Shown: one piece after another, positions 1 to 64,000 of the stretch
Numbering within the stretch: the first letter of the stretch is position 1
How the letters are laid out: the number at the start of each line of letters is the position of its first letter
Assembly (NCBI RefSeq): GCF_963676685.1
Contig: NC_092344.1
Coordinates: 121,272,001 to 121,336,000, forward strand
Direction: 5' to 3'
From: Mytilus edulis
Lineage: Eukaryota
DNA length: 64,000 nt
The notes under the pieces: model-generated
Seen by the model: the letters and a program-made list of their open reading frames with translations, nothing else
The model's database searches: none
Told to the model about the DNA's origin: nothing
Program-made: the position numbers and the translations under genes

Positions 1-1165
1 TACAGAGAAAACAACAGTCTTAAAACACTACAGAAAAAAACAACAGCCTTAAACACTACAGAGAAAACAACAGCCTTAAAACACTACAGAGAAAACAACA
101 GTCTTAAAACACTACAGAGAAAGCAACAGCCTTAAACACTACAGAGAAAACAACAGCCTTAAAACACTACAGAGAAATAACAGTCTTAAAACACTACAGA
201 GAAAACAACAGCATTAAAACACTACAGAGAAAACAACAGTCTTGAAACACTACAGAGAAAACAACAGCCATAAAACACTACAGAGAAAACAACAGCCTTA
301 AAACACTACAGAGAAATAACAGTCTGAAAACACTATAGAGAAAACAACCGCCTTAAAACACTACTGAAAAAACAACAGTCTTAAAACACTACAGAGAAAA
401 CAACAGCCATAAAACACTACAGAGAAAACAACAGCCTTAAACACTACAGAGAAAACAACAGCCTTAAAACACTACAGAGAAATAACAGCCTTAAAATACT
501 ACAGAGAAATAACCGCCTTAAAACACTACAGAGAAAACAACAGCCTTTAACATTACAAAGAAAACAACAGTCTTAAAACACTACAAAAAAAACAACAGCC
601 TTAAACACTACAGAGAAAACAACAGCCTTAAAACACTACAGAGAAAACAACAGTCTTAAAACACTACAGAGAAAGCAACTGCCTTAAACACTACAGAGAA
701 AACAACAGCCTTAAAACACTACAGAGAAATAACAGTCTTAAATACTACAGAGAAAACAACAGCATTAAAACACTACAGAGAAAACAACAGTCTTGAAACA
801 CTACAGAGAAAACAACAGCCATAAAACACTACAGAGAAAACAACAGCCTTAAAACACTACAGAGAAATAACAGTCTTAAAACACTATAGAGAAAACAACC
901 GCCTTAAAACACTACTGAAAAAACAACAGTCTTAAAACACTACAGAGAAAACAACAGCCTTAAAACACTTCAGAGAAAACAACAGCCTTAAAACACTACA
1001 GAGAAATAACAGCCTTAAAATACTACAGACAAATAACCGCCTTAAAACACTACAGAGAAAACAACAGCCTTAAAACACTACAGAGAAAACAACAGCCTTT
1101 ATCATTACAGAGAAAACAACAGTCTTAAAACACTACAGAGAAAACAACAGCCTATGACACTACTC
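1..1165. repeat. 28-bp tandem satellite, array A (CACTACAGAGAAAACAACAGCCTTAAAA)
   Basis: About 41 monomers of 27-29 bp. Diagnostic variants (AAGCAAC at 121/673, CACTATAG at 331/882) recur about 552 bp apart, indicating a higher-order repeat. Confidence 0.95.
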
Positions 1166-1409
1166 AGTTAACAACATAATATAAACACTACATAAAAAAA
1201 TAGCCTACTACACAGAAAAACTGTATAGAAAGACACTACACAAAAAAAATAGCCTACTACACAGAATAAACTGTCTAGAAAGGCACTACACAAAAAAATA
1301 GCCTACTACACAGAAAAAACTGTCTAGAAAGGGTCTACACAGAAAAAAGTTTTCAAACACGTCACAGCCTACAAACACTGCAAAAAACCAGCCTATAAAC
1401 ACTGCACAA

Positions 1410-2055
1410 GTAACAACAGCCTACAACCAATACACAGAAAACAACAGCCTACAACCAATACACAGAAAACAACAACCTACAACCAATACACAGAAAACAA
1501 CAGCCTACAACAGCCTACAACCAATACACAGAAAACAACAGCCTACAACCAATACACAGAATACAACAGCCTACAACAGCCTACAACCAATACACAGAAT
1601 ACAACAGCCTACAACCATTACACAGAAAACAACAGCCTACAACAGCCTACAACCAATACACAGAAAACAACAGCCTAGGCTACAACAGCCTACAACCAAT
1701 ACACAGAAAACAACAACCAACAACCAATACACAGAAAACAACAGCCTACAACCAATACACAGAAAACAACAGCCTACAACCAATACACAGAAAACAACAA
1801 CCAACAACCAATACACAGAAAACAACAGCATACAACCAATACACAGAAAACAACAGCCTACAACCAATACACAGAAAACAACAACCAACAATCAATACAC
1901 AGAAAACAACAGCCTACAACCAATACACAGAAAACAACAGCCTACAACCAATACACAGAAAACAACAGCCTACAACCAATACACAGAAAACAACAGCCTA
2001 CAACCAATACACAGAAAACAACAACCAACAACCAATACACAGAAAACAATAGCCT
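1410..2055. repeat. 28-bp tandem satellite, array B (CAGCCTACAACCAATACACAGAAAACAA)
   Basis: About 22 monomers sharing the AGAAAACAACAGCCT core with array A; separated from it by a degenerate zone with ~45-bp units (1185-1400). Confidence 0.93.
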
Positions 2056-2384
2056 TAAAAATCTACACTAAAACAAATCAGCCTACAAACACTACACAGA
2101 CATCAACAGCCTAAAACATTATACAGAAACAACACGTACAGATCACTTAACCCATATTTTGTACTGAATCACATTTCTGAAGACGACAGCTAACTTTACA
2201 AGGAAATCAACAGTCTACAAGACCACATTATATAACAGGGCCTTGATAAATTGGAATTGTGGGCCAAAAACTGCAGTATGAAACATTTTGATATCTTGTC
2301 TATGAACGAAACACGTAGTAACTTTTACAAACTAATCAAACAAACGCTCTATACGAAAAGAAGTAAACGCCGACCCATACATTT

Positions 2385-2600
2385 ATCGTTTCTCGTTTTT
2401 TATATAGATTAGACCGTTGGTTTTCCCGCTTGAATGGTTTTACACTAGTAATTTTGGGGCCCTTTATAGCTTTTTGTTCGGTGTGAGCCAAGGCTTCGTG
2501 TTGAAGGCCGTACATTGACCTATAATGGTTTACTTTTATAAATTGTTATTTGGATAGAGAGTTGTCTCATTGGCACTCACACCACATCTTCCTATATCTA
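2385..2600 (+). mobile_element. Short interspersed repeat family ending GAGAGTTGTCTCATTGGCA(C/A)TCATACCACATCTTC
   Basis: Near-identical copy at ~30940-31210. The 3' motif recurs at ~9960, 10295, 16262, 35895, 55888, 56400 and reversed at ~4360, 35005, 63665. Confidence 0.7.
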
Positions 2601-3785
2601 TTGGACTCCAAATTATCAGACGACCGAAAATGGAAAACACACATAGTAAACGCAAGCAAAAAAAGCAAGTTTCATAAGACGCAATCTAAAATATTGACCA
2701 GAATAATAATGCAAAAACGCATACATATATGTCTCTAATAATGTAAACCATGAAATATCGAATGAGACTATACACACAAAAGACAAGTACAATTGATACA
2801 AAGGGATTTACGTTACATCATTAGAAATAATAAATCAAGATGTGACAGATGCATCACAGAAATGAATCAAAATTAAAACTTCATGTGATAGATATTTTAC
2901 GATTTTCAAGAGCATTTGGCAATCCAAAGACAAGGTACGGTTTGTCATATCTAGTGTTGTCACAATCTACGGCATAATTGTCTCTGTTTGAACAGTCATA
3001 ATGTTTTCGATTCCCTGGATCCCTGCTTGACAATAGGTGTCCCGTGATACAAAGCAGAGATTGAGTCAGGATACCAGGCTATACGTATACTTCAAACGAT
3101 AAAGCTAGGCAAAATGCATAACATTAAAATTTATCAAAATTGATAAAAATGTGTGATGATTAACAACGAGATATCATGAGAGACTTTGATCAGCGACATT
3201 TTATTTGATGTTGTCAACTTCCTGCGGGTCTGGATATACAAGGCAATACACATGATTTAACACTTTGACAATTTAATCATTTAAGGTAATTGTTTCTAGT
3301 TATGTTCACGAATAAATACTAAAAATATACATTTTGCAGGGGAAAATAAAAATGATAAAATGCCAAAATGCTCAATGATTTTTATAAATTTAACTTGTTT
3401 AGAAGTATACGGTAGTTTATTTTTGAGATATATATGTCATATATAAGTTTTGCATCAAGTACTTCAGATTTTGTCTACAACTTATCCTCTAATACGACAA
3501 TATGATAATAAATGAATTATTATCACAAAGAAAATAAACCATAAGTTCAATTTTACTCGTCAAAACGGTTTTTAAGATAACGAGTTTTTAAATTAAGATA
3601 TATGCTTCTTTTACTCAGCATGTAAACGTTATATTTATTTCAGGACGTATTAAACACGAAAATGCGGTGTGGTCTTTCAATTCCTGAATGATTAAAACTA
3701 AAATTATCAATATTAACCAGTTATGGAATAGTTAGTAAACCTTGATCAGACCGAATCTTATACACAACAGAAACCAGACTCCATC

Positions 3786-6700
3786 ATGAAGTTTACTTTT
3801 CTTCACACAATAGACAAGGCCTATGCAGGGATAGCCATTGTCATGTCAACATTATCCATCTTGTCTTGTTTCATTATCATTGCCGTCCTCATATCTTGTA
3901 AATCACTGCGTACTAATGGACGAACTTTGTTAATATGTCTGACAGTGGCCAATTTTGTGTCCTGTGTCGGCAGTATTGTTGCTGCGGGGGTATCAGTGTT
4001 CACACCAGAACTAACATGGAGCAACTTTCCCGTCTGTGCCGCTGCTAGCGCAATCTCTATAGTGTCTAATGTGTGTGCCTATCTGTGGACATGTGCTATA
4101 AGTTTATATGTTTATCTGTGCATCAGCTGGAAGAAAGACGTTCTTGCCGACAAACTGAGAGGGGTTTTCCATCTTGTCTGCTGGGGATTTCCAGGTAATT
4201 ATCCCAACATTATACTATTATTAGTATGATTCAATTTAGATTTATTGCTGTAATATTTAGTACACTTTCCCTTTATGTGAAAATTAAGTGCAAATGACAA
4301 CAGATATGAGTATTCAAACGAAGTTTTAAAAATATTCAAATCAATATAAATTTAAGGAGAGGTGATATGATTGCCAATGAGATAACTATCCACCAAAGTT
4401 CAAATGAAGGCGACATAAACAATTTTAGGCAAACTGTTTAAAAAAAATGAAATCAGTGATGACTATGTTTGATATAAAATGATATTTCCATTACTATACT
4501 GAGAATGAAAATGTATAATATTGATATGATTGCACTTTTTTTAAGTCGCTGTAATGGTAATAGCCACTGCCTCAGATGTGATAGGATTTAACTTTGGCAA
4601 AGCAAAGGTTGAGCGTCGACCTCCATGGTGTTGGATAGACCGAGAGACAGAGAAATTTGAGATGTGGGAATTAGTTACAGGATTGGGGTGGAGGATAGCT
4701 ACCATCATTATATGCACTGCACTTTACAGTTTTGTACAATTCTCGCTTTCTGTCCAGGTGAGCATACCCACATTTTAGATAAATACAAATAGAAAATAGT
4801 TAAAGTAATTTGGTTTTTTTTTCAAGGATCTTTTTATATTGGTTTTCGATCAGATTGACCTTTAAATATTTTTTATTTTGATACACAATTTAAAATATGC
4901 ATAAGATTGACTAGGCCGTCATCGAAGTGATGGTTCTACGTCAAAGTTGCATTTTATAGTTTAAGTTAATAACCTTTTTATTTGCTCAAACAGACAAATA
5001 CTTATGAAGTCTTCCCCTTCACATAATATAACAATTATAATAATTATTCAGGAAAATCCACAAAACAAGAAAATATTGAATTAATTAACCAAGATTTATA
5101 ATGTAATGACGCTATAATGATAATTTAGAAATATTAGTAAAAGTGCAGTTTTCAGTCCATAATTCTTTTGTGAAACCATCTTGTACAGCCATAAAACTAC
5201 AATATTTTTAGAGATGCTCTCTTCAATCTCATCAACTTTTAAGTTGTTTCCTTGTTGTTCACATAGTTTTCCAATACAAAAAATCTTAAAAATCGATACT
5301 TGTAAAGCAAAGAAAATCAAGCAAAATTGAAAATATAATGTTACTAATATGTTTCATTCTTGTATAATTAAACCAGTTTTTTGAGACGTTTCGGCCATTT
5401 GCCATCTTCAGTTCTTTATTTTTCCTCACAACTAAAAAAAAAGTTTTAGGTTAAGATGTCACTCGTAGTATTAGAATTGTGAAGTTAGCCAATAATCCAT
5501 AATCTATACTAATACCTATTGTCTTTTTATGTGTTAAATTCCGTTTATTATCACAACAGACAACTATAATGCTCACACCAAGCGACTGGCATTGTCATAA
5601 ATGCTGACATTAAGCTCTTACAGTGTTTTTTTTAACTTATTTTGACATCATGTTTATATATAAATCTATTGGTAATTGTTGCTAAAAGTGTTTTTTTTTT
5701 ATTATAAAAAGTTGTTTTGTTAAAAAAAAAATGAGTTCTGGGTCACCCTTGAAATCGTGACACGTTTCTACACCGATATTATAGGTTTCATCTGAGACTA
5801 CTATAACACATATGTGTTATAGTAGTCTCAGGTTTCATCGACTTTGACTTTTAATTGTATCAATGTGGCCTCTTTTGTCTCGTATTGAATTGCTTCACTT
5901 TGAAAACTCGGCAAATGTGAAATATTTATCTATTTTCGTGAACACCGTTTGACATAGTCATGTAAGGGCACATTTAAAATTATGTGTATGGTAACTTTGA
6001 TGTGCATAAAATTTTGGGCCCAAAACAGCCAACTCTTCTTTACAACCGGTGTGCCTTTCGTATATATTTAAAAGATCAAGTTCAAATCAAATTTTAACAA
6101 TATATCAAATTATAGGAGGATACTGTTGTATGTTTTGACCCTTGGGTACCTAGTTACATATATATAAGCTTTTCATAAAATACATTAAAACTGCACATAT
6201 AATTTCCATTAAGCAGGGAAAACCAGACGAAGAACAAATCGATGAGTTTGAGGAAGACTTGACACTTAGAATACAGAAAGCAAACCGAAAATTAAGACAT
6301 ATACCGTTGATTTTTGTTGTGCTTAATGCATGGGGTGCCTGGCAAGAAATGGCGTCTGCCCTCTCTACAACGGCTAGTTGGCTTGTATTAATGCAGGTAA
6401 TACGATCGTTAATTTTGACAGAACTTGACCTCTATTCGATACATTTTTTCTTGGCTTGCCTTGTGTAGCTAGCGAGTAATTAAACTTGCTCGTATCAATA
6501 TGTCAAAAGAACACTTTTGCCAGAAGCGAACACATGACCATAATTGTTCTGACAACAAGAAATTATCACTTAAAGTTTTTGAGACAAGAAGTGTTAATAC
6601 ATCATACACATAATATATTTTTCCTCATCACCCGCTTGTTTTGCAATAAAAAGCATGCTTAAAGTGTGTATAGTGACAGTGTGGCAAGAAATGCCACCTG

Positions 6701-8237
6701 GATAGCCTGTATTGGGACAAACATTAAATTGTAGTGTTTCATAGTTGCAGTACCTTACGAGTCTAATTGATTAAGTTAGGGCGGACATTTCCATATGTAC
6801 ACGTTTGTTTGCAATAGGGGTGCAAGCTAAGTGTAAAGTAAAGGAAAGTGATGCAATCAATTGTTTTGTACTTTTAAAAGGTAAGTTAATGCTGATGACA
6901 TATATTAAATGGTATCATATATGTTTAATTTCTTCATATTTTTAATAGACTCTGGAGTTTCTTTATCATTACCCAAAACTCAATAGAGGGACTATGCACT
7001 TTATACATTTTAGAAATATGATATAGACCCTATTTGTATACAATATTGACGTGCAGTAATTATGATAGCTGGCATGTATGTTTAAAATAAATTCATATTA
7101 AAAAAAAAAAAATAACCACCAATAATTGACTATCAACAATAACAACATATGGTCAAGATACACAGGCACTTGTCTCTGAAGAAAATACCTTTAACAGGCT
7201 ATAATTATTTGAACTTGGAATTATTTTTAATTATGGAATTTGCATAATTTTTTGTGCTTGAAATTTTTAATAAATTCCATGTTTATTCTGTTCTGTGCTG
7301 TGCACAATACTTTCTATTACCAGTGGCGGATCCAGAAATTTTCATAAGTGGGGGCCCACTGACTGACCTAAGAGGGGGCCCGCTCCAGTCACGCTTCATT
7401 GATTCCCTATATAAGCAACCAAATTTTTCCCCAAAAAGGGGGGGGGGGGCCTGGGCCCCCCCTAAATCCGCCTCTGATTACAGAGAAGATAGTACCGATT
7501 TTGTAATAGAATGCACTGTGCCGTGCACAACACTATCTATACAAAATACGTTGTATGGAAAGTGTTATAAACCGCTTAAACCATTATAATACCAAATAAA
7601 CATGGAATTTGTTAAAAATTTCAAGCACAAGAATTAATGCAATTTCCATAATTAAAAATATTTCCAAGTTAAAAAATAGCCTGTTTTATATGAATGATCC
7701 TATATATACTCTAGTAAGGTGATAATCCAGACATCTTTAAAAGGGGACTCCAACCTAGGAAAAAAGGGGTCTGGTTTCAAACCAAATGTCTCCATTCAAA
7801 ATCATTGATCGTAAAAAAGGGGTTCCAACCCTCTGACTCCTCCGCGGGGTTCCGCCACTGATAAAAACAACTAGATTAAAGTACATAGGTAATTTTTTTC
7901 AGAGACAAGTGGATGTGTCAAAATAGCATCAAGTTTTATTATGATCGTTCAGAAACTCAAAATCTATGTTTTGTCACTATTGATGTGTAATTTATGTCTA
8001 CATATTTTACAGGTTATAGGAGACCATTCTCAGGCATTAGTCAATGTTATTTTGTTGTGCTTCCTGTCAAAAGATGTCCGTACAAAACTGAACATAAAAT
8101 GTCAAAGTATCAGACATTTGTTTTCAAAGAAAACATCAGGACTTCGACCATTGGAATTAGAAGAACTCAGATCAGATAGCAATCAATTAATGGATGAAAT
8201 TGAACTAAATGAAGAACACGATCAGGTCCAAGGTTGA
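3786..8237 (+). CDS. GPR157: GPR157-like (cAMP-receptor-like) 7TM G protein-coupled receptor, 341 aa
   Basis: Exons 3786-4194, 4546-4757, 6217-6396 (or 6214, NAGNAG) and 8013-8237; all GT-AG with consistent phases 1,0,0. Motifs LLICLTVAN, FHLVCWGFP, WCWI, ANRKLRHIPLIF and LMQVIGDHSQALVNVILL match the GPR157 family. Orthology versus paralogy not established. Confidence 0.85.
5793..5830. mobile_element. 38-bp perfect palindromic insertion with 9-bp target-site duplication
   Basis: TGAGACTACTATAACACAT|ATGTGTTATAGTAGTCTCA flanked by direct repeats GGTTTCATC (5784-5792, 5831-5839). Confidence 0.8.
7321..7476. mobile_element. GC-rich MITE (TIR CAGTGGCGGA / TCCGCCTCTG)
   Basis: Imperfect TIRs, flanking 5-bp direct repeat ATTAC. 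A decayed relative ends TTCCGCCACTG at ~7860. Confidence 0.75.
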
Positions 8238-8639
8238 CAAAACAACAGAAGAGTTATCTTTCCATACAATGAAAAGATGCATGACGTCAACGTTATTCTG
8301 ACTATTTGCTTGTACACAGTCAATGATATGTATAACATGTTTGGCACTGAACAACCAATAAATCAACCAACCATTGTACTCTACAAAATAATCAACTCAG
8401 TACAATAAGCAACATATGCAAGATAATTTATAAAGATGACTTAAATTGTTCTGTATGCAAATTACAAGCTGACAATATAATTTAATGATTTGCTAATCAA
8501 GTCTATACAATGACATTTTGAATATAAAGTTTACCAAAGGAAGTTGAATGAAACTCCCTTGCATGGTGCAAACATTGTTAGATCTCCCTCATATTAGTGG
8601 TTGAGTTTAACATTGATGAGATATCAACACAGATTCAAT

Positions 8640-8668
<29 letters not shown>
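8640..8668. repeat. Poly-C run (~29 nt)
   Basis: Homopolymer read directly from the sequence. Confidence 0.9.
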
Positions 8669-8670
<2 letters not shown>

Positions 8671-8823
8671 AAAAAACCAACCCCAAACCAAACCATAACA
8701 AACCACAACAACAAACAAATCCAAAACAAAACAAAGCTAGAGGGCAATATAGAGTCTTCAGCACTGTAATTCAGGTGTAGAATAGCAGTGAATAAAAGGT
8801 GTAGAATTTTAATTAGGCCAGCA

Positions 8824-9407
8824 AAGGAGAAGGTTCACGAAGGGTTAAAATTGGCCCTTAATTTTTAATGTTTTTTTTTAAATCAGGCCAAACAATTACA
8901 AATTTCAAATAGAAATACTTTTGATAATACAGTTAAGACAAAAATGTATTTTTGGCACCTTCCTTTGAAAAATTTGAAGCTATGACCCCTTAAATATACA
9001 TTATTTGTATTTTAGGTCAAGTTTGGTCAATTTTGTCCAAAATTTTAATTGTTTTTGGCATAATTAACCGTGGCCGCCATCCACGATCCAAAAAGGTTTT
9101 ATACTGATGAATTCTATATCACATTTGGAATCTTTTGGTTACAAAATATTTTGGATCGTAGGTGGCGGCCAAATTTTTCCTAAAGCTTTTAGGTCTGAAA
9201 ATTGCCTCAAATCATCATAATTTGACAAAATGTCCAAAATGGGCCCAATTTGGAGAGTATTATGTACTTTTATGAAAAGAACTGATTTATTGAGCATTAT
9301 ACCTTTTGAAATAGACCCATTTACGTACCAATTTTTGAACTTTTTGTTGTTTTATGATAAAGTTGATGTTTTAGGTTATTTTGGGCCATAAGTAAACCCT
9401 GTCCTTT
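8824..9407. mobile_element. Non-autonomous DNA transposon (MITE)
   Basis: Imperfect TIRs AAAGGAGAAGGTT / AACCCTGTCCTTT; internal inverted repeat GGCCGCCATCCACGATCCAAAA (9072) / TTTTGGATCGTAGGTGGCGGCC (9149). Confidence 0.6.
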
Positions 9408-10102
9408 GGATGCATAAATTCAACTTATAAGAGAAATGTCAAATAATAAACAAATTAGTGTGATCTCAGGTTGTTATTACTCATGCATATTGATTCAATG
9501 ATAGACTATAAATTTTTGATAGGTTTTTGATATTTTACAGTCATATATTAAGGGGAGATAACTCCCAATTTTATTATTAAGGAAGCTTGTAGCAGATAAA
9601 AGTCAGTGATACCGTTTTTTCCTTTTGATATTTTGAAAGCATTTTATATGAGCTATCTTCTAGATTTATTTTATTTTAATTTAAAAATTCTGTCATTTAG
9701 TTTACCGTCTATTCAAATTATGATGCTTCATCTCATTACTGGTATATTCAATACAAAATGTGAAATAACTCAGTGGTTGTTTCTTACTATGTAACATATT
9801 GTTTTTCGTTTAATATTTTGTACATAAATTATTTCTTGTTTAAATCGTTTTATACTTATCATTTCGGGACCTTTATAATTGACCATTTGGTATGGGTTTT
9901 ACTCCTTTTTGAAGACCGTACAGTGAACTATAGTTATAAATCTCTATGTCATTTGGTCTCTGGAGAGTAGATAATCATACCATATATTCTTATTTTTATA
10001 TTGACAATAAGGTAAACAGTTTTTGGTTTATTTCTTGAGATCTTGAAGATGTATTGGTATTGGAAGGTTTGTAGTGTATATTCTGATGTCTATTTTTTTA
10101 TG

Positions 10103-10340
10103 GGCCTATTGAACAAGTGGTCTAAGTTGTTCATCCTTAGGGTCCCTAGTCTGTCAACACTGAGGTTGTGAGTTCCAACCCCACTCTAGGGAGGTGAGCT
10201 CGAGATTTTAATTGACTAGGATTGCATCTTTTCCTCTCACAACAAAATAAGGGCAACATGAAATAGACAAGAACCCTGTAATAGTGTCTCTTGTGGAGAG
10301 TTGTCTCATTGGCAATCATACCACATCTTCTTTTTTTATA
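10103..10340 (+). mobile_element. Degenerate tRNA-derived SINE-like element
   Basis: A-box-like AGTGGTCTAAG and B-box-like GAGTTCCAACCC, followed by the common GAGAGTTGTCTCATTGGC tail. Confidence 0.45.
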
Positions 10341-11678
10341 TTAAACACCCAAATCTATTTTTGGAATACAGAATTGTTGTGATATTTTCTCAATGATGCT
10401 CTATCTCTCTATATATATATATGTGATAACAAGATTACCAATGCTCTTAAATTATAGCATCTAACTGCTATGTGATAGGTGACTGATTTACCACATGGTT
10501 TAGAGAGATAGCACAGAAACTGCTGAAAAATGGTTGTAAAATTATTTTATTTAAAAAAATTCAACTTAAAAATATATAAAAAATACATTTTGAGAGATCA
10601 TTTCTTACTTTCCTTGAATGTCAATTTATGCTGCAAAATTAGACATAAAACTTATTTCAGAAATAATAAAAAATAATAATTATAAAACAAGAAATTGAAA
10701 GAAACACTATATTCCACACACATTCTAACACACACTATGTAACTGACATACCAAAACAATAAATTAAAGGTTTCCTTTTAAATAATATTTGTTGAGTTTT
10801 ATGTGTTCATCCAACTCAATCTCAAATGGAAATCTAGATGATGTCAAAATTCATTATACTACATAATGTATATGCATATAAAATGATCATAATTTGGTAT
10901 GAACGACATTTTGATTTTTTCTTTAAATTATGAGGTATAAAAGTTTATAAAAATAATTCTATTGCATTTTTAGTATGCACAAGGGGAAATTGTTGTAAAA
11001 CAAATACATTCTCAATTTTAAAATACCTAAAAAGATGAATAAAAGATGTGGACATTAATTCTATATGAGACAGTAACCTCAAAACACAAAACCTATAGGC
11101 GTCCTAAGTTCACCTTTAAAAACTGTATAAAGCCTTGTTTGGGACAGAAACTAATGAAGTGGATTTCTGATGTGAGGAATGAGTAAAGGTCAGGTAGAAT
11201 ATTAAATCAGATGAGATATACAGCATTATCATCCTATACCCCAAATAATATCACACGACAATTCAACTTAGCTGCCATTTAATGAACACATGTGCATAAA
11301 ACAAATAATTTAAAAATCACGTATTTTCAACAACTTTCTCCCACAACTTACACATTACATAATATCTAAAGATTAACCAAAAAAACTAGTAGTTCACAGA
11401 CAAGTATACTACATCATTCTTTAATTAATCTGTTTATGTGTTAATGTACCAAAAATCAATATGACCTTTTATTTAACAAATAAACACCATTATATTTTAG
11501 AATCAACTTTCATATTGACTTCTGTAAATGATTACGTCATAACCATGAATAGAAATAAACATCTAATCTCACTTTTATACCACATGTACTCAAAACTAAA
11601 CAATTAACCTTTGAAGTAACTTCTCACAGCACATGTACATCATACAAATTTAAATATCAACCCTTAAATAAATTAACA

Positions 11679-14600
11679 TTAATAATCTCCTATACTTGTC
11701 TGCATCATTCTTTTGTGTAGATCTAGTTTATGGTAAAACCTGAGAACTTCCGAATTAGCTTTCACACAACTTTTCTCAAAGTCCAATACTCGTAAACCTT
11801 CTAGACACTTGGCACGAGACAGTGCTACGTATGATTGTCCACATTCAAACACACGAGACAGAGATATTTCTACACAATCTAATGTCATTCCCTGCAAAAG
11901 AAAAAAAAAACTGTAGTTATACAAGAACTCAGAAAGTTTTCTATTTATTTTTTTAAAGAATAGTTCATTATCAAATATCAATATACAAGATATGTACCTG
12001 ATTATGAAAAACTGATGACTTACAAATTCTAAGACATTTTGTACAACAAAAAATGCAAACTTTGTAGAAGCTTTTGCAAATAGAACCAAACAATAAATGA
12101 CATTATAAAAGATACATGCATCTTCTTATTTTCTTATCCATTAAAATGTAAGGGCAATATTTTCAATTACCAAAAAATGGTGGTATTCTGATGATGATTA
12201 TTATTTTGTTGATTTTGGTTTCCATATTTTATGTGTTTTTAGGTATTTTTTTGGTTGATTGCTTATTACAATTTTGGAGGATTTCTAAGAACACCACTGA
12301 TAGTAATTACATGTGTATATAGCACATCAAATTATTTTCAGTTTCTTGAATGCTCCTTTTAGTGACCAATACTTACTTGACTTTTATGAATGGAGATGGC
12401 CCATGCTAATTTTAATGGAATCTGTTTCCTTGTAGATATATTTCCTCCACTGAACTTGAATGACCATCTTATAGGTTTAATTTCTTCCTCCATTCCACAT
12501 CTAAACTTCACAATGGGATAACCTGAAAATAATGTATAATATTAAACTAATGAGTCTAATCTGTCATATAACAAATGATATATATTATCAAAATTAATAT
12601 CTAAATGTGAGTTCAAAGAGTTTGTGTTTATGCAGAAGTGTTTTAGCTATGTGTTAACTGAGATATTTACCATGATGAATCTTTTGCTTATTATTTCGAA
12701 TTTCTCATATTTTGACAATGTCTTGATGCTTTGTCATGAGTTAGTCAACTAGATATGTTCCTGGCACTTTTTCATATGCTAGTTAACTAGCTATGTATTT
12801 GACACTTTGACATGTGTTAGTTAACTAGATATGTACCTGTCACTCAGTCATGTGCTAGATATATAGATATATACCTGTCATTCAGTCATGTGCTAGTTAG
12901 GCAAATAAAAAAGTATGTGTGGTTCCAATTACATCTTAAAAAAAATTAAGGGTAGGTAGGTAGGGATTTTTTTTTAATTTTATGTTTTATTTTTACATTG
13001 ACTCTATGTGAGCAACATTATGACTTTAACAGTGCTTAATGCCAAATGGCAAAAACAACTTTAGGGTAGGCTATTTTAGAAACTAAAAAGTAGGGTAGGT
13101 AGGGTAACTGGAACCACACATATTTTTATTTGGCCTTAACTAGATATGCAACTGACACACTTGTCATGTATTAGTTAACCCAATGTCTTGATGCTTTGTC
13201 ATGAGCTAGTCAACTTGATATGTTCCTGATACTTTGTCATATGCTAGTTAACTAGATATGAACCTGACACTCTGGCTCTGTCTTGAGCTAGTTAACAAGA
13301 TATATTACTGTCACTCCGTCATGTGTTAGTTAACTAGATATGTTCCTGACACTCTGTCATGTGCTAGTTAACTAGATATGTTCCTGACACTCTCTTCATG
13401 CTCAAGTTTACTAGATAAATTCATGACACTGTGTCATGTGCAAGTTTACTAGATAATTTTATATGTACTTGACTGTCTATCATGTACTAGAACTAATATT
13501 TTTACAGGTTACTGTAGAATTTAAAATTTATGCAAATCTTTAAAAGTAGAACCATGACTAAGAGGACCTGCCCATATAATCTCAATGGAAATGAAATGTG
13601 CCAATGCTAATACAACTGCTTAACAAATGCCATTGGATTATCATTAGTTGTTCCTCTTTAAGCTGACCAAATTACAAAATACAAAAACACCACCAAATCC
13701 CCAGAAACAGCACTTTTAAGTCACATCCATGACTTCATGGAGACAAGACAAATATTGAAGCTCCATTACTAATTTATCATTTAATTATGTTACTCGGTGA
13801 ATAGATGCACTCTATCTGGAGTCATCACACATCATATTCTGTTTCTGTCTTAGATGTAATCATCTATTTCATTTAACAAATTCAAAATTTAATATGCAAA
13901 AAAAAAAATATTGAAGGTTGTAAGGCTATTTTGACAGACACAAAATTATCCTACAGCCAGACATCACAAGAAAAATTAAAACAATTTCACTAAAAAAATA
14001 CACACAACTGGTTCTGTACTTGGTCAAACATGGCTTTTCCCTTGACCTAAATTTACATAATTCTTATCTTAAAGAACAAATTTTCTCATGACTTGTTAAG
14101 CCAGTTATCTTAACTAGGAACAGGAAACATCAGAATTGTACAACAAAACTGAATCCCTGCAATCAAATATTTACCTAAAGCAGTAAATGTTTACAGTTAA
14201 TGATAGTATCATCAGTATGTTAATTACAAGGTAAATATATTTCAATCTTGAAACAAAATAAGACACTTTACTGTTAGATATTATACCACATAGCCAATAC
14301 AGACAACGGATGGTAAATAACTTATTTCAACCACATGTCATGCTCTGAACCTTACTTGTATTTTAATCTTTGATCCTCCTTTAACACTCTAGATACTATT
14401 AAGATTTCTCATATTGTATACAAACCCAAGGCTACCATGACCTAATTGCATTACTCACCTGTTTTTTTACCTGGTAATTATGATATCACAGGTGAATGAA
14501 TTAAAACAATGTTTTTATAGATGCAGCATTGTCATCATTTTTCTGTTATGTATCAGAATGCAATTTATTTAAAAATGGAAGAAGACATATTACATTTGTA

Positions 14601-17600
14601 TTGATGTTATCTTTTTTTTTTACTTAGATTATATTAATTTAGATTTTGAGAGATGTTGCAGGATTAAAATAGTATCAAGGTTGACTTTCCTTTCCAATAT
14701 TCATGTAATGAGAGTTGCATAAAAGTGAAATGACATAAAATTTCAAAGAAAATGTTTAGGAGAGTTATGATTAATATTGTAATAATAAAGTACAACTCCT
14801 AGGGGAGAACCTGATCAACAAAAGGATAAAGATTTAAATCTAAGATAGACAAGAGTGCACATTCTGAAATGTCTCGCCTTCTTTACTAACCATTGATATT
14901 ATGTTGATAGTCCTAAATATAGAGTATCACATAAACTTAACATGATCGAAGAAAATAAGGTCAAGTTCATATAAACCAAACAAGAAATACAATGGTTCAA
15001 TACACTAAATATAATTGACCTGTTGCTTATAGTTTCTAAGAAACAAATTAACCAAGAAAACTGAACATTGACCAATGAACCATGAATTTGAGGTCAAGGT
15101 CATATAAACCATGCCAGACAGACATGTACAGCTTACAATCCTTCCATACAACAAATATAGTTGACCTATTGCTTAAAGTTAAAGAAAACAGACCAAAACA
15201 CAAAAATTTGTAAGGGTTCCGGGGAACTCAGTGTCTCGCCTACTTTTGCTGTTAATCGCAGGCTCAACAAAAATGAGAAAAAAAATTGATAAAAATATTC
15301 CTCTTGATACTATCTTTTGTTTGTAAGAAGCTTCAGTCCAAGTTTGGTAAAAATCAAGGATAGTTTATGAATCTGATAAATGTTTTAAAAACTTGAACTG
15401 CACTGTTTGTAATATTAATTGAAAAATAAAGTCCATTTATAAGTAAAATAGAACAACATTTTTACTAATTTTCCTTCTAGATACTAGCTTTTGATCATAA
15501 ACAAGCTTCTGTTCAATTTTGGTAGAAATCCAGGGTAGTTTAAGAAAGTTATTAAAATTTCAAAAACTCTAACCACAGAGTGAATATTTGTGGACGCTGC
15601 CACCGACGGAACGTAGGATCGCTATATCTTGCTTTTTCAACTAAAGCCGAAGGCACCACTAAAAGAGACCAAAACTCAAAAACTTAACTTTGACAATGAA
15701 AATGAGGCCAAAATCAGGGGACAACTGCCATGTACACCTTATAATCCTTCCATACATCAAATAAACTAGATCTATTGCTTATAGTATCTGAGATAGTGAC
15801 GATACTACCAAAACTTAACATTATTCACCGATCAATGAAATGAATGAAGTCAAGGTCAAGTGAAAACTGTTTGATGGACACGAGGACCATGCAAGGTATG
15901 CACATACCAAATAAAATTATCCTATTACTCATAATGAGAGAAAAATTAACATTACAAAAAAACTTCTTTTTTTTTTTCAAGTAGTCACTAAACCATGGAA
16001 ACTTCATTACATAATGCATCTATATACAAAGTATGAAACATCCACAAAAAAAAAGTGGATAATTATCTATCAAAGTTTCCTAGTGATCGCTTTCTAAAAT
16101 TTTTCCTTCCTCAGCTCATTACTGATGACCTTTGTTCTGCTTCACCATTGACCCAAACAGGAAGTTGCCTAAATGACTGGGTTTTTTTCCTGATTCGACT
16201 AAATAGCGATAAGCTGTATTACTGTTGCCAATAATTGCTACACTTCATTTGAAATTTAATGGATAGTTGTCTCATTGACAATCATATTACATCTCTCTGG
16301 TTCCATACAATCTGTCTGAGAAGCGGTTATAGTCCTGCATATAAAGTGCATGTTCCAATGATGCTCTTGATCAAACTTTGGAATGTATTCAATCCATTTT
16401 CAGACTAAGCAACAAAAAGCTTTGATCCATGTCAATGTTTTCAAAGTTTTAACATATTGCAAATAAAAGACATAAGGTAGAATCTTACAACCTTGGATAT
16501 ATACAGTATCTATTGTAATTATTAAACTTTCCTTCAATATTACAAAGTTATAATCAGAATAACTCTAATTCTCAATTGTTTCAAATATATGTAATTTAAC
16601 GGTACCCAAATTGCACCAAGTACCCAAATTGCAACTATTTAGCAAAAATTGCAGCAGGAATTGTACAAGATTTCCTAGAGACTAAACAATTTGTATCTTT
16701 ATGATTTGATACTATACACGTCTTTCAACATAGGTAGAAATATTTAGATATACACAAAACGTTCACAGTATTTATCAACAGATAGAGTGTTTACTGAAAA
16801 AGCAAAATGTCATTTTTTTTAAATTAGCAAATTCAATATGTGACAAGTATCCATTCCTTAAAAAATGAAGAGTAAACATGGACTAATATCCAATTGTTCA
16901 AAATATTTGAAGAAATTAAACAAAAGCTCCTGTTAATCGACCTTTGACGACCCGAATTTAAGCATGGATGAAATTTGGGTACTCCTCATTACAGAACCAT
17001 TGATGGTTTGGAGGTCAGTTCAGACCAATTTTTCTATGATTCCATATGGATTCAAAATTAAATTGGTGAAACCATAGAGTAAATAAATGATACATCTACA
17101 AAATAAACACATAATGAAAACTTTTTTCTAAAGCATGAATAAATGTAGGTTAAAAAAATGTCAAAATATGTACAATTTGGGTACCCCTGCTTTAAAAAAA
17201 CATACAACATGTTTTCATTGGCTACTGTATTTTCACAAATCAAACATACCATCATTATCTTTCTGATATCCTATAACGATTCCTCTAGCTCCATTTACAA
17301 GTCCTTTCTGTACATCTAAATTTTTTGTTAACATAACCTGAAAACAAAACTAAATGTGTGGGAATGAAATGAAAAGCCCCTTATCACAATGAAGAAAAGA
17401 TTGATCTGTAACTTTGTAGAAGACTCACATACTAAAAAAAAGGGTCAATATGTGAAGGAGTTAGGAAACAAGAATGTGTCCTAAGTACACGGATGCCCCA
17501 CTCACACCATCATTTTCCATGTTCCATGGACTGTGAAATTGGGTAAAAAATCTAATTTGGCATTAAAATTAGAAAGATCATACCATATAGGGAACATGTG

Positions 17601-20600
17601 TACTAAGTTTCTAGTTGTTTGGTCTTCAATTTCATCAAAAACTACCTTGACCAAAAACTTTAACCTGAAACTCCCACTTTCATTTTCTATGTTCAGTGGA
17701 CCATGAAATTGGGGTCAAAAGTCTAATTTGGCTTTAAAATTAGAAAGATCATATCATAAGCAACAAGTGTACTAAGTTTCAAGTTGATTGGACTTCAGCT
17801 TCATTAAAAAACTACCTTGACTAAAAACTTTAACCTGAAATGGGGCAATCGGACGCACAGACGAACGAATGGATGGACGAACAGAGGCACAGACCAGAAA
17901 ACATAATGCCCCTCTACTATCGTAGGTGGGGCATAAAAAAGTCTATATATGTAATGTAAGGAAATAACACTTTTTTGTCATATATTAATTAAATAAAACT
18001 TATATTGGATTTGCTACATTAACTCTATGTTGATTCATGGGTCTAGCAACCTTCTTTAAATGTTAGAAGCTGGTCATGATTGACTGTAACTCCTTTTTTA
18101 GCACAGCTGAAGTTTCTATACTGTAATGGTATAATTTAGTCTAAAGGGAGATAATCAAAATTTTTAATTTTGAAAAAGTACCATTTCAACCCAAACATAC
18201 ACAAATTACCTGTGATAGCCCAGGTCATTTTACATTAAATGTTTACCTGTGCTCCAATCTTTAGATTTAGTTTGTCTGGTACTGGACACATGCCATTTAT
18301 CTGTTGTGTATAAACAGAATCACTATCTGTAGATGTAAACAACTTAGATTCTCCTACAAAGAGGTAAAAAAGTTTACCATTTCAATAAGCTATCAAATAA
18401 ACTCATCATAAATACCAGGATTGAAAGTTTATATTTGCACCAGAGGAATGTTTTGTCTACAAAAGACTCAGTGACTTAAAAAAGCCAAATAAAGTATGAA
18501 ACTTTTACTTACATTTTCTTTTCAAATTAAGTCATACATTAAATTATTACATTAGAATAAAAAATTTGTAAGGGTTCTGCGGAACCCAGTGTCTCGCCTA
18601 CTTTTGCTGTAAATCGCAGGTTCGACAAAAATGAGGAAAAAAATCAATAAAAATATTCCTCTTGATACTATCTTATGATTGTAAGAAGCTTCTGTCCAAG
18701 TTTGGTAAAAATTTAGGATAGTTAATGAATCTAATAAATGTTTTGAAAACTTTAACTGCGGACTTTATGTAATGTTAACTGGAAGAAAATCTAAGTCCAT
18801 TTAAAAGTAAAATACAGAAAAATATGGAGTTATCTTTTTACAAAATTTACTTCTGGATACTATCTTATGATCATAAATAAGCTTCTGTCCAAGTTTGGTA
18901 CAAACCAAGGATAGTTTAAGAAAGTTATTAAAATTTAAAAAACTTTAACCACAGAGGGAATGTAATGTTTCCCCACAGAAAAACTAAGTCTATTTAAAAG
19001 TAAAATACAGAAAAAATGGATTTATTTTTTTACAAAATTTACTTCTGGATACTATCTTATGATCATAAACAAGCTTTTGTCTAAGTTTGGTACAAACCAA
19101 GGATAGTTAAAGAAAGTTATTAAAACTTTAAAAACTTTAACCACAGAGTGAATGTAATGTTTCCCCGCAGAAATAACTAAGTCCATTTATAAGTAAAATA
19201 CGGAAAAAATGGATTTATTTTTTTACAAAATTTACTTCTGGATACTATCTTATGATCATAAACAAGCTTTTGTCCAAGTTTGGTACAAACCAAGGATAGT
19301 TTAAGAAAGTTATTAAAACTTTAAAAACTTTAACCACAGAGTGAATGTAATGTTTCCCCGCAGAAATAACTAAGTCCATTTATAAGTTAAATACGGAAAA
19401 AATGGAAAATTATTTTTACAAAATTTACATCTGGATACTATCATATGATCATAAACAAGCTTCTATCCAAGTTTGGTAGAAATCCAGTATAGTTTAAGAA
19501 AGTTATTAAAATTTCAAAAACTTTAACCACAGAGTGAATATTGTGGATGCCGCCGACGACGATGGAATGTAGGATCGCTTAGTCTCGCTTTTTCGACTAA
19601 AGTCAAAGGCTCAACAAAAAGCTGTATGATTTAATAAGTTACTGTATGTTCATCTGTTTTCTATTAGTAAAACAAAGGAGGAGGTGTGCTTAGATACATT
19701 TTGATCCAAAAACTATGTAAAAAAATAACCAAAATCTATTCTGGAAAACATGGAGAAGGACCTCTTTTCTGATGTTAGAACTGCATTTTATTTTTTCATT
19801 TAGCATAACCTAAACTTATAGAAACAAATGTTTACAATTTATGACAAAAATAAGCAAAGACCCATTGAAACAACATCTGATAAACAAATTAAATAATACT
19901 TTTAGATATTTGGATGATATTTTTGCTCTCAATAATGATGACTTCAGTATGTATCTTGATATCTATATCACTAATGGAAAGCTGAATACTAAAATTTATG
20001 ATAAAAGAGATGATTTTTCATTTCCTATCGTTAATTATCCGTTTTTAGATGGTGACGTTCCCTTGTCACCATCTTACGGTGTTTATATATCTCAACTTGT
20101 ATGATTCGCTCGTGTATGTAACAATGTTTTAGATTTTAACAAGAGAAATTTATGTATTACTGAAAAATTATTACACCAGGGTTTTCGATATCACAAACTA
20201 GTCAAAACATTAACTAAATTTTATCATCGGTATAAGGACATCATTCGTAAATATAGCTCAACATGCAGACTTCTTATACGTTCAGGTATTTCACATCCAA
20301 TTTTTTATGGAAATATTCTTTATAAAGCACAAAGGTGTCAGTATTCACCTCAAAGACTACCAAAACCTTTGAATAGACTAATTAAGAAGGGATATAGTTA
20401 CGATACTGTTGTCAGGTCATTAAAGATTGCATATTTTGGCGTTAATATAATTGATTCACTTATAGGGTCTTTTCATCAGAACTAAACACATTTATTCAAA
20501 AACCAGTTGTTGGAATGACACGGGTTATGTTCTTCTCATATATGTTATGATGGTATGATACTAAACCCCTAACGGGAAGGATTGTGCCTGATGTTCATAT

Positions 20601-23600
20601 GATGAAATCATAATCTTTCAGTCAGTTTAATTGAAGTCTGGAGCTGGCATGTCAGTTAACTGCTAGTAGTCTGTTGTTATTTATGTATTACTGTCATTTT
20701 GTTTAGGCTTAAATTAAAATATTGTTTGTTTGCAGTTTACCGACCGAACCTTGAAAATCCTCCCGACTGTGAAAATTTTATTGCTTTAAATTTGAAGAAA
20801 TTTTTTTTTTAATACATCTATTGACGCGATCCGGAACTTTGGGTCCTTTCCAGAAATGATTTAAAGTCTGGGTCAATTACGCATTTCAAGTTCGGTTTTT
20901 CTTAGCTTCCCGTCAAGCGTTCATGTGACCATTTAATGATAAAGCACATGGAAATTGTTTACAGGTATCCATGAAGTCACGGAGGAGTACTTTACGCTGT
21001 CGTCTCGTGTCAATTTTAAGACAAATAACAAACAAAAGTTTATTATAGTAAACTGTTTATACAGATTCAGGCACATGTAATGATGTGTGATGATATCATT
21101 GACGATGATGCAGCGGATATTCATAACTGACACGATAACCATTCTGTCTCAAACAAATCGGTATAGAATCTGTGGAGCCTGACTTTATGGAACCAATTTC
21201 TACAAATCGTTGTGAAGACGACAAAGATGAAACCACTCCTCCGTGACTTAAATCTTCATGGATATCTGTAAACACCCCTGTACGGAGGAAGGGCTCATTT
21301 GAAATGTTAATGGATATAGATCATGCCAAATCAATAAGAAGCAACCCTAACTACACAAAGATGTAGAGAAAATGAATGGTTAGCTTGAAAAATAAATATA
21401 CTCTCTATATTAAATCTATCTTCGATTGCAATGAGTATGCTTCTTTAGGATAAGGGGGGCTGCCCCACTAATTGCAATTATTCTCTTTCTTACAATATTA
21501 AATGTACCCAAACTGTGTGGCCTGTGTGATTTCAATTAAAACATGTCCTCAGGAGCTATGCTGCAAATTTTTTTTATGCATTAAAAACATTTCAGTACAG
21601 ACCATTTACTTTTAATGGGGTGCTATGGATTTCACCCCAAACTTTAGATTTCTTTGGTTTTCATTAAAGCCTGGCAAAAATATAACCTTATCACATATAA
21701 TTAAATATTGATAGAAATATGAAAACAGTCGAATGTCTTAATACTTTTTTTTCAAGTTGCCTTTTTTTCAATTGGGGAAGATTCAATGGTTATTTTTTTT
21801 TATTAAAAATACACTCTTTAATACATTGTCTTATAAATCTTTAATATCTACATTTTTCTGATGAAAATACTCATGAAAACATTCTCATATTCTAGTCAAG
21901 AAGCATACATGTCTGAATATATTTCTTTAAAACAGTTGAGTTCTAGTCATAATAACATTCCTTGTTTATAAGTGTTCCAGTATTTAATAATTATACCATA
22001 TTTTATGTCATAAATTGGATAATGACACTATGTTAAAGTTTCAGTTTTGGTTAAAAAGTTTTTTATCTGAAAATGCCTGTTCATTTGATGTTGGTTTTCA
22101 GCATGTCCAGTGTTTGTTGTTTTAAAATGTTTTTTTTTCTTCACAAGAAACTTGGTTTAGTGTACATGTAATTGCTTGTTTAAACTATTTTGGCTGATAA
22201 AATAAAATATTTTTCCTACCTACCGACCCTTCAGTCTGAAGGTACAGTCGGAAAACTGCAAACAAACATATTTTTAAGGTTGGCCTTATTTTCTTTGGTT
22301 ACATCTTCTGATATCAGACTCGGACTTCTCTTGAACTGAATTTTAATGTGCGTATTGTTATGCGTTTACTTTTCTACATTGGTTAGAGGTATAGGGGGAG
22401 GGTTGAGATCTCACAAACATGATTAACCCCGCAGCATTTTTGCGCCTGTCCCAAGTCAGGAGCCTCTGGCCTTTGTTAGTCTTGTATTATTTTAATTTTA
22501 GTTTCTTGTGTACAATTTGGAAATTAGTATGGTATTCATTATCACTGGACTAGTATATATTTGTTTAGGGGCCAGCTGAAGGACGCCTCCGGATGCGGGA
22601 ATTTCTCGATACATTGAAGACCTGTTGGTGACCCTCTGCTGTTGTTTTTTATTTGGTCGGGTTGTTGTCTCTTTGACACATTCCCCATTTCCATTCTCAA
22701 TTTTATATTAAAGAAATTTATCCTGTTGAACTTACTTTAAATAAAGCTAATACTAACAATGACCACTGCCCTTTCCTCGATCTTGATATCTATATCACTA
22801 ACGGAAAGCTGAATACTAAAATTTATGATAAAAGAGATGATTTTTCATTTCCTATCGTTAATTATCCATTTTTAGATGGTGACGTTCCCTTGTCACCATC
22901 TTACGGTGTTTATATATCTCAACTTGTACGATTCGCTCGTGTATGTAACAATGTTTTAGATTTTAACAAGAGAAATTTATGTATTACTGAAAAATTATTA
23001 CACCAGGGTTTTCGATATCACAAACTAGTCAAAACATTTACTAAATTTTATCATCGGTATAAGGACATCATTCGTAAATATAGCTCAACATGCAGACTTC
23101 TTATACGTTCAGGTATTTCACATCCAATTTTTTATGGAAATATTCTTTATAAAGCACAAAGGTGTCAGTATTCACCTCAAAAACTAACAAAACCTTTGAA
23201 TAGACTAATTAAGAAGGGATATAGTTACGATACTGTTGTCAGGTCATTAAAGATTGCATATTTTGGCGTTAATATTGATTCACTTATAGGGTCTTTTCAT
23301 CGGAACTAAACACATTTATTCAAAAACCAGTTGTTGGAATGATACGGGTTAAGTTCTTCTCATATATGTTATGATGGTATGATACTAAACCCCTAACGGG
23401 AAGGATTGTGCCTGATGTTCATATGGTAAAATCATAATCTTTCAGTCAGTTTAATTGAAGTCTGGAGCTGGCATGTCAGTTAACTGCTAGTAGTCTGTTG
23501 TTATTTATGTATTATTGTCATTTTGTTTATTTTCTTTGGTTACATCTTCTGACATCAGACTCAGACTTCTCTTGAACTGAATTTTAATGTGCGTATTGTT

Positions 23601-26600
23601 ATGCATTTACTTTTCTACATTGGCTAGAGGTATAGGGGGATGGTTGAGATCTCCCAAACATGTTAACCCCGCCACATTTTTGCGCCTGTCCCAAGTCAGG
23701 AGCCTCTGGCCTTTGTTAGTCTTGTATTATTTTAATTTTAGTTTCTTGTGTGCAGTTTGGAAATTAGTATAGTGTTCATTATCACTGATCTAGTATATAT
23801 TTGTTTAGGAGCCAGTTGAAGGACGCCTCCGGGGGCGGGAATTTCTCGCTACATTGAAGACCTGTTGGTGACCTTCTGCTGTTGTTTTTTTCTATGGTCG
23901 GGTTGTTGTCTCTTTGGAACATTCCCCATTTCCATTCTCAATTTTATATGAAATCTAAAATTAAAAGTTCAAACATACCATTTAATTTTTGTAGATGATG
24001 CTCATTTATCTGGTTGACATCCTCTTTATGTGTACACAATCTGGTTGCTAGGATACCATCTCTCTGTATGTTTTGTTTTGCTGTAGCTCTCAAGGTCGTG
24101 TAGACATAGTCAGGACACCTATAAGAATAGTACATAGATGTCAACAGATACAATCAAACACTTGATACAACAATCTCAAGATTTAAATCTACAAAGCTTT
24201 ATAAATACAATAGTTTTAATGCAATACTGTTAACGTTGAAATCCAAGGGACTGACAAAAGAATTTGAATTAAGACTTATCCAAGGTTTAACTCATCCAAG
24301 TTCATATGTGTCACCAAAAATTTAGAATGCATGAAATACCTACGAGGTTTGTTTAAACTAGATATATTTTTTTTTTTAGATATGATAATTTATGATTGAG
24401 TAATCAATTTTCCTAACATTCATCAGTCACTATTAATTATGGAATCTTGAATATAAAATCTTTTTTTACCTCCATTTTGTCAAGTTCCCCCACAAGATTC
24501 TTGAAAGAAAAGGTAGAGGGTATTGTAGAAAAGATATTCCAATGATATTCTGTGCAAAACAAATAAATTGTTGGCAGTTCATGCAGTTAGACCATCTAAG
24601 TATTTTCTATTGTCATACTACAAACCTTCCTAGCCTAATTTGTTGAAGAACATCTATAAATGATTTATCTGACTGTCTTCTTACTTCTGTTAGTTCTATA
24701 TTCATCTGAATACATTTCTTCCAAGCCTGAGTCTGAAATTATTAAACAATAATCTGAATACATTTCTTCCAAGCCTGAGTCTGAAATTATTAAACAATAA
24801 TCTGAATACATTTCTTGAAGCCTGAGTCTGAAATTATTCAAAAAATACTTCTATATTTATAACTAATGTTTCAAAGTTCAATAGGTGTCTCTTAGTTATT
24901 TTTATGGGTCAGTTTCTTGCATCTGGGTTTTTACTGTAAGCCAAGCTCTTAATCAAAATCCATCCTTTAACCTTTATGTTGATTATGAGAACAGATCAAA
25001 AGTCATATAAGTTTTTGAAGTGCATGTAAGACAATGAAGTCCTTTCAGCAGAATCATTTATTATTCATTAACACACAGTATAAGAGAGATTATTTAACAT
25101 GATGCTATTTCTTGAACTGAGCTCTACCTGAAAACAGAAATTGACTTTTTCTTTGCCTTTGGTAACAGGAGGTAACTGAAGAAAATCTCCACACATTATC
25201 AGCTGTATTCCACCAAAAGGTTGGTCATTCCTTCTTATCACTCTGTTAACAAACAATGTGCAGCTAGATTATTCAAACGTTCAAAAGAAGTTTACCTATA
25301 CATTACCTCAATTTAACTTATTTTCAATCATATACAATGCAGTAAACTTAAACAATCTTATCGTGTAGACAAATTTTCTTTAAATACTAATTTTCTTAAG
25401 TAAAGAACCAAAATGTAATACATACATGTACTAAAAATAAATGAAGGAATGGTTGTATATACACAATATTTATTACATATACTACATAAATAAGGTGCTG
25501 AGCAAAACCAACAACAACAATTTATGAACCTTTGTTAGCACAGTCACATATATGTAACCCACGCCCAACATTGTCATGTGGTAAACATAATCTTCAAAGA
25601 CTCATAACTCCTACAAAAGTCTACTGTTAAAAGTTTCTTGTTGATTTACACATCTACTTATCTACAAAGTTTCATGAAATTCTGTTTTGTAGTGTCAGAG
25701 AAGTTGTGATGACCAACTGTTACAGAAGTATATTTAGACCAATATTTTCAGTTCAATTGAACATGACTTCTAAAAAGAGAATTGAATACTAATTTTCTAC
25801 ATAGTTTGTCGAAATTCTGTAACTTTTTTTCAGAGAAGTTGCAATGACAAGAACAGGACTGACTAAACGAAGAACAATCCAAAATCCTTGGACCCTTTGC
25901 ATGGGGTATAATTAGATAACCAATATTATTTCACATGACTTATTTACAGGAAATGTTCATTATCCCATGTAGGAACCACTGAGACTTATTTATAATCTCA
26001 CTTTATGTTAAAGTTACCTAGCAACAGCTTCTAATTTTTCAAAGAATTCTCCATCCACCATAGATATTTCATCAATAACTAAATGTTTACATTTCCTCCA
26101 TTGCTGAGCTACCTGTGCTCGTGATGCTAGTTGTACACAATGCTCTAATGTACCCCTTCCTGATCCAATACCTACAAAATAAAACATAACTTGACAAATG
26201 ACAGCATTTATCTTATTAATAAGAACAAGAGTTTAAATTTATAATCAGCTGAGTTTATGAATATTTTTTAATGCAATTGTATAATACAAATGTATACTAT
26301 TTCAGGAAAGCCAATATTAATTCTTTGCTGAGCTACCTGTGTTCGGGATGCTAATTGTACACAATGCTCCAATGTACCCCTTCCTGATCCAATACCTACA
26401 AAAATTACACAATACGGGAGAAATTACAACATTTATTTTGTTGTTAAAAATAAATTGTATGATGTATGGTATAAATAATTTAACAACTTGTAAGTATATA
26501 TAAGCTATCAAATGACTTTCTAGTGCAATGTCTAGCTGACTAAGTTTATAATCAGCTGAGTCAATTAATATTGTGTTTATAATGCAATTGTTTATTTCAG

Positions 26601-28347
26601 GAGAGCCACTATTATTTCATTTTTAGATCAAATAAATTATTATTGCAAACATTTCACATTACTCCTTTTATAAACTTTTTTTGACAATTGGTGTATTTGC
26701 ACTTCAGGCCATATTTAGTGTTTATATAAAATGAACAGCTGGGAAAATGATACGTATACCCCTTGCAATTCTTGCCGCAATAACATATATAGATGTCATC
26801 TTGTTAGAAATTAGAAAAATGGTGCTGTATAAAAATGTGTCCCTAAAAAAATCAAATCTTAAGTTAAAAAATGTTAAAATGGCTTTATATATATGTTGCT
26901 AATATTTCATCGTTATATTTTAATTACTTACCTGCAAATGCATGTAGAGTTGTCCCCCCTATATGGCAGGCAGCAACACCAGTACTAGCTGTGGCAAATG
27001 TATGCTGCGGTGGCAAAGTTCCTAAAATACATGTTTTTTTCAATTAGATATAGAAGTTTTCCTACCCTTGTTCAATTCATCAACAATGCTACATTCTTCA
27101 TGAAAAGAATCTTTTAAATTCTTAAATATGTTACCGGTACATATATATACAAATATACGAGACAGATTCATTTAAATTTAACATTAGATTTAATAAACAA
27201 ATCTTGCATTTCATAGTATCTTTATTTTTGGGATAAAAAACAGTACAGGACAAAGCAGAGGTTACCTTAATTATAAGTCATTCGCTTATTATTTCATCAA
27301 TAATAATACATGTATTGTAATTGTTTGCACTGTCAATTATGATATATGATGAATGAAAAAAATTATGGTGTGTTAAGATATATTTTTGTACAAATGTAAT
27401 TTTGATTTTGTTACATTTATAATGTACCAGCATGACCAGTAGTTTGATAATCATTCATATCAAGCATGTCAAGTGTAGCAGAATGATTTAAAAAATTTTG
27501 TCACATGATTTCTTATGGCAGTCAGGACAGACTATACATGCTATATTTATGATATAACAAATGCAAATGTACATTGTATGTATCTCAATTTCCAAGATAT
27601 AACTTTCAACAATCTCTATTCATACCATTTACTTTGTCTTGACCAGTTTTAGTAAATACCTATTATTCTTTTCATGAGAAATGACTTCCCAGTACCAGCA
27701 CTCCCTGTAAAGAATACACTCCTTCCTTTAGATACTGCCTCTAATACAGATGACTGTTCTTTACTTAGTTTGACTGGAATAACTGATCTTGGTACTGCTG
27801 TTACTAGTTTTCTGGCCATTTTAACTCCCTTAGGAGGGTGATTTTCCTTGTTATCATCTACTCTTTTCCTCTTTCCTTTAGGTGTGAACAAGTCTTTCTC
27901 CAGCTCTTTAGCCCTAGCTTCATGTACAGTATGAACATCCTTCATAGTCAGAGGGCTTATTTCATCAAAAGTTCTATGACGCTCTGATAATAATTTCTTT
28001 CGATCAGATATGAATCCTTTCTGTTTACCAACTTCTAACTTTGTATGCATTGTTCTTAAGAACATCAACAGTTTATCTGGAGGACAGTTGGACAACATAA
28101 ATTGGATATTCCGATCTGGTATTCTGACTGTGGCCTTCCCATCTTTGGCAAACTTTTTGAAAAGTTTGATTTCTCTTAATGCATATTTGATATCTTTTTT
28201 ACCATAATCAACTCTAAGTGTAACATCATTGAATTCGTTACGACCTAATGATAACGACAAACTTTTATAAGGTGTGCGTTTAATAACATCTCCTGTTTTT
28301 GTCAAGTCTTCTACAACTACAGAGCAGGTTAGCAGATTCATATCCAT
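11679..28347 (-). CDS. PIF1: ATP-dependent 5'-3' DNA helicase PIF1, 615 aa
   Basis: Coding exons 28347-27660, 27021-26932, 26171-26018, 25242-25128, 24732-24626, 24118-23979, 18353-18247, 17337-17250, 12522-12377, 11891-11679; 1848 nt, phases consistent. Motifs [76 protein letters not shown]. Confidence 0.96.
12715..13490. repeat. Degenerate ~40-bp minisatellite in a PIF1 intron
   Basis: Unit approximately GTCATGTGCTAGTTAACTAGATATGTTCCTGACACTCT, interrupted by a MITE. Confidence 0.85.
12900..13135. mobile_element. PIF/Harbinger-type (Tourist-like) MITE, 236 bp
   Basis: ~33-bp TIR GGC(C)AAATAAAAA..TATGTGTGGTTCCA.TTAC; TTA TSD. Neighbouring minisatellite units show the empty site GCTAGTTAACTAG. 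Confidence 0.85.
14848..16030. mobile_element. Helentron-associated non-autonomous element with internal tandem repeats, plus a nested second family (15207-15655)
   Basis: Starts ACAAGAGTGCACA..CTGAAATGTCTCGCC; homologous to 29616-30740. The nested piece is homologous to 18562-19620. Class assignment rests on structure only. Confidence 0.65.
16598..17190. mobile_element. MITE with TIR GGTACCCAAATTG
   Basis: GGTACCCAAATTG at 16601 and CAATTTGGGTACC near 17174. Confidence 0.6.
17467..17938. mobile_element. Helentron-associated (CvA/Pearl-like) non-autonomous element
   Basis: Two ~180-bp internal repeats, a GACG/GAAC microsatellite and a terminal stem-loop ATGCCCC.CTAC..GTAG.TGGGGCAT before an A-run. 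Confidence 0.65.
18562..19620. mobile_element. Helentron-associated element carrying a ~193-bp internal satellite
   Basis: Repeat landmarks at 18847, 19039, 19232, 19425; terminal hairpin TTTTCGACTAAAGTCAAAGG; shorter copy at 15207. Confidence 0.7.
20536..20602 (+). promoter_or_regulatory. Putative type II SECIS element in PLE 3' UTR (copy 1)
   Basis: Helix I TCATAT/ATATGA; core ATGAT...TGAT; helix II GGTATGATAC/GGATTGTGCC; AAA bulge; CCC-CTAAC-GGG mini-stem. Folded by eye. Confidence 0.7.
20706..22285. mobile_element. Non-autonomous PIF/Harbinger-type DNA transposon, 1.58 kb
   Basis: ~45-bp TIR GGC..AA.TTAAAA.AT..GTTTGTTTGCAGTTT.CCGAC; TTA TSD. The empty site is visible in the second PLE copy (23521 TTTTGTTTATTTTC). 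Confidence 0.88.
23360..23426 (+). promoter_or_regulatory. Putative type II SECIS element in PLE 3' UTR (copy 2)
   Basis: Core and helix II identical to copy 1; begins ~50 nt after the RT stop at 23309. Confidence 0.7.
24704..24838. repeat. 3 x 48-bp tandem duplication spanning a PIF1 3' splice site
   Basis: Unit ATCTGAATACATTTCTTCCAAGCCTGAGTCTGAAATTATTAAACAATA at 24704, 24752, 24800. Confidence 0.93.
26101..26615. repeat. Older tandem duplication of a PIF1 intron/exon boundary
   Basis: 26325-26404 copies 26101-26179 with 4 exonic substitutions; intron segments 26197-26318 and 26510-26613 also align. Confidence 0.85.
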
Positions 28348-28705
28348 GATGCTTTGTGGCTTTCTATAACATAAAGTAAAGAATGAACACATGTAGTGAA
28401 ATAAAATACAATTTAAGAATTTATTTTTCTTTTACTAACCATTAACTACACTAGCTGCTAAGCACATGACTAGTAGCTATATAGACATTTAACTTTTATG
28501 AGAGTAAGTTTGCATTAAACTTTGTACATTTTTATCGAGTATCATAAATTCAAGACTTGCTTTACAGATTCTGACAAACATGCATAACAGAGTAATTTTT
28601 AGCGTACATTTAGCAACACCCCCTTATTGTCAGATCCTAACTTTGACCTTTGTCAAAATTTTGTTCCAGAGTTTTAATATAATTAATGTTTAAAAAATCA
28701 TTTTA

Positions 28706-29338
28706 AGGGCATACCATACAGTTACAGGGGAGGTAATGACATTGCTAAAGTAAATTGTTATTTTTGCGACGTCAAACTATGACTTATCAGGAAAAGATGC
28801 AGTTTTCAGCTGATTTTTATCATTCAAACTCATTTAACTTGAAAACGAGTTCATGGACCCCTCTTTTTTAAAATGTCATTTGGTTTGATTACGCGAGAAA
28901 ATTATGTGTGCCAATTTTCATGAAAGCGTAAATAGTGCACTTTTTTTTTAATTTGATAAATATCATGAATATACAGCTAAAAAATTATGTTTTTTTCTAC
29001 ATTCATGAACATTTGATAAATATGAGTTATTTCTGAATAAAAAATGTATAAATTTTTAGGGTACTTATAAAATACAGAAATTACAAATTATTTATTAAAA
29101 AACATTTTGTGTTTATCTTTCAAACAAAAAAGTAATGTTTTTTTTTCGAAAGGGAAAAGATGGCCACAAATCCGAGTTTTGAGCAAATATACAAAATTTC
29201 AACCTCATTTTACTCAAAAAATAGCACATGAAGGTATATTTTTTATTACATATTTGATTTAATTAGGTAAAAAATAGTCTATATGGATTTTTTTTTATCA
29301 AAATGTAAATACGGGATCAAAACTGTATCGTATGCCCT
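28706..29338. mobile_element. MITE with TIR AGGGCATAC(C/G)ATACAGTT
   Basis: Near-perfect 18-bp TIRs flanked by TA (TTAA-like site). Confidence 0.8.
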
Positions 29339-29615
29339 TATTCGCATGATAAGTCTTTTCTCCAGTTTAAGCTTTAACAATGTTTAATGTGTTTGATATT
29401 TTATATAGGAGTCAAATCTTTTTGATGTATACATTTTAACAGTATTTCATGATTTTATGAAAAATTTTGTTTACAAATTTTTTGATTCTTCATTAAATCA
29501 ATATTAGATAGTCATACTACATGTACATGATGTATACTAGTCCAAATGATTATGACTTTTTCCATTTGATAGGCTATTTTATTTTTTTGCAAGTGGGAGT
29601 AAGCCTTGAAAGCAA

Positions 29616-30740
29616 CAAAAGTGCACACGCTGAAATGTCTCGCCTTCTTTACTTACATGTATCATTGATATTATGTTGATAGTCCTTGATATCAACATGA
29701 TAAAGCTTTATTACAACTGTCACATAAACTTAACATTAACCAAGAAAACTAAACATTGAACAATGAACCATGAAAATGAGGTAAAGGTCAGATGAACCAT
29801 GCCAGGCAGGCATGTACAGCTAACAATTCTTCCATACAACAAATATAGTTGACCTATTGCTTCTAGTTTAAGAAAAACAGACCATTAAAACACAAAAACT
29901 TAACACTGAGCAATGAACCATGAAAATGAGGTCAAGGTCAAATAAAACTGTGCGACTGACATATACATGCAGATCGTAAAATATTTCCATACACCAAATA
30001 TAGTTGACCTACAATGTATTGCATATAGTATAAGAAAAAAAAGACCAAAACTTAAAAACTTAACTTTGACCACTAAACCATGAAAATGAGGTCAAGGTCA
30101 GATAACACCTGCCTGAGTGCCAGCTAGACATGAACACATTACAATCATTCCATACACCAAATATAGTAAACCTATTGCATACAGTATAAGAAAAACAGAC
30201 CAAAACACAAACACTTTACTATAACCACTGAAACATAAAAATGAGGTCAAGGTCAGATGACACCTGCCAGTTGGACATGTACACCTTATAGTCCTTCCAT
30301 GCATATACACCAAATATACTAGACCTATTGCTTATAGTATCTGAGATATGGACTTGACCACCAAAACTTAACCTTGTTCAGTGAATCATGAAATGAGGCT
30401 GAGGTCAAGCGAAAACTGTCTGACGGGCATGAGGACCTTGCAAGGTTTGCACATACCAAACATAGTAATCCAATTACTTATAAGAAAGAATTTAAAATTA
30501 CAAAAAATCTAGCTTTCTTTTTAAGTAGTCACTGAAACAAAAAAATGAGGTCAAAGACATTGGACATGCGACTGATGGAAACTTTGTAACATGAGGCATC
30601 TATATAAAAAGTATGAAGCATCCCGGTCTTCCACCTTTTAAAATATAAAGCTTTTAAGAAGATTGCTAACACCGTCGCTGCCAGATCGCTATTCCTATGT
30701 CGAGCTTTCTGGGACAAAGTTTCGCAGACTCAACAAAAAA
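29616..30740. mobile_element. Helentron-associated element with ~150-160-bp internal repeats
   Basis: Repeats of AACCATGAAAATGAGGTCAAGGTCA and a terminal hairpin; homologous to 14848-16030. Confidence 0.7.
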
Positions 30741-32037
30741 TAGAACATGTAGAATAGCCTGTTACATCATAATTTTTTGGACTACATGTTGATGTATACA
30801 TGCTACAATGCTGTAATAATTCTATATGCAGGTAAATTAAAAATTGAAGTTATTTATGATATATACATGTATATCACTTGTCTTCTGTAGCTCTCTACAT
30901 TTTCAAGTCTTTGGAACCTGATGAACATCATGTTCAGTAGTTGTTGTTTATTGATGTGGTTCATAAGTGTTTCTCATTTTTTTATACAGATTCATGTGTA
31001 AGACCGTTAGTTTTTCCGTTTGGATGGTTTTATACTAGTCATTTTGGGGACCTTATAGCTTGGTGTTAGATGTGAGGATGTGAGCTGAGGCTCTGTGTAA
31101 AAGTGTGTAACTGTTGAAGTCCGAACTTTTACCAATAATGGTTTATCATTTACAAATTGTGACTTGGACGGAGAGTTGTCTCATTGGCACTCATACCACA
31201 TCTTCTTATACATGTATCTATTAGGCTATTAAAATATGAAATCAGAAGACCTGGTTTTAACTTGTAGTGCTAAATTACATTTTACCTGTACATGTATTCA
31301 AACTATCAATTATTGAGTTCCAGTACTGTTAGTCAGAGATTACTCTGACGTCCAACAATTGTAAAACTTTTGTCAAAAAAAGATATCTTTTCAAGACATC
31401 ATAATTATTTGGACTACAGTACGCTGGAGCCTACTAGTCTCAGAGTATGTTAAACATTTTGGTGACCATTTCTTCTCTCTACCGTCTAGTTAAAGCTAGA
31501 AATATACAGACTAAATGAATTAGTACCTTCGATGATGTACAATACACCTTCAAAAAGGTTTCTGTCAAATTTTGACATCATAATAGAAAATATCTGACGC
31601 CACAATGGAAAAGTGATTGTTGTATGACCTCAAAAGTTCAAGCAGACAGTTTCTGGGGTCAAGCCGGAATAGCAATAAGGTGTATTGTTGTATTTTGAGT
31701 TTATGCCCCATGAGCTGTTGACGGTCCATGTTGAGTCCAAATTATTATGACGTCTTGCGAGGCAGAAGGCGTCCAAGAAAAAAAATAGCCTTGCATGTTT
31801 ATATATACATGATATAATACGATAATAAACATAAAAATATCGTATTTGTCAAAATTATTTACTATGAACTGAAGCATTGTGCCTTTTGGCGAATGATTGA
31901 CTCTTATATCAGTATTTATACTATGCCAATAAAAAGTGTGTTGTTAAATTGCTGAAGCTTATATTAAACACTACCTGAACACCTAGTTCGCGTCTGTAAG
32001 TTTTCATAACAAGTGCGAGGATTCGAAATGAATGCTA

Positions 32038-33129
32038 GTCAATTCGTTCCAAGTCCGATTCGTTCCAAGCCAGTTCGTTCCAGATTTGGACAATTCGTAC
32101 CAAGTCAATTGTCAATTCGTTCCAACTGATTTATTTCATTATTAATCAGACTTAACAATGTGTTCCACCTTATTAAGTTCATTATTAAATCAGACTTAAC
32201 AATTTGTTCCAACTTTTTTATAATGTATATGTCCCTATATCACTGTATTTTTGTAAATCAACCTACAGTGCACGGCAAAAATCGGCAATTCCTTGTCCAT
32301 TTTTTCTGTATATTTCATATAAAAGATAATTTCTCAATAACACATGTTCATCCTAACAGTTCATAAGATAATTGTTCAATAGTCTTTCAGTATTTCACAT
32401 ATTTCATTTTGCTGGTCAACGGATGGCACAATGATAAGTGCAACAGATGTCATCAGCTGGGTAACTGTAATTTTCTGGCTTCTATAGCTGTCCCAAAGCT
32501 CCATCATCTTGGACTGTGATCTGTTTGTGGCAGCTGCTTACTTTTTTTTCGGTTTCGTACAAGGACACTGAGTAAATTTTTATATTGTACCTACACAACC
32601 AGTGCTAATGAGTAATAACGATGCACGTAAGCAAAACATAGCAAATGTGGTATGTCAGCCTTCAATTATTATTGACAAGCGTTTATGACCCAAAGTACGA
32701 TATTATTCTTTTGATGAATGCATTAACAACTGTTATGCGCACATCATTGAAATACAATAATCAATTATAATGATTACTATTTCTTTGAAAATATCATTAG
32801 TTAGTCACTTTATTCATTTTTTAAATATTAAATTTGTCATGAAATAGTTACCTTAATAATTATCAATATATTATCATGCCCAATATATCGTTCTTCCCAA
32901 TTAATAAACCATAGAATTTTTTAGATACTTATTTATATTCATTTTTTATAAGTACAGCATTAAAAATTAAAATAATAAGTCTATTTAAATGGTTAATATT
33001 GTTTAATACTGTTCTTGAATAAGTTGGAACGAACTGAGCAGTTTTTGGAAAAGTTGGAACGAACTGACCAAGCAACTTGGGACGAATTTGTTGGTACGAA
33101 TCAGAGTTGGAACGAATCATCCAGATACC
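32038..33129. mobile_element. Non-autonomous DNA element with inverted arrays of subterminal repeats
   Basis: Five (A/G)TTCGT(T/A)CCA motifs at the left end and five TTGG(A/G/T)ACGAA motifs at the right end; right terminus ...ATCCAGATACC. Confidence 0.7.
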
Positions 33130-33300
33130 TTCAAAATTAGTTGTTCTCGGAGTTTATTATTTATGAGAAGAAAACTCCCGAAAGAATGATTATCCAATTG
33201 GAATTTTTGTTAAATTCGACCAATCACAAAGTGGTTCTTTTCAGGACTATTTTCAAAATGAAAGTGAAAGAAGATAAATTTTGCTGATTTTTTTTGGGTA
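33130..33300. promoter_or_regulatory. Putative divergent promoter core for TTC33/PIF1
   Basis: CCAAT boxes at 33194 and 33220, TTTGAA (CHR-like) on the minus strand at ~33130, candidate first-exon donor near 33298. Candidate PIF1 first-exon donor CAG|GTAGTG near 31974. Confidence 0.4.
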
Positions 33301-34037
33301 AAAATATTGTATACATGTATTAAAAAATGTCATTTTAAATTGTCAGTTTCATATAGATGTAATACAGAATAGAATAGAATAGAATAGAATATTTTTATTA
33401 ACCCAAATTGAAATTAGGGCCCCCAGGAGGGCATATCATACAGACAATATTATTATAAACAATAACATGAAATACACAAACAATGAAAGATCACAATCAC
33501 AATCACAACATATAATGGGAACTAGAAATACAACATTTGTTTTGCTTGTTCATTTGTATAAATGTTTTAATATATGTACTTTTTTTTGTACATAAATAAA
33601 CAATGATAAATAAATATTTTCTAGTTAGCTAGAGTTTCATAGATTCTAACTGACATACAAGTCATAACTTAACAAAAAAACAAGCATGCAAGAATTTAAA
33701 TTTCAAAATCTAAAAACTAAAAATTCCCTTTGCCAATTATGCCATAAACATGGATATTTGATATGAATTCTGTCATTCATTGGATTTTCATTCTTTGTTT
33801 GTTATAATCATTAATCATTATGCCCGCAGTGCCCAAAATTGGCTAATAAAATTTATCTTATCTTATCTTATACTGGCCCTGCAACATACAAATTCAGATT
33901 CAGAAAATGAAGCACTATTTATGATTACAGTGTTTTGCCCCAAGCCCTTACAATTTTATGGCTTCAATCACCATCCAAGGTCTGACCAGTTACTGGTTTT
34001 GGAATAAATGTGCTGGTCTGTAATTACAGAATGAATT

Positions 34038-37000
34038 ATGACATCATTTTCTTGGAAGAAGAAAACAGGCAGTAGTGTAAAGCGATCTGTATCAACAGCA
34101 TTTGAGGAAGACACTAAAGATGACAATGAACAGTTAGAAGGTGTTGATTGGCTGACACTTGTTCCTCACAGAAAAATTGTTTGTCTTGAAGATGCGTTAT
34201 CTAAAAGTGCCAGACTTAAAAATGAAGGGTCATTACTGGCTGAATCTGAAAGGTAAAATTGCAAGATTTAGTCTGAGATAGGTCGGGCATCCCACAGCTT
34301 TTGTTTGGTAAATATTGCATAAATTGCAGTCAATAATAGATGAAGCTACTAAGCCTTTTAGTTCAATGGCTTGATAGTTATATCTTCCAAGCCTCATCTT
34401 GAGAGTTCAAATAACGTAAAGCATTGTGGTAAACACTTTTGAGATTATATTCATGCCCATGTCAAGCTATTGATTTATAACAATATAAACAACTATTAAT
34501 GTTACAAAAGGATGTGTATTTGTTTAACCATACTTGTCAAGATCTTTTTTTTTTTTTTATAAAAAATTACATACAAGATGAGTATGGTGGTTATATCTAT
34601 CTGATCAAAAAAAGTTTGAGTGCAAATACAACTATCAAATGATGTGGATGTTAGCAATTATAGGCAACTGTACAGACTTCAACAATTAGACAGACCAATA
34701 TTTTACAGTCAGCTATAAAAGGCCTGATATATGCATGATATGTGCAACAATTCAAACTAAAAAAATAACATCCTGATTTATAACAGAACATTTTACAAAA
34801 TAACAGATACAATGTATAACAGATATGAACGAACAACAACAACTGAACTACTGTCTCCAGACTTGGGACAGGCACATAAAAAATATGACAAGGCTGAACA
34901 TGTGTGTAAGCACTCAACAGCCCCAAATTTGGAACAGTGGTGTAACTGCACAACATAAGAACAAACTAAAAATCAGTTGCAGTTGGCTTTATTGATATAC
35001 AAAGATGGAGATATGGTATGATTGCCAATGAGGCAACTATCCATGTGACTAAAGTTCAAATGAAGTAAGTTGATTTCAAAAAGAAAACAATGCTTAACTT
35101 TCAGCAATGTTTGGTGTTCAAAACAACTTTGATTTAGGCATTGCTTGGGCTTTTAGATATCAGAATAGTCCTAAAATATACTAGAAAATGATAAAAAAAA
35201 CATTAGTGGCTGAATTTGAAAGGGGTTTTAGAAAGAAAACCAAGACTATAGAACAGAGATAAAGATGAATTAGTTGCTAAATTTTGACAGATTTTATTGG
35301 ATGAATTGTAAGACATAATAGTGTCCTGGGAAATAGTGTCCATATGGACACTTTTTCCTAGAATTTAGGTATTCAATAATGTCCATTGCCATGGAATATT
35401 GTCCTCTAAGTGGACACATTGTCATAGCAATATCTATGAAATAGTGTCCACTCGACTACAAAATGTTATGAAATAGTTGCTATAAGAATCATGTATGTTT
35501 ATTTCCATAAATATTTTAGAATAAAAAGAAAGAAGGGATTTCATTTATATTTTTACTGAGTTTTGTTTTTTGTTTTTTACTATTTAATTTGTAAAGAGAC
35601 AATAAAACAACTTGAGAACAAAAAGAAAATAAAGGTGGCATGTTTGGCCTTTTTCTATAACTGATACAATAATGATTTTTTGTGATTTTTAAACTAACTT
35701 GTACACTTATAGGTACTGGGAAGCTATTAAGAAATGGGACGAGGCCATACAGTTTACACCTGAAGATGAAACAATCTATGAAATGAAAGCTCAGGTATGT
35801 TATTTTAATGTTAATTCTATATATGTGTAAAAACAATTATTTTCTAATCATGAATTAAATTGAACAGCTAACATCTCTGTTCTTTGGTCTCTAGTTGATA
35901 GTTATATTATTGGAAATCATACCACATCATCTTATTTTTATACAGATTAAAGTATAGTACATGATTTATATAGATTCCCCAAAGGTTGTAAATAATATGT
36001 GATATTACTTCTATCAGGAGTTAAGGTATATTGTTTCTCAATAGCAGAAAGATTGAGTTGGTTATTTTTCTCCAGTATGTTTTAAAAAACCCATATTTAG
36101 ATAGGACTAGGTTGTTAACATTGATGTGATGTCATAATGAATTAGCTTCCAATCACAGCATATAATGATACTGTTTTATTGTGTCTCACAGAACTATTTA
36201 ATACCACTAGGCTATAACTGTATAGAGGATTTAGAGGTAAAAAGAGTAGGATCAATGCTTTAAGACAAATGAGATGTTATAAAGTCTCACATAACTAATT
36301 AATACCACTAGGCTATAACTGTATAGGGGATTTAGAGATAAAAAGAGTAGGAACAATGCTTTAAGACAAATGAGATGTTATAAAGTCTCACATAACTAAT
36401 TAATACCACTAGGCTATAACTGTATAGGGGATTTAGAGATAAAAAGAGTAGGAACAATGCTTTAAGACAAATGAGATGTTATAAAGTCTCACATAACTAA
36501 TTAATACCACCAGGCTATTACTGTATAGGGGATTTAGAGATAAAAAGAGTAGGAACAATGCTTTAAGACAAATGAGATGTTATAAAGTCTCACAGAACTA
36601 ATTAATACCACCAGGCTATTACTGTATAGGGGATTTAGAGATAAAAAGAGTAGGAACAATGCTTTAAGACAAATGAGATGTTATAAAGTCTCACAGAACT
36701 AATTAATACCACCAGGCTATTACTGTATAGGGGATTTAGAGATAAAAAGAGTAGGATCAATGCTTTAAGACAAATGAGATGTTATAAAGTCTCACAGAAC
36801 TAAATAATACCACCAGGCTATTACTGTATAGGGGATTTAGAGATAAAAAGAGTAGGAACAATGCTTTAAGACAAATGAGATGTTATAAAGTCTCACAGAA
36901 CTAATTAATACCACCAGGCTATTACTGTATAGGGGATTTAGAGATAAAAAGAGTAGAAACAATGCTTTAAGACAAATGAGATGTTATAAAGTCTCACATA

Positions 37001-40000
37001 ACTAATTAATACCACCAGGCTATTACTGTATAGGGGATTTAGAGATAAAAAGAGTAGGATCTATGCTTTAAGACAAATGAGATGTTATAAAATGAAGGGA
37101 ATGTGAAAAACATTTGTTGCAGGATAAAATAATTTGTATCTAATAGGAAATATTGATACATTTCTGATGAAGCCTTTTACAGTACTATAATCTGAACTCA
37201 GTCACATACATTCTAAAGTAACAGTAAACACATTTCTTTATTTCTATTGCTCTTTCATTTACAGTAGATTGGATTGCAAGACCATGAATCCATTTTGTTA
37301 TTTACAATAAGGTCTTAATTTCCTTGCAGCTTATATATCCTGTTGATTATGACTCGTTTGAAATACTTCTGAGAAATATTCAAAATGCAACAACAGGCGC
37401 ACTACATAGAATATCAATTGTAACTTCACTTTCTGATTGGTAAATGATTGTATGGCCTGCAGTTTCATACATTGAATACATTTATGTTTAAAACTATTTA
37501 TTAATTGAAGTTGGTTTTCTATACAAAAAGAAAAGTAGTAAACTTAGTTGAAGTTGTAACCAGCTTAGATGCTAATATTAACCCTTAATCAAATTTAATA
37601 GTCCTAGATTGTTTTGACGTCTAGGTCCCACAGCATCACCTACTCCCTAAAGATGCTATCAATGTTCAGAGTAAACTCAGACTAATGTATAACTGTCTTT
37701 TCACAGGTTTTATTAGCATTATGTGAAGTTTTTCCTGCCCTAGCTATGGCTGAAAAGGTTGTGAAATTAAAACCAACATGGTGGACTGGTTATCAGACAT
37801 TAGGGCGTGCCCAGCTCGGTCTTGGGGAAGTCAGACAGGTATAATACAATGCTTTGTTTTTAAGGTCAGACATTAGGGCGTGCCCAGCTAGGCCTGGGTG
37901 AAGTCAGACAGGTATAATACAATACTTTGTTTTTAAAGTCAGACATTAGGGCATGCCCAGCTAGGCCTGGTGAAGTCAGACAGGTATAATACAATACTTT
38001 GTTTTTAAAGTCAGACATTAGGGCGTGCCCAGCTCGGTCTTGGGGAAGTCAGACAGGTATAATACAATACTTTGTTTTTAAAGTCAGACATCAGAGCGTG
38101 CCCAGCTAGGCCTGGTGAAGTCAGACAGGTATCATACAATGCTTTGTTTTTAAAGTCAGAAATTAGGGTGTGCCCAGCTAGATCTGGGGGAAGTCAGACT
38201 GGTATAATACAATGCTTTGTTTTTAAAGTCAGACATCAGGGTGTGCCCAGCTAGGCCTGGGGGAAGTCAGACAGGTATAATACAATACTTTGTTTCTGAA
38301 GTCAGACATTAGGGCGTGCCCAGCTAGGCCTGGGGAAGTCAGACAGGTATAATACAATACTTTGTTTTTAAAGTCAGACATTAGGGCATGCCCAGCTTGG
38401 TCTTGGGGAAGTCAGACAGGTATAATACAATACTTTGTTTTTAAAGTCAGACATCAGAGCGTGCCCAGCTAGGCCTGGTGAAGTCAGACAGGTATCATAC
38501 AATGCTTTGTTTTTAAAGTCAGAAATTAGGGTGTGCCCAGCTAGGTCTCGGGGAAGTCAGACTGGTATAATACAATACTTTGTTTTTAAAGTCAGACATT
38601 AGGGCGTGCCCAGCTTGGTCTGGGTGAAGTCAGAAAGGTATAATACAATACTTTGTTTTTAAAGTCAGACATTAGGGCGTGCCCAGCTAGGTCTGGGTGA
38701 AGTCAGACAGGTATAATACAATACTTTGTTTCTGAAGTCAGACATTAGGGCGTGCCCAGCTAGGCCTGGGGAAGTCAGACAGGTATAATACAATGCTTTG
38801 TTTTTAAAGTCAGACATTAGGGCATGCCCAGCTTGGTATGGGTGAAGTCAGACAAGTGTAATACAATACTTTGTTTTTAAAGTCAGACATTAGGGCATGC
38901 CCAGCTTGTTCTGGGTGAAGTCAGACAAGTGTAATACAATACTTTGTTTTTAAAGTCAGACATTAGGGCGTGCCCAGCTAGGTCTGGGTGAAGTCAGACA
39001 GGTATAATACAATACTTTGTTTTTAAAGTCAGACATTAGGGTGGCCCAGCTAGGTCTGGGTGAAGTCAGACAGGTATAACACAATACTTTGTTTTGTTGT
39101 AAAAAAATAATAAGATTGTGATATTCTGTTGACAATGATTATAATTAATTTGTCAAACAAATAGAAATTACAGAAACACATTTATTGGTGTTTTATTTAC
39201 ATACATAGAAACCAACTGCTTACATATTGAAAGTTTAGTCTGTATCTCAGATTCTCTAAGCATTTGGTTTATAGGTAAGCTAATCATAGATAACATGAAA
39301 AAAATTTGTATGCCAGACACATGTTTCCTCTAAAAGACTGATCAGTGATGCTCAAATCAAAGGATTTCAAGGTGTACATGTTTATCAGGTATGTTTCATT
39401 TGATCTTGACACCATTTATATACTAGATCACTGAATCAGGCTCACACATGTTTTTGGTTTATATATTTACATATTTCTTTCAGAAAATTTAAGCTGTAGT
39501 TTTAACTAACTAACTTATCCTCTTCATGCTGACTGGCATATAAGGCTGGTAACAGGTCTCTCCACTGTTGTCTGTCCTTTGCAATCTTCTCCATTGTCCT
39601 TCGTCATGTTTCTTTTGGTCTTCCTGTGTTTCTTTTACCTTCGAATGGTGTCCATTTCAGAGTTTTTTAGGTGATGTTATCCTGGTCTTTTCTTTAGGTT
39701 TGTCCTATTGATCTGAATCTCCGTTTTATGGTTGTCATTAGATCTTTTTGTCCTATTCTTTTGTACAGTTCTTTTTTTGATATCTGCTGGCCAATATATC
39801 TTGCATATTTTCCTAAAACATTTGGTGTGGAATCCAGAGAGTCTTTGGCTGTCTTTCTGTGTTATTCTCCAGCATTCTGCACCATACAATAAGGTAGAAA
39901 GAACATTATTCTGGTAGATCTTTATTTTTGTTTTTTTTCAGTTATGTTGCCTGTTCGTCATATTTTGTTTAGTTGGTGAAAAGATGCCCTGGCCTTTTGG

Positions 40001-41809
40001 AGTCTGTTTGAGATGTCTTTTTCTGTTGCATTGTTTTTGCTGAGAATACTGCCCAAATAGTTAAAGTTGTCTACTTCCTCTAGTAGTTCACCACTGGTTT
40101 ATCGCATTGAAGGTAGGTGTAAGTTGCATTGTTTTTGTTTTCTTCTTGCTGATGTTCAATCCAGTTTGGTGTGTTTGCCTAGATCTAGGGTTTTCTTTTG
40201 TAGATGGTCAGCATTGCTTGAAAGTAGAGCTATATCATCTGCAAATTCAAGATCTTCCAGCATTGATCATGTTGATGTAAAGTAAGTTCCACCTAATTCC
40301 ACAAATTGTATTTCATATTGCTTGCCTCATTACCCAATCACTAATGACAAGGAAAAGCAGTTCAACCACAATTTATTTATGGAATGATAAGGTATAAGTT
40401 TAATTTGGCAGGTTTCATGAACTTTCATCTGAATTTTTAACCCTTTTTCATTGTTCATTGGTCAAGGTTAATTGTTCATTGCTTAGTCAGTTTATACGAT
40501 TCTTTAAACAATACATTTGGTTTTTGAGGGGAATGTAGGGTGTACAGTTTATCTGGCAGGATACATTATTTTGTTTTTCATATACTTCAATTTGTTTATG
40601 GACTCATCACAAGATGTGTGTGTTCATCTGGCAGGATTGATAGAAACATTCTGTCATTGCATAACAAAAATATTGCCACTTAGTAGGAAATAATATGTCA
40701 CTCGTGTAAGCCTGAAAGGAAGTAGGAAAAACCAGTTGTAAATAATTTTAATTGTATATTATTGCGAATGTTTTAAATGTAATTTGTAAATAGCCAAGAG
40801 AGAACTTTCTGTGTTGCCCGACACTGCGTAAAGTTTTTACACGGAACAAATAACATTCAGCATTGAATCTGGTTCCTGACCTGGAAGAAGATACATTGAA
40901 TCTGGTTCCTGACCTGGAAGAAGATACATTGAATCTGGTTCCTGACCTGGAAGAAGATACATTGAATCTGGTTCCTGACCTGGAAGAAGATACATTGAAT
41001 CTGGTTCCTGACCTGGAAGAAGATACATTGAATCTGATTCCTGACCTGGAAGAAGATACATTGAATCTGGTTCCTGACCTGGAAGAAGATCATTGAATCT
41101 GGTTCCTGACCTGGAAGAAGATCATTGAATCTGGTACCTGACCTGGAAGAAGATACATTGAATCTGGTTCCTGACCTGGAAGAAGATACATTGAATCTGG
41201 TTCCTGACCTGGAAGAAGATACATTGAATCTGGTTCCTGACATGGAAGAAGATACATTCACCAGAGAGACAGAGCAATACACACACATTACAATGTTAAA
41301 AACAGAAGGCATTTATATTTACAATCTCCCAATATTTTTAATTAAGAGACTGGTACCCCGCTACTTGAGGTATATTATACCCATTGAATCTTTTTAAGAA
41401 AAGCTGGATCCATAAGAATAATAGAAGTTTCTATATTGAAGGTTAATATACAATATGTTTTATGGGAATTAATGCTATGAAATAATTATTTCAGGCAATA
41501 AAGAGTTTCTCAAGGGCAGTACATTTAAATCCAGCTGATGAAGAGTTATGGAAGGAAGACTTTTTATGGTCATTCTCATTACTAAAACAAAAAGCTGATC
41601 AACAGAAAATGTTACAACAAGAAATGGATAATTCTAAAGTGAAACTAACAGAACTGAGTGATGAAGACACTGACATAGTGACAGAAATTAGTGAGGAGAA
41701 ACAAGGAACAAGTGAGAAAAATACAAGTTTATCTACAATTGATAAACATCCACCTGAACCAGAAATAAAATATCTACCTCAGAATTATGTACATATGAGA
41801 GATAAATGA
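34038..41809 (+). CDS. TTC33: Tetratricopeptide repeat protein 33, 247 aa
   Basis: Exons 34038-34252, 35713-35794, 37707-37838, 41495-41809; phases 2,0,0. Motifs MTSFSWKKK, RYWEAIKKWDEAIQFTP, YEMKAQVL, QTLGRAQLGLGE, ELWKEDFLW match TTC33. Confidence 0.94.
36183..37091. repeat. 101-bp tandem repeat, ~9 copies, in a TTC33 intron
   Basis: AATACCAC landmarks at 36301, 36402, 36503 and onward; copies nearly identical. Confidence 0.95.
37793..39095 (+). repeat. 72-73-bp tandem repeat, 18 copies, made of the TTC33 exon end and its 5' splice site
   Basis: Units start at 37793, 37866, 37939 ... 39029; the first unit overlaps the coding exon (QTLGRAQLGLGEVRQ|GTATAA). Confidence 0.96.
39503..40350 (-). 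mobile_element. 5'-truncated, decayed RTE-clade LINE
   Basis: LEDLEFADDIALLS, FNYLGS and YGAECWRIT..KIYWP in shifted frames; short (TAGT)n 3' tail. Confidence 0.8.
40861..41258. repeat. 33-bp minisatellite, ~12 copies
   Basis: Unit CATTGAATCTGGTTCCTGACCTGGAAGAAGATA; two units are 1 nt short. Confidence 0.95.
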
Positions 41810-42429
41810 TACATATGAGATTGGTTATTTTACTTGTAAATCTTTTGATGAAAGAAATGAAGTGATATTTACCCATACTCAAGGGTTGACTGTACTTCCA
41901 TTCCACAGTAAAAACCCTTGTCAAGTGGAGTGTCAGTTTGATATAGAAATATGCAGCCCTTCCCATCAAGAATATGGATGTTATATCATTTGTCCCATTT
42001 ATGATGAATGCCAAGCTCCTTGCACCTTAAAAAGCTGTGCAACAATTACTGTATATTCAGAAATTATTTTGTACATTTATTATTGTGATTTTTGAGAAAT
42101 AAACAATAATGTAAGAAATTGAGATTGATAAATGTAATTTAAGGAAATTTTTTATTAGATATCTGAATATAATTTTTGGCTCACCCTGGCTTTTCTCATC
42201 ACTTTTTTATCCGGCTTTTATCCTTGTCTGTTAACTTTTACAAAAATCTTCTGAAACTACTAGGCCAAAGGAGTAGGTTCAGTAAGACCCCTTTTTGGTC
42301 CCAAAAAGTAGCAGTTTTACAAAATTGTTAAAATGTAAACCTTTAGTTATTTATTATACAATAGAATGCTTCTGCTACATAAATATGGGCTGTTTTTGAC
42401 AATACAATGCACATGTATCCGGTACTAGT

Positions 42430-44275
42430 CTCGTGATCGTATAATTGTAGTTTGCGTTGTGTTTTGAATAGAGAAAAAGACGTCTATACAAATGGATGAT
42501 TTAATGCTGGTAAGATGCAATGACGTTAATACATAGCAACCATGACGTTACATATAGAGAGCGGTAACGCGTATAAGTACATGTATGAATCCCGCGTAAT
42601 GTGATTGTCTCTATTTATCCTCGACATACTCGGGGCCGGGAATTTGTGCAATTAAAGTCTCAATGAGCAATTTATCTAAATTACGATATTTATCTATAAA
42701 ATGAAAAGAAATGAAATATTTGAAACTTTAAAGTCTATAAATCACATTTAAAACTATCTCTGAATCAAGTTGCGATTGAAAATTGTTCTCAATTATAATT
42801 ACAGTCTCTGATTGCGGTTTTGTAAACGAACACTCCTTCTAAGTATTTGCGATTCATCATTGTCGGTTTTTTTTAACGCGATGATGAGGTATGTAGTGTA
42901 TGCGCTGTGAGTCCTCCTTCTCTTCTATCTTTTCGATGAAACCACGTTTTTTCTGCTTTGTACAGGATGAAAATTCTTTGATGTTCTGTTTTTCCGTGTT
43001 AAGTTTGTCGTTTTCTTGTATACCAAGGGACTTCAATTTCCAAAATCTCTCAATATCGTAGTCCTCTTTTGTGTGACTAGATAATATATGCATCATGTGT
43101 GAATCGCGTTGTACTCTTGTACATGTAAGTGGTCCAGATAACAAATATCCTATTTTTGAGCTCATCGCTGTCGGTCCGTCGCCTCGAACGATATCATCCA
43201 TGATTGCATCCCAGTAATGGTCTGCTCCAATGAGTAAAGAAATATCAAAGCTGTTATCCTCTGATAACGGGTGGGCTAGTTTTAGTCCTTTCAAATAATG
43301 TAGTTGCTGCGAAATGTACCTGCGGTTATTCTGAATCGGCGCTGCTATGGTAGGTACAATCAATACCTGTAAAGGTATTTTCTCTCCTGAGTCGGCTTCT
43401 AAAAACACTGTGGCTTTATTCATGTGACGAACGTTCTTGTCCGAATTTCCGAAGTCGGATATGTTGAGGGTTTCCTTTCCGTCTGGCTTGACGTTCAACT
43501 TGTCGGCTATTTCCTGCGTCATAAATGATCGTTGTGCTCCTTCGTCGAAAAGGATGTGAGCGTCGGCGCACTGATTCTGTGACCATATTGGGGCTATTGC
43601 TGTTTTCAAAAAGACGGTCGAATTTTCCTGTTTAGCAGATGTATCCATGATTGGCGTGCTGTTTTCTGTATTACTTGTAACATTCTGACTCTGTGAATTT
43701 TGAACTGAAGTTTCATTGCATAAACTAGTGTGGTGCTTACGTTGACATTTACGGCATGTGTTTTTCGACCTACATTCTGATATTCTATGGTTACCTAAAC
43801 AATTGAAACATAGGTTTCTCTTCTTAACAATCTCCATTCTTGATTTGCTGTCGGTGAACTTTTCACAGTCTGCAGGGAAATGTTGATCATTGCAATAAGT
43901 GCACATTTTACTTTGAGAATAGTTTATAGATTTTGATTTATTTACGTAATACCCATTTTTCTTACTAATTCCGGCATGGAAACTTGCGGTAGGTATATCA
44001 TAAGATTCACTCCCATCAGTGCTAGCTTCTTGAATAGATATTTCCCGTTGTATTGCCTTTCTTAGATTTCCAAGGGTCCAGTCGTCGTTTCCGTTTTCTC
44101 TTGTGATATTACTTTTAACGCTAATAGGGAGCTTACCAAGCGTAACTGGGATTAACAGGGAACCATACATATCTTGGCACTGTCCTAAAGATTCTAGTCC
44201 ACGGATATAAACCTCTGACTTATCCGAAAAATTACGGATACTATCTAATGTGTATGAGGGTGCTGGCAAATCTAA
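42430..44275 (-). mobile_element. BEL/Pao LTR retrotransposon fragment (gag-protease, start of RT, partial 3' LTR)
   Basis: ORF 42857-44269 has three Cys/His knuckles (CTYC..HFPADC, CFNCLGNHRISEC, CRKCQRKHHTSLC), an aspartic protease motif LFDEGAQRSF, LLIGADHYW and HYIPHH. CCGGCCCCGAGTA|TGTCGAG marks a probable LTR start at 42626. Confidence 0.85.
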
Positions 44276-45343
44276 AAAAACTCAGGCCAATCAACACGGC
44301 TGACATGGCTAAAAATAGAACATAGGGGTAAAATGCATTTATGTCTATTACTTTTAGAACAGTTATAAATAGAGAAAATCTGAAAGAAACAAAAATGTTC
44401 AGAATAATGAACTCTCCTACCAATTGTCCATAGATGTCAAAACTATAAGATAAATTCTTATAGGAGCTATTGGCAATAAATGACAAATTTTACCTTTTTT
44501 TTTCATTTTTGCCTTTTATCATGAAAACTAAGATATTTAGAGAGAAAACATTTTTTTTCGGTTATGCCTTATATGATTTAAATTATAATAGTTAAATTAA
44601 CACTTTAAATCACACGAATGGTTAAGCATTCAAGATCTATTAAAAAAAAGTCAAATTTTGCCAATTTAGTTAGTGGACTGTCACTCTTCATAGGTGTGAA
44701 TGCTCTTAAATGAGTTTTTTTTTACTCTTTGTTATGACGTCTATTCTTGTCTACGATGTTGGAGAGTGTCCTTTGTTTGATATGCACATAGACTAAGGTG
44801 AGTGACATAGGTTCGTCAGAGGCTGTAGTTGTTATTGTCATATCCAGTCACCCAATCGCGTTGCATTATGAGCATTTATAAATATGTCTTATCGCCCAAC
44901 TAGATTACCCTGATGTTTTGCGTTTAAAATATCGTGCCCTTAATCCAGGTTGATTGTGATTGCAGAGCATCAATCATTCATTTGTCCTCGTACTGAAATA
45001 TTTCCTGTCAAAAAAATATTATTTTCCTTGTGAAACCAATTTGATCCGACCAAAATGATGATGTGCAGATTTTTCTAAAACAAAAGAAAAATCACTACGT
45101 GACATAAATACAGCACAAACAAACGCAAGAACATTTATAACAGAGAAAAGCACAAACAAATAATATGGTTATCCTTTTTATTATAATGGAGAGTCCTCTT
45201 GGAAGTATAAACATGCTTCATACAAAAAGCAAACGTGCTTTTAAAACCCTACAAAATTACAAAAAAAAACAGTCAGTTCTGTTAGTAACAAATTTTTACA
45301 ATTCGACAATATCCGTATTTCAAATCCAGTTGTGCAGTACTAG

Positions 45344-46888
45344 CTACTGGTTTGGTTTGTATAACGAATAAAAGCACATAAAACATTCGAAACGGTAAAA
45401 CATAACAAAAGGAAACCAGAATGTATCCGAGTTTTCTATATGTATACTACTATAGTATGCTGGATTTTCAAATTTGTAGACATATTGAACCACGATGAAA
45501 GTATCTGAAATCCAATAACCGAAATTAATAAAGCCAATTAATAGACATACATATTTCACTGAGAAATACCGTGATCTTGTACATATAATCGTGTATTTTT
45601 TCATCTGTAAAATATATACGGTTTGAAGATACAGAACAATAATCCTTAAGATACCTTTTATAATGTATAAACTTCGATATTTTGTGACAACTGGAAGTAT
45701 TTTAGTCATTAAGTACAGAGTATAGTATCCCGTCGTTATTATAAAGCTAAGAATCAACAGAACATTTCCTATGTCGTATGAAGAATTCTCAATACGCGGC
45801 CTACACTGATGTAGTACTGCATGAAAACACACAACAAGAGCAAGTAGTAACACAGTATGTTCGAGTATGGTAGTTATTGAGGACATCCAGAAAAAATCAG
45901 CTCCCATTACCCCGAATAATCTGAGTACTTCAATAACTAGTCTAGGTAAAGATATAAGGCCACTTATTAGTATAATACAATATGTTAACACTAACTTTCG
46001 TGCAATTAGTCTACGCGTGACCCTTGTTTGGATTTGTAACAATGCTGTCATTTCCGACGTTTCATAAGTAGCATTGTTGTCCTCATTTATGTTACATCGC
46101 CTATTCGATGTCCTTGGCCATATTCCAGACAAAAATATCAAGCATAGTAGCGGGTACTCAGCGAGCATGGGTTCTGTAAAAGGACTAACGTTATGTAACA
46201 GTTGACGTATTGAAAAAGATGTGTTGCTTTCTGTACATCGATACGTTGTGTTTTGAGAAGTGTCCGAAACATTTTGTCTGCTTGTAGCATGGTACGTCCA
46301 CGACGAAATATTTGTGACAACAATAATGATCAAACCATAAAAGGTAAACAAAGAATTGACGAATTGGTATTTTGAAAAATGATAGATAAAACATGTTTGT
46401 ACCACATAAAACGAAAGACACGAAATATCATATAATACTGCTCCTTCTATACTGTCGTTGAAACGGACAAACACTTTACATTCAACATGGAAAGCTATCT
46501 TGAGGATACGAAACACTACGCATCCAAGACAAAACAAACATAAGAATTTTAATTTAAGGGATTTGCTTTTATCGTGATACTCAGGATCTAAAATATATCT
46601 CTTTCGTATTTGTTCTCGTATCCCAACTGAGATACAGGACAAAATTCCAATGCAGTTCAAAACAATCAGAAATGGTCGGGATATCTCAGGTGCTGTGCTG
46701 CTGTTTTGCTCAAACGTGTTGCAAATGTACATTACTTCAGCCAGCATGACTACTAAACTCGTTAGCATTATTAATCCTGAAATACTTCCATCATGGGATA
46801 TGTAATTCTGGTGTATTATGTTTTTACAGTTTCCAGCTGTCATGGGAAGAATGAATATGGCTTTACACCAGTCTTTAGCTTTGTTCAT
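45344..46888 (-). CDS. Otopetrin-like (OtopLc-type) 12-TM proton-channel family protein, 514 aa, single coding exon
   Basis: Motifs FCLG, VQTCFI, TNISSW, PFTEPMLAEYPLL..IW, LQTVYI, NFGYWISDTF, PFVMFYRFE. Splice acceptor ~20 nt upstream of the ATG. Confidence 0.85.
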   Translation of the reverse strand: MNKAKDWCKAIFILPMTAGNCKNIIHQNYISHDGSISGLIMLTSLVVMLAEVMYICNTFEQNSSTAPEISRPFLIVLNCIGILSCISVGIREQIRKRYILDPEYHDKSKSLKLKFLCLFCLGCVVFRILKIAFHVECKVFVRFNDSIEGAVLYDISCLSFYVVQTCFIYHFSKYQFVNSLFTFYGLIIIVVTNISSWTYHATSRQNVSDTSQNTTYRCTESNTSFSIRQLLHNVSPFTEPMLAEYPLLCLIFLSGIWPRTSNRRCNINEDNNATYETSEMTALLQIQTRVTRRLIARKLVLTYCIILISGLISLPRLVIEVLRLFGVMGADFFWMSSITTILEHTVLLLALVVCFHAVLHQCRPRIENSSYDIGNVLLILSFIITTGYYTLYLMTKILPVVTKYRSLYIIKGILRIIVLYLQTVYILQMKKYTIICTRSRYFSVKYVCLLIGFINFGYWISDTFIVVQYVYKFENPAYYSSIHIENSDTFWFPFVMFYRFECFMCFYSLYKPNQ

Positions 46889-47497
46889 CCTGAAGATCTA
46901 GTTTCCTTCTACAAATATACAATGGATGTTTATACATTATATCTTACAAAGATATCTTATGATTGAGCAAACCCACAATAATTTGGGATGATATATGGTC
47001 TTTTGGAAGGGTAACGAGATTTTGCTCTACAGGTGGCAACCGACATACCTTATGGTAATTTGAAGTAAGTACAAATTCGGCGAGAGCCTCGTTCGGGGAT
47101 GTCATATTTCAGGGGATTGTAGAAACAATCATTTGATCATATCCGTGACAATCTGTGACACATATATTCAATAACAACTCGTGATTACGCCGTCCGTTTA
47201 ATATTCAAAGAATGAGACAAAGTCACCGTTACCTGCCTTGCAAATTTAGATTCAGTCAAAATGTCATAATCGGGAGCAAGAAATCGTCGGACCACCGTAT
47301 TGGTATCCAAAGATCTAAGAGCGGGAAATATATCGGTAGTGAGATGAATCACCGACACATCAAACGATTCGTGATGGTTAGTGAACTTATGTTGTTTCCA
47401 TTTTAGTCGTTCTTCATAATTTTGTTATGACAGTTTTTTGTAAGGAGCACACCCCTGTTGACAAAGTCCTTTTTGGAGGGATCTAACACTAGCATAA

Positions 47498-50400
47498 GGA
47501 GAATAATAGCATAATAGAGAAGGAATAAGATGGCCGCCAAGATAGAAAGGAGTTGAACTTCAGCTCTGCAGTATTTGGCATTTTTAAGCTGGATTTTGAT
47601 GAAGAATTCTATTGAAAGTTATATCATTATATTCAGAATTGTTTGGACTTAATAGAAATCAAGTTATTTTGAAATTTCCTTGTTGGATGGACTTGTATTA
47701 GTGAAAATAAAATTTTGGATTCAGTGGAATTTACTAATATTGTATTTTGAACTGTTGTTTAAAATATAGAAAGTATGCCTGGGGATAGTAATCAGAAAGG
47801 TGTTAAAACTGTACAAACAATGTTGGCAGCTAAAAAGCCTGGAGCTAAAGAATCTTCACAAGAAAAACCACCAAAGCAGAACAAACGAACTCATTCAGAT
47901 GTAGCAGATGAAAGTTTGGAATGTACTGATAGTATGACTAGTATTCAAACTACTCTTAGTGAAATCAAAAAGGCCCTTCAGGTAACAGTTACTAAAGATG
48001 ATTTAAGTAGTGCATTTAATTGCTTGGTTCAACAAAAAGACTTAAAAGATATTGTTACCAACATTGTTAAACAGTTATTATTAACTTTTGAAAAGAATTT
48101 GTCAGAGAAAATTGAGGCAAAAGTAAGGGAGACAACTGGAAAGTTACAAGATCAGATGGATTCTCTGATGATAGACAATGAAAACCTGAGAGAACGTGTG
48201 AGGGCAAAAGATAAATCTATAGAGAAATTAGAAGAACAAGTAAGTGATAACAACAATAGAGCAATTGATGCCATAAAGCTTGGAAACTATAATGAACAGT
48301 ATAGTAGAAAGCATAACATCAGAATGCTTAACTACCCAGAAAGGCCCCATGAGGTATTGAGAGATGAGTTTGTCAATATGGTGAACAAAGAGTTGAAGGT
48401 AGATATTAAACCTGATGATGTACAGGCATTGTTAAAGTGCGCAATACTGAACTGAAAATTAAAATTATGAGACAGAAGAGAGGACTAAAAAATGACATCA
48501 AGTTCCATGATGATATTACACAGCGTAACCTAGGACTTATGACAAGATTAAAAAATGGTGAACATTTTGAAAACGTCTGGTTTTATAATTGCAATGTCTA
48601 TGCCAAGCAACAGGATGGAAGTAGAATTAGATTTGACTTATTTGACAATATTGAACAAAAACTGAAAAACAAAAACAAAAAAGGTCATTAGACATTCATT
48701 TCTTTATTTGATACATTGCTTAATATTTCATCACTGTAAAAAATTTGAAAGATAGTAATATAATTAAAACAATCTGGGCTGTGCATTATTATCAATTTAT
48801 TTATTTATAATGACTCTCTCTGAATTTGATTTAAATAATTTTAATTCATATTTGATTCAAAGTACTTTTTTTTATATATAATTCTATTTATTTTGTTTGT
48901 GTGAACCCTCCTTAATTTGAAGATAAATGTATATTTATTAAAGGGAGATAACTCAAAATATTTTACAAATCAAAGGGAGATAACAAAAATCTTTTATTCT
49001 TTTTACTTGTCATGAATCTCTCAACTAAATATACTAATTAATACATTGTCTTTACAATACAACTTTCTTTATATCGTAAATAATTAAAATGCCATACTGA
49101 TAATGAAATTTTGTTGTACAAAAATGACTTTACAGGTACCTATGCCAAAGTGTCATAATGTGTGTATGATTGTATAAACTATGATTGTGTATTTGTTTTT
49201 AAGTTACAATGTATCTGCTCAATTTTGAAATGTTGTTTTGTTTTATATGATAATGGATAATATTGTAACAGTGTTGTCTATGAATGTAAGGGGTCTTTTT
49301 TCTAATTCAAAAAAGAGAACAGATGTTTTTGATTGGGCGAAGGGCAAAAATGCTTCAGTAATTTGCTTTCAAGAAACCCATAGTAATAAAGATATTGAAA
49401 AAAAATGGGAAGAGGAATGGGAAAATAAATGTTTTTTCAGTCATCATAGTAACAAAAGTGCAGGTGTCAGTATTATGTTTAAAATAGGTCTTGATTTTGA
49501 AGTGCATAATTCTATTATTGATATAGATGGTCGTTATATTATTTTAGATTTATCCTTGTCAAATCAACGCATTACTCTTGTTTGTTTGTATGGATTTAAT
49601 ACTGATGAACCTTCATTTTTTAATGACATATATAAGAAAATGGCAACATTTTCAAATACTAGCTTTTTATTATGTGGGGACTGGAATGTTGTACAAGATA
49701 CAAACATAGACACTTACAATATTATTCATAATAGAAACCCAAACTCACGAAAAAAGATTGAAGAAATAGTAGAAAGTCTTGAGTTATTAGATCCTTGGCT
49801 GACTTGTTATCCAAACGATAGAAAATATACATGGCGTCAATGCTCACCCATAAAACAAAGTCGGCTTGATTTTTTTCTAGTCACAGAGGATCTGTTTTCA
49901 CTCATGAAAAATACTAGCATTATTCCTGGGTATAAGACAGATCATTCTGCTATTACTTTCACCTTTTCTGCCAGTTTAGCAAAGCGGGGAAAGGGATATT
50001 GGAAATTTAACTCCCAACTGTTACGAGATTTAGACTATATCAAAAAAGTTAAAACATGTATAAATGAGAGTATTTTAGAATATTATGAATCAGGCAACAT
50101 AGATGATCCTTTAAATGTTAAACTCTCATGCAATGATCAAGTATTTTTTGAGTTAATAAAAATGAAAATTAGATCTTTGACTATTGGTTACAGTATTCAA
50201 AAAGCGAGAGAGGAAAAAGCTGCAACACTTTTACTTGAAAATGACATTCAAAATTTGGAAAATTGTATGAACATATCTCCTGATGGTCAAATTCATGCAG
50301 CTTTAAACCAGAAAAAGTAAGAATTAGAAAATATTAGAGAAAAAAAATTTGAAGGTGTTTTTTTAAGATCCCACGCTAACTGGCAAGAGAATGGGGAAAA

Positions 50401-53387
50401 GTGTTCAGAGTTTTTTTGTAAATTAGAAAAGAAAAATTTTATTAAAAAAACGATAACTGAGCTCATAGACGAAAAAGGAAAACATATCTCAGATCAATCT
50501 AGAGTTTTACAAAAAGAAATGAATTTTTTAAAAACATTATACTCAAGTAAAAATCTGGAATGTGATGATGAATCCTTTTTCAAGCACAATGTTAAACTCA
50601 CAGAAGATGAGAAGGATTTGTGTGAGGGTAATATTTCTTTTAAAGAATGTGCAGAATCACTAAAATCTATGTCAAATGGAAAGAGTCCAGGCTCAGATGG
50701 GTAGAATTTTACAAAGTCTTTTGGCGAGATATTGGACCTTTTCTTTTTAGATCGTTACATTTTGGCTATGAAAATGGGGAATTTTCTAAATTTCAGTATC
50801 AAAGTGTCATTACATGTATTCCAAAAGAAGAGAAAGATAGACGTTATTTAGCTAATTGGCGCCCAATTAGCCTTATGAATACTGACACCAAGATTGCTTC
50901 TGCTGTGATTGCTAATAGAATAAAACCTGTTTTACCATCTATTATCAGTGACTGTCAGAAAGGCTTTATAAAGGATAGATTTATGGGTGAGAATACGCGT
51001 TTATTGTATGATTTGATGCACTATTTAGAAAAACATAACAAAACTGGTCTTTTACTACTAGTAGATTTTGAAAAGGCTTTTGACTCTATTGAATGGTCTT
51101 TTTTGAAAAAAGCATTGAAGAGTTTCAATTTTGGACCATCTATATGCAAATGGTTTGAAGTATTTTATTTGAAAGCATCAAGTTGTGTTATAAATAATGG
51201 CCATCTTTCAAGCTTCTTTAATTTGGAGAGAAGCTGTAGACAAGGTGACCCCCTCTCCCCTTACCTTTTTATTATAGGCGTTGAGCTACTTTCTATGAAA
51301 ATAAGGTCAAACCCCAAAATAAAGGGAACTTTTGTTCATGAAAATGAATCCCTTTTGAGTCAATATGCTGATGACACTTTCCTTGTTTTAGATGGAACTG
51401 AAACCTCTTTGAGAGAGACTTTAAATTGTTTTGACTCTTTCCAAAAAGTATCTGGGTTAAAAATTAATTCTTCTAAAACTAAAGCTGTTTGGGTTGGGAA
51501 TAAAAAGTATTCAGATCTGATTCTCTGTCCTGATTTAAAACTTCAGTGGTGCTCTTCAAATTTTAAGCTTTTGGGAATTGAATTCTCTTTAGATCTTGAC
51601 AGTATGCCAGAAATTAATTTCTCCAAAAAGATAAAGGAAGTGTCAGGCATTGGCAACATAGAAAATTAACCCTAATGGGAAAGATTACTGTTATTAAGAC
51701 TTTGGCACTTCCAAAATTAATTCACCTGTTGACTGCACTACCCAACTTGCCAGAGTCAAAATTAAATGAATTGAATACTTTATTCTTTCAATTCATATGG
51801 AATGGAAAACCTGATCGAATTAGACGAAGTACTTTAATTGGAGATATTCCACAAGGAGGTTTAAATATGATTAATATCCATTATTTTAATATATACCTTA
51901 AGATTGGCTGGATAAAGAGGTTTTCATCCAATTTATATGGTAGTTGGCAATCATTGTTATTAAAAAGCCTTGAACAGTATGGTGGAGAAAGAGTATTGCA
52001 TTTTGAAAAGGAGAAACTCAGAGAAATCTCTGATAGTCTTAGCAATCCTTTTTGGAAGGATGTATTTTTTAGCTTTCATGTCGCAAGGCCTGCTACCAAT
52101 ATCTCTGTTCAAGATATTTTGTCATTAGATATTTTAAATTTTGCACCTGTAGTAGATTTTCCGTACTTTATTCAGTGGCAGAGAAGGGGAGTGCAGTCTT
52201 TGTTTGACCTTATTAACTTAGAGACTAAGGACTTTTATAATTTTGATCAGATAGGACAAGACTTCAAACAAATAATTTTCTAAAGTATTATGGTCTCATT
52301 GCAAAGATTCCAAAGTACATGAGAGAACATATTAAAGAAAACATTGCTCATGTAAATTTTGAAACTTTTAACTGTATTGATAATTTTTTGGAAAGATTAT
52401 TGTGTAACAAAAAGGCAAAGTTTGTATACAAAGATCTTGTTGACAGAAATGTGCAACTGCCAACAGAAAAGTTCTTACAATGGGAGCAATTACTAGGTAT
52501 TGAAATTGCAGATTGGTCAAAATATTATATTATTTTAAGAAAATCATGTAAAGACACTTATTTATGAACTTTTCAATACAAATTTTTACATAGAATAATT
52601 GCAACAAACACTTTCTTGTATAAAGTTAAACTTAAAGATTCAAAGCTTTGTACTTTTTGTAAGATTTCTGATGAAACCATGGAGCATTTATTCTATGAAT
52701 GTCCAATAACACATTTTATATGGCAATCTTTTTCACAAAAATTGAAAAGATATTTTGTGAACTTTACATTATCTAAGAAGCACATTTTTCTTGGTCTTCA
52801 AAATGAGAGTTTACTGTTGAATTTGATCATTATTATTGCAAAGAACTATATATACAAATGTAAGTTGTATGAAAAGAAACCAAGTATTATAGGACTATTA
52901 GCAAAAATAAGAAAATATCAGGAAAATGAACATTATATAGCAAAGAAAAATGGTACCACACCTTATTTTCAAAAATTCTGGGCCCCAGTAGATTACATTT
53001 TTACTGATTAGTAATAATTACTTTTGATTCAAATCATATAAAATAAAAAAAAAATGAAACTTAATTTATAAAGAGCAGATCTTTACAAGGATAACATTTT
53101 TCTTTGCAATACACAAGTTGATATATATGTTTTGTTAACGCAATTGCGAGAGTGTGTGTGTGTATGTGTGTGTGTTTCTTTTCCCCTTTTTATTATAATG
53201 TTAATATTCAAATAATATATATTCACAGTAGAAGAAAAAAAATGTAGTCAATTTTTTGTTGTATATATTAAACCCCTTAACACCATAGTCAGGTGGTGAT
53301 GTAAAGGGATTGTAAAAGCCTGACTACTGAAAAACAAATAAAAAAAAAAAAAAAATATTAAAAAAAAAAAACAAAAAACAAAAAAAA
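47498..53387 (+). mobile_element. Full-length but inactivated L1/Tx1-clade LINE (~5.9 kb)
   Basis: 13-bp TSD AACACTAGCATAA (47485-47497, 53388-53400) and poly(A) tail. ORF1 47775-48691 (coiled coil, EQYSRKHNIR; frameshifted). ORF2 ~49253-53011 with APE (MNVRG, FQETH, GDWN, SRLD, TDH), RT (WRPISL, DFEKAFD, RQGDPLSP, QYADD) and CCHC (CTFC..HLFYEC), broken by stops and frameshifts. Confidence 0.95.
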
Positions 53388-54109
53388 AACACTAGCATAA
53401 CGTATTAATTAACTGAGTTATACAAACGCCATACGATGGAGCAGAGAAGGGTATGTTACTGCTGAAAAATTTGAAATTTGAAAAGCTGAAATTTTCACGT
53501 GTGTCATAGATTTTAGTTTAAAGTCGTTCATCTTTGTCAAAGTTCAGGAGAAGATTTCGATGTAGATCGGAATCAGGCTTTCTACTCTATGTAGCACCCG
53601 TTATTAATTCATTATGATATGAGATTTGAGCACTCATTGAAATATGGATAATTGAGAAACAGAACGTTATACTTCATCAGTATATTTGGAATTAAATAAG
53701 ATACTAGTAACTTTGCAAGATACTTTTTCATTGTGTTTTTGTAAAGGTTCTCAATGTGATATCCAGTGAACGAAAACAAAAGAATAGTCAATAATAAAAA
53801 CTACTGGTGACGAGACTGAATACAAGTTATTTCTCAAAAATAATTACACATTTTAAAGAAATTATTTGTTAAACTAAGTTATCTTAAAAATAATTTTGGG
53901 TTCAGTATCAATTGCGATAATTGCTTTATAAGCTTATAAAACTGAAATTTAAAAAATGCCAAAATTTGCTGCATATTTATATATAAAAAAAAGATATGAA
54001 CATACAAAATCTTTTGGGTCACCAATTTTCGCAGTGTTCCAAATAGAAATTAGCATGTTACAATTTCCCCAAAAAATGTGATTGCATGTGTTCGCTATCT
54101 ATATATGCA

Positions 54110-54710
54110 CTTGAAATTAAAGATACTACCGACGCAGTTAGATCTGCTTCATATTTAGACCTTTTCTCCAAATGACTACTGATGGTAGGTTGAATACCAA
54201 AATTTATGACAAACGCAATGATTTTAATTTTCCTATAGTCAACTTTCCATTTCTGTGTAGCAACATCCTAGCAGCACCAGCATATGGAGTATATGTGTCT
54301 CAATTGATACGTTACTCTAGTGCTAGCCATAAGTTCGTTGATTTTGTTGTACGAGGAATACTGCTTTCTCAAAAGTTGCTAAGACAGGGCTATGAATCAA
54401 TCAAATTAAGGTCATCACTCAAGAAATTTTACGGTCGCCATCATGAGCTGATTGGCCATTATGACAAAAGTGTGTCAGAAATCATATATGATATTCTTCC
54501 TAAGTCATATAACCTTCCATCATTACCGAACTGAACAAAGAAATAACATGACGGGTGCCGTATACGGTGCAGGAAATGCTTACCCTTCCGGAGCACCCGA
54601 TTTCACTCCCGGTTTTGTTTCTTATTTATTATTTATTACTCTTGATGTAAATGTCCTTTGGTTTTGTGAGTCTTTGTTTACTCCTTGGTTTTGATTGTTA
54701 TTGTCTTCGT
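54110..54710 (+). mobile_element. Penelope-like RT 3' fragment (second family)
   Basis: LEIKDTTD..SASYLDL, KIYDKRNDFNFPIVNFPFL, AYGVYVSQLIRYS; ORF stops with no endonuclease domain. Confidence 0.8.
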
Positions 54711-55144
54711 TATATATAACTATATCGGTTTACAAGATAGTCGACAGTCTTCGGAGGTCATCTCGATAGATAACTATATTGTGTCTGGTCTACAACACGA
54801 ACTTTTTATAATTTGGTTAAACGTTTTAATATGTTATAGATAAAATATGAGACTAAAGGGTCTTCAACATAGCTAGAAAATACCGCAACCGGAGGAGGGC
54901 TTCACCAGGCCAGAAATAAAATGGCGTACTAGTTCAGTGAAATTGGCGTCAAACCAAAATCACAGAAACTTGATTCAACTGTCTTTGAGGAGTCTTTTAA
55001 AGACGAAACGCGCGTCTGGCGTACACAATTTCAATCTTGTTATAAATAAAGAGTTTAGTATGGAAGGCTTTGAATAGGCCCGCCAGTAAAGTCAAGAAAA
55101 AAAGGTTTGTCTTATGAGTACGGCATCTTCATTTCACGTTTATA

Positions 55145-55490
55145 TGTTTGTATATTTTGCCTCTAGACGTTGATAAAACAGCATCAGCTGACATATTAGT
55201 AAGCAAAACAGTCGGAAACATACTTACTCTCACTTTCTTCAAGGATATATGTATATTCCTATGCCTTTGTAAATATAAAATGAATATTTCATGCCAACAT
55301 TTCATTTGTACATGTATTCAATATTGTTCTATCAACATATAACGTCCAAATAATATTGTGCTAATTCAGAAGTGAACATTAACAATTATACACTTCCTTG
55401 TCAGTGATACTTCAGTCTTTTGTGAATTGTGCTTCCTTATAACAAAATAGTATATTCTTTCTTAAGTAACTTATAATTTTACCACTAATT
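55145..55490 (-). promoter_or_regulatory. Putative non-coding first exon/promoter of the intact otopetrin-like gene
   Basis: Aligns with 61390-61695 upstream of the paralogue; both contain a minus-strand donor GTAAGTATG (55227, 61472). Confidence 0.6.
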
Positions 55491-56574
55491 CATCTTTCAC
55501 ACTTATTAGTCAGAATAATTTAATTCGTCTGAATGCAGTTCGAAATAAAAAGAGAAGGCTAATGGAGAAAAATGGGCGTCATAATTCGCAAAACTGACCG
55601 ACAAACTGTCCAATTATTTGTATGCATCTGCACACATGAGACACTGGCCTTAAGAATAAAAACCACATTCCACATATGTCACGGTTTATTGGCGTCAGAA
55701 AAGGATTGATAAACTGACTTAATTGTTTTGTTATAAGTTAGGCAGCTATAGTTTCCTCATTTATATGGTTTCATATTTTTCATGTCGGGCCTTTTATGGC
55801 CGACTATACAGTTTTTGGCTTTCTCATCGTTGAAAGCCATACAGTTGCCTATAATTTGCTTAGATCAACTTCGTTTTAACTTTGGTGGATAGTTGTCTCA
55901 TTGACAATCATACCGCATCTTCTTAATTTTATATTAATCAAACATGACATAGCAGTATGATTATGCAGGACTTTAAAAAATCCTGTAAAACGCTTAATTG
56001 CGATTTTATTACACGCTAACGTACAACGGTATGGCGTGAAGTGCAATGGTAAAACATGCTACAGTTGTTGTCCATCCGAGCTTTTGATTTTGCCATTTGA
56101 TTAGAAACTTTCCAATTTGAATTTTCCTCGGAGCCCCATGTTTTTGTGATATTACTTTATGCTACAGTTCGATGGTGTAATGGGAATGAAATTTAGGCAA
56201 TGGTTTTCATTTGTTGCTATGCTCCTATTAATGTTTTTGTTTCTTTTGTTTGTTTATATGTTAATGAGTTGTCTTTCTCTTTTGAATGGTTGTAAACGGG
56301 TCATTGTGTTGCTCTATATTTGATATGCAGCGTGGGATAATTCTTCAGGTGGAATGCCATACGGTTATTTGTCGCAAACGCCAACGAAATTTGGTCTTAG
56401 ATGGATAGTTGTGTCATTGAAAATCAAACCACATCCTATTATTATTTTTAAAGTACGATATTTGTGAAAAAAATTTGTGTTATGGTTGCTTACAGTACCT
56501 TGTATATACTTTATAAAGCTGTCTCAATCCATTATGTACTATCATATTATTTTTTATTGATCTCTGTGCGGATA

Positions 56575-56878
56575 GATATCAAAGGTACCTGGATTTTAAT
56601 TTAATACGCCAGACGCGCGTTTCGTCTCAATAAGACTCATCAGTGACGCTCAGATCAAAATAGTTATAAAGCCAAACAAATACAAAGTTGAAGTGCGTTG
56701 CGTTCCCAAAGTCCCAAAATGTTGTGCCAAATACTGCTAAGGTAATCTTTGCCTTAGATTGCATAAGAAAATCCCTAATTTTTCAAAAAATTTAAAGTTT
56801 GTAAACAGGAAATTTATAAAAATGACCATATAATTGATATTCATGTCAACACCGAGGTGCTGACTACTGGGCTGGTGG
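56575..56878 (-). mobile_element. Hammerhead-containing ~300-bp repeat (retrozyme / PLE pseudo-LTR)
   Basis: Reverse-complement homologue of 61083-61338. Confidence 0.8.
56606..56649 (-). ncRNA. Minimal type I hammerhead ribozyme
   Basis: GCGTCA CTGATGA GTCT-TATTG-AGAC GAAA CGCGCG TC TGGCGT: complete core, stems I and II, palindromic stem III. Confidence 0.88.
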
Positions 56879-56879
56879 G

Positions 56880-57890
56880 TCTTGCATTGCAGGACCTTGA
56901 TTTAAAACATCTGACATGTAACTGTTCTCGTCTTATATTTACAGCCCCTTTAGCCGTATTGTTAATCTGGATTTAAACATAATTCAGCATGAATATTAAC
57001 GAAAGGTGATATCTCATGGACCTAAGTTTAGAGAACCCACACACATCAATTGGAACCATAACTTCAAAACAATTGTGGATTCCACTAATGACTACAGTAG
57101 AATGAGTCAAAACAATCAGGTCGTTAATAAAACGTCATATTCATAAGTGGAAAACTGTGTTGAGACCAAAGTCCGTTTTCAGGCTATTAAATGTCTATCA
57201 TCTCTTCCCGATAAGAATGTTGTTGTTCCTGCAGACACAGCTTTAATCATATTGTCCTTGTATGTAAATCGTACTACTATTAGCACTGATGTAATCCCAT
57301 ATACAAAAAATATATCATTTTACAAGGATGTGATTTTGGCAAATCATAAGTTCTTCATAGCTTCAATGGACATTACATTAAACATCAACTCGGATGACTT
57401 ACCGTCTTTGTATTGGATACAAAAGATTCACAAAATCGAATACACGCAACGGTACATTTCAAGTTCACTTGCATGTTCTTTGTCCATTAGATTGATACAA
57501 ACCATGTCTGCAGTAAAATAGGGTCTTCCAAAATACTGTGAAACTGTTTACTCGTGCAGTGGTATAAACCATTTGTGGATGCTAAAAAACTCTCGGGTGC
57601 CACATGTGAAGCAGGATCTACTTACCCTTCGGGAGCACTTGAGATCACCCGGAGTTTTTGGTGGGGTTCGTCTTGCTCAGCCTTTAGTTTCTATGTTGTG
57701 TCTAGTGTACTATTATTTATCTGTTTGTCTTTTTATTTTTTAGACATGGCGTTGTCAGTTTATTTTCAATCTATGAGTAAGACTGTCCCTCTGGTATCTT
57801 TCGCCTCTCTTTTAAGAACTTCTGGAAAATTTATATCTCGATCTTTCTCTGAAACCACTTCTTTCACAACTTTACATTTTTCAACCCTGA
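56880..57890 (+). mobile_element. Decayed Penelope-like ORF fragment interrupted by a ~220-bp repeat (57593-57811)
   Basis: GPKFREP..INW, VVVPAD, LPSLYWI.KIHK and WMLKNS|KELL across frameshifts. Confidence 0.7.
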
Positions 57891-58718
57891 GTGTTTGAAA
57901 TTTTTACCTATAATGTCTGTTTGTTTTGTTCACACATCACGTAATGGAATTTTATGGAACTGTGGAAATGAAAGGTCTAGATAGTTAAACAAGGTTTAAT
58001 CCATTATTTTCTAAATAAGAAAATGTTATATAGTCCAATTCTATGTATGGTGGCGTTAGCTTTTTGTGGTAGTTCAGAGGTGCTGTTGTTCCGTTGTTTT
58101 CCTCTTATAGTTGATGTGTTTCCCTCGATTTAAGTTTATTACCCGGATTTGGTTTTGCTTTAAAGAATTATAACTTTTGAACATAGGTATACTACTGTTG
58201 CCTTTATTTATAGACATACATTCAGACCAATTACTTCTTTATGATTGAGTATTCGGCCTTTTTGGAGGGAATATATATCATCCATTTTTTTTTACTGTGG
58301 AAGGATATGGATTTCAAATTCGTGGTCTGCTTTGCACTTTCTTTAAGTAGAGTAACCAATATATATCACATACATACAAACCTTTCCAAGTTTTGCTGCA
58401 GGCGTGAGTAGATAAAACGCGCGTCTAGAGTAAGTTATGATAGTAAAGCTGGTATCTCTGATTAGTTCTATCATACTAGTAATCAATAATTCCTTTTGGG
58501 AGTGTGCTAACAACACAGAATCGCATCAAGCTGAAGTTAGCACATGTTCAAAGATTCAAACACCCTTTAAAATTTCACAGAGAAGCATTCAATTTTAAAA
58601 ACTATGTTTAAAAGCATATTTCATTAAATATTATCAGCATTTTCATGTCAGTGCTTACTGCTGGCTGGATATTTAATGTTTTTCATTTTCAGGCCAATAT
58701 CAAAATATACAAAACTAA

Positions 58719-60614
58719 TTAGGGACTGTACAACGAATAAAAACACATAAAACATTCGAATCTGTGAAACATAACAAAAGGAAACAAGACTTTTTCAGTG
58801 ATTTCGATATGAAAATTGCTGTAGTAAACTGGATTTTGGAATTTATATATATATTGTACCACGATGAAAGTACTAGAAATCTAATAACCAAAGTTGATAA
58901 GTCCAACTAATAAACATATATGATTCACTGAGAAATACCTTGATCTTGTATATGTTATCGTGCATTTTTTCATCTGTAAAATGTATACAGTATGTAGGTA
59001 TAGGACGATAATCCTTAAAATGCCTTTTACAATGAATAAACTTCGATATTTCGTGACGATTGGAAGTATTTTAGCCATTAAGTACAGAGTATAGTATCCC
59101 GTCGTTAAGATAAAGCTAAGAATCAACAGAACGTTTCCGATGTCGTATAAAGAATTCTCAATATGCGGAATACACTGGTGTTGTACTGCACGAAAACACA
59201 CCGCAAGAGCAAGTAGTAACACAATACATTCGAATATGGTAGTTATAGATAAAATCCAAAATAAATCAGGTCCTATTAACCCCAATAATCTGAGTACTTC
59301 AATGATTAGTCTAGGTAAAGATATTATGCCACTTATTAGTATGATACAGTATGTAAACACTTGTTTTCGTGGAACAGTGGTTGGTCTACGCGTCACGCTG
59401 GTTTTGCTTTGCAATAATGCTGTAATTTCTGACGTTTCACAAGAAACATTGTTGTCGTCTTTTATGCAACCTGGTGTATGCGATGTTCTCGGCCATATTC
59501 CTGACAAAAATATCAAGCACAGAAGCGGGTACTCAGCGAGCATGGGTTCTATAAAAGGACTGACTTTATGTAATAGATGACGAATGGAAAGAGATGAGTT
59601 GTTATTTACGCATCGATAGGTACTGTTTTGAGAAATGTCCGAAAAGTTTTGACTGCTTGAGGCAAGGTACGTCCACGAAGAAATATTTGTGACCACAATT
59701 ATAATCAAACCATAAAAGGTAAACAAAGAACTGACCAATTGGTATTTAGAAAAATAAAAGATAAAAACATGTTTTAACCACATAAAATGAAAGACACGAA
59801 ATATTATATAAAACGGCTTCTTCCAGACTGTCGTTGATATGGAAAAAAAACTTACATTCAACATGGAATGCGATCTTGAGGATACGATACAGTACACATC
59901 CAAGACAAAACAAAAATAGAAATTTCAGTTTAAGGGATTTGTTTTTATCATGAGATTCCGTATCTAAGGTAGCACTCCACAGTTAGGTGTGTAGTTTCGC
60001 ATTTTGGCCCCTGTGGATTTTTCAAATATGAGAGCTAGTGTGCAATAAATTCATTTTTGGATAGCTGAGTATTAAAATAGCCTTTGTATTGGGTTTATAT
60101 GAACATCAAGATTATGTAATGTATGTAATATAGGCTGTTTTATGTATGACAGTCCGTATTTGCATGTCCCTACCTTACATTGGTCCGGCAATTATTGTAA
60201 TGTTTTTTTCCAACTTTTTATCGCACGAATTTTGTGATTTGATTTTACGAAAAAATGAGGCGAAAGACACCCATTGGCAAAATCAAATAACAAAACGCAT
60301 CAAAAACGAATGGATAAAATATATCTTTTTTGGATTTTTTTCTCGTATCCCAACTAAATGCAAGATACAATTCCGATGCTGTTCAAGACAATCAGAAGAG
60401 GTCGCGTTATCACAGGTGCTATGCTGTTTTTTTCTTCAAACGTGTTGCAAATGTATATTACTTCGGCTAGTAAGACTATCAAACTAATTAGAATGATTAA
60501 TCCCGCGATACTGCCATCATGAGGGATGTTATATCGGTGTGTTTTGTTTTTCAAGTTTTCCGCTGTGAGGGGAAGAATGCATATCGCTTTACACCAGTCT
60601 TTGGCTTTGTTCAT
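58719..60614 (-). pseudogene. Otopetrin-like paralogue, pseudogenised
   Basis: Colinear with 45344-46888. Lesions: -1 frameshift ~60355, ~350-bp insertion 59968-60314, +1 frameshift ~59765, TGG>TAG nonsense at 58881-58883. Confidence 0.9.
59968..60314. mobile_element. Truncated DNA-transposon-like insertion in the pseudogene CDS
   Basis: Absent from the intact paralogue; starts GGTAGCACTCC, flanked by TAA, no matching right TIR. Confidence 0.65.
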
Positions 60615-61007
60615 TCTGATGATCTAGCCTACAAATATACATTTATTAGTTTCCCTCAAATTATATAAGTAAGACAGCGGTTTAACATAAAAAAAGAAAG
60701 TTAAACATAAAAAATCAAAAAGACAATTAATATATAAATACTTAAATGGGAAAACAATAAACTGTACGATGATAGCTTTGCTGTGAATTAAAGTTTCATT
60801 TGGCTTATAAGTCTTACTAATTATAATAAAAAATGTACTAAAAATGTGTCAAAATATTACAAAATTGTAGTATTCAGCTATATTTGAGCATTTCAATTCT
60901 ACCATGCATTATGAGACTTAATTATTATTGTTAGTAACTTGAAATACACATATGTGATATAAAATGAATAGATCTATAATAGACCTGGTGTAAAGAAAGA
61001 TACTTTT

Positions 61008-61338
61008 AGAAAATCCTTATATTTTCGTAAAATTCAAAATTTTGTAAACAGGAAATTTATAAAAATGACCACAAATCAATAATGTGGTCATTTTTATAAA
61101 TTTCCTGTTTACAAAACTTTGAATTTTACGAAAAACTAAGGATTTTCTTATCCCAGGCATTGATTACCTTAGCCGTATTTGGCACAACTTTTTGGAATTT
61201 TAGTTCATCAATGATTTTCAACTTTGTAATTGTTTGGCTTTATAAATATTTTGATATGAGCGTCACTGATGAGTCGTATGTAGACGAAACGCGCGTCTGG
61301 CGTACTAACTTATAATCCTGGTACCTTTGATAACTATT
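61008..61338 (+). mobile_element. Hammerhead-containing repeat with 5' inverted duplication
   Basis: 61008-61073 is the inverted copy of 61083-61148; the body matches 56575-56830. Confidence 0.85.
61260..61303 (+). ncRNA. Minimal type I hammerhead ribozyme
   Basis: GCGTCA CTGATGA GTC-GTATGTA-GAC GAAA CGCGCG TC TGGCGT. Confidence 0.88.
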
Positions 61339-62020
61339 CTTGTACGGTATCATTATTTTACGTTTACCTGTAAATTTGTGTCCTGTATAAGTATGTATTT
61401 TTTGCCGCTAGACGTTAACAAACAGCACCAGCTGACATATCCATAAGCCAAAACAGACTAAACCATACTTACCTTTGATAGTTACGAGTGTATGTGTATA
61501 CATCTATGCCATTATACATAGACTATATCCGATCTACAAATTATGACCAAATAATATTACATGCTAGTTCAGTATTGAAAATTAACTATTGTACACTTCC
61601 CTGTCAGTGATACTTTAGTTTTTTGTTCAATAGTATTTCCTTGTGATAACTTTAAATATTTTTCATTTTAGTAGTTTACAATTTAGCCACAATTTCACGG
61701 CTCATTGGTAGTGTTTCCTTGTTCCTGAAAGTGACTCACAAGACTTTTTAAGAAATAATTTATGGTGTCAGTATACATTCAAGCCCCCGTGAATTACTTA
61801 GATTCTGATAGGAAAAATACGGCAATTCTTTTGGATGGAAGCGCTCTTGGTGAAGGCAAATATTTGCTATTCCCATAAATAAACGCACCATTAAATTCAC
61901 ATAAAAGAACGGAGCAAACTAAATTAGTGACATTCTTCAACCATTCACAATAACGTATTCAGATAGGTTTGAATGAATTAAAATGCTAATTTTAAATTAC
62001 TTATATATCTTATATGTGTA

Positions 62021-63975
62021 GGAATCAAATCTATGGAGGGTTCCAAAATCTATGGCAGATTCCTTATCTTTGACAAATGTGACGTTTTAAACGCCAACCA
62101 ACTCAAATTTATGGCAGATTTTGAAATTGCGTAATAATTCGGGGAAAAATCCCGTCACAATTGAAAAGCGCCATACCGGCTATTTAATCGTTGCCACTGC
62201 TAACGATGGCGGGACCCATATATATTTAAATACCTGATATAGGTATTTCCTTCTACAACAATTTGCGTTTGGTAACAAGGAAGATGACTTTTACCACCTA
62301 TTATCCAGAATAGGAACAAAATGTGCTGTACAGGCCGAATCATGCGATGAATACGGGCACCACTGTTTTTTTTTTCTTTTTCTTTTGAATTCGTGTGATT
62401 TGGTAAAGATAGTTGATCATCCATTTCATTTATTAATTTTTAGTTCGGATCTATGAACCTTACACGATATATTTAGTTTACAGTTTATTCCAGAAGAAAC
62501 ATCGACATAGCTAGATAATACTATTATCTAATTACTACTATAATTTGATATTAATTAATATTGTAATTTTCACTGTTAATAATAAATGTTAGATAGTCAT
62601 ACAAATCTAATCTTGAATTCCATACAAATTCTGGGAACTCGTTTTACAAATTCTAATTTGACGTCATTTTTAGCGTTACACTGGGGTTAGGCTGACACGG
62701 CTGTGTATTTTTGTAATGTGTCCGTTTTTATTCTATAGCTAGTCACCACTTCAGTTTAATCATGTAGAGATCTATTTTATAATCTTTTTCTAAAATTTAC
62801 TGTTCACAAAGGTATGAATTATTCTAAATTCTAAATAAGAATGATGTTCTTGTCCCAGGCGTATTGGTTACAACTTTTTAAGAATTTTGACCTCAGTGCT
62901 TTTCAACTTTGTACTTCTTTTGGCTTTTAAACTTAGTAATTCTTGTGTGGACGTGGTGCACGTTAGGCGTATTTAAATTTTGACCTGGTACCCTTTGTTG
63001 GCTATAATTCATTTAATTTCTCCAATGTATGTGTATTGCAGTCCTGTCATATAATGTTGTCATTTTAATGTTATATTTAACATCACCATGGAAGCAGGAG
63101 GAGTGGCATGCCACAAAACCAGGTTCAATCCACCATTTTTATTTAAAATGCCCTGTACTAAGTAAAGGGAAATGGCTATTGTTATATTACAGTTCGTTTG
63201 TGTGTGTGTTACATTTTAATGTTGTGTTTCGGTTATGTCGTAGTTCTCTTATATTATATGCGTTTCCCTCAGTTTTAGTTTGTAACCCGGATTTGTTTTT
63301 TCTCTATCGATTTATGAATTTCGAACAGCGGTATACTACTGTTGCCTTTATTGATAAGGAAATATTAAACTTCTCAATGATCAAAATTAGTGTGTGTCAA
63401 ACTGCTATATAACCAATTATTTTTGTCAGGGAAAGTGATTGGTTCAAATTTTTTGAGAAATTTTTATATTTTTTTCAAAGGGTCAAAGTAAATATTTTGT
63501 TAAAACTTTATGAAAATTAAACGAGCCAAATTAATTTGAGTCAAGGTGTTGGATACCACCTTAAGGGACTTACTAGTTGCTCTAATGAGTGGGTTAAAAA
63601 ATGTTTTTTTTTGCGGGGCACATCATTGCAATGTGCCATCATGATTTAATTATGGAAATATAAAAAAGAAGATGTGGTATGATTGCCAATGAGACAACTG
63701 TATAGAAAGTTTTTTCAAAAATGTTTATAAACATGCTCCTGTTGTCGCACATTTCCACTTTTTCCACATGTCATTGATCGTATATGTACTGCATTGTTCT
63801 CCATTTGCACGACATTTGGAAACAACAAAAATCCGCCATAGATGAGGAAATTACAAATCTTGACATAGATTTATGATTGTAAAACATCTGCAATAAATTT
63901 GGGATGACATGACGTCATATTTGCCATAAATTAAGAATCTGCCACAGATTTGGAACCCACCATAGATTTGAGTCC
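62021..63975. mobile_element. Non-autonomous DNA transposon (~1.95 kb) with long TIRs and nested repeats
   Basis: TIR GGA(A/C)TCAAATCTATGG.GGGTTCCAAA(A)TCT(A/G)TGGCAGATTC at both ends, TA flanks, reiterated AAATCTATGG motifs. Confidence 0.8.
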
Positions 63976-64000
63976 TATATATTTATATATGAAAAAAACG

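What the first reader, a model, noticed from the sequence alone, without database searches (positions are those of the whole stretch)
20536..20602. Retroelement carrying a SECIS: candidate selenoprotein-encoding Penelope-like (Naiad) family
Seen: ~50 nt after the RT stop the UTR folds as helix I / AUGA..GA quartet / ~10-bp helix II / AAA bulge / 3-bp mini-stem, a type II SECIS. It is repeated at 23360-23426, where the single change keeps pairing (U-A to U-G). Established: Naiad PLEs have an N-terminal GIY-YIG, so the RT ends the ORF as here, and some bivalve and spider Naiads use Sec. Inference: full-length members have in-frame UGA codons, tying transposition to selenium supply, and truncated copies scatter SECIS elements that could recode host stop codons when in sense 3' UTRs. 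Here they are antisense and intronic.
Basis: partly seen in the sequence, partly recalled or inferred. Interest (0 to 1): 0.85.

Follow-up and report, generated by a model that had tools for sequence, protein, structure and literature searches.

The report
Selenoprotein-coding Naiad retroelement fragments with SECIS
The two hairpins are real selenocysteine-insertion (SECIS) elements, carried by two dead, 5'-truncated copies of a very abundant mussel Penelope-like (Naiad) retrotransposon whose full-length copies need four UGA-selenocysteine codons; this kind of element was first described in clams and spiders in 2021, so it is a new member, not a new kind.

Summary
Both hairpins (20537-20601 and 23361-23425, + strand) match Rfam SECIS_1 at 32.3 bits (cut-off 35). 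Each starts 51 nt after the TAA stop of a truncated RT reading frame.

- **Window copies:** they are two head-to-tail, 5'-truncated copies of one Naiad family. They lie antisense in a PIF1 intron and are inert there.
- **Full-length copies:** three independent marine-metagenome contigs carry an unbroken 1002-codon GIY-YIG-plus-RT frame. It has exactly four in-frame TGA codons, all at conserved cysteine positions.
- **Genome-wide counts:** each TGA site was found in 505-1057 copies. In the 100 copies listed for each, 94-99 read TGA and none read TGT or TGC.
- **Selection:** dN/dS between subfamilies is 0.10, and no inter-TGA segment shows an excess of nonsynonymous changes.
- **SECIS conservation:** 17 of 18 base pairs show compensatory changes across 30 distinct relatives. 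UGA is kept in 29 of 30, the central apical A and the 3' GA in all 30.
- **Clade association:** SECIS hits occur only in the TGA-bearing clade.
- **Host:** the genome has five tRNA-Sec genes.

This matches the selenoprotein Naiads of Craig et al. 2021. It differs in host (mussel), in having a type II SECIS, and in its set of Sec sites. The scan met the same family before on other DNA of this genome (s1-830510, s1-837620). Sec insertion and selenium dependence remain untested.

The parts
19832..20482 (+). Copy 1: remnant of the RT C-terminal ORF (about codons 762-1002 of the family ORF). It carries an in-frame internal deletion of about 75 nt and a CGA-to-TGA change at 20102-20104. It is 5'-truncated, so it holds none of the four Sec codons.
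   Evidence: blastn against full-length L051; translations. Copy 2 has CGA where copy 1 has TGA.
20483..20485 (+). TAA stop of copy 1
20537..20601 (+). SECIS of copy 1, type II: helix I, AUGA/GA core, helix II, AAA internal loop, 3-bp mini-stem
   Evidence: Rfam SECIS_1 32.3 bits; own models R1 82.2 bits and R2 71.2 bits.
20486..20705 (+). Copy 1 3' UTR, first part (matches L051 up to position 3730)
20706..22285 (.). Unrelated insertion of about 1.58 kb with terminal inverted repeats. It splits the 3' UTR of copy 1 and is not part of the Naiad element.
   Evidence: Break in the L051 alignment at 20705/22286, and the reverse-complementary ends printed.
22286..22709 (+). Copy 1 3' UTR, second part, and the element's 3' end (L051 3728-4092 followed by L051 1-138, which is the tail)
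   Evidence: the read joint 4086->73/74 shows that L051 1-135 is the continuation of the tail.
22704..23306 (+). Copy 2: RT C-terminal ORF remnant (from L051 2905, about codon 802). It is 5'-truncated and joined head-to-tail to the end of copy 1, the tandem (pseudo-LTR) arrangement typical of Penelope-like elements.
23307..23309 (+). TAA stop of copy 2
23361..23425 (+). SECIS of copy 2
   Evidence: Rfam SECIS_1 32.3 bits; R1 78.8 bits, R2 68.5 bits.
23310..23947 (+). Copy 2 complete 3' UTR (about 640 nt) to the element's 3' end

Best explanation
**What is in the window.** It holds two head-to-tail, 5'-truncated, dead copies of a young, very abundant Naiad retrotransposon (a Penelope-like element with an N-terminal GIY-YIG endonuclease) of a mussel-like bivalve.

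**How the family works.** Its single 1002-codon ORF contains four UGA codons at conserved cysteine positions:
- the second Cys of the CX4CxxC finger;
- the Cys just before the GIY motif;
- the first Cys of the CCHH finger;
- the Cys 8 residues after the DKA motif.

The ORF ends with UAA. A type II SECIS 51 nt downstream, in the 3' UTR, is what lets the ribosome read those UGAs as selenocysteine, using the host's tRNA-Sec and SECIS-binding machinery. Without recoding, only about 54 residues would be made.

**Why the window copies are inert.** Target-primed reverse transcription starts at the 3' end and often stops early, so most copies are 3' fragments that keep the SECIS but not the UGA codons. 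The two copies here are of that kind. They lie antisense in a PIF1 intron, so their SECIS elements do nothing at this locus.

**Shown by computation:** the anatomy, conservation of the UGAs, purifying selection across them, SECIS covariation and its restriction to the UGA-bearing clade, and host tRNA-Sec genes.

**Inferred:** actual Sec insertion and any dependence on selenium.
For: **1. SECIS in the window.** SECIS_1 scores 32.3 bits at both sites, over the full model.

**2. Intact full-length ORFs.** Three contigs from different marine metagenomes (L051 at 98% identity; L052 and L053 at 96%) carry an unbroken 1002-codon frame with exactly four TGA and no other stop or frameshift. The two other frames of the same DNA hold 49 and 128 stops.

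**3. Genome-wide 34-mer counts with NNN at each codon.**

| Site | Hits | TGA among the first 100 listed |
|---|---|---|
| 1 | 505 | 94 |
| 2 | 546 | 98 |
| 3 | 547 | 95 |
| 4 | 1057 | 99 |

No TGT or TGC was seen at any site, and the reversed-pattern controls gave 0 hits.

**4. The sites are Cys in relatives.** Cys is found at the same positions in relatives at 36-82% identity. Sites 2 and 4 are the two positions shared by all published Sec-Naiads.

**5. Purifying selection.** L051 against L052 gives dN/dS 0.10 (143 synonymous, 65 nonsynonymous differences). The two long segments give 0.10 and 0.11. The segments before and between the first TGAs show 6:1 and 4:0 synonymous to nonsynonymous changes. 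The 10-codon segment between sites 2 and 3 has no change.

**6. SECIS conservation.** On 30 distinct sequences, 91.2% of cells pair, against 40-48% when partners are slid. 17 of 18 pairs show changes on both sides. UGA is kept in 29 of 30, the central apical A and the 3' GA in 30 of 30.

**7. Association with the TGA-bearing clade.** The curated Rfam model gives 20 SECIS_1 hits in 126 kb of TGA-clade loci. All are on the + strand, at or shortly after the ORF stop. It gives none in 64 kb of Cys-only loci. All 40 hits of my model R2 are likewise placed.

**8. Host and RNA.** There are five tRNA-Sec genes above the Rfam cut-off. RNA reads cover the whole ORF.
Against: - No direct evidence of Sec insertion.
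- The window hairpins score just under Rfam's curated cut-off, and their folding energy is only about 2 sd better than shuffles.
- RNA coverage follows genomic copy number and comes in both orientations, and about half of the laid reads run on into unlike sequence. Much of the RNA may therefore be host read-through rather than element mRNA.
- The TGA-bearing loci form a single clade, so the SECIS-TGA association is phylogenetically one event. The tree is the quick search, not the finished one.
- Metagenome contigs of a multi-copy family may be composite assemblies.
- Pfam does not recognise RT or GIY-YIG in this family's own pieces, only in aligned Cys-type relatives.
Confidence: 0.88

Rival explanations
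1. The TGA codons are ordinary stops. The family would be non-autonomous, copied in trans by a related Cys-encoding Naiad. The hairpin would be a 3' UTR element with another role, for example a kink-turn recognised by the RT.
For: Most copies are truncated and dead. Pfam sees no domains in this family's pieces. Close relatives with Cys at site 4 exist (L054, P0002-P0004).
Against: dN/dS is 0.10 overall, and the segments between TGAs that show changes show the same bias, which a never-translated frame would not keep. The four TGAs persist at the same Cys positions in L055/L077 (62% amino-acid identity) and in L078/L091 (46-47%), and L051-L055 synonymous sites are saturated. The hairpin has the invariant SECIS core and is absent from the Cys-only clades.
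Confidence: 0.05
2. The UGAs are read through without selenocysteine, by near-cognate tRNAs giving Trp, Cys or Arg. The hairpin would act as a general read-through stimulator.
For: Some distant homologs carry Trp at the DKA+8 position (P0080, P0083, P0098, P0106, P0113).
Against: The hairpin matches the specific SECIS consensus (UGA, apical A and 3' GA are close to invariant) and sits up to 2.9 kb from the UGAs. That distance suits SECIS action, not local read-through signals. All four sites are redox- or metal-type cysteines, the classic Cys/Sec exchange. The host has tRNA-Sec.
Confidence: 0.05
3. The hairpin is a chance SECIS look-alike in AT-rich repeat DNA.
For: The score is below the Rfam gathering cut-off, and the fold z-scores are modest.
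Against: Covariation across 30 distinct relatives, a fixed position after the stop, strand specificity, and absence from the Cys-only clades.
Confidence: 0.01

Closest known systems
Selenoprotein-encoding Naiad Penelope-like elements (Naiad_Mmer, Naiad_Scon in clams; Naiad_Smim, Naiad_Sdum in spiders; Craig et al. 2021, PMC8557442)
   Same: - N-terminal GIY-YIG followed by the RT in a single ORF.
- Several in-frame UGAs at conserved Cys, including the Cys before GIY-YIG and the Cys 8 aa after DKA (both shared by all four published families).
- The first Cys of CCHH is also UGA, as in the clam families.
- The second Cys of CX2-5CxxC is also UGA, as in Naiad_Sdum.
- A non-UGA terminator and a SECIS in the 3' UTR.
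- 5' truncation and tandem insertions.
   Different: - The host is a mussel-like bivalve.
- The combination of four sites was not reported for one family.
- The SECIS is type II with a conserved mini-stem and starts 51 nt after the stop. The published ones are type I and lie 1-21 nt after the stop or overlap it.
- Here the SECIS is supported by covariation across a large clade, not by a SECISearch3 grade alone.
The mussel Naiad families of Craig et al. 2021 (not flagged as Sec)
   Same: Bivalve host and Naiad architecture, with thousands of 3' ends per genome.
   Different: The paper says the mussel CX2-5CxxC motif is lengthened by a 5-aa insert. This family has a plain C-X4-U-XX-C, so it is probably a different family. 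I could not compare sequences, because the supplements are not held.
Eukaryotic SECIS elements of cellular selenoprotein mRNAs (Rfam RF00031)
   Same: AUGA/GA core, apical A's, helices I and II, type II mini-stem, 3' UTR location.
   Different: It is carried by a retrotransposon and is present in about 5,400 copies per genome, most of them detached from any UGA-containing ORF.

Membership tests
Naiad (N-terminal GIY-YIG EN+ Penelope-like element) | GIY-YIG endonuclease N-terminal to the RT in one ORF | tested here: met
   The L051 ORF reads IIY...YVGETGRYL...EH...ELNWI...GLN at residues about 90-200, and the RT motifs (PMGTNCAP, RYLDD) lie downstream. Pfam GIY-YIG passes its cut-off at the N-terminus of the aligned Cys-type relatives L104 (24.5 bits) and L122 (23.1 bits). 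RVT_1 is weak (22.3 bits) at residues 645-854 of L096. Pfam sees nothing in this family's own pieces, which are split by the UGAs.
Naiad (N-terminal GIY-YIG EN+ Penelope-like element) | CX2-5CxxC and CCHH zinc-finger-like motifs in the endonuclease | tested here: met
   C-HAKK-U-LT-C and U-NKPG-C...H...H are read directly in L051-L053. The U positions are Cys in relatives.
Naiad (N-terminal GIY-YIG EN+ Penelope-like element) | KR-rich / CxC / GxKF(Y) linker and DKA motif | tested here: met
   RKNRSHGRRTNRNQRK, SCNCS, GPKYR and PADKA are present in L051.
Naiad (N-terminal GIY-YIG EN+ Penelope-like element) | 5' truncation, tandem (pseudo-LTR) insertions, no canonical hammerhead | tested here: met
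   - Copy gradient: 5,417 SECIS cores, 1,057 copies reaching site 4, about 500-550 reaching the EN sites.
- The two window copies are head-to-tail, and reads show a tandem joint.
- No hammerhead hit at E <= 10 in L051-L053.
Naiad (N-terminal GIY-YIG EN+ Penelope-like element) | Placement within the curated Naiad clade; IFD in the RT | not testable with these tools
   The reference Naiad sequences are in a supplement that is not held. The IFD was not examined.
Selenoprotein-encoding Naiads (Craig et al. 2021) | In-frame UGA at conserved Cys, including the Cys before GIY-YIG and the Cys at DKA+8 | tested here: met
Selenoprotein-encoding Naiads (Craig et al. 2021) | SECIS in the 3' UTR downstream of a non-UGA stop | tested here: met
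   TAA stop, then the SECIS 51 nt later; covariation.
Selenoprotein-encoding Naiads (Craig et al. 2021) | Sec is actually incorporated | not testable with these tools
   It was not shown experimentally in the original paper either. Needs 75Se labelling, mass spectrometry or a reporter.
Eukaryotic SECIS (Rfam RF00031) | Score at or above the curated gathering cut-off (35 bits) | tested here: not met
   The window copies and L051 score 32.3 bits. A relative's element (L080) reaches 38.8 bits.
Eukaryotic SECIS (Rfam RF00031) | AUGA / apical AA / GA core with helices I and II | tested here: met
   In 30 distinct sequences UGA is kept in 29, the central apical A in 30 (its two neighbours in 27 and 29) and the 3' GA in 30. 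17 of 18 pairs covary.

The most novel reading that the evidence does not exclude
Selenoprotein Naiads are not four odd families. They form one old, species-rich clade of marine invertebrate retrotransposons that shares a homologous type II SECIS and in which Sec and Cys toggle at five or more cysteine positions. The roughly 5,400 detached, near-intact SECIS copies that one family alone has spread through this mussel genome have, in some sense-oriented 3' UTR insertions, been taken over to create or extend host selenoproteins.
Probability: 0.1. Interest if true: 0.85.

Novelty: new member of a known kind. Interest (0 to 1): 0.45.

Why it matters
Transposable elements that encode selenoproteins are known from one paper and four families.

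**What this work adds**
- The trait exists in a mussel genome at very high copy number.
- It comes with independent evolutionary proof: purifying selection across the UGAs and SECIS covariation.
- It appears to belong to a single large clade that is common in marine metagenomes.

**Practical consequence.** Gene callers cut these ORFs at the UGAs. Among the 120 listed database homologs, about 45 begin within some ten codons after the fourth site. Bivalve repeat and protein annotations are therefore systematically wrong for this clade.

**Biological consequence.** Thousands of mobile, ready-made SECIS elements per genome make the long-standing question of how a gene acquires a SECIS directly testable in mussels.

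Tried and rejected
- **Pfam on the window's ORF remnants and on L051 pieces:** no RT or GIY-YIG hit. The architecture had to be shown through aligned Cys-type relatives.
- **More genomic copies:** Of the 20 long loci fetched before that, only L032, a frameshifted copy, reaches the endonuclease. I switched to pattern counts on the genome.
- **The look-up of encoding contigs:** I used the search for related loci on metagenome contigs instead.
- **PF05970 on the whole genome to locate PIF1:** swamped by Helitron-like copies. I scanned the window's translations for helicase motifs instead.
- **My simple SECIS pattern scanner:** too strict. The second covariance model then found most of them.
- **Supplementary sequences of Craig et al.:** not held, so the published families could not be placed in my tree.
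- **RNA strandedness:** inconclusive. Over the 5' two-thirds of the ORF, X23 shows a 2-8-fold excess of first mates on the minus strand. X22 shows no consistent bias.
- **SECIS loss when Cys returns:** no case found. L054, L063 and L108 have Cys at site 4 but keep a SECIS hit, and L058 keeps a weak one.
- **No consensus:** Natural intact copies made that unnecessary.
Full report
**Observation**

Rfam's SECIS_1 model matches window 20537-20601 and 23361-23425 on the + strand, end to end. Each hit scores 32.3 bits, with E 1.4e-4 in 501-nt scans. This is under the curated cut-off of 35 bits, so the whole-window scan at gathering threshold reports only a hammerhead at 61260.

The alignment shows a 5-bp helix I, the AUGA...GA core, and a 10-position helix II with one mismatch. 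The thermodynamic fold recovers helix II and the mini-stem, with z-scores of only -2.1 and -1.5.

Each hairpin begins 51 nt after a TAA that ends an RT-like frame. The single A/G difference at 20602/23426 is real. It lies just outside the model's helix I and separates two dead copies, so it says nothing by itself.

**Anatomy of the window**

I aligned the window to a full-length relative, L051.

- **Copy 1:** 19832-20705, continuing at 22286-22709. It corresponds to L051 2785 to the element's 3' end. It has an in-frame deletion of about 75 nt and a CGA-to-TGA mutation at 20102.
- **Insertion:** the 3' UTR of copy 1 is split by an unrelated 1.58-kb insertion with terminal inverted repeats (20706-22285).
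- **Copy 2:** 22704-23947, corresponding to L051 2905 to the end. It starts exactly where copy 1 ends. This is the head-to-tail arrangement typical of Penelope-like elements.

Both copies lack more than 75% of the ORF.

PIF1 helicase motifs lie on the minus strand. Motifs I, II and III are at about 27.7, 26.1 and 25.2 kb, and motif VI is at about 12.4 kb.

**The family**

The window comes from a 1.37-Gb assembly with 14 chromosome-sized pieces. I did not verify the species.

The 3' UTR and RT are present in many copies at 93-100% identity, and most are 5'-truncated.

| Feature counted (exact-pattern search) | Copies |
|---|---|
| SECIS core (48-mer, up to 3 mismatches) | 5,417 |
| Copies reaching the fourth TGA site | 1,057 |
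| Copies reaching the endonuclease sites | 505-547 |

**Full-length ORF and the UGA codons**

Five of five longer genomic copies had TGA in the motif ...PADKAANNIIIV-TGA-RKFYIEVL. Only L032, a frameshifted copy, reached the endonuclease, and it showed three more TGAs at cysteine-like positions.

A scan of marine metagenome contigs returned 80 related loci. Three come from different samples: L051 at 98% identity, and L052 and L053 at 96%. Each carries an unbroken 1002-codon frame from ATG to TAA with exactly four TGAs, at codons 55, 86, 97 and 522, and no other stop or frameshift. The two other frames of the same DNA contain 49 and 128 stops.

I counted the codon at each site genome-wide with 34-mers carrying NNN at the codon.

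| Site | Hits | TGA among the first 100 listed |
|---|---|---|
| 1 | 505 | 94 |
| 2 | 546 | 98 |
| 3 | 547 | 95 |
| 4 | 1057 | 99 |

The remainder are scattered single changes. No copy reads TGT or TGC, and the reversed-pattern controls gave zero hits.

**The UGAs sit at cysteines**

The four sites are:
- the second Cys of C-X4-C-XX-C;
- the Cys four residues before the GIY motif;
- the first Cys of the CCHH finger;
- the Cys eight residues after DKA.

Relatives at 36-82% identity have TGT or TGC at the aligned codons. Database homologs at 75-78% identity have Cys at the fourth site.

Craig et al. 2021 (PMC8557442) report UGA at the Cys before GIY-YIG and at DKA+8 in all four selenoprotein Naiads. 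They report it at the first CCHH Cys in clams and at the first or second CX2-5CxxC Cys in spiders. This family combines all of these.

**Selection**

Between the two subfamilies L051 and L052 there are 143 synonymous and 65 nonsynonymous differences, giving dN/dS 0.10.

| Segment | Result |
|---|---|
| Before the first UGA | 6 synonymous, 1 nonsynonymous |
| Between UGA 1 and 2 | 4 synonymous, 0 nonsynonymous |
| Between UGA 2 and 3 (10 codons) | no change |
| Between UGA 3 and 4 | dN/dS 0.10 |
| After UGA 4 | dN/dS 0.11 |

The subfamily variants seen next to site 3 (GGA/GGG and TGT/TGC) are synonymous. A 62%-identical family, L055, keeps all four TGAs although its synonymous sites are saturated. 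So the frame is kept as coding sequence on both sides of the UGAs.

**The SECIS is a conserved RNA structure tied to the UGA-bearing clade**

The curated Rfam model gives 20 SECIS_1 hits (23.3-38.8 bits, one above cut-off) in 126 kb of loci from the TGA-bearing clade. All are on the + strand and lie at or shortly after the ORF stop (within about 100 nt). It gives none in 64 kb of Cys-only relatives.

I built a covariance model from nine elements and then a second model from its 24 hits. The second model finds 40 matches at E <= 1. All are on the + strand, all lie at or after the ORF end, all are in the TGA-bearing clade or the window, and none is in the Cys-only clades.

On 30 distinct sequences:
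- 91.2% of cells pair, against 40-48% when partners are slid by 1-3 columns.
- 17 of 18 pairs show changes on both sides.
- The covariation score is 0.82, against at most 0.18 for the slid controls.
- UGA is kept in 29 of 30, the central apical A in 30 of 30 and the 3' GA in 30 of 30.

One caveat is that alignments fitted to a model lean towards its structure. The slid controls and helix I speak against an artefact.

**Phylogeny**

A quick maximum-likelihood tree of the RT core puts all TGA-bearing loci in one clade (SH-aLRT 100, 36 rows). The all-Cys loci fall outside it. The careful search did not finish.

Inside the clade the number of Sec sites varies. The patterns at sites 1-4 (U = Sec, C = Cys) include UUUU, CUUU (the published clam pattern), CCUU, CUCU and CCCU.

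L055 has a fifth UGA, at the first Cys of the CxC motif.

Three lineages with Cys at site 4 (L054, L063, L108) still carry a SECIS hit, and L058 a weak one.

Because there is a single clade, the SECIS-UGA association is one evolutionary event. The weight of the argument lies in long-term retention and covariation.

**Host and expression**

The genome has five tRNA-Sec genes above Rfam's cut-off.

The element's 31-mers are held by DNA runs under five coded organism labels and by RNA runs. Raw RNA reads of two runs cover the entire ORF. Coverage follows the 3'-biased DNA copy number and comes in both orientations, and about half of the laid reads run on into unlike sequence.

None of the 40 best-supported differences lies in a TGA codon. 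A further 179 rows were not shown. Transcription of full-length sense RNA is therefore suggested but not shown.

**Mechanism**

*Shown:* the anatomy, conservation of the UGAs, selection, the SECIS structure and its distribution, and host tRNA-Sec.

*Inferred:* the element's mRNA is translated through four UGAs as Sec by means of its own 3' UTR SECIS, giving a selenocysteine-containing endonuclease-RT. Copying from the 3' end with frequent early stops spreads SECIS-bearing fragments like the two here.

*Speculative:* any dependence of transposition on selenium, and any recoding of host genes.

**Comparison and novelty**

This is the kind of element described by Craig et al. 2021. It differs in host, in its set of four sites, and in its SECIS, which is type II and starts 51 nt after the stop. 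The published elements are type I and lie 1-21 nt after the stop or overlap it.

It is probably not the mussel Naiad of that paper, whose CX2-5CxxC motif carries a 5-aa insert. I found no later paper on the subject in the held library.

The scan has already met this family elsewhere in the genome (s1-830510, s1-837620).

**Limits**

Noticed in passing
window 61260-61303 (+): Type I hammerhead ribozyme, Rfam RF00163 at 35.8 bits (cut-off 34). It is unrelated to the Naiad copies, which lack hammerheads.
   Followed up: no
window 20706-22285: A 1.58-kb insertion with terminal inverted repeats of about 30 nt sits inside the 3' UTR of Naiad copy 1. It is probably a non-autonomous DNA transposon and is younger than the Naiad insertion.
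   Followed up: partly
window 19000-19540: About three tandem units of a repeat of roughly 180 bp lie directly upstream of the 5' truncation point of copy 1.
   Followed up: no
window 54071-54549 (+): Fragment of a different, diverged Naiad-like RT C-terminus (48% identity to P0038). Neither covariance model finds a SECIS there.
   Followed up: no
G000 C7:74815896-75374462 and C1:49149863-49149948: Five tRNA-Sec genes above the Rfam cut-off, four of them identical in score and lying within 560 kb on one chromosome.
   Followed up: no
L055:473-3481: A 62%-identical sister family has a fifth in-frame TGA at the first Cys of the CxC linker motif (codon 383). Craig et al. 2021 do not list this as a Sec position.
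   Followed up: partly
P0080, P0083, P0098, P0106, P0113: Distant homologs from large genomic contigs have Trp at the DKA+8 position, where others have Cys or UGA. The Trp codon TGG is one step from TGA, TGT or TGC.
   Followed up: no
P0001-P0120: About 45 of the 120 listed database homologs start within some ten codons after the DKA+8 site. Automatic gene calls appear to be cut at a stop there, so this clade is systematically mis-annotated.
   Followed up: partly
L071, L099, L089 (UUGA); L080, L063 (GUGA): Some SECIS elements of the clade have UUGA or GUGA in place of AUGA in the 5' core, while the helices and the 3' GA are kept.
   Followed up: no

Follow-up and report, generated by a model that had tools for sequence, protein, structure and literature searches.

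Tandem copies of splice junctions were found at 60 of 2588 junctions surveyed in the Mytilus edulis genome, or about one intron in 22, and they were unequally distributed between the two ends of the intron: donors were enriched about two- to threefold over intronic background, whereas junctions as a class were not clearly enriched. Three such duplications occur in the window (the 64,000-nt stretch of contig NC_092344.1 that was analysed), and these are ordinary members of a class of junction-spanning repeats already described as amphioxus mirages and as human VNTRs in F7 and CBS (PMC3087553, PMC1557585). What the mussel data add is a rate and an asymmetry, donors being affected 2.5 times as often as acceptors. 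A search of the open-access literature found no report of such a rate of junction copies or of a donor bias.

Junction duplications in two adjacent genes

The PIF1 helicase gene lies on the minus strand (11679..28347) and, in a GT-AG model, has 10 coding exons encoding 615 aa, with the Pfam PIF1 domain on exons 1 and 3. Exon 5 (24626..24732, minus strand; 107 nt), which is present in RNA contigs X15 and X16, has its acceptor (24732) within a threefold tandem duplication of a 48-nt unit (24704..24847, minus strand) that takes in 28-29 exonic nt and whose units show 95% matches. Exon 3 (26018..26171, minus strand; 154 nt; Pfam PF05970, E=8.8e-8), also found in RNA contigs, has its acceptor (26171) within a twofold duplication (26101..26403, minus strand) with 71 exonic nt and a spacing of 224, seen as a 79-nt direct repeat (26101-26179 / 26325-26403; 95%) from which decayed similarity extends on the intron side to ~26600. 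The AG is kept in all three decoy acceptors, at 24780 and 24827 in the threefold array and at 26395 in the twofold repeat, and their use is predicted to lead to stops at aa 361, 390, and 301, respectively. Exons 1-6 of PIF1 are spanned by spliced RNA contigs with the plain exon set, and in two studies (X15 record 1, X16 record 6) the exon-nearest acceptors 24732 and 26171 were used; such contigs represent the main isoform only (rare isoforms drop out) and come from individuals that may not carry the duplications. When contigs of two DNA runs were compared with PIF1, other repeats accounted for the joints listed. One DNA contig (run X4), whose match ends at 24703, the edge of the threefold array, with 157 letters over, was considered as a sign of copy-number polymorphism and set aside because assembly graphs break at repeats.

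On the plus strand, a TPR-protein gene (34038..41809; four coding exons, 247 aa, GT-AG model) is presumably TTC33; its exon 3 was assigned to TPR families in the Atlas, while Pfam searches with single exons gave no match. The final 46 nt of exon 3 (37707..37838, plus strand; 132 nt) form the first unit of an 18-copy minisatellite with 72/73-nt units (37793..39095, plus strand) that lies over the donor (37838/37839) and carries 17 decoy donors. Each unit of the array (73-nt unit, 17.9 copies, 91% matches) consists of 46 exon-like and 27 intron-like nt, and a higher-order block repeat of 363 nt is present; the ~9% difference among units and this nested structure argue against an assembly artefact. 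When the genome was searched with the TTC33 unit, all 18 matches fell inside the array, indicating that the repeat is local and not dispersed. GT is kept in all 17 extra copies, and 15 of the 17 decoy donors have scores of 5.1-7.7 bits, in most cases matching the authentic site (7.7); the three differences from the exon that recur most often all fall at third codon positions. A weak AG precedes 16 units, the acceptors before the units scoring 2.9-5.0, under the 10th percentile of real acceptors (5.8). In silico, six of the 18 units are potential 45-nt in-frame cassettes (pseudo-exons) behind these weak acceptors.

The first-pass annotation had described three duplications that straddle splice sites, leave the protein intact, and place their extra copies on the intron side. 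This description was confirmed: both genes translate without internal stops, all extra copies sit intron-side, and the copied exonic stretches amount to 28-29 of 107, 71 of 154, and 46 of 132 nt, so that no whole exon with both splice sites has been duplicated. Its suggestion that the copies furnish material for new exons or introns was not borne out, since in silico translation of alternative decoy-site use in the window gave an early stop every time except in the six TTC33 cassettes. Nor does a fourth repeat that it had counted with the others belong to the pattern, as this 11-nt direct repeat at the stop codon of TTC33 (41790..41820, plus strand; copies at 41790 and 41810) lies away from any splice site and has 76 exact counterparts of like size and spacing in the window. 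With three duplications in 24 junctions, the window somewhat exceeds the frequency measured in other parts of the genome (uncorrected P about 0.02), which is unremarkable because the window was chosen for showing the pattern. PIF1 and TTC33 contain at least five further long arrays (units of 38, 170, 193, 101, and 33 nt) that touch no junction. A regional hot spot towards the chromosome end (the window lies 5 Mb from the C1 terminus) was also rejected, local repeats making up 8.1% of the 264 kb surrounding the window vs 7.8% in dynein genes.

Frequency of junction copies at donors and acceptors

The survey drew on dynein and myosin genes and their neighbours in the same Mytilus genome (1293 donors and 1295 acceptors), a sample that is mostly one gene family and was annotated with a homology aligner whose models were repaired by hand in five places at arrays. 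Copies were found at 43 donors (about 3.3%) and 17 acceptors (1.3%), against an expectation for each side of 14.0 from non-dispersed intron repeats, or 23 if transposon-borne repeats are counted. Donors were enriched 1.9- to 3.1-fold; acceptors stood at 0.7-1.2 times expectation for periods of 30-1500 nt and at 1.0-1.1 times background for periods up to 200 nt. The donor excess was 2.5- to 2.9-fold across four window designs and 4.8- to 5.2-fold for periods of 50-120 nt, a size class picked after the discovery events were known, with no excess at 24-49 nt. On the donor side, the rate peaked at 2.5-2.8% across the donor and dropped to 0.2-1.2% at intron positions of 45 nt and beyond; on the acceptor side it was 0.3-0.9% throughout. 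The 43:17 contrast (p=0.001), made up of 33:14 in the discovery set and 10:3 in the held-out set, is independent of the choice of background. Of the earlier proposals, recurrence is thus borne out, and the enrichment expected over intronic background was obtained at donors but failed at acceptors. With acceptors at background and donors enriched, neither of the two causes first put forward, a mutational process focused on all junctions or plain survival bias, fits alone.

A held-out test that had been fixed beforehand gave seven of 434 donors vs 1.6-2.2 expected (p=0.002-0.007), the first held-out set alone (207 introns) giving three donors vs about one. Under a twofold handicap for slower decay, pooled donors numbered 30 vs 14.0 (2.1-fold, p=1e-4), and held-out donors, at 4 vs 2.0-2.2, were not significant. 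Nor did held-out donors reach significance relative to all repeats of 30-1500 nt (10 vs 6.5-7.5), and with all intronic repeats as background, without exclusions, donors and acceptors together gave a ratio of 0.92 (47 vs 51). The 34 donor events of the 50-120 nt class were spread over 21 gene segments, with a maximum of four per segment. Base composition was rejected as the cause (11.1 expected with GC matching vs 9.7 unmatched, 38 observed), exon-side GC being equal at hit and non-hit junctions; hits became more frequent with increasing junction GC, but this trend is circular, since the presence of a copy in itself increases GC. Masking of acceptor copies by the low-complexity filter was likewise rejected, as the filter had excluded one of the 1295 acceptor windows and none of the 1293 donor windows.

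Sequence features of the copies

Between the exon and its first copy, 64 of 121 differences were synonymous, vs 38-39% expected under drift of the copy and purely synonymous change in the exon (p=0.001-0.003); the held-out set alone gave 13 of 27, which was not significant. As judged from these comparisons, the excess hints at possible exchange with exon alleles. Core GT or AG was kept at 118 of 120 positions, and these two changes, where about 3.6 were expected, give no sign of selection either to keep or to destroy the decoy dinucleotides; in the discovery set, AG was kept in 14 of 14 acceptor copies. Selection on frame was rejected as well (period modulo 3 counts of 14/15/18). The copies contain non-synonymous changes, CpG decay, and one-base deletions. 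Fifteen of the 43 donor units hold at most 15 intronic nt, breakpoint quartile counts are fairly even (12/9/4/10), and duplicated donors score slightly stronger (9.4 vs 8.5 bits; p=0.01 in one of eight tests).

Comparison with known repeats

In amphioxus, mirage minisatellites with unit lengths from tens of nt up to about 160 nt are known in Adh3, the globins BflGb6 and BflGb9, troponin C, and PGBD5; regular splicing is described as unaffected, a route to intron gain has been suggested, and the mechanism is termed unclear (PMC3087553, PMC3902484). All three window repeats have this anatomy, the unit spanning an exon-intron boundary and the authentic junction forming one of the end units, and they share with the amphioxus cases the tandem copying of a 5′ or 3′ edge with splice signals kept. 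They differ in their mollusc host, and the amphioxus accounts, in the excerpts considered, are of single genes without a rate, whereas the mussel figure is a rate over 2588 junctions. Length instability between haplotypes has been shown for the amphioxus cases.

Human junction VNTRs include those of F7 IVS7 (37 bp), CBS IVS13, 6-16, lamin B2 (100 bp), and PDGF (81 bp), in which the intron holds as many as 25 repeats of the donor and the most upstream site is usually the sole one used (PMC1557585). The TTC33 array shares their layout, with the first unit over the exon end and the donor reiterated into the intron, but its units hold 46 exonic nt (4 in F7) and, unlike the human ones, also end in AG and so resemble small exons. 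Two of the three window cases are acceptors, unlike the human donor VNTRs. In the Rogers model, considered by Hellsten et al. (2011), introns are gained by tandem duplication of an AG/GT-containing segment (PMC3265369). Local tandem duplication involving splice-like signals is common to that model and the mussel cases, but the model duplicates an exon-internal segment to yield a new intron, whereas in the mussel all three units span existing junctions and the PIF1 RNA contigs keep the plain exon set.

Origin of the donor bias

We give about an even chance to the explanation that these are mirage-type minisatellites, that is, short local duplications over one exon edge that leave the exon intact, and that a neutral origin together with a side-dependent filter accounts for the skew. 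The duplications themselves are likely neutral by-products that pass such a filter, and they are probably silent, splicing taking place at the exon-nearest site, as seen in RNA contigs for the two PIF1 acceptors and as may be presumed for the TTC33 donor. The process would begin with local duplications of 30-200 nt, which are common across introns of the genome; at junctions these place all extra copies intron-side, where use of a copy's splice site would nearly always bring an early stop. Arrays may then expand through unequal exchange, partly with other exon alleles, because divergent mussel haplotypes can still pair at the conserved exon, and this exchange, along with slower decay of copies partnered with a conserved exon, would leave more arrays at junctions. 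Donor copies would cost almost nothing, given the preference for the upstream-most donor, which has been demonstrated experimentally for F7 in human cells (PMC1557585), whereas upstream acceptor copies would compete more and be partly purged, giving the 43:17 skew. By our estimate slower decay contributes at most about twofold; that pooled donors remain in 2.1-fold excess after that handicap counts against the explanation, as exchange and filtering would then have to carry real weight. Surviving acceptor copies keep their AG and two of them occur in the window, so purging of survivors cannot be strong.

A possible but doubtful alternative is a mutational process focused on 5′ splice sites, where duplications of 50-120 nt would be born several-fold more often, with acceptors as background. 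Acceptors then fit background without purging, and the donor excess across all four window designs, its restriction to one size class, the donor units with few intronic nt, the slightly stronger duplicated donors, and the equal exon-side GC are all consistent with it; nicks or R-loops forming at exon ends, linked to transcription or to U1, might tentatively be named as triggers. However, the size class was chosen post hoc from the discovery events, breakpoints are fairly even, the handicapped held-out donors fall short of significance, and mutational focus alone leaves the synonymous excess unexplained. We propose just as tentatively that mussel 5′ splice sites could be hot spots for both birth and growth of such duplications, fed by exon-allele exchange, with about one donor in 30 carrying its own VNTR; if so, mirages would constitute a genome-wide, strand-asymmetric mutational class linked to splicing or transcription and not scattered oddities.

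It is improbable that no real enrichment exists and that the donor excess reflects background choice, slower decay, and chance on an ordinary local-repeat rate. The ratio of 0.92, the non-significant comparison of held-out donors with all repeats, and a sample of mainly one gene family, annotated with our own aligner and five hand repairs, point that way, but the donor-acceptor contrast stands whatever the background, the pre-fixed held-out test was passed, and the class events are dispersed among gene segments. Very unlikely, in our judgement, are functional decoys, whether as U1 sites guarding the intron against premature cleavage, as back-up donors, or as a means of tunable nonsense-mediated decay or a 15-residue TTC33 cassette. 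The strength of most TTC33 decoy donors and the six in-frame cassettes would suit such roles, as would the use of nearest pseudo-sites in human 6-16 and CBS (PMC1557585), but the copies bear non-synonymous changes, CpG decay, and deletions, the TTC33 acceptors are weak, GT/AG conservation is not in excess, and the genes involved are unrelated, with hits at scattered junctions.

If the pattern is genome-wide, it becomes testable whether junction copies arise at donors or are filtered at acceptors, and, by extrapolation, thousands of natural tests of splice-site choice would be available. The copies are also a trap for gene annotation: at five arrays, the homology aligner read through pseudo-exons.

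Splice junction duplications in PIF1 and TTC33

Two gene models built from the sequence, with GT-AG introns throughout and no internal stop, comprise a minus-strand gene of 10 exons (615 aa), identified as PIF1 by Pfam matches to PF05970 on two exons, and a plus-strand gene of 4 exons encoding a 247-aa TPR protein, which we take to be TTC33. Tandem Repeats Finder located a 48-nt unit repeated three times (24704-24847) and a 73-nt unit present in 17.9 copies (37793-39095); a repeat finder located a pair of 79-nt copies, 95% alike, at 26101 and 26325. The 48-nt and 79-nt duplications cover PIF1 acceptors, taking in 28-29 and 71 exonic nt, respectively, and the 73-nt unit covers the donor of TTC33 exon 3 with 46 exonic and 27 intronic nt. 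All extra copies are intronic. The first-pass annotation had placed three duplications across splice sites at these positions and described the proteins as intact with additional copies on the intron side, and both statements were borne out. A fourth repeat that it had reported, 11 nt at the stop codon, is present but trivial, there being 76 such repeats within the window. The TTC33 array contains nested block duplications, with 95% identity at a five-unit offset, as expected from unequal exchange.

Duplications at donors and acceptors

Dynein heavy chain genes were found in the Mytilus genome, and 1.6 Mb was fetched around 21 of them, together with 200 kb beside the window. One dynein exon shares 98% identity with a Mytilus coruscus protein, which marks the genome as that of a mussel. 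A purpose-written spliced profile aligner annotated 865 introns, 817 of them identical in two rounds, and hand repair at five places where it had crossed array pseudo-exons left 859 donors and 858 acceptors. A 30-nt segment across the junction (18 exonic and 12 intronic nt) counted as an event when it had a copy with ≤4 mismatches 30-1500 nt deeper in the intron and the exon side had none; the background was obtained by running this rule on intron interiors. This discovery set yielded 47 events, 33 at donors and 14 at acceptors, with a median period of 78 nt and between 2 and 87 copies. Measured against all intronic repeats without exclusions, the ratio was 0.92, on its face no enrichment; that background takes in repeats carried by transposons, the distal parts of the junction arrays and positions at which a whole exon would be copied, and dispersed sequence makes up 236 of the 838 kb of intron. 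With those three kinds removed, 10.5 events were expected at donors (33 observed) and 10.5 at acceptors (14 observed). Periods of 50-120 nt accounted for the excess; this class was picked after the events had been seen. The donor count is probably too low, because 8 of the 86 runs of duplication listed as "interior" (50-120 nt, dynein introns) start ≤7 nt from a donor.

The rule, including the 50-120 nt class, was fixed in advance and then run on a held-out set of dynein ends (207 introns), myosin loci (124 exons predicted, of which 110 scored positive with a myosin profile) and flanking exons called solely by an ab initio predictor that was 91% sensitive and 93% specific on the held-out dyneins. 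Events of the fixed class occurred at 7/434 donors vs. 1.6-2.2 expected (p = 0.002-0.007), and events of all sizes at 10/434 vs. 3.5-4.6, which against all repeats (6.5-7.5 expected) was not significant. Acceptors, at 1/437 and 3/437, respectively, did not exceed background. When the sets were pooled, events stood at 43 of 1293 donors and at 17 of 1295 acceptors, with 14.0 expected for each (23 each with all repeats), and the donor:acceptor difference was significant (43:17, p = 0.001). Four other window designs, at periods ≤200 nt, gave 2.5- to 2.9-fold enrichment at donors and 1.0- to 1.1-fold at acceptors, and the positional profile peaked at 2.5-2.8% across the donor and was nearly flat across the acceptor. 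The p values are Poisson and take junctions as independent; with the background raised to its bootstrap upper bound most survive, and the held-out all-size value fails. The comparison of repeats with splice sites that the first-pass annotation had suggested thus gives a split answer: the focus on junctions, one of its two readings, holds modestly for donors in the sampled genes but not for acceptors, which stay near background. Base composition, low-complexity filtering, reading frame and a local hot region do not account for the donor skew.

Very long donor arrays were seen in dynein genes on contigs C8, C5 and C3 (regions C8a, C5a, C3b and C3d: 64 nt x87, 74 nt x61, 78 nt x45 and 34 nt x32), where they fill most of the introns that contain them. 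A dynein gene on C14 (region C14b) has a compound acceptor, in which the 28-nt units of an acceptor array stand on both sides of a 126-nt copy of the exon start, all ahead of the real exon. In two myosin paralogues (C9, 18.43 Mb; C10, 50.29 Mb) the donor of the same junction is duplicated, with periods of 189 and 60 nt, and these two held-out events may reflect one shared origin or recurrence.

Origin and use of the extra copies

Within the sampled genes, junction copies are a real and recurring feature across the genome, and junction-spanning minisatellites are an already known kind; the finding draws its weight from the donor bias measured here and from the synonymous signal. Published accounts describe amphioxus "mirages", minisatellite-like duplications of either intron-exon boundary that leave splicing unharmed, are unstable in length and have been suggested to give rise to new introns (PMC3087553), with further cases in PMC3902484. 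For humans, PMC1557585 lists five donor-spanning minisatellites and shows that the most upstream donor is preferred. No rate of junction copies, donor/acceptor comparison or bivalve case was found in the open-access papers searched.

Between exons and their first intronic copies, 64 of 121 differences were synonymous, vs. 38-39% expected (p = 0.001-0.003) under the intronic-repeat mutation spectrum for a drifting copy and an exon that takes only synonymous change; the held-out set alone gave 13/27, which was not significant. Within the TTC33 array, copies differ from the exon most often at third positions (37817 in 16/17 copies, 37823 and 37826 in 10 each), and five seeming changes at 37822 are probably an alignment effect of one-base-deleted units. 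PIF1 exons vary between animals at the percent level. The synonymous and third-position pattern may be the trace expected of exchange with other exon alleles; alternatively, it could reflect conversion running from the copies into the exon, with a filter at the protein level.

Our preferred mechanism, to which we give even chances, is neutral mirage minisatellites that would be favored at junctions by slower decay and by exchange anchored on the exon. Their skew to donors would arise because downstream donor copies are ignored by splicing and upstream acceptor copies partly purged. A conserved exon partner slows the decay of a copy, an advantage that we estimate at up to about twofold. With a twofold handicap, pooled donors remained 2.1-fold enriched (p = 1e-4), and held-out donors, at 1.1- to 2.0-fold, were not significant. 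The main rival, a mutational focus on donors, is possible but rather unlikely. That there is no real enrichment is less likely and in our view improbable, and a function for the decoys, the intron-side copies of the splice sites, is very improbable.

By in-silico translation, use of a PIF1 decoy acceptor would end the protein early, at aa 301, 361 or 390 for the three sites, and use of any of the 17 TTC33 decoy donors would end it at aa 144. In RNA contigs from two studies (X15 record 1, X16 record 6), PIF1 exons are joined at the exon-nearest acceptors, and no contig piece among those listed lies on a PIF1 decoy acceptor; such contigs represent the main form only, and the sampled animals may be without the PIF1 duplications. 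A one-base loss in six of the 16 AG-preceded TTC33 units creates potential 45-nt in-frame cassettes, and the AG before these 16 units is weak (2.9-5.0 bits vs. a 10th percentile of 5.8 for real acceptors). The predicted early stops and the weak AG before the six in-frame units do not bear out the first-pass suggestion that the duplications feed the birth of new exons.

Other repeats and ORFs

Off the junctions, TTC33 intron 2 holds a 101-nt unit x9 (36183-37091; 97% matches), its sole locus in the genome, and intron 3 a 33-nt unit x12 (40861-41258; 98% matches) with open frames on both strands. PIF1 intron 6 (19814-23950) contains two fragment copies, 98-99% alike and spaced ~2825 nt apart, and a repeat spaced 1240 nt; the duplicated fragment is, from its translation, presumably non-LTR-retroelement-like. 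Retroelement ORFs at 42860-44281 (minus strand) and 50644-51666 (plus strand) encode DUF1758/DUF1759 and reverse transcriptase RVT_1 domains. Two paralogous long single-exon ORFs on the minus strand (45347-46897 and 58884-60623) encode hydrophobic proteins that had no Pfam match at E 0.01 and that may, by their look, be otopetrin-like. A 28-nt satellite of ~77 copies, shading into a diverged variant, occupies positions 1-2134.

Follow-up and report, generated by a model that had tools for sequence, protein, structure and literature searches.

Minisatellites whose first monomer spans a splice donor have been described in the human genes F7, 6-16, CBS, LAMIN B2 and PDGF (Borensztajn et al. 2006, PMC1557585; this paper and those below are cited from excerpts of their text). 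According to these excerpts, F7, LAMIN B2 and PDGF use the authentic donor alone, while 6-16 and CBS add two pseudo-sites, and 50 F7 constructs led to the conclusion that the most upstream functional donor wins. The Introduction of the same paper gives 15-20 copies for CBS intron 13, 25 pseudo-sites for 6-16 intron 2, 10-15 copies of 100 bp for LAMIN B2 and 16-18 copies of 81 bp for PDGF intron 4, and an allele table for the 31-bp repeat of CBS is found in PMC2630376. Invertebrate counterparts are the amphioxus "mirages" of Adh3 and of the globin genes BflGb6 and BflGb9 (Ebner et al. 2010, PMC3087553), which the excerpted text proposes as raw material for new exons and introns and for which it sets out an exon-gain model.

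The window analysed here, a stretch of 64,000 nucleotides from Mytilus edulis, contains an array in the TTC33 gene that belongs to the same class of exon-intron-border minisatellites, comprising the F7/CBS type and the amphioxus mirages. Its 18 head-to-tail units of 72-73 bp fall in the class range of tens to ~160 bp, unit 1 (37793-37865) spans the real border, the donor is repeated in the intron and the authentic site is the one mainly used. With a probability of about 0.85, a TTC33 exon truly ends in unit 1, the spliced RNA found uses the first donor and the 17 further copies are probably silent passengers removed with the intron; the array is real, ordinary for its class and likely silent. 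No report of such an array in mussels, or on Mytilus TTC33, was found among the papers listed by a literature search and judged by title and start of abstract. Its significance as it stands is small, a mussel case joining those already described in human F7, CBS and amphioxus Adh3.

Among the described systems, the 37-bp VNTR of human F7 intron 7 is similar in having its first monomer on the border, the donor repeated in the intron and the most upstream donor in use, as far as the excerpted source goes. It differs in that the F7 unit holds 4 exon bases in 5-9 copies, compared with 46 exon bases and 18 copies in TTC33, and in that the TTC33 joints add acceptor-like AGs, so that each copy resembles a micro-exon. 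PDGF intron 4 comes close to TTC33 in unit size and copy number and, in the same excerpts, uses the authentic donor alone, whereas the two pseudo-donors reported there for CBS and 6-16 have no counterpart seen in TTC33 at low depth. The amphioxus mirages, as described in the excerpts of PMC3087553, share with TTC33 tandem border copies in an invertebrate (donor- and acceptor-type in amphioxus, many with AG/GT signals), normal splicing (established there by RT-PCR) and concerted evolution. In contrast, the border unit of the mirages is said there to escape homogenisation, while unit 1 of TTC33 has a twin (unit 4) and shares silent haplotypes with other units. The features of the locus are as follows.

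34038..34252, plus strand: first coding exon of TTC33, ATG at 34038
35713..35794, plus strand: second coding exon of TTC33, 82 nt, its end seen in RNA as the loose end before 37704
37707..37838, plus strand: 132-nt coding exon of TTC33, both ends in phase 0, the final 46 nt belonging to array unit 1; RNA ends at both borders
37836..37844, plus strand: authentic donor CAG|GTATAA, cut after 37838; reading past it meets an in-frame stop, TAA at 37842-37844
41495..41809, plus strand: final TTC33 coding exon with acceptor at 41495 and stop codon 41807-41809, its start seen in RNA as the loose end behind 37839
37793..39095, plus strand: minisatellite of 18 units of 72-73 bp, each made of the last 45-46 nt of the exon, the first 22 nt of the intron and a 5-nt joint
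37852..39032, plus strand: acceptor-like joints, a T-rich tract followed by AAG|TCAG|, no use seen
37909..39079, plus strand: 17 downstream donor copies, no use seen
37912, 37984, 38057, 38129, 38202, 38275, 38347, 38420, 38492, 38565, 38638, 38711, 38783, 38856, 38929, 39002 and 39074, plus strand: GT of the donor copies

The four-exon reading frame that joins 37838 to 41495 encodes 247 residues and matches P0009, the Mytilus edulis RefSeq protein XP_071150411.1 (tetratricopeptide repeat protein 33-like), with 0 mismatches, in agreement with the gene identity proposed by the initial annotation, which had been made from the sequence alone. A Pfam TPR at residues 127-157 spans the 37838->41495 junction. 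Proteins named TTC33 from M. californianus, M. coruscus, M. trossulus and M. galloprovincialis, all in the same cluster, have 245-247 residues and carry no insert. Likewise, 0 RNA-derived TTC33 proteins with an insert were present among 3 + 5 + 5 cluster members, and none appeared among 120 listed of 296 homologues, judged by length and name; the sequences inspected were those of Mytilus and of P0003-P0005, the other listed homologues being judged by length and name. The intron (37839-41494) contains no AATAAA or ATTAAA polyadenylation signal. Two further minisatellites lie in TTC33 introns, at 36183-37091 (101 bp x 9) and 40861-41258 (33 bp x 12); they are 97-98% identical and clear of exons.

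Tandem Repeats Finder reports the array at 37793-39095 with period 73, 17.9 copies, 91% matches and a score of 2137, and splitting by hand resolves it into 18 units, as initially annotated. The exon-derived part measures 46 nt in 12/18 units and 45 nt in 6/18, and each unit is closed by a 27-nt spacer that begins with GT and is, as had been pointed out, too short for an intron. Among the 17 unit joints, 14 end in TTTTTAAAG, two (before units 8 and 14) in TTTCTGAAG and one (before unit 2) in AAGG; a second AG, 4 nt downstream at each joint (AAG|TCAG|), had been overlooked. The donor GT is present in 18/18 units. The 9-mer of the unit-1 donor, CAG|GTATAA, is found in 11/18, units 5 and 10 carry GTATCA, and the altered donors named in the initial annotation (GACTGGT, GAAAGGT and ACAAGTG) are those of units 6, 11, 12, 15 and 16. 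In the Arg-codon CpG (37806-37807 and the same columns of the other units), TG occurs in four units and CA in four, changes that would fit methyl-C deamination in a gene body. On folding two-unit stretches (computed without a shuffle control), neighbouring units pair with each other, a result left out of the evidence.

Units differ pairwise by 0-14 changes. The claim that units 5-6 recur as 10-11 was accurate for the first pair, which is identical, and approximate for the second, which differs at 3 positions; since units 3 and 4 also nearly match units 8 and 9 (2 differences each), the duplicated block is larger, about five units. A search of the organism's own genome with the exon plus first unit returned at least 18 matches, all inside the array, a lower bound because very common words are skipped. 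Runs of organisms B and C contain the array as well, and in RNA run X23 it carries a joint variant absent from the window. An independent DNA run of another sample (X17, organism C) contains the unit-to-unit joint and 45-nt units; its summed contig depth over the unit is more than tenfold, a figure that is not a copy number, and its array contig ends at 37816, short of the G run. The notion that the array arose in assembly has a negligible probability: the units differ among themselves and both the DNA of X17 and RNA reads of another label cross a unit joint, so that this notion is refuted, exact copy number aside. Likeness to a CRISPR array, which had also been remarked upon, is superficial and was rejected, whole units including the spacers being near-identical copies of a host exon-intron border and not unique spacers.

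The array is a splice-site minisatellite grown from the TTC33 exon end, as had been proposed, but the simple microhomology origin suggested for it would not account for the unit. The word TCAGACA does occur twice per unit (in unit 1 at 37793 and 37831, 38 nt apart), yet recombination between the two words would yield a 38-bp, exon-only unit and not one of 73 bp, which likely needed a more complex step such as a template switch. Behind the last unit, the T tract is followed by unique intron sequence; at each joint five other bases stand there, and these resemble the bases preceding the second TCAGACA at 37831. The array may have started when the exon-intron border was duplicated once, a short joint being copied from a template, and would then have grown and been reshuffled by unequal crossover and conversion, silent variants being swapped with the coding unit 1.

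The pattern of variation gives no indication that the donor copies are kept by selection, and this candidate was rejected. Variable columns make up 5/9 of the donor (-3..+6) against 16/64 of the remaining unit (Fisher p 0.11), the wrong direction for donor selection, and the invariance of both GT columns has a chance probability of ~0.5. The donors show no stronger conservation than the remaining unit columns. This bears on the proposal that the array is a selected regulator, acting as a U1 decoy or as an NMD rheostat through which copy number would tune TTC33 output. Such a role could draw on the 13 CAGGTA words in the 1.3-kb array (compared with 0.24 per kb in the background), on the in-frame stop met on extension to any later donor and on the presence of the array in the runs of organisms B and C. 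However, measured against the U1-pairing consensus the donor copies match at 4-6/11 positions, below the other TTC33 donors (7 and 8), no extended junction was seen in the RNA described below, and the weak expression of TTC33 would supply too little RNA to titrate U1. The regulator proposal is therefore left unsupported and appears very improbable.

Whether the copies could act as exons was judged from joints and frames. The two AGs at each joint define possible cassettes of 45/46 nt or 41/42 nt. The 11 downstream 46-nt units stay in frame when the second AG is used (42 nt, a 14-residue repeat) and the six 45-nt units when the first is used; in all 17 downstream copies one cassette reading is therefore open to the normal stop while the other shifts the frame, a result that is partly arithmetic. 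This in-frame reading of 17/17 copies, a point that goes beyond the initial annotation, means that inclusion need not be poison. The poison event envisaged earlier stands for exon extension, since passing the first donor always meets the in-frame TAA (GTA TAA) at 37842 and extension to any later donor places a stop in frame 67 nt or more ahead of the junction, but it does not stand for cassettes. By a crude count, the first joint AG is preceded by 9/11 pyrimidines before AAG, which ranks it among the highest 5% of 6530 background AGs, though with A at -3; the second has an average pyrimidine count, as has the real last-exon acceptor (5/11). The joints thus pass as acceptors by pyrimidine count, and sequence inspection alone leaves cassettes open. 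In human data the branch point usually lies 19-37 nt from the acceptor (PMC10078293, excerpted). Donor, branch point and tract are all packed into 27 nt, so that the branch point of a cassette would fall on or next to the preceding donor copy and probably overlap it.

RNA was examined by aligning raw reads of four runs (X21-X24, organism B; 6-18% of each run read) to 37300-37865, the exon plus unit 1, where a cassette would appear as a joint going back from the donor. Use of downstream units was thus judged from go-back joints and loose ends on exon plus unit 1 and not from mapping to the full array. Joints with fewer than 3 reads per run go unlisted, mates are possibly counted twice and contigs drop rare forms. 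The samples carried no NMD block, so stop-carrying forms would be depleted, and organism C, which is not the source of the raw reads, holds more of the window's words than organism B. Expression of the TTC33 stretch is weak (2-38 reads per 1.1-1.8 Gb). X24 gave 38 reads, of which 16 lie over the exon end; 14 of these continue into the last exon and 0 enter the spacer. Of the 145 nt possible at most, the loose last-exon ends have a median of 56 nt; half or more of these junction reads therefore reach the unique part of the exon. X23 gave 22 reads, three with a long last-exon end and about four in the spacer, while X21 (6 reads) and X22 (2 reads) listed no junction and are too shallow. Exon-to-exon joining is consequently seen in 17 reads over 2/4 raw runs (X24, X23). 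A go-back joint from the donor to 37793 or 37797 was listed in none of the four raw runs (at least 3 reads), and the only backward links are two sets of 2 reads of unit-to-unit read-through in X23, representing unspliced array. Spacer depth per copy relative to the exon, if 18 copies are assumed, is ~4% in X21, ~1% in X23 and 0 in X22 and X24. The upstream intron had 0 RNA reads where the spacer had some, which is uninformative at such counts, and five molecules of X23 that start at 37839, probably clipped junction reads or duplicates, were left out of the evidence, as were the word shares of the 16 of 24 runs beyond the eight whose reads or contigs were aligned.

Assembled RNA gives the same result. 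One contig each from X5 (PacBio) and X3 (organism C) runs through three exons, and two abutting contigs of X2 (organism B) show the same joining of the exon to the last exon; the X3 and X2 sets additionally include short unspliced array pieces. A cassette or extension joint was found in 0/3 RNA contig sets and 0/4 raw runs, at low depth, and use of the copies as cassettes, as put forward initially, was not borne out. Membership in an alternative cassette or mutually exclusive exon cluster was not supported, no copy appearing as an exon in this low-depth material, though one does in the gene models CAG2186971-3. Exclusive use of 37838->41495, which the initial annotation had set against its own proposal, holds as far as the RNA goes. 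The upper bound on other junctions is 19% (0/14) for X24 and 16% (0/17) for both runs, or 34% if the two unassigned X24 reads are counted as such. Mature TTC33 RNA mainly uses the authentic donor, and minor use of other sites below ~20% is compatible with the data.

Within that bound, a leaky array would be one in which the nearest donor copies, or a cassette, enter a minor share of transcripts with no selected role, giving stop-carrying RNA by extension or 14-15 extra residues in the last TPR. The two pseudo-sites used in human 6-16 and CBS (PMC1557585, as excerpted) provide a precedent, and the in-frame cassette of every copy, the passable acceptor-like tracts and an RNA bound of ~16-19% leave room for it. 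Nevertheless, such joints are absent from the four raw runs and three contig sets, and in-frame forms would escape NMD and be visible if common. Of the three members of the cluster of 262-residue proteins discussed below, 0 come from RNA assemblies (Logan). Leakiness of this kind is therefore considered possible but doubtful. The preferred reading, a first-donor choice with silent copies behind it, accords with the RNA, in which the first donor closes the 132-nt exon, provided with a good acceptor, and is joined to 41495. By analogy with what was found for human F7, the donor lying most upstream among several identical ones would win, and a cassette of only 41-46 nt would have its branch point forced onto or beside the preceding donor copy. 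As unit-specific SNPs label every copy, the choice of the first donor in a mollusc can conveniently be tested on this natural array.

The four-gamete test fails for 21/169 column pairs, as expected from conversion and unequal crossover, to which recurrent mutation could add. Variation is highest in four columns, each the silent third position of one of four adjacent codons. Silent changes account for 25/48 minor-allele counts at 9/46 columns (permutation p 0.006), a post hoc figure from units that are not independent, and for 6/17 distinct events (p 0.10). Upkeep of a cassette-exon frame was considered with the same two values, together with donors that are not conserved and a 1-nt loss in 6/18 units. 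The exon part of unit 4 is identical to that of unit 1. In X24 the spliced exon has A at 37817 in 16/16 reads and two further silent changes in 8/16 each, and its second haplotype, with a phase deduced from the equal counts, matches units 13, 17 and 18. On the simplest reading, sequence would pass between the array and the coding end of the exon in one direction or the other, selection filtering what the exon keeps. The silent haplotypes shared between exon alleles and units, hinting at such exchange, are a second point beyond the initial annotation.

An exchange of this type could in principle move a frame-shifting 45-nt unit to first place, a downstream 46-nt unit then being spliced in to restore the frame; the array would be at once mutator and buffer of a coding exon, a repair kit and a micro-exon at birth. 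In another M. edulis assembly the gene models CAG2186971-3 (P0001, P0007) have 262 residues with an array unit spliced in, and P0001 and P0007 are reproduced exactly by a 45-nt first unit of the unit-8/14 type plus a 46-nt cassette, which for P0007 must be of the unit-9 type. The exon haplotypes of X24, the twin unit 4 and the silent excess by counts point the same way. A parallel exists in CBS c.844_845ins68 (PMC2630376, excerpted), a duplicated exon-intron junction where a damaging change is removed by alternative splicing and conversion with the exon has been proposed. That case is unlike TTC33 in being a single 68-bp duplication of the junction between intron 7 and exon 8 with RNA proof, set against an 18-copy donor array for which gene models alone speak.

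Losing one base where a G run lies in a repeat is an error typical of assembly or polishing. The CAG2186971-3 models are more likely to reflect such a one-base error, which a gene predictor would probably patch in just this way, than a rescued frame-shifted allele. The silent excess fades when counted by events, no indel at the TTC33 exon end was listed in the four raw RNA runs, and none of the three members of the 262-residue cluster is an RNA-assembly (Logan) protein. A partial M. galloprovincialis model (P0006) ends at residue 139 (37826), 34 nt inside unit 1; a break of the assembly within the repeat would explain this end better than a frameshift. Rescue of a shifted frame by a spliced-in unit is regarded as very unlikely; if true, it would present a minisatellite that edits a coding exon while cushioning the harm it does, and an exon gain under way. 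The 262-residue and shortened TTC33 models illustrate that border arrays can mislead both assembly and gene prediction.

Tandem repeats cover ~11% of the window bases. In the neighbouring PIF1 helicase gene (24704-24847, minus strand) an acceptor-type border repeat of 48 bp x 3 comprises intron end and exon start; by its sequence, only the third copy would continue into the exon, the first two meeting stops. Its unit has TTCAGA twice, akin to the two TCAGACA words of the TTC33 unit. With this triplication and the overall repeat content, border copies are not rare in the window. The 38-bp repeats at 12729-13455, which an insertion of ~230 bp interrupts, were rejected as PIF1 donor copies since they are positioned inside an intron. 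Two near-identical ORF fragments of a repeated element (19814-20485 and 22677-23309, plus strand) also lie in PIF1 introns, and a related piece is found at 54142-54534; the fragment tested had no Pfam match. Positions 1-2134 are occupied by a 28-bp satellite of ~78 copies with strong strand skew, and 3732-8237 (plus strand) by exons of a gene resembling seven-transmembrane receptors, the first of them matching PF00002 at E 3.9e-05. Directly downstream of TTC33, 42857-44281 (minus strand) holds a retrotransposon-like ORF with a DUF1758 peptidase. Two similar-looking ORFs of 517 and 347 residues in opposite orientation (45344-46897, minus strand; 58881-59924, plus strand) are hydrophobic and probably encode a multi-pass membrane protein, with no Pfam match at E 0.001. 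Between them, a LINE-like element in several frames (47763-53011, plus strand) contains an endonuclease (PF03372) and a reverse transcriptase (PF00078) after an ORF1-like frame.
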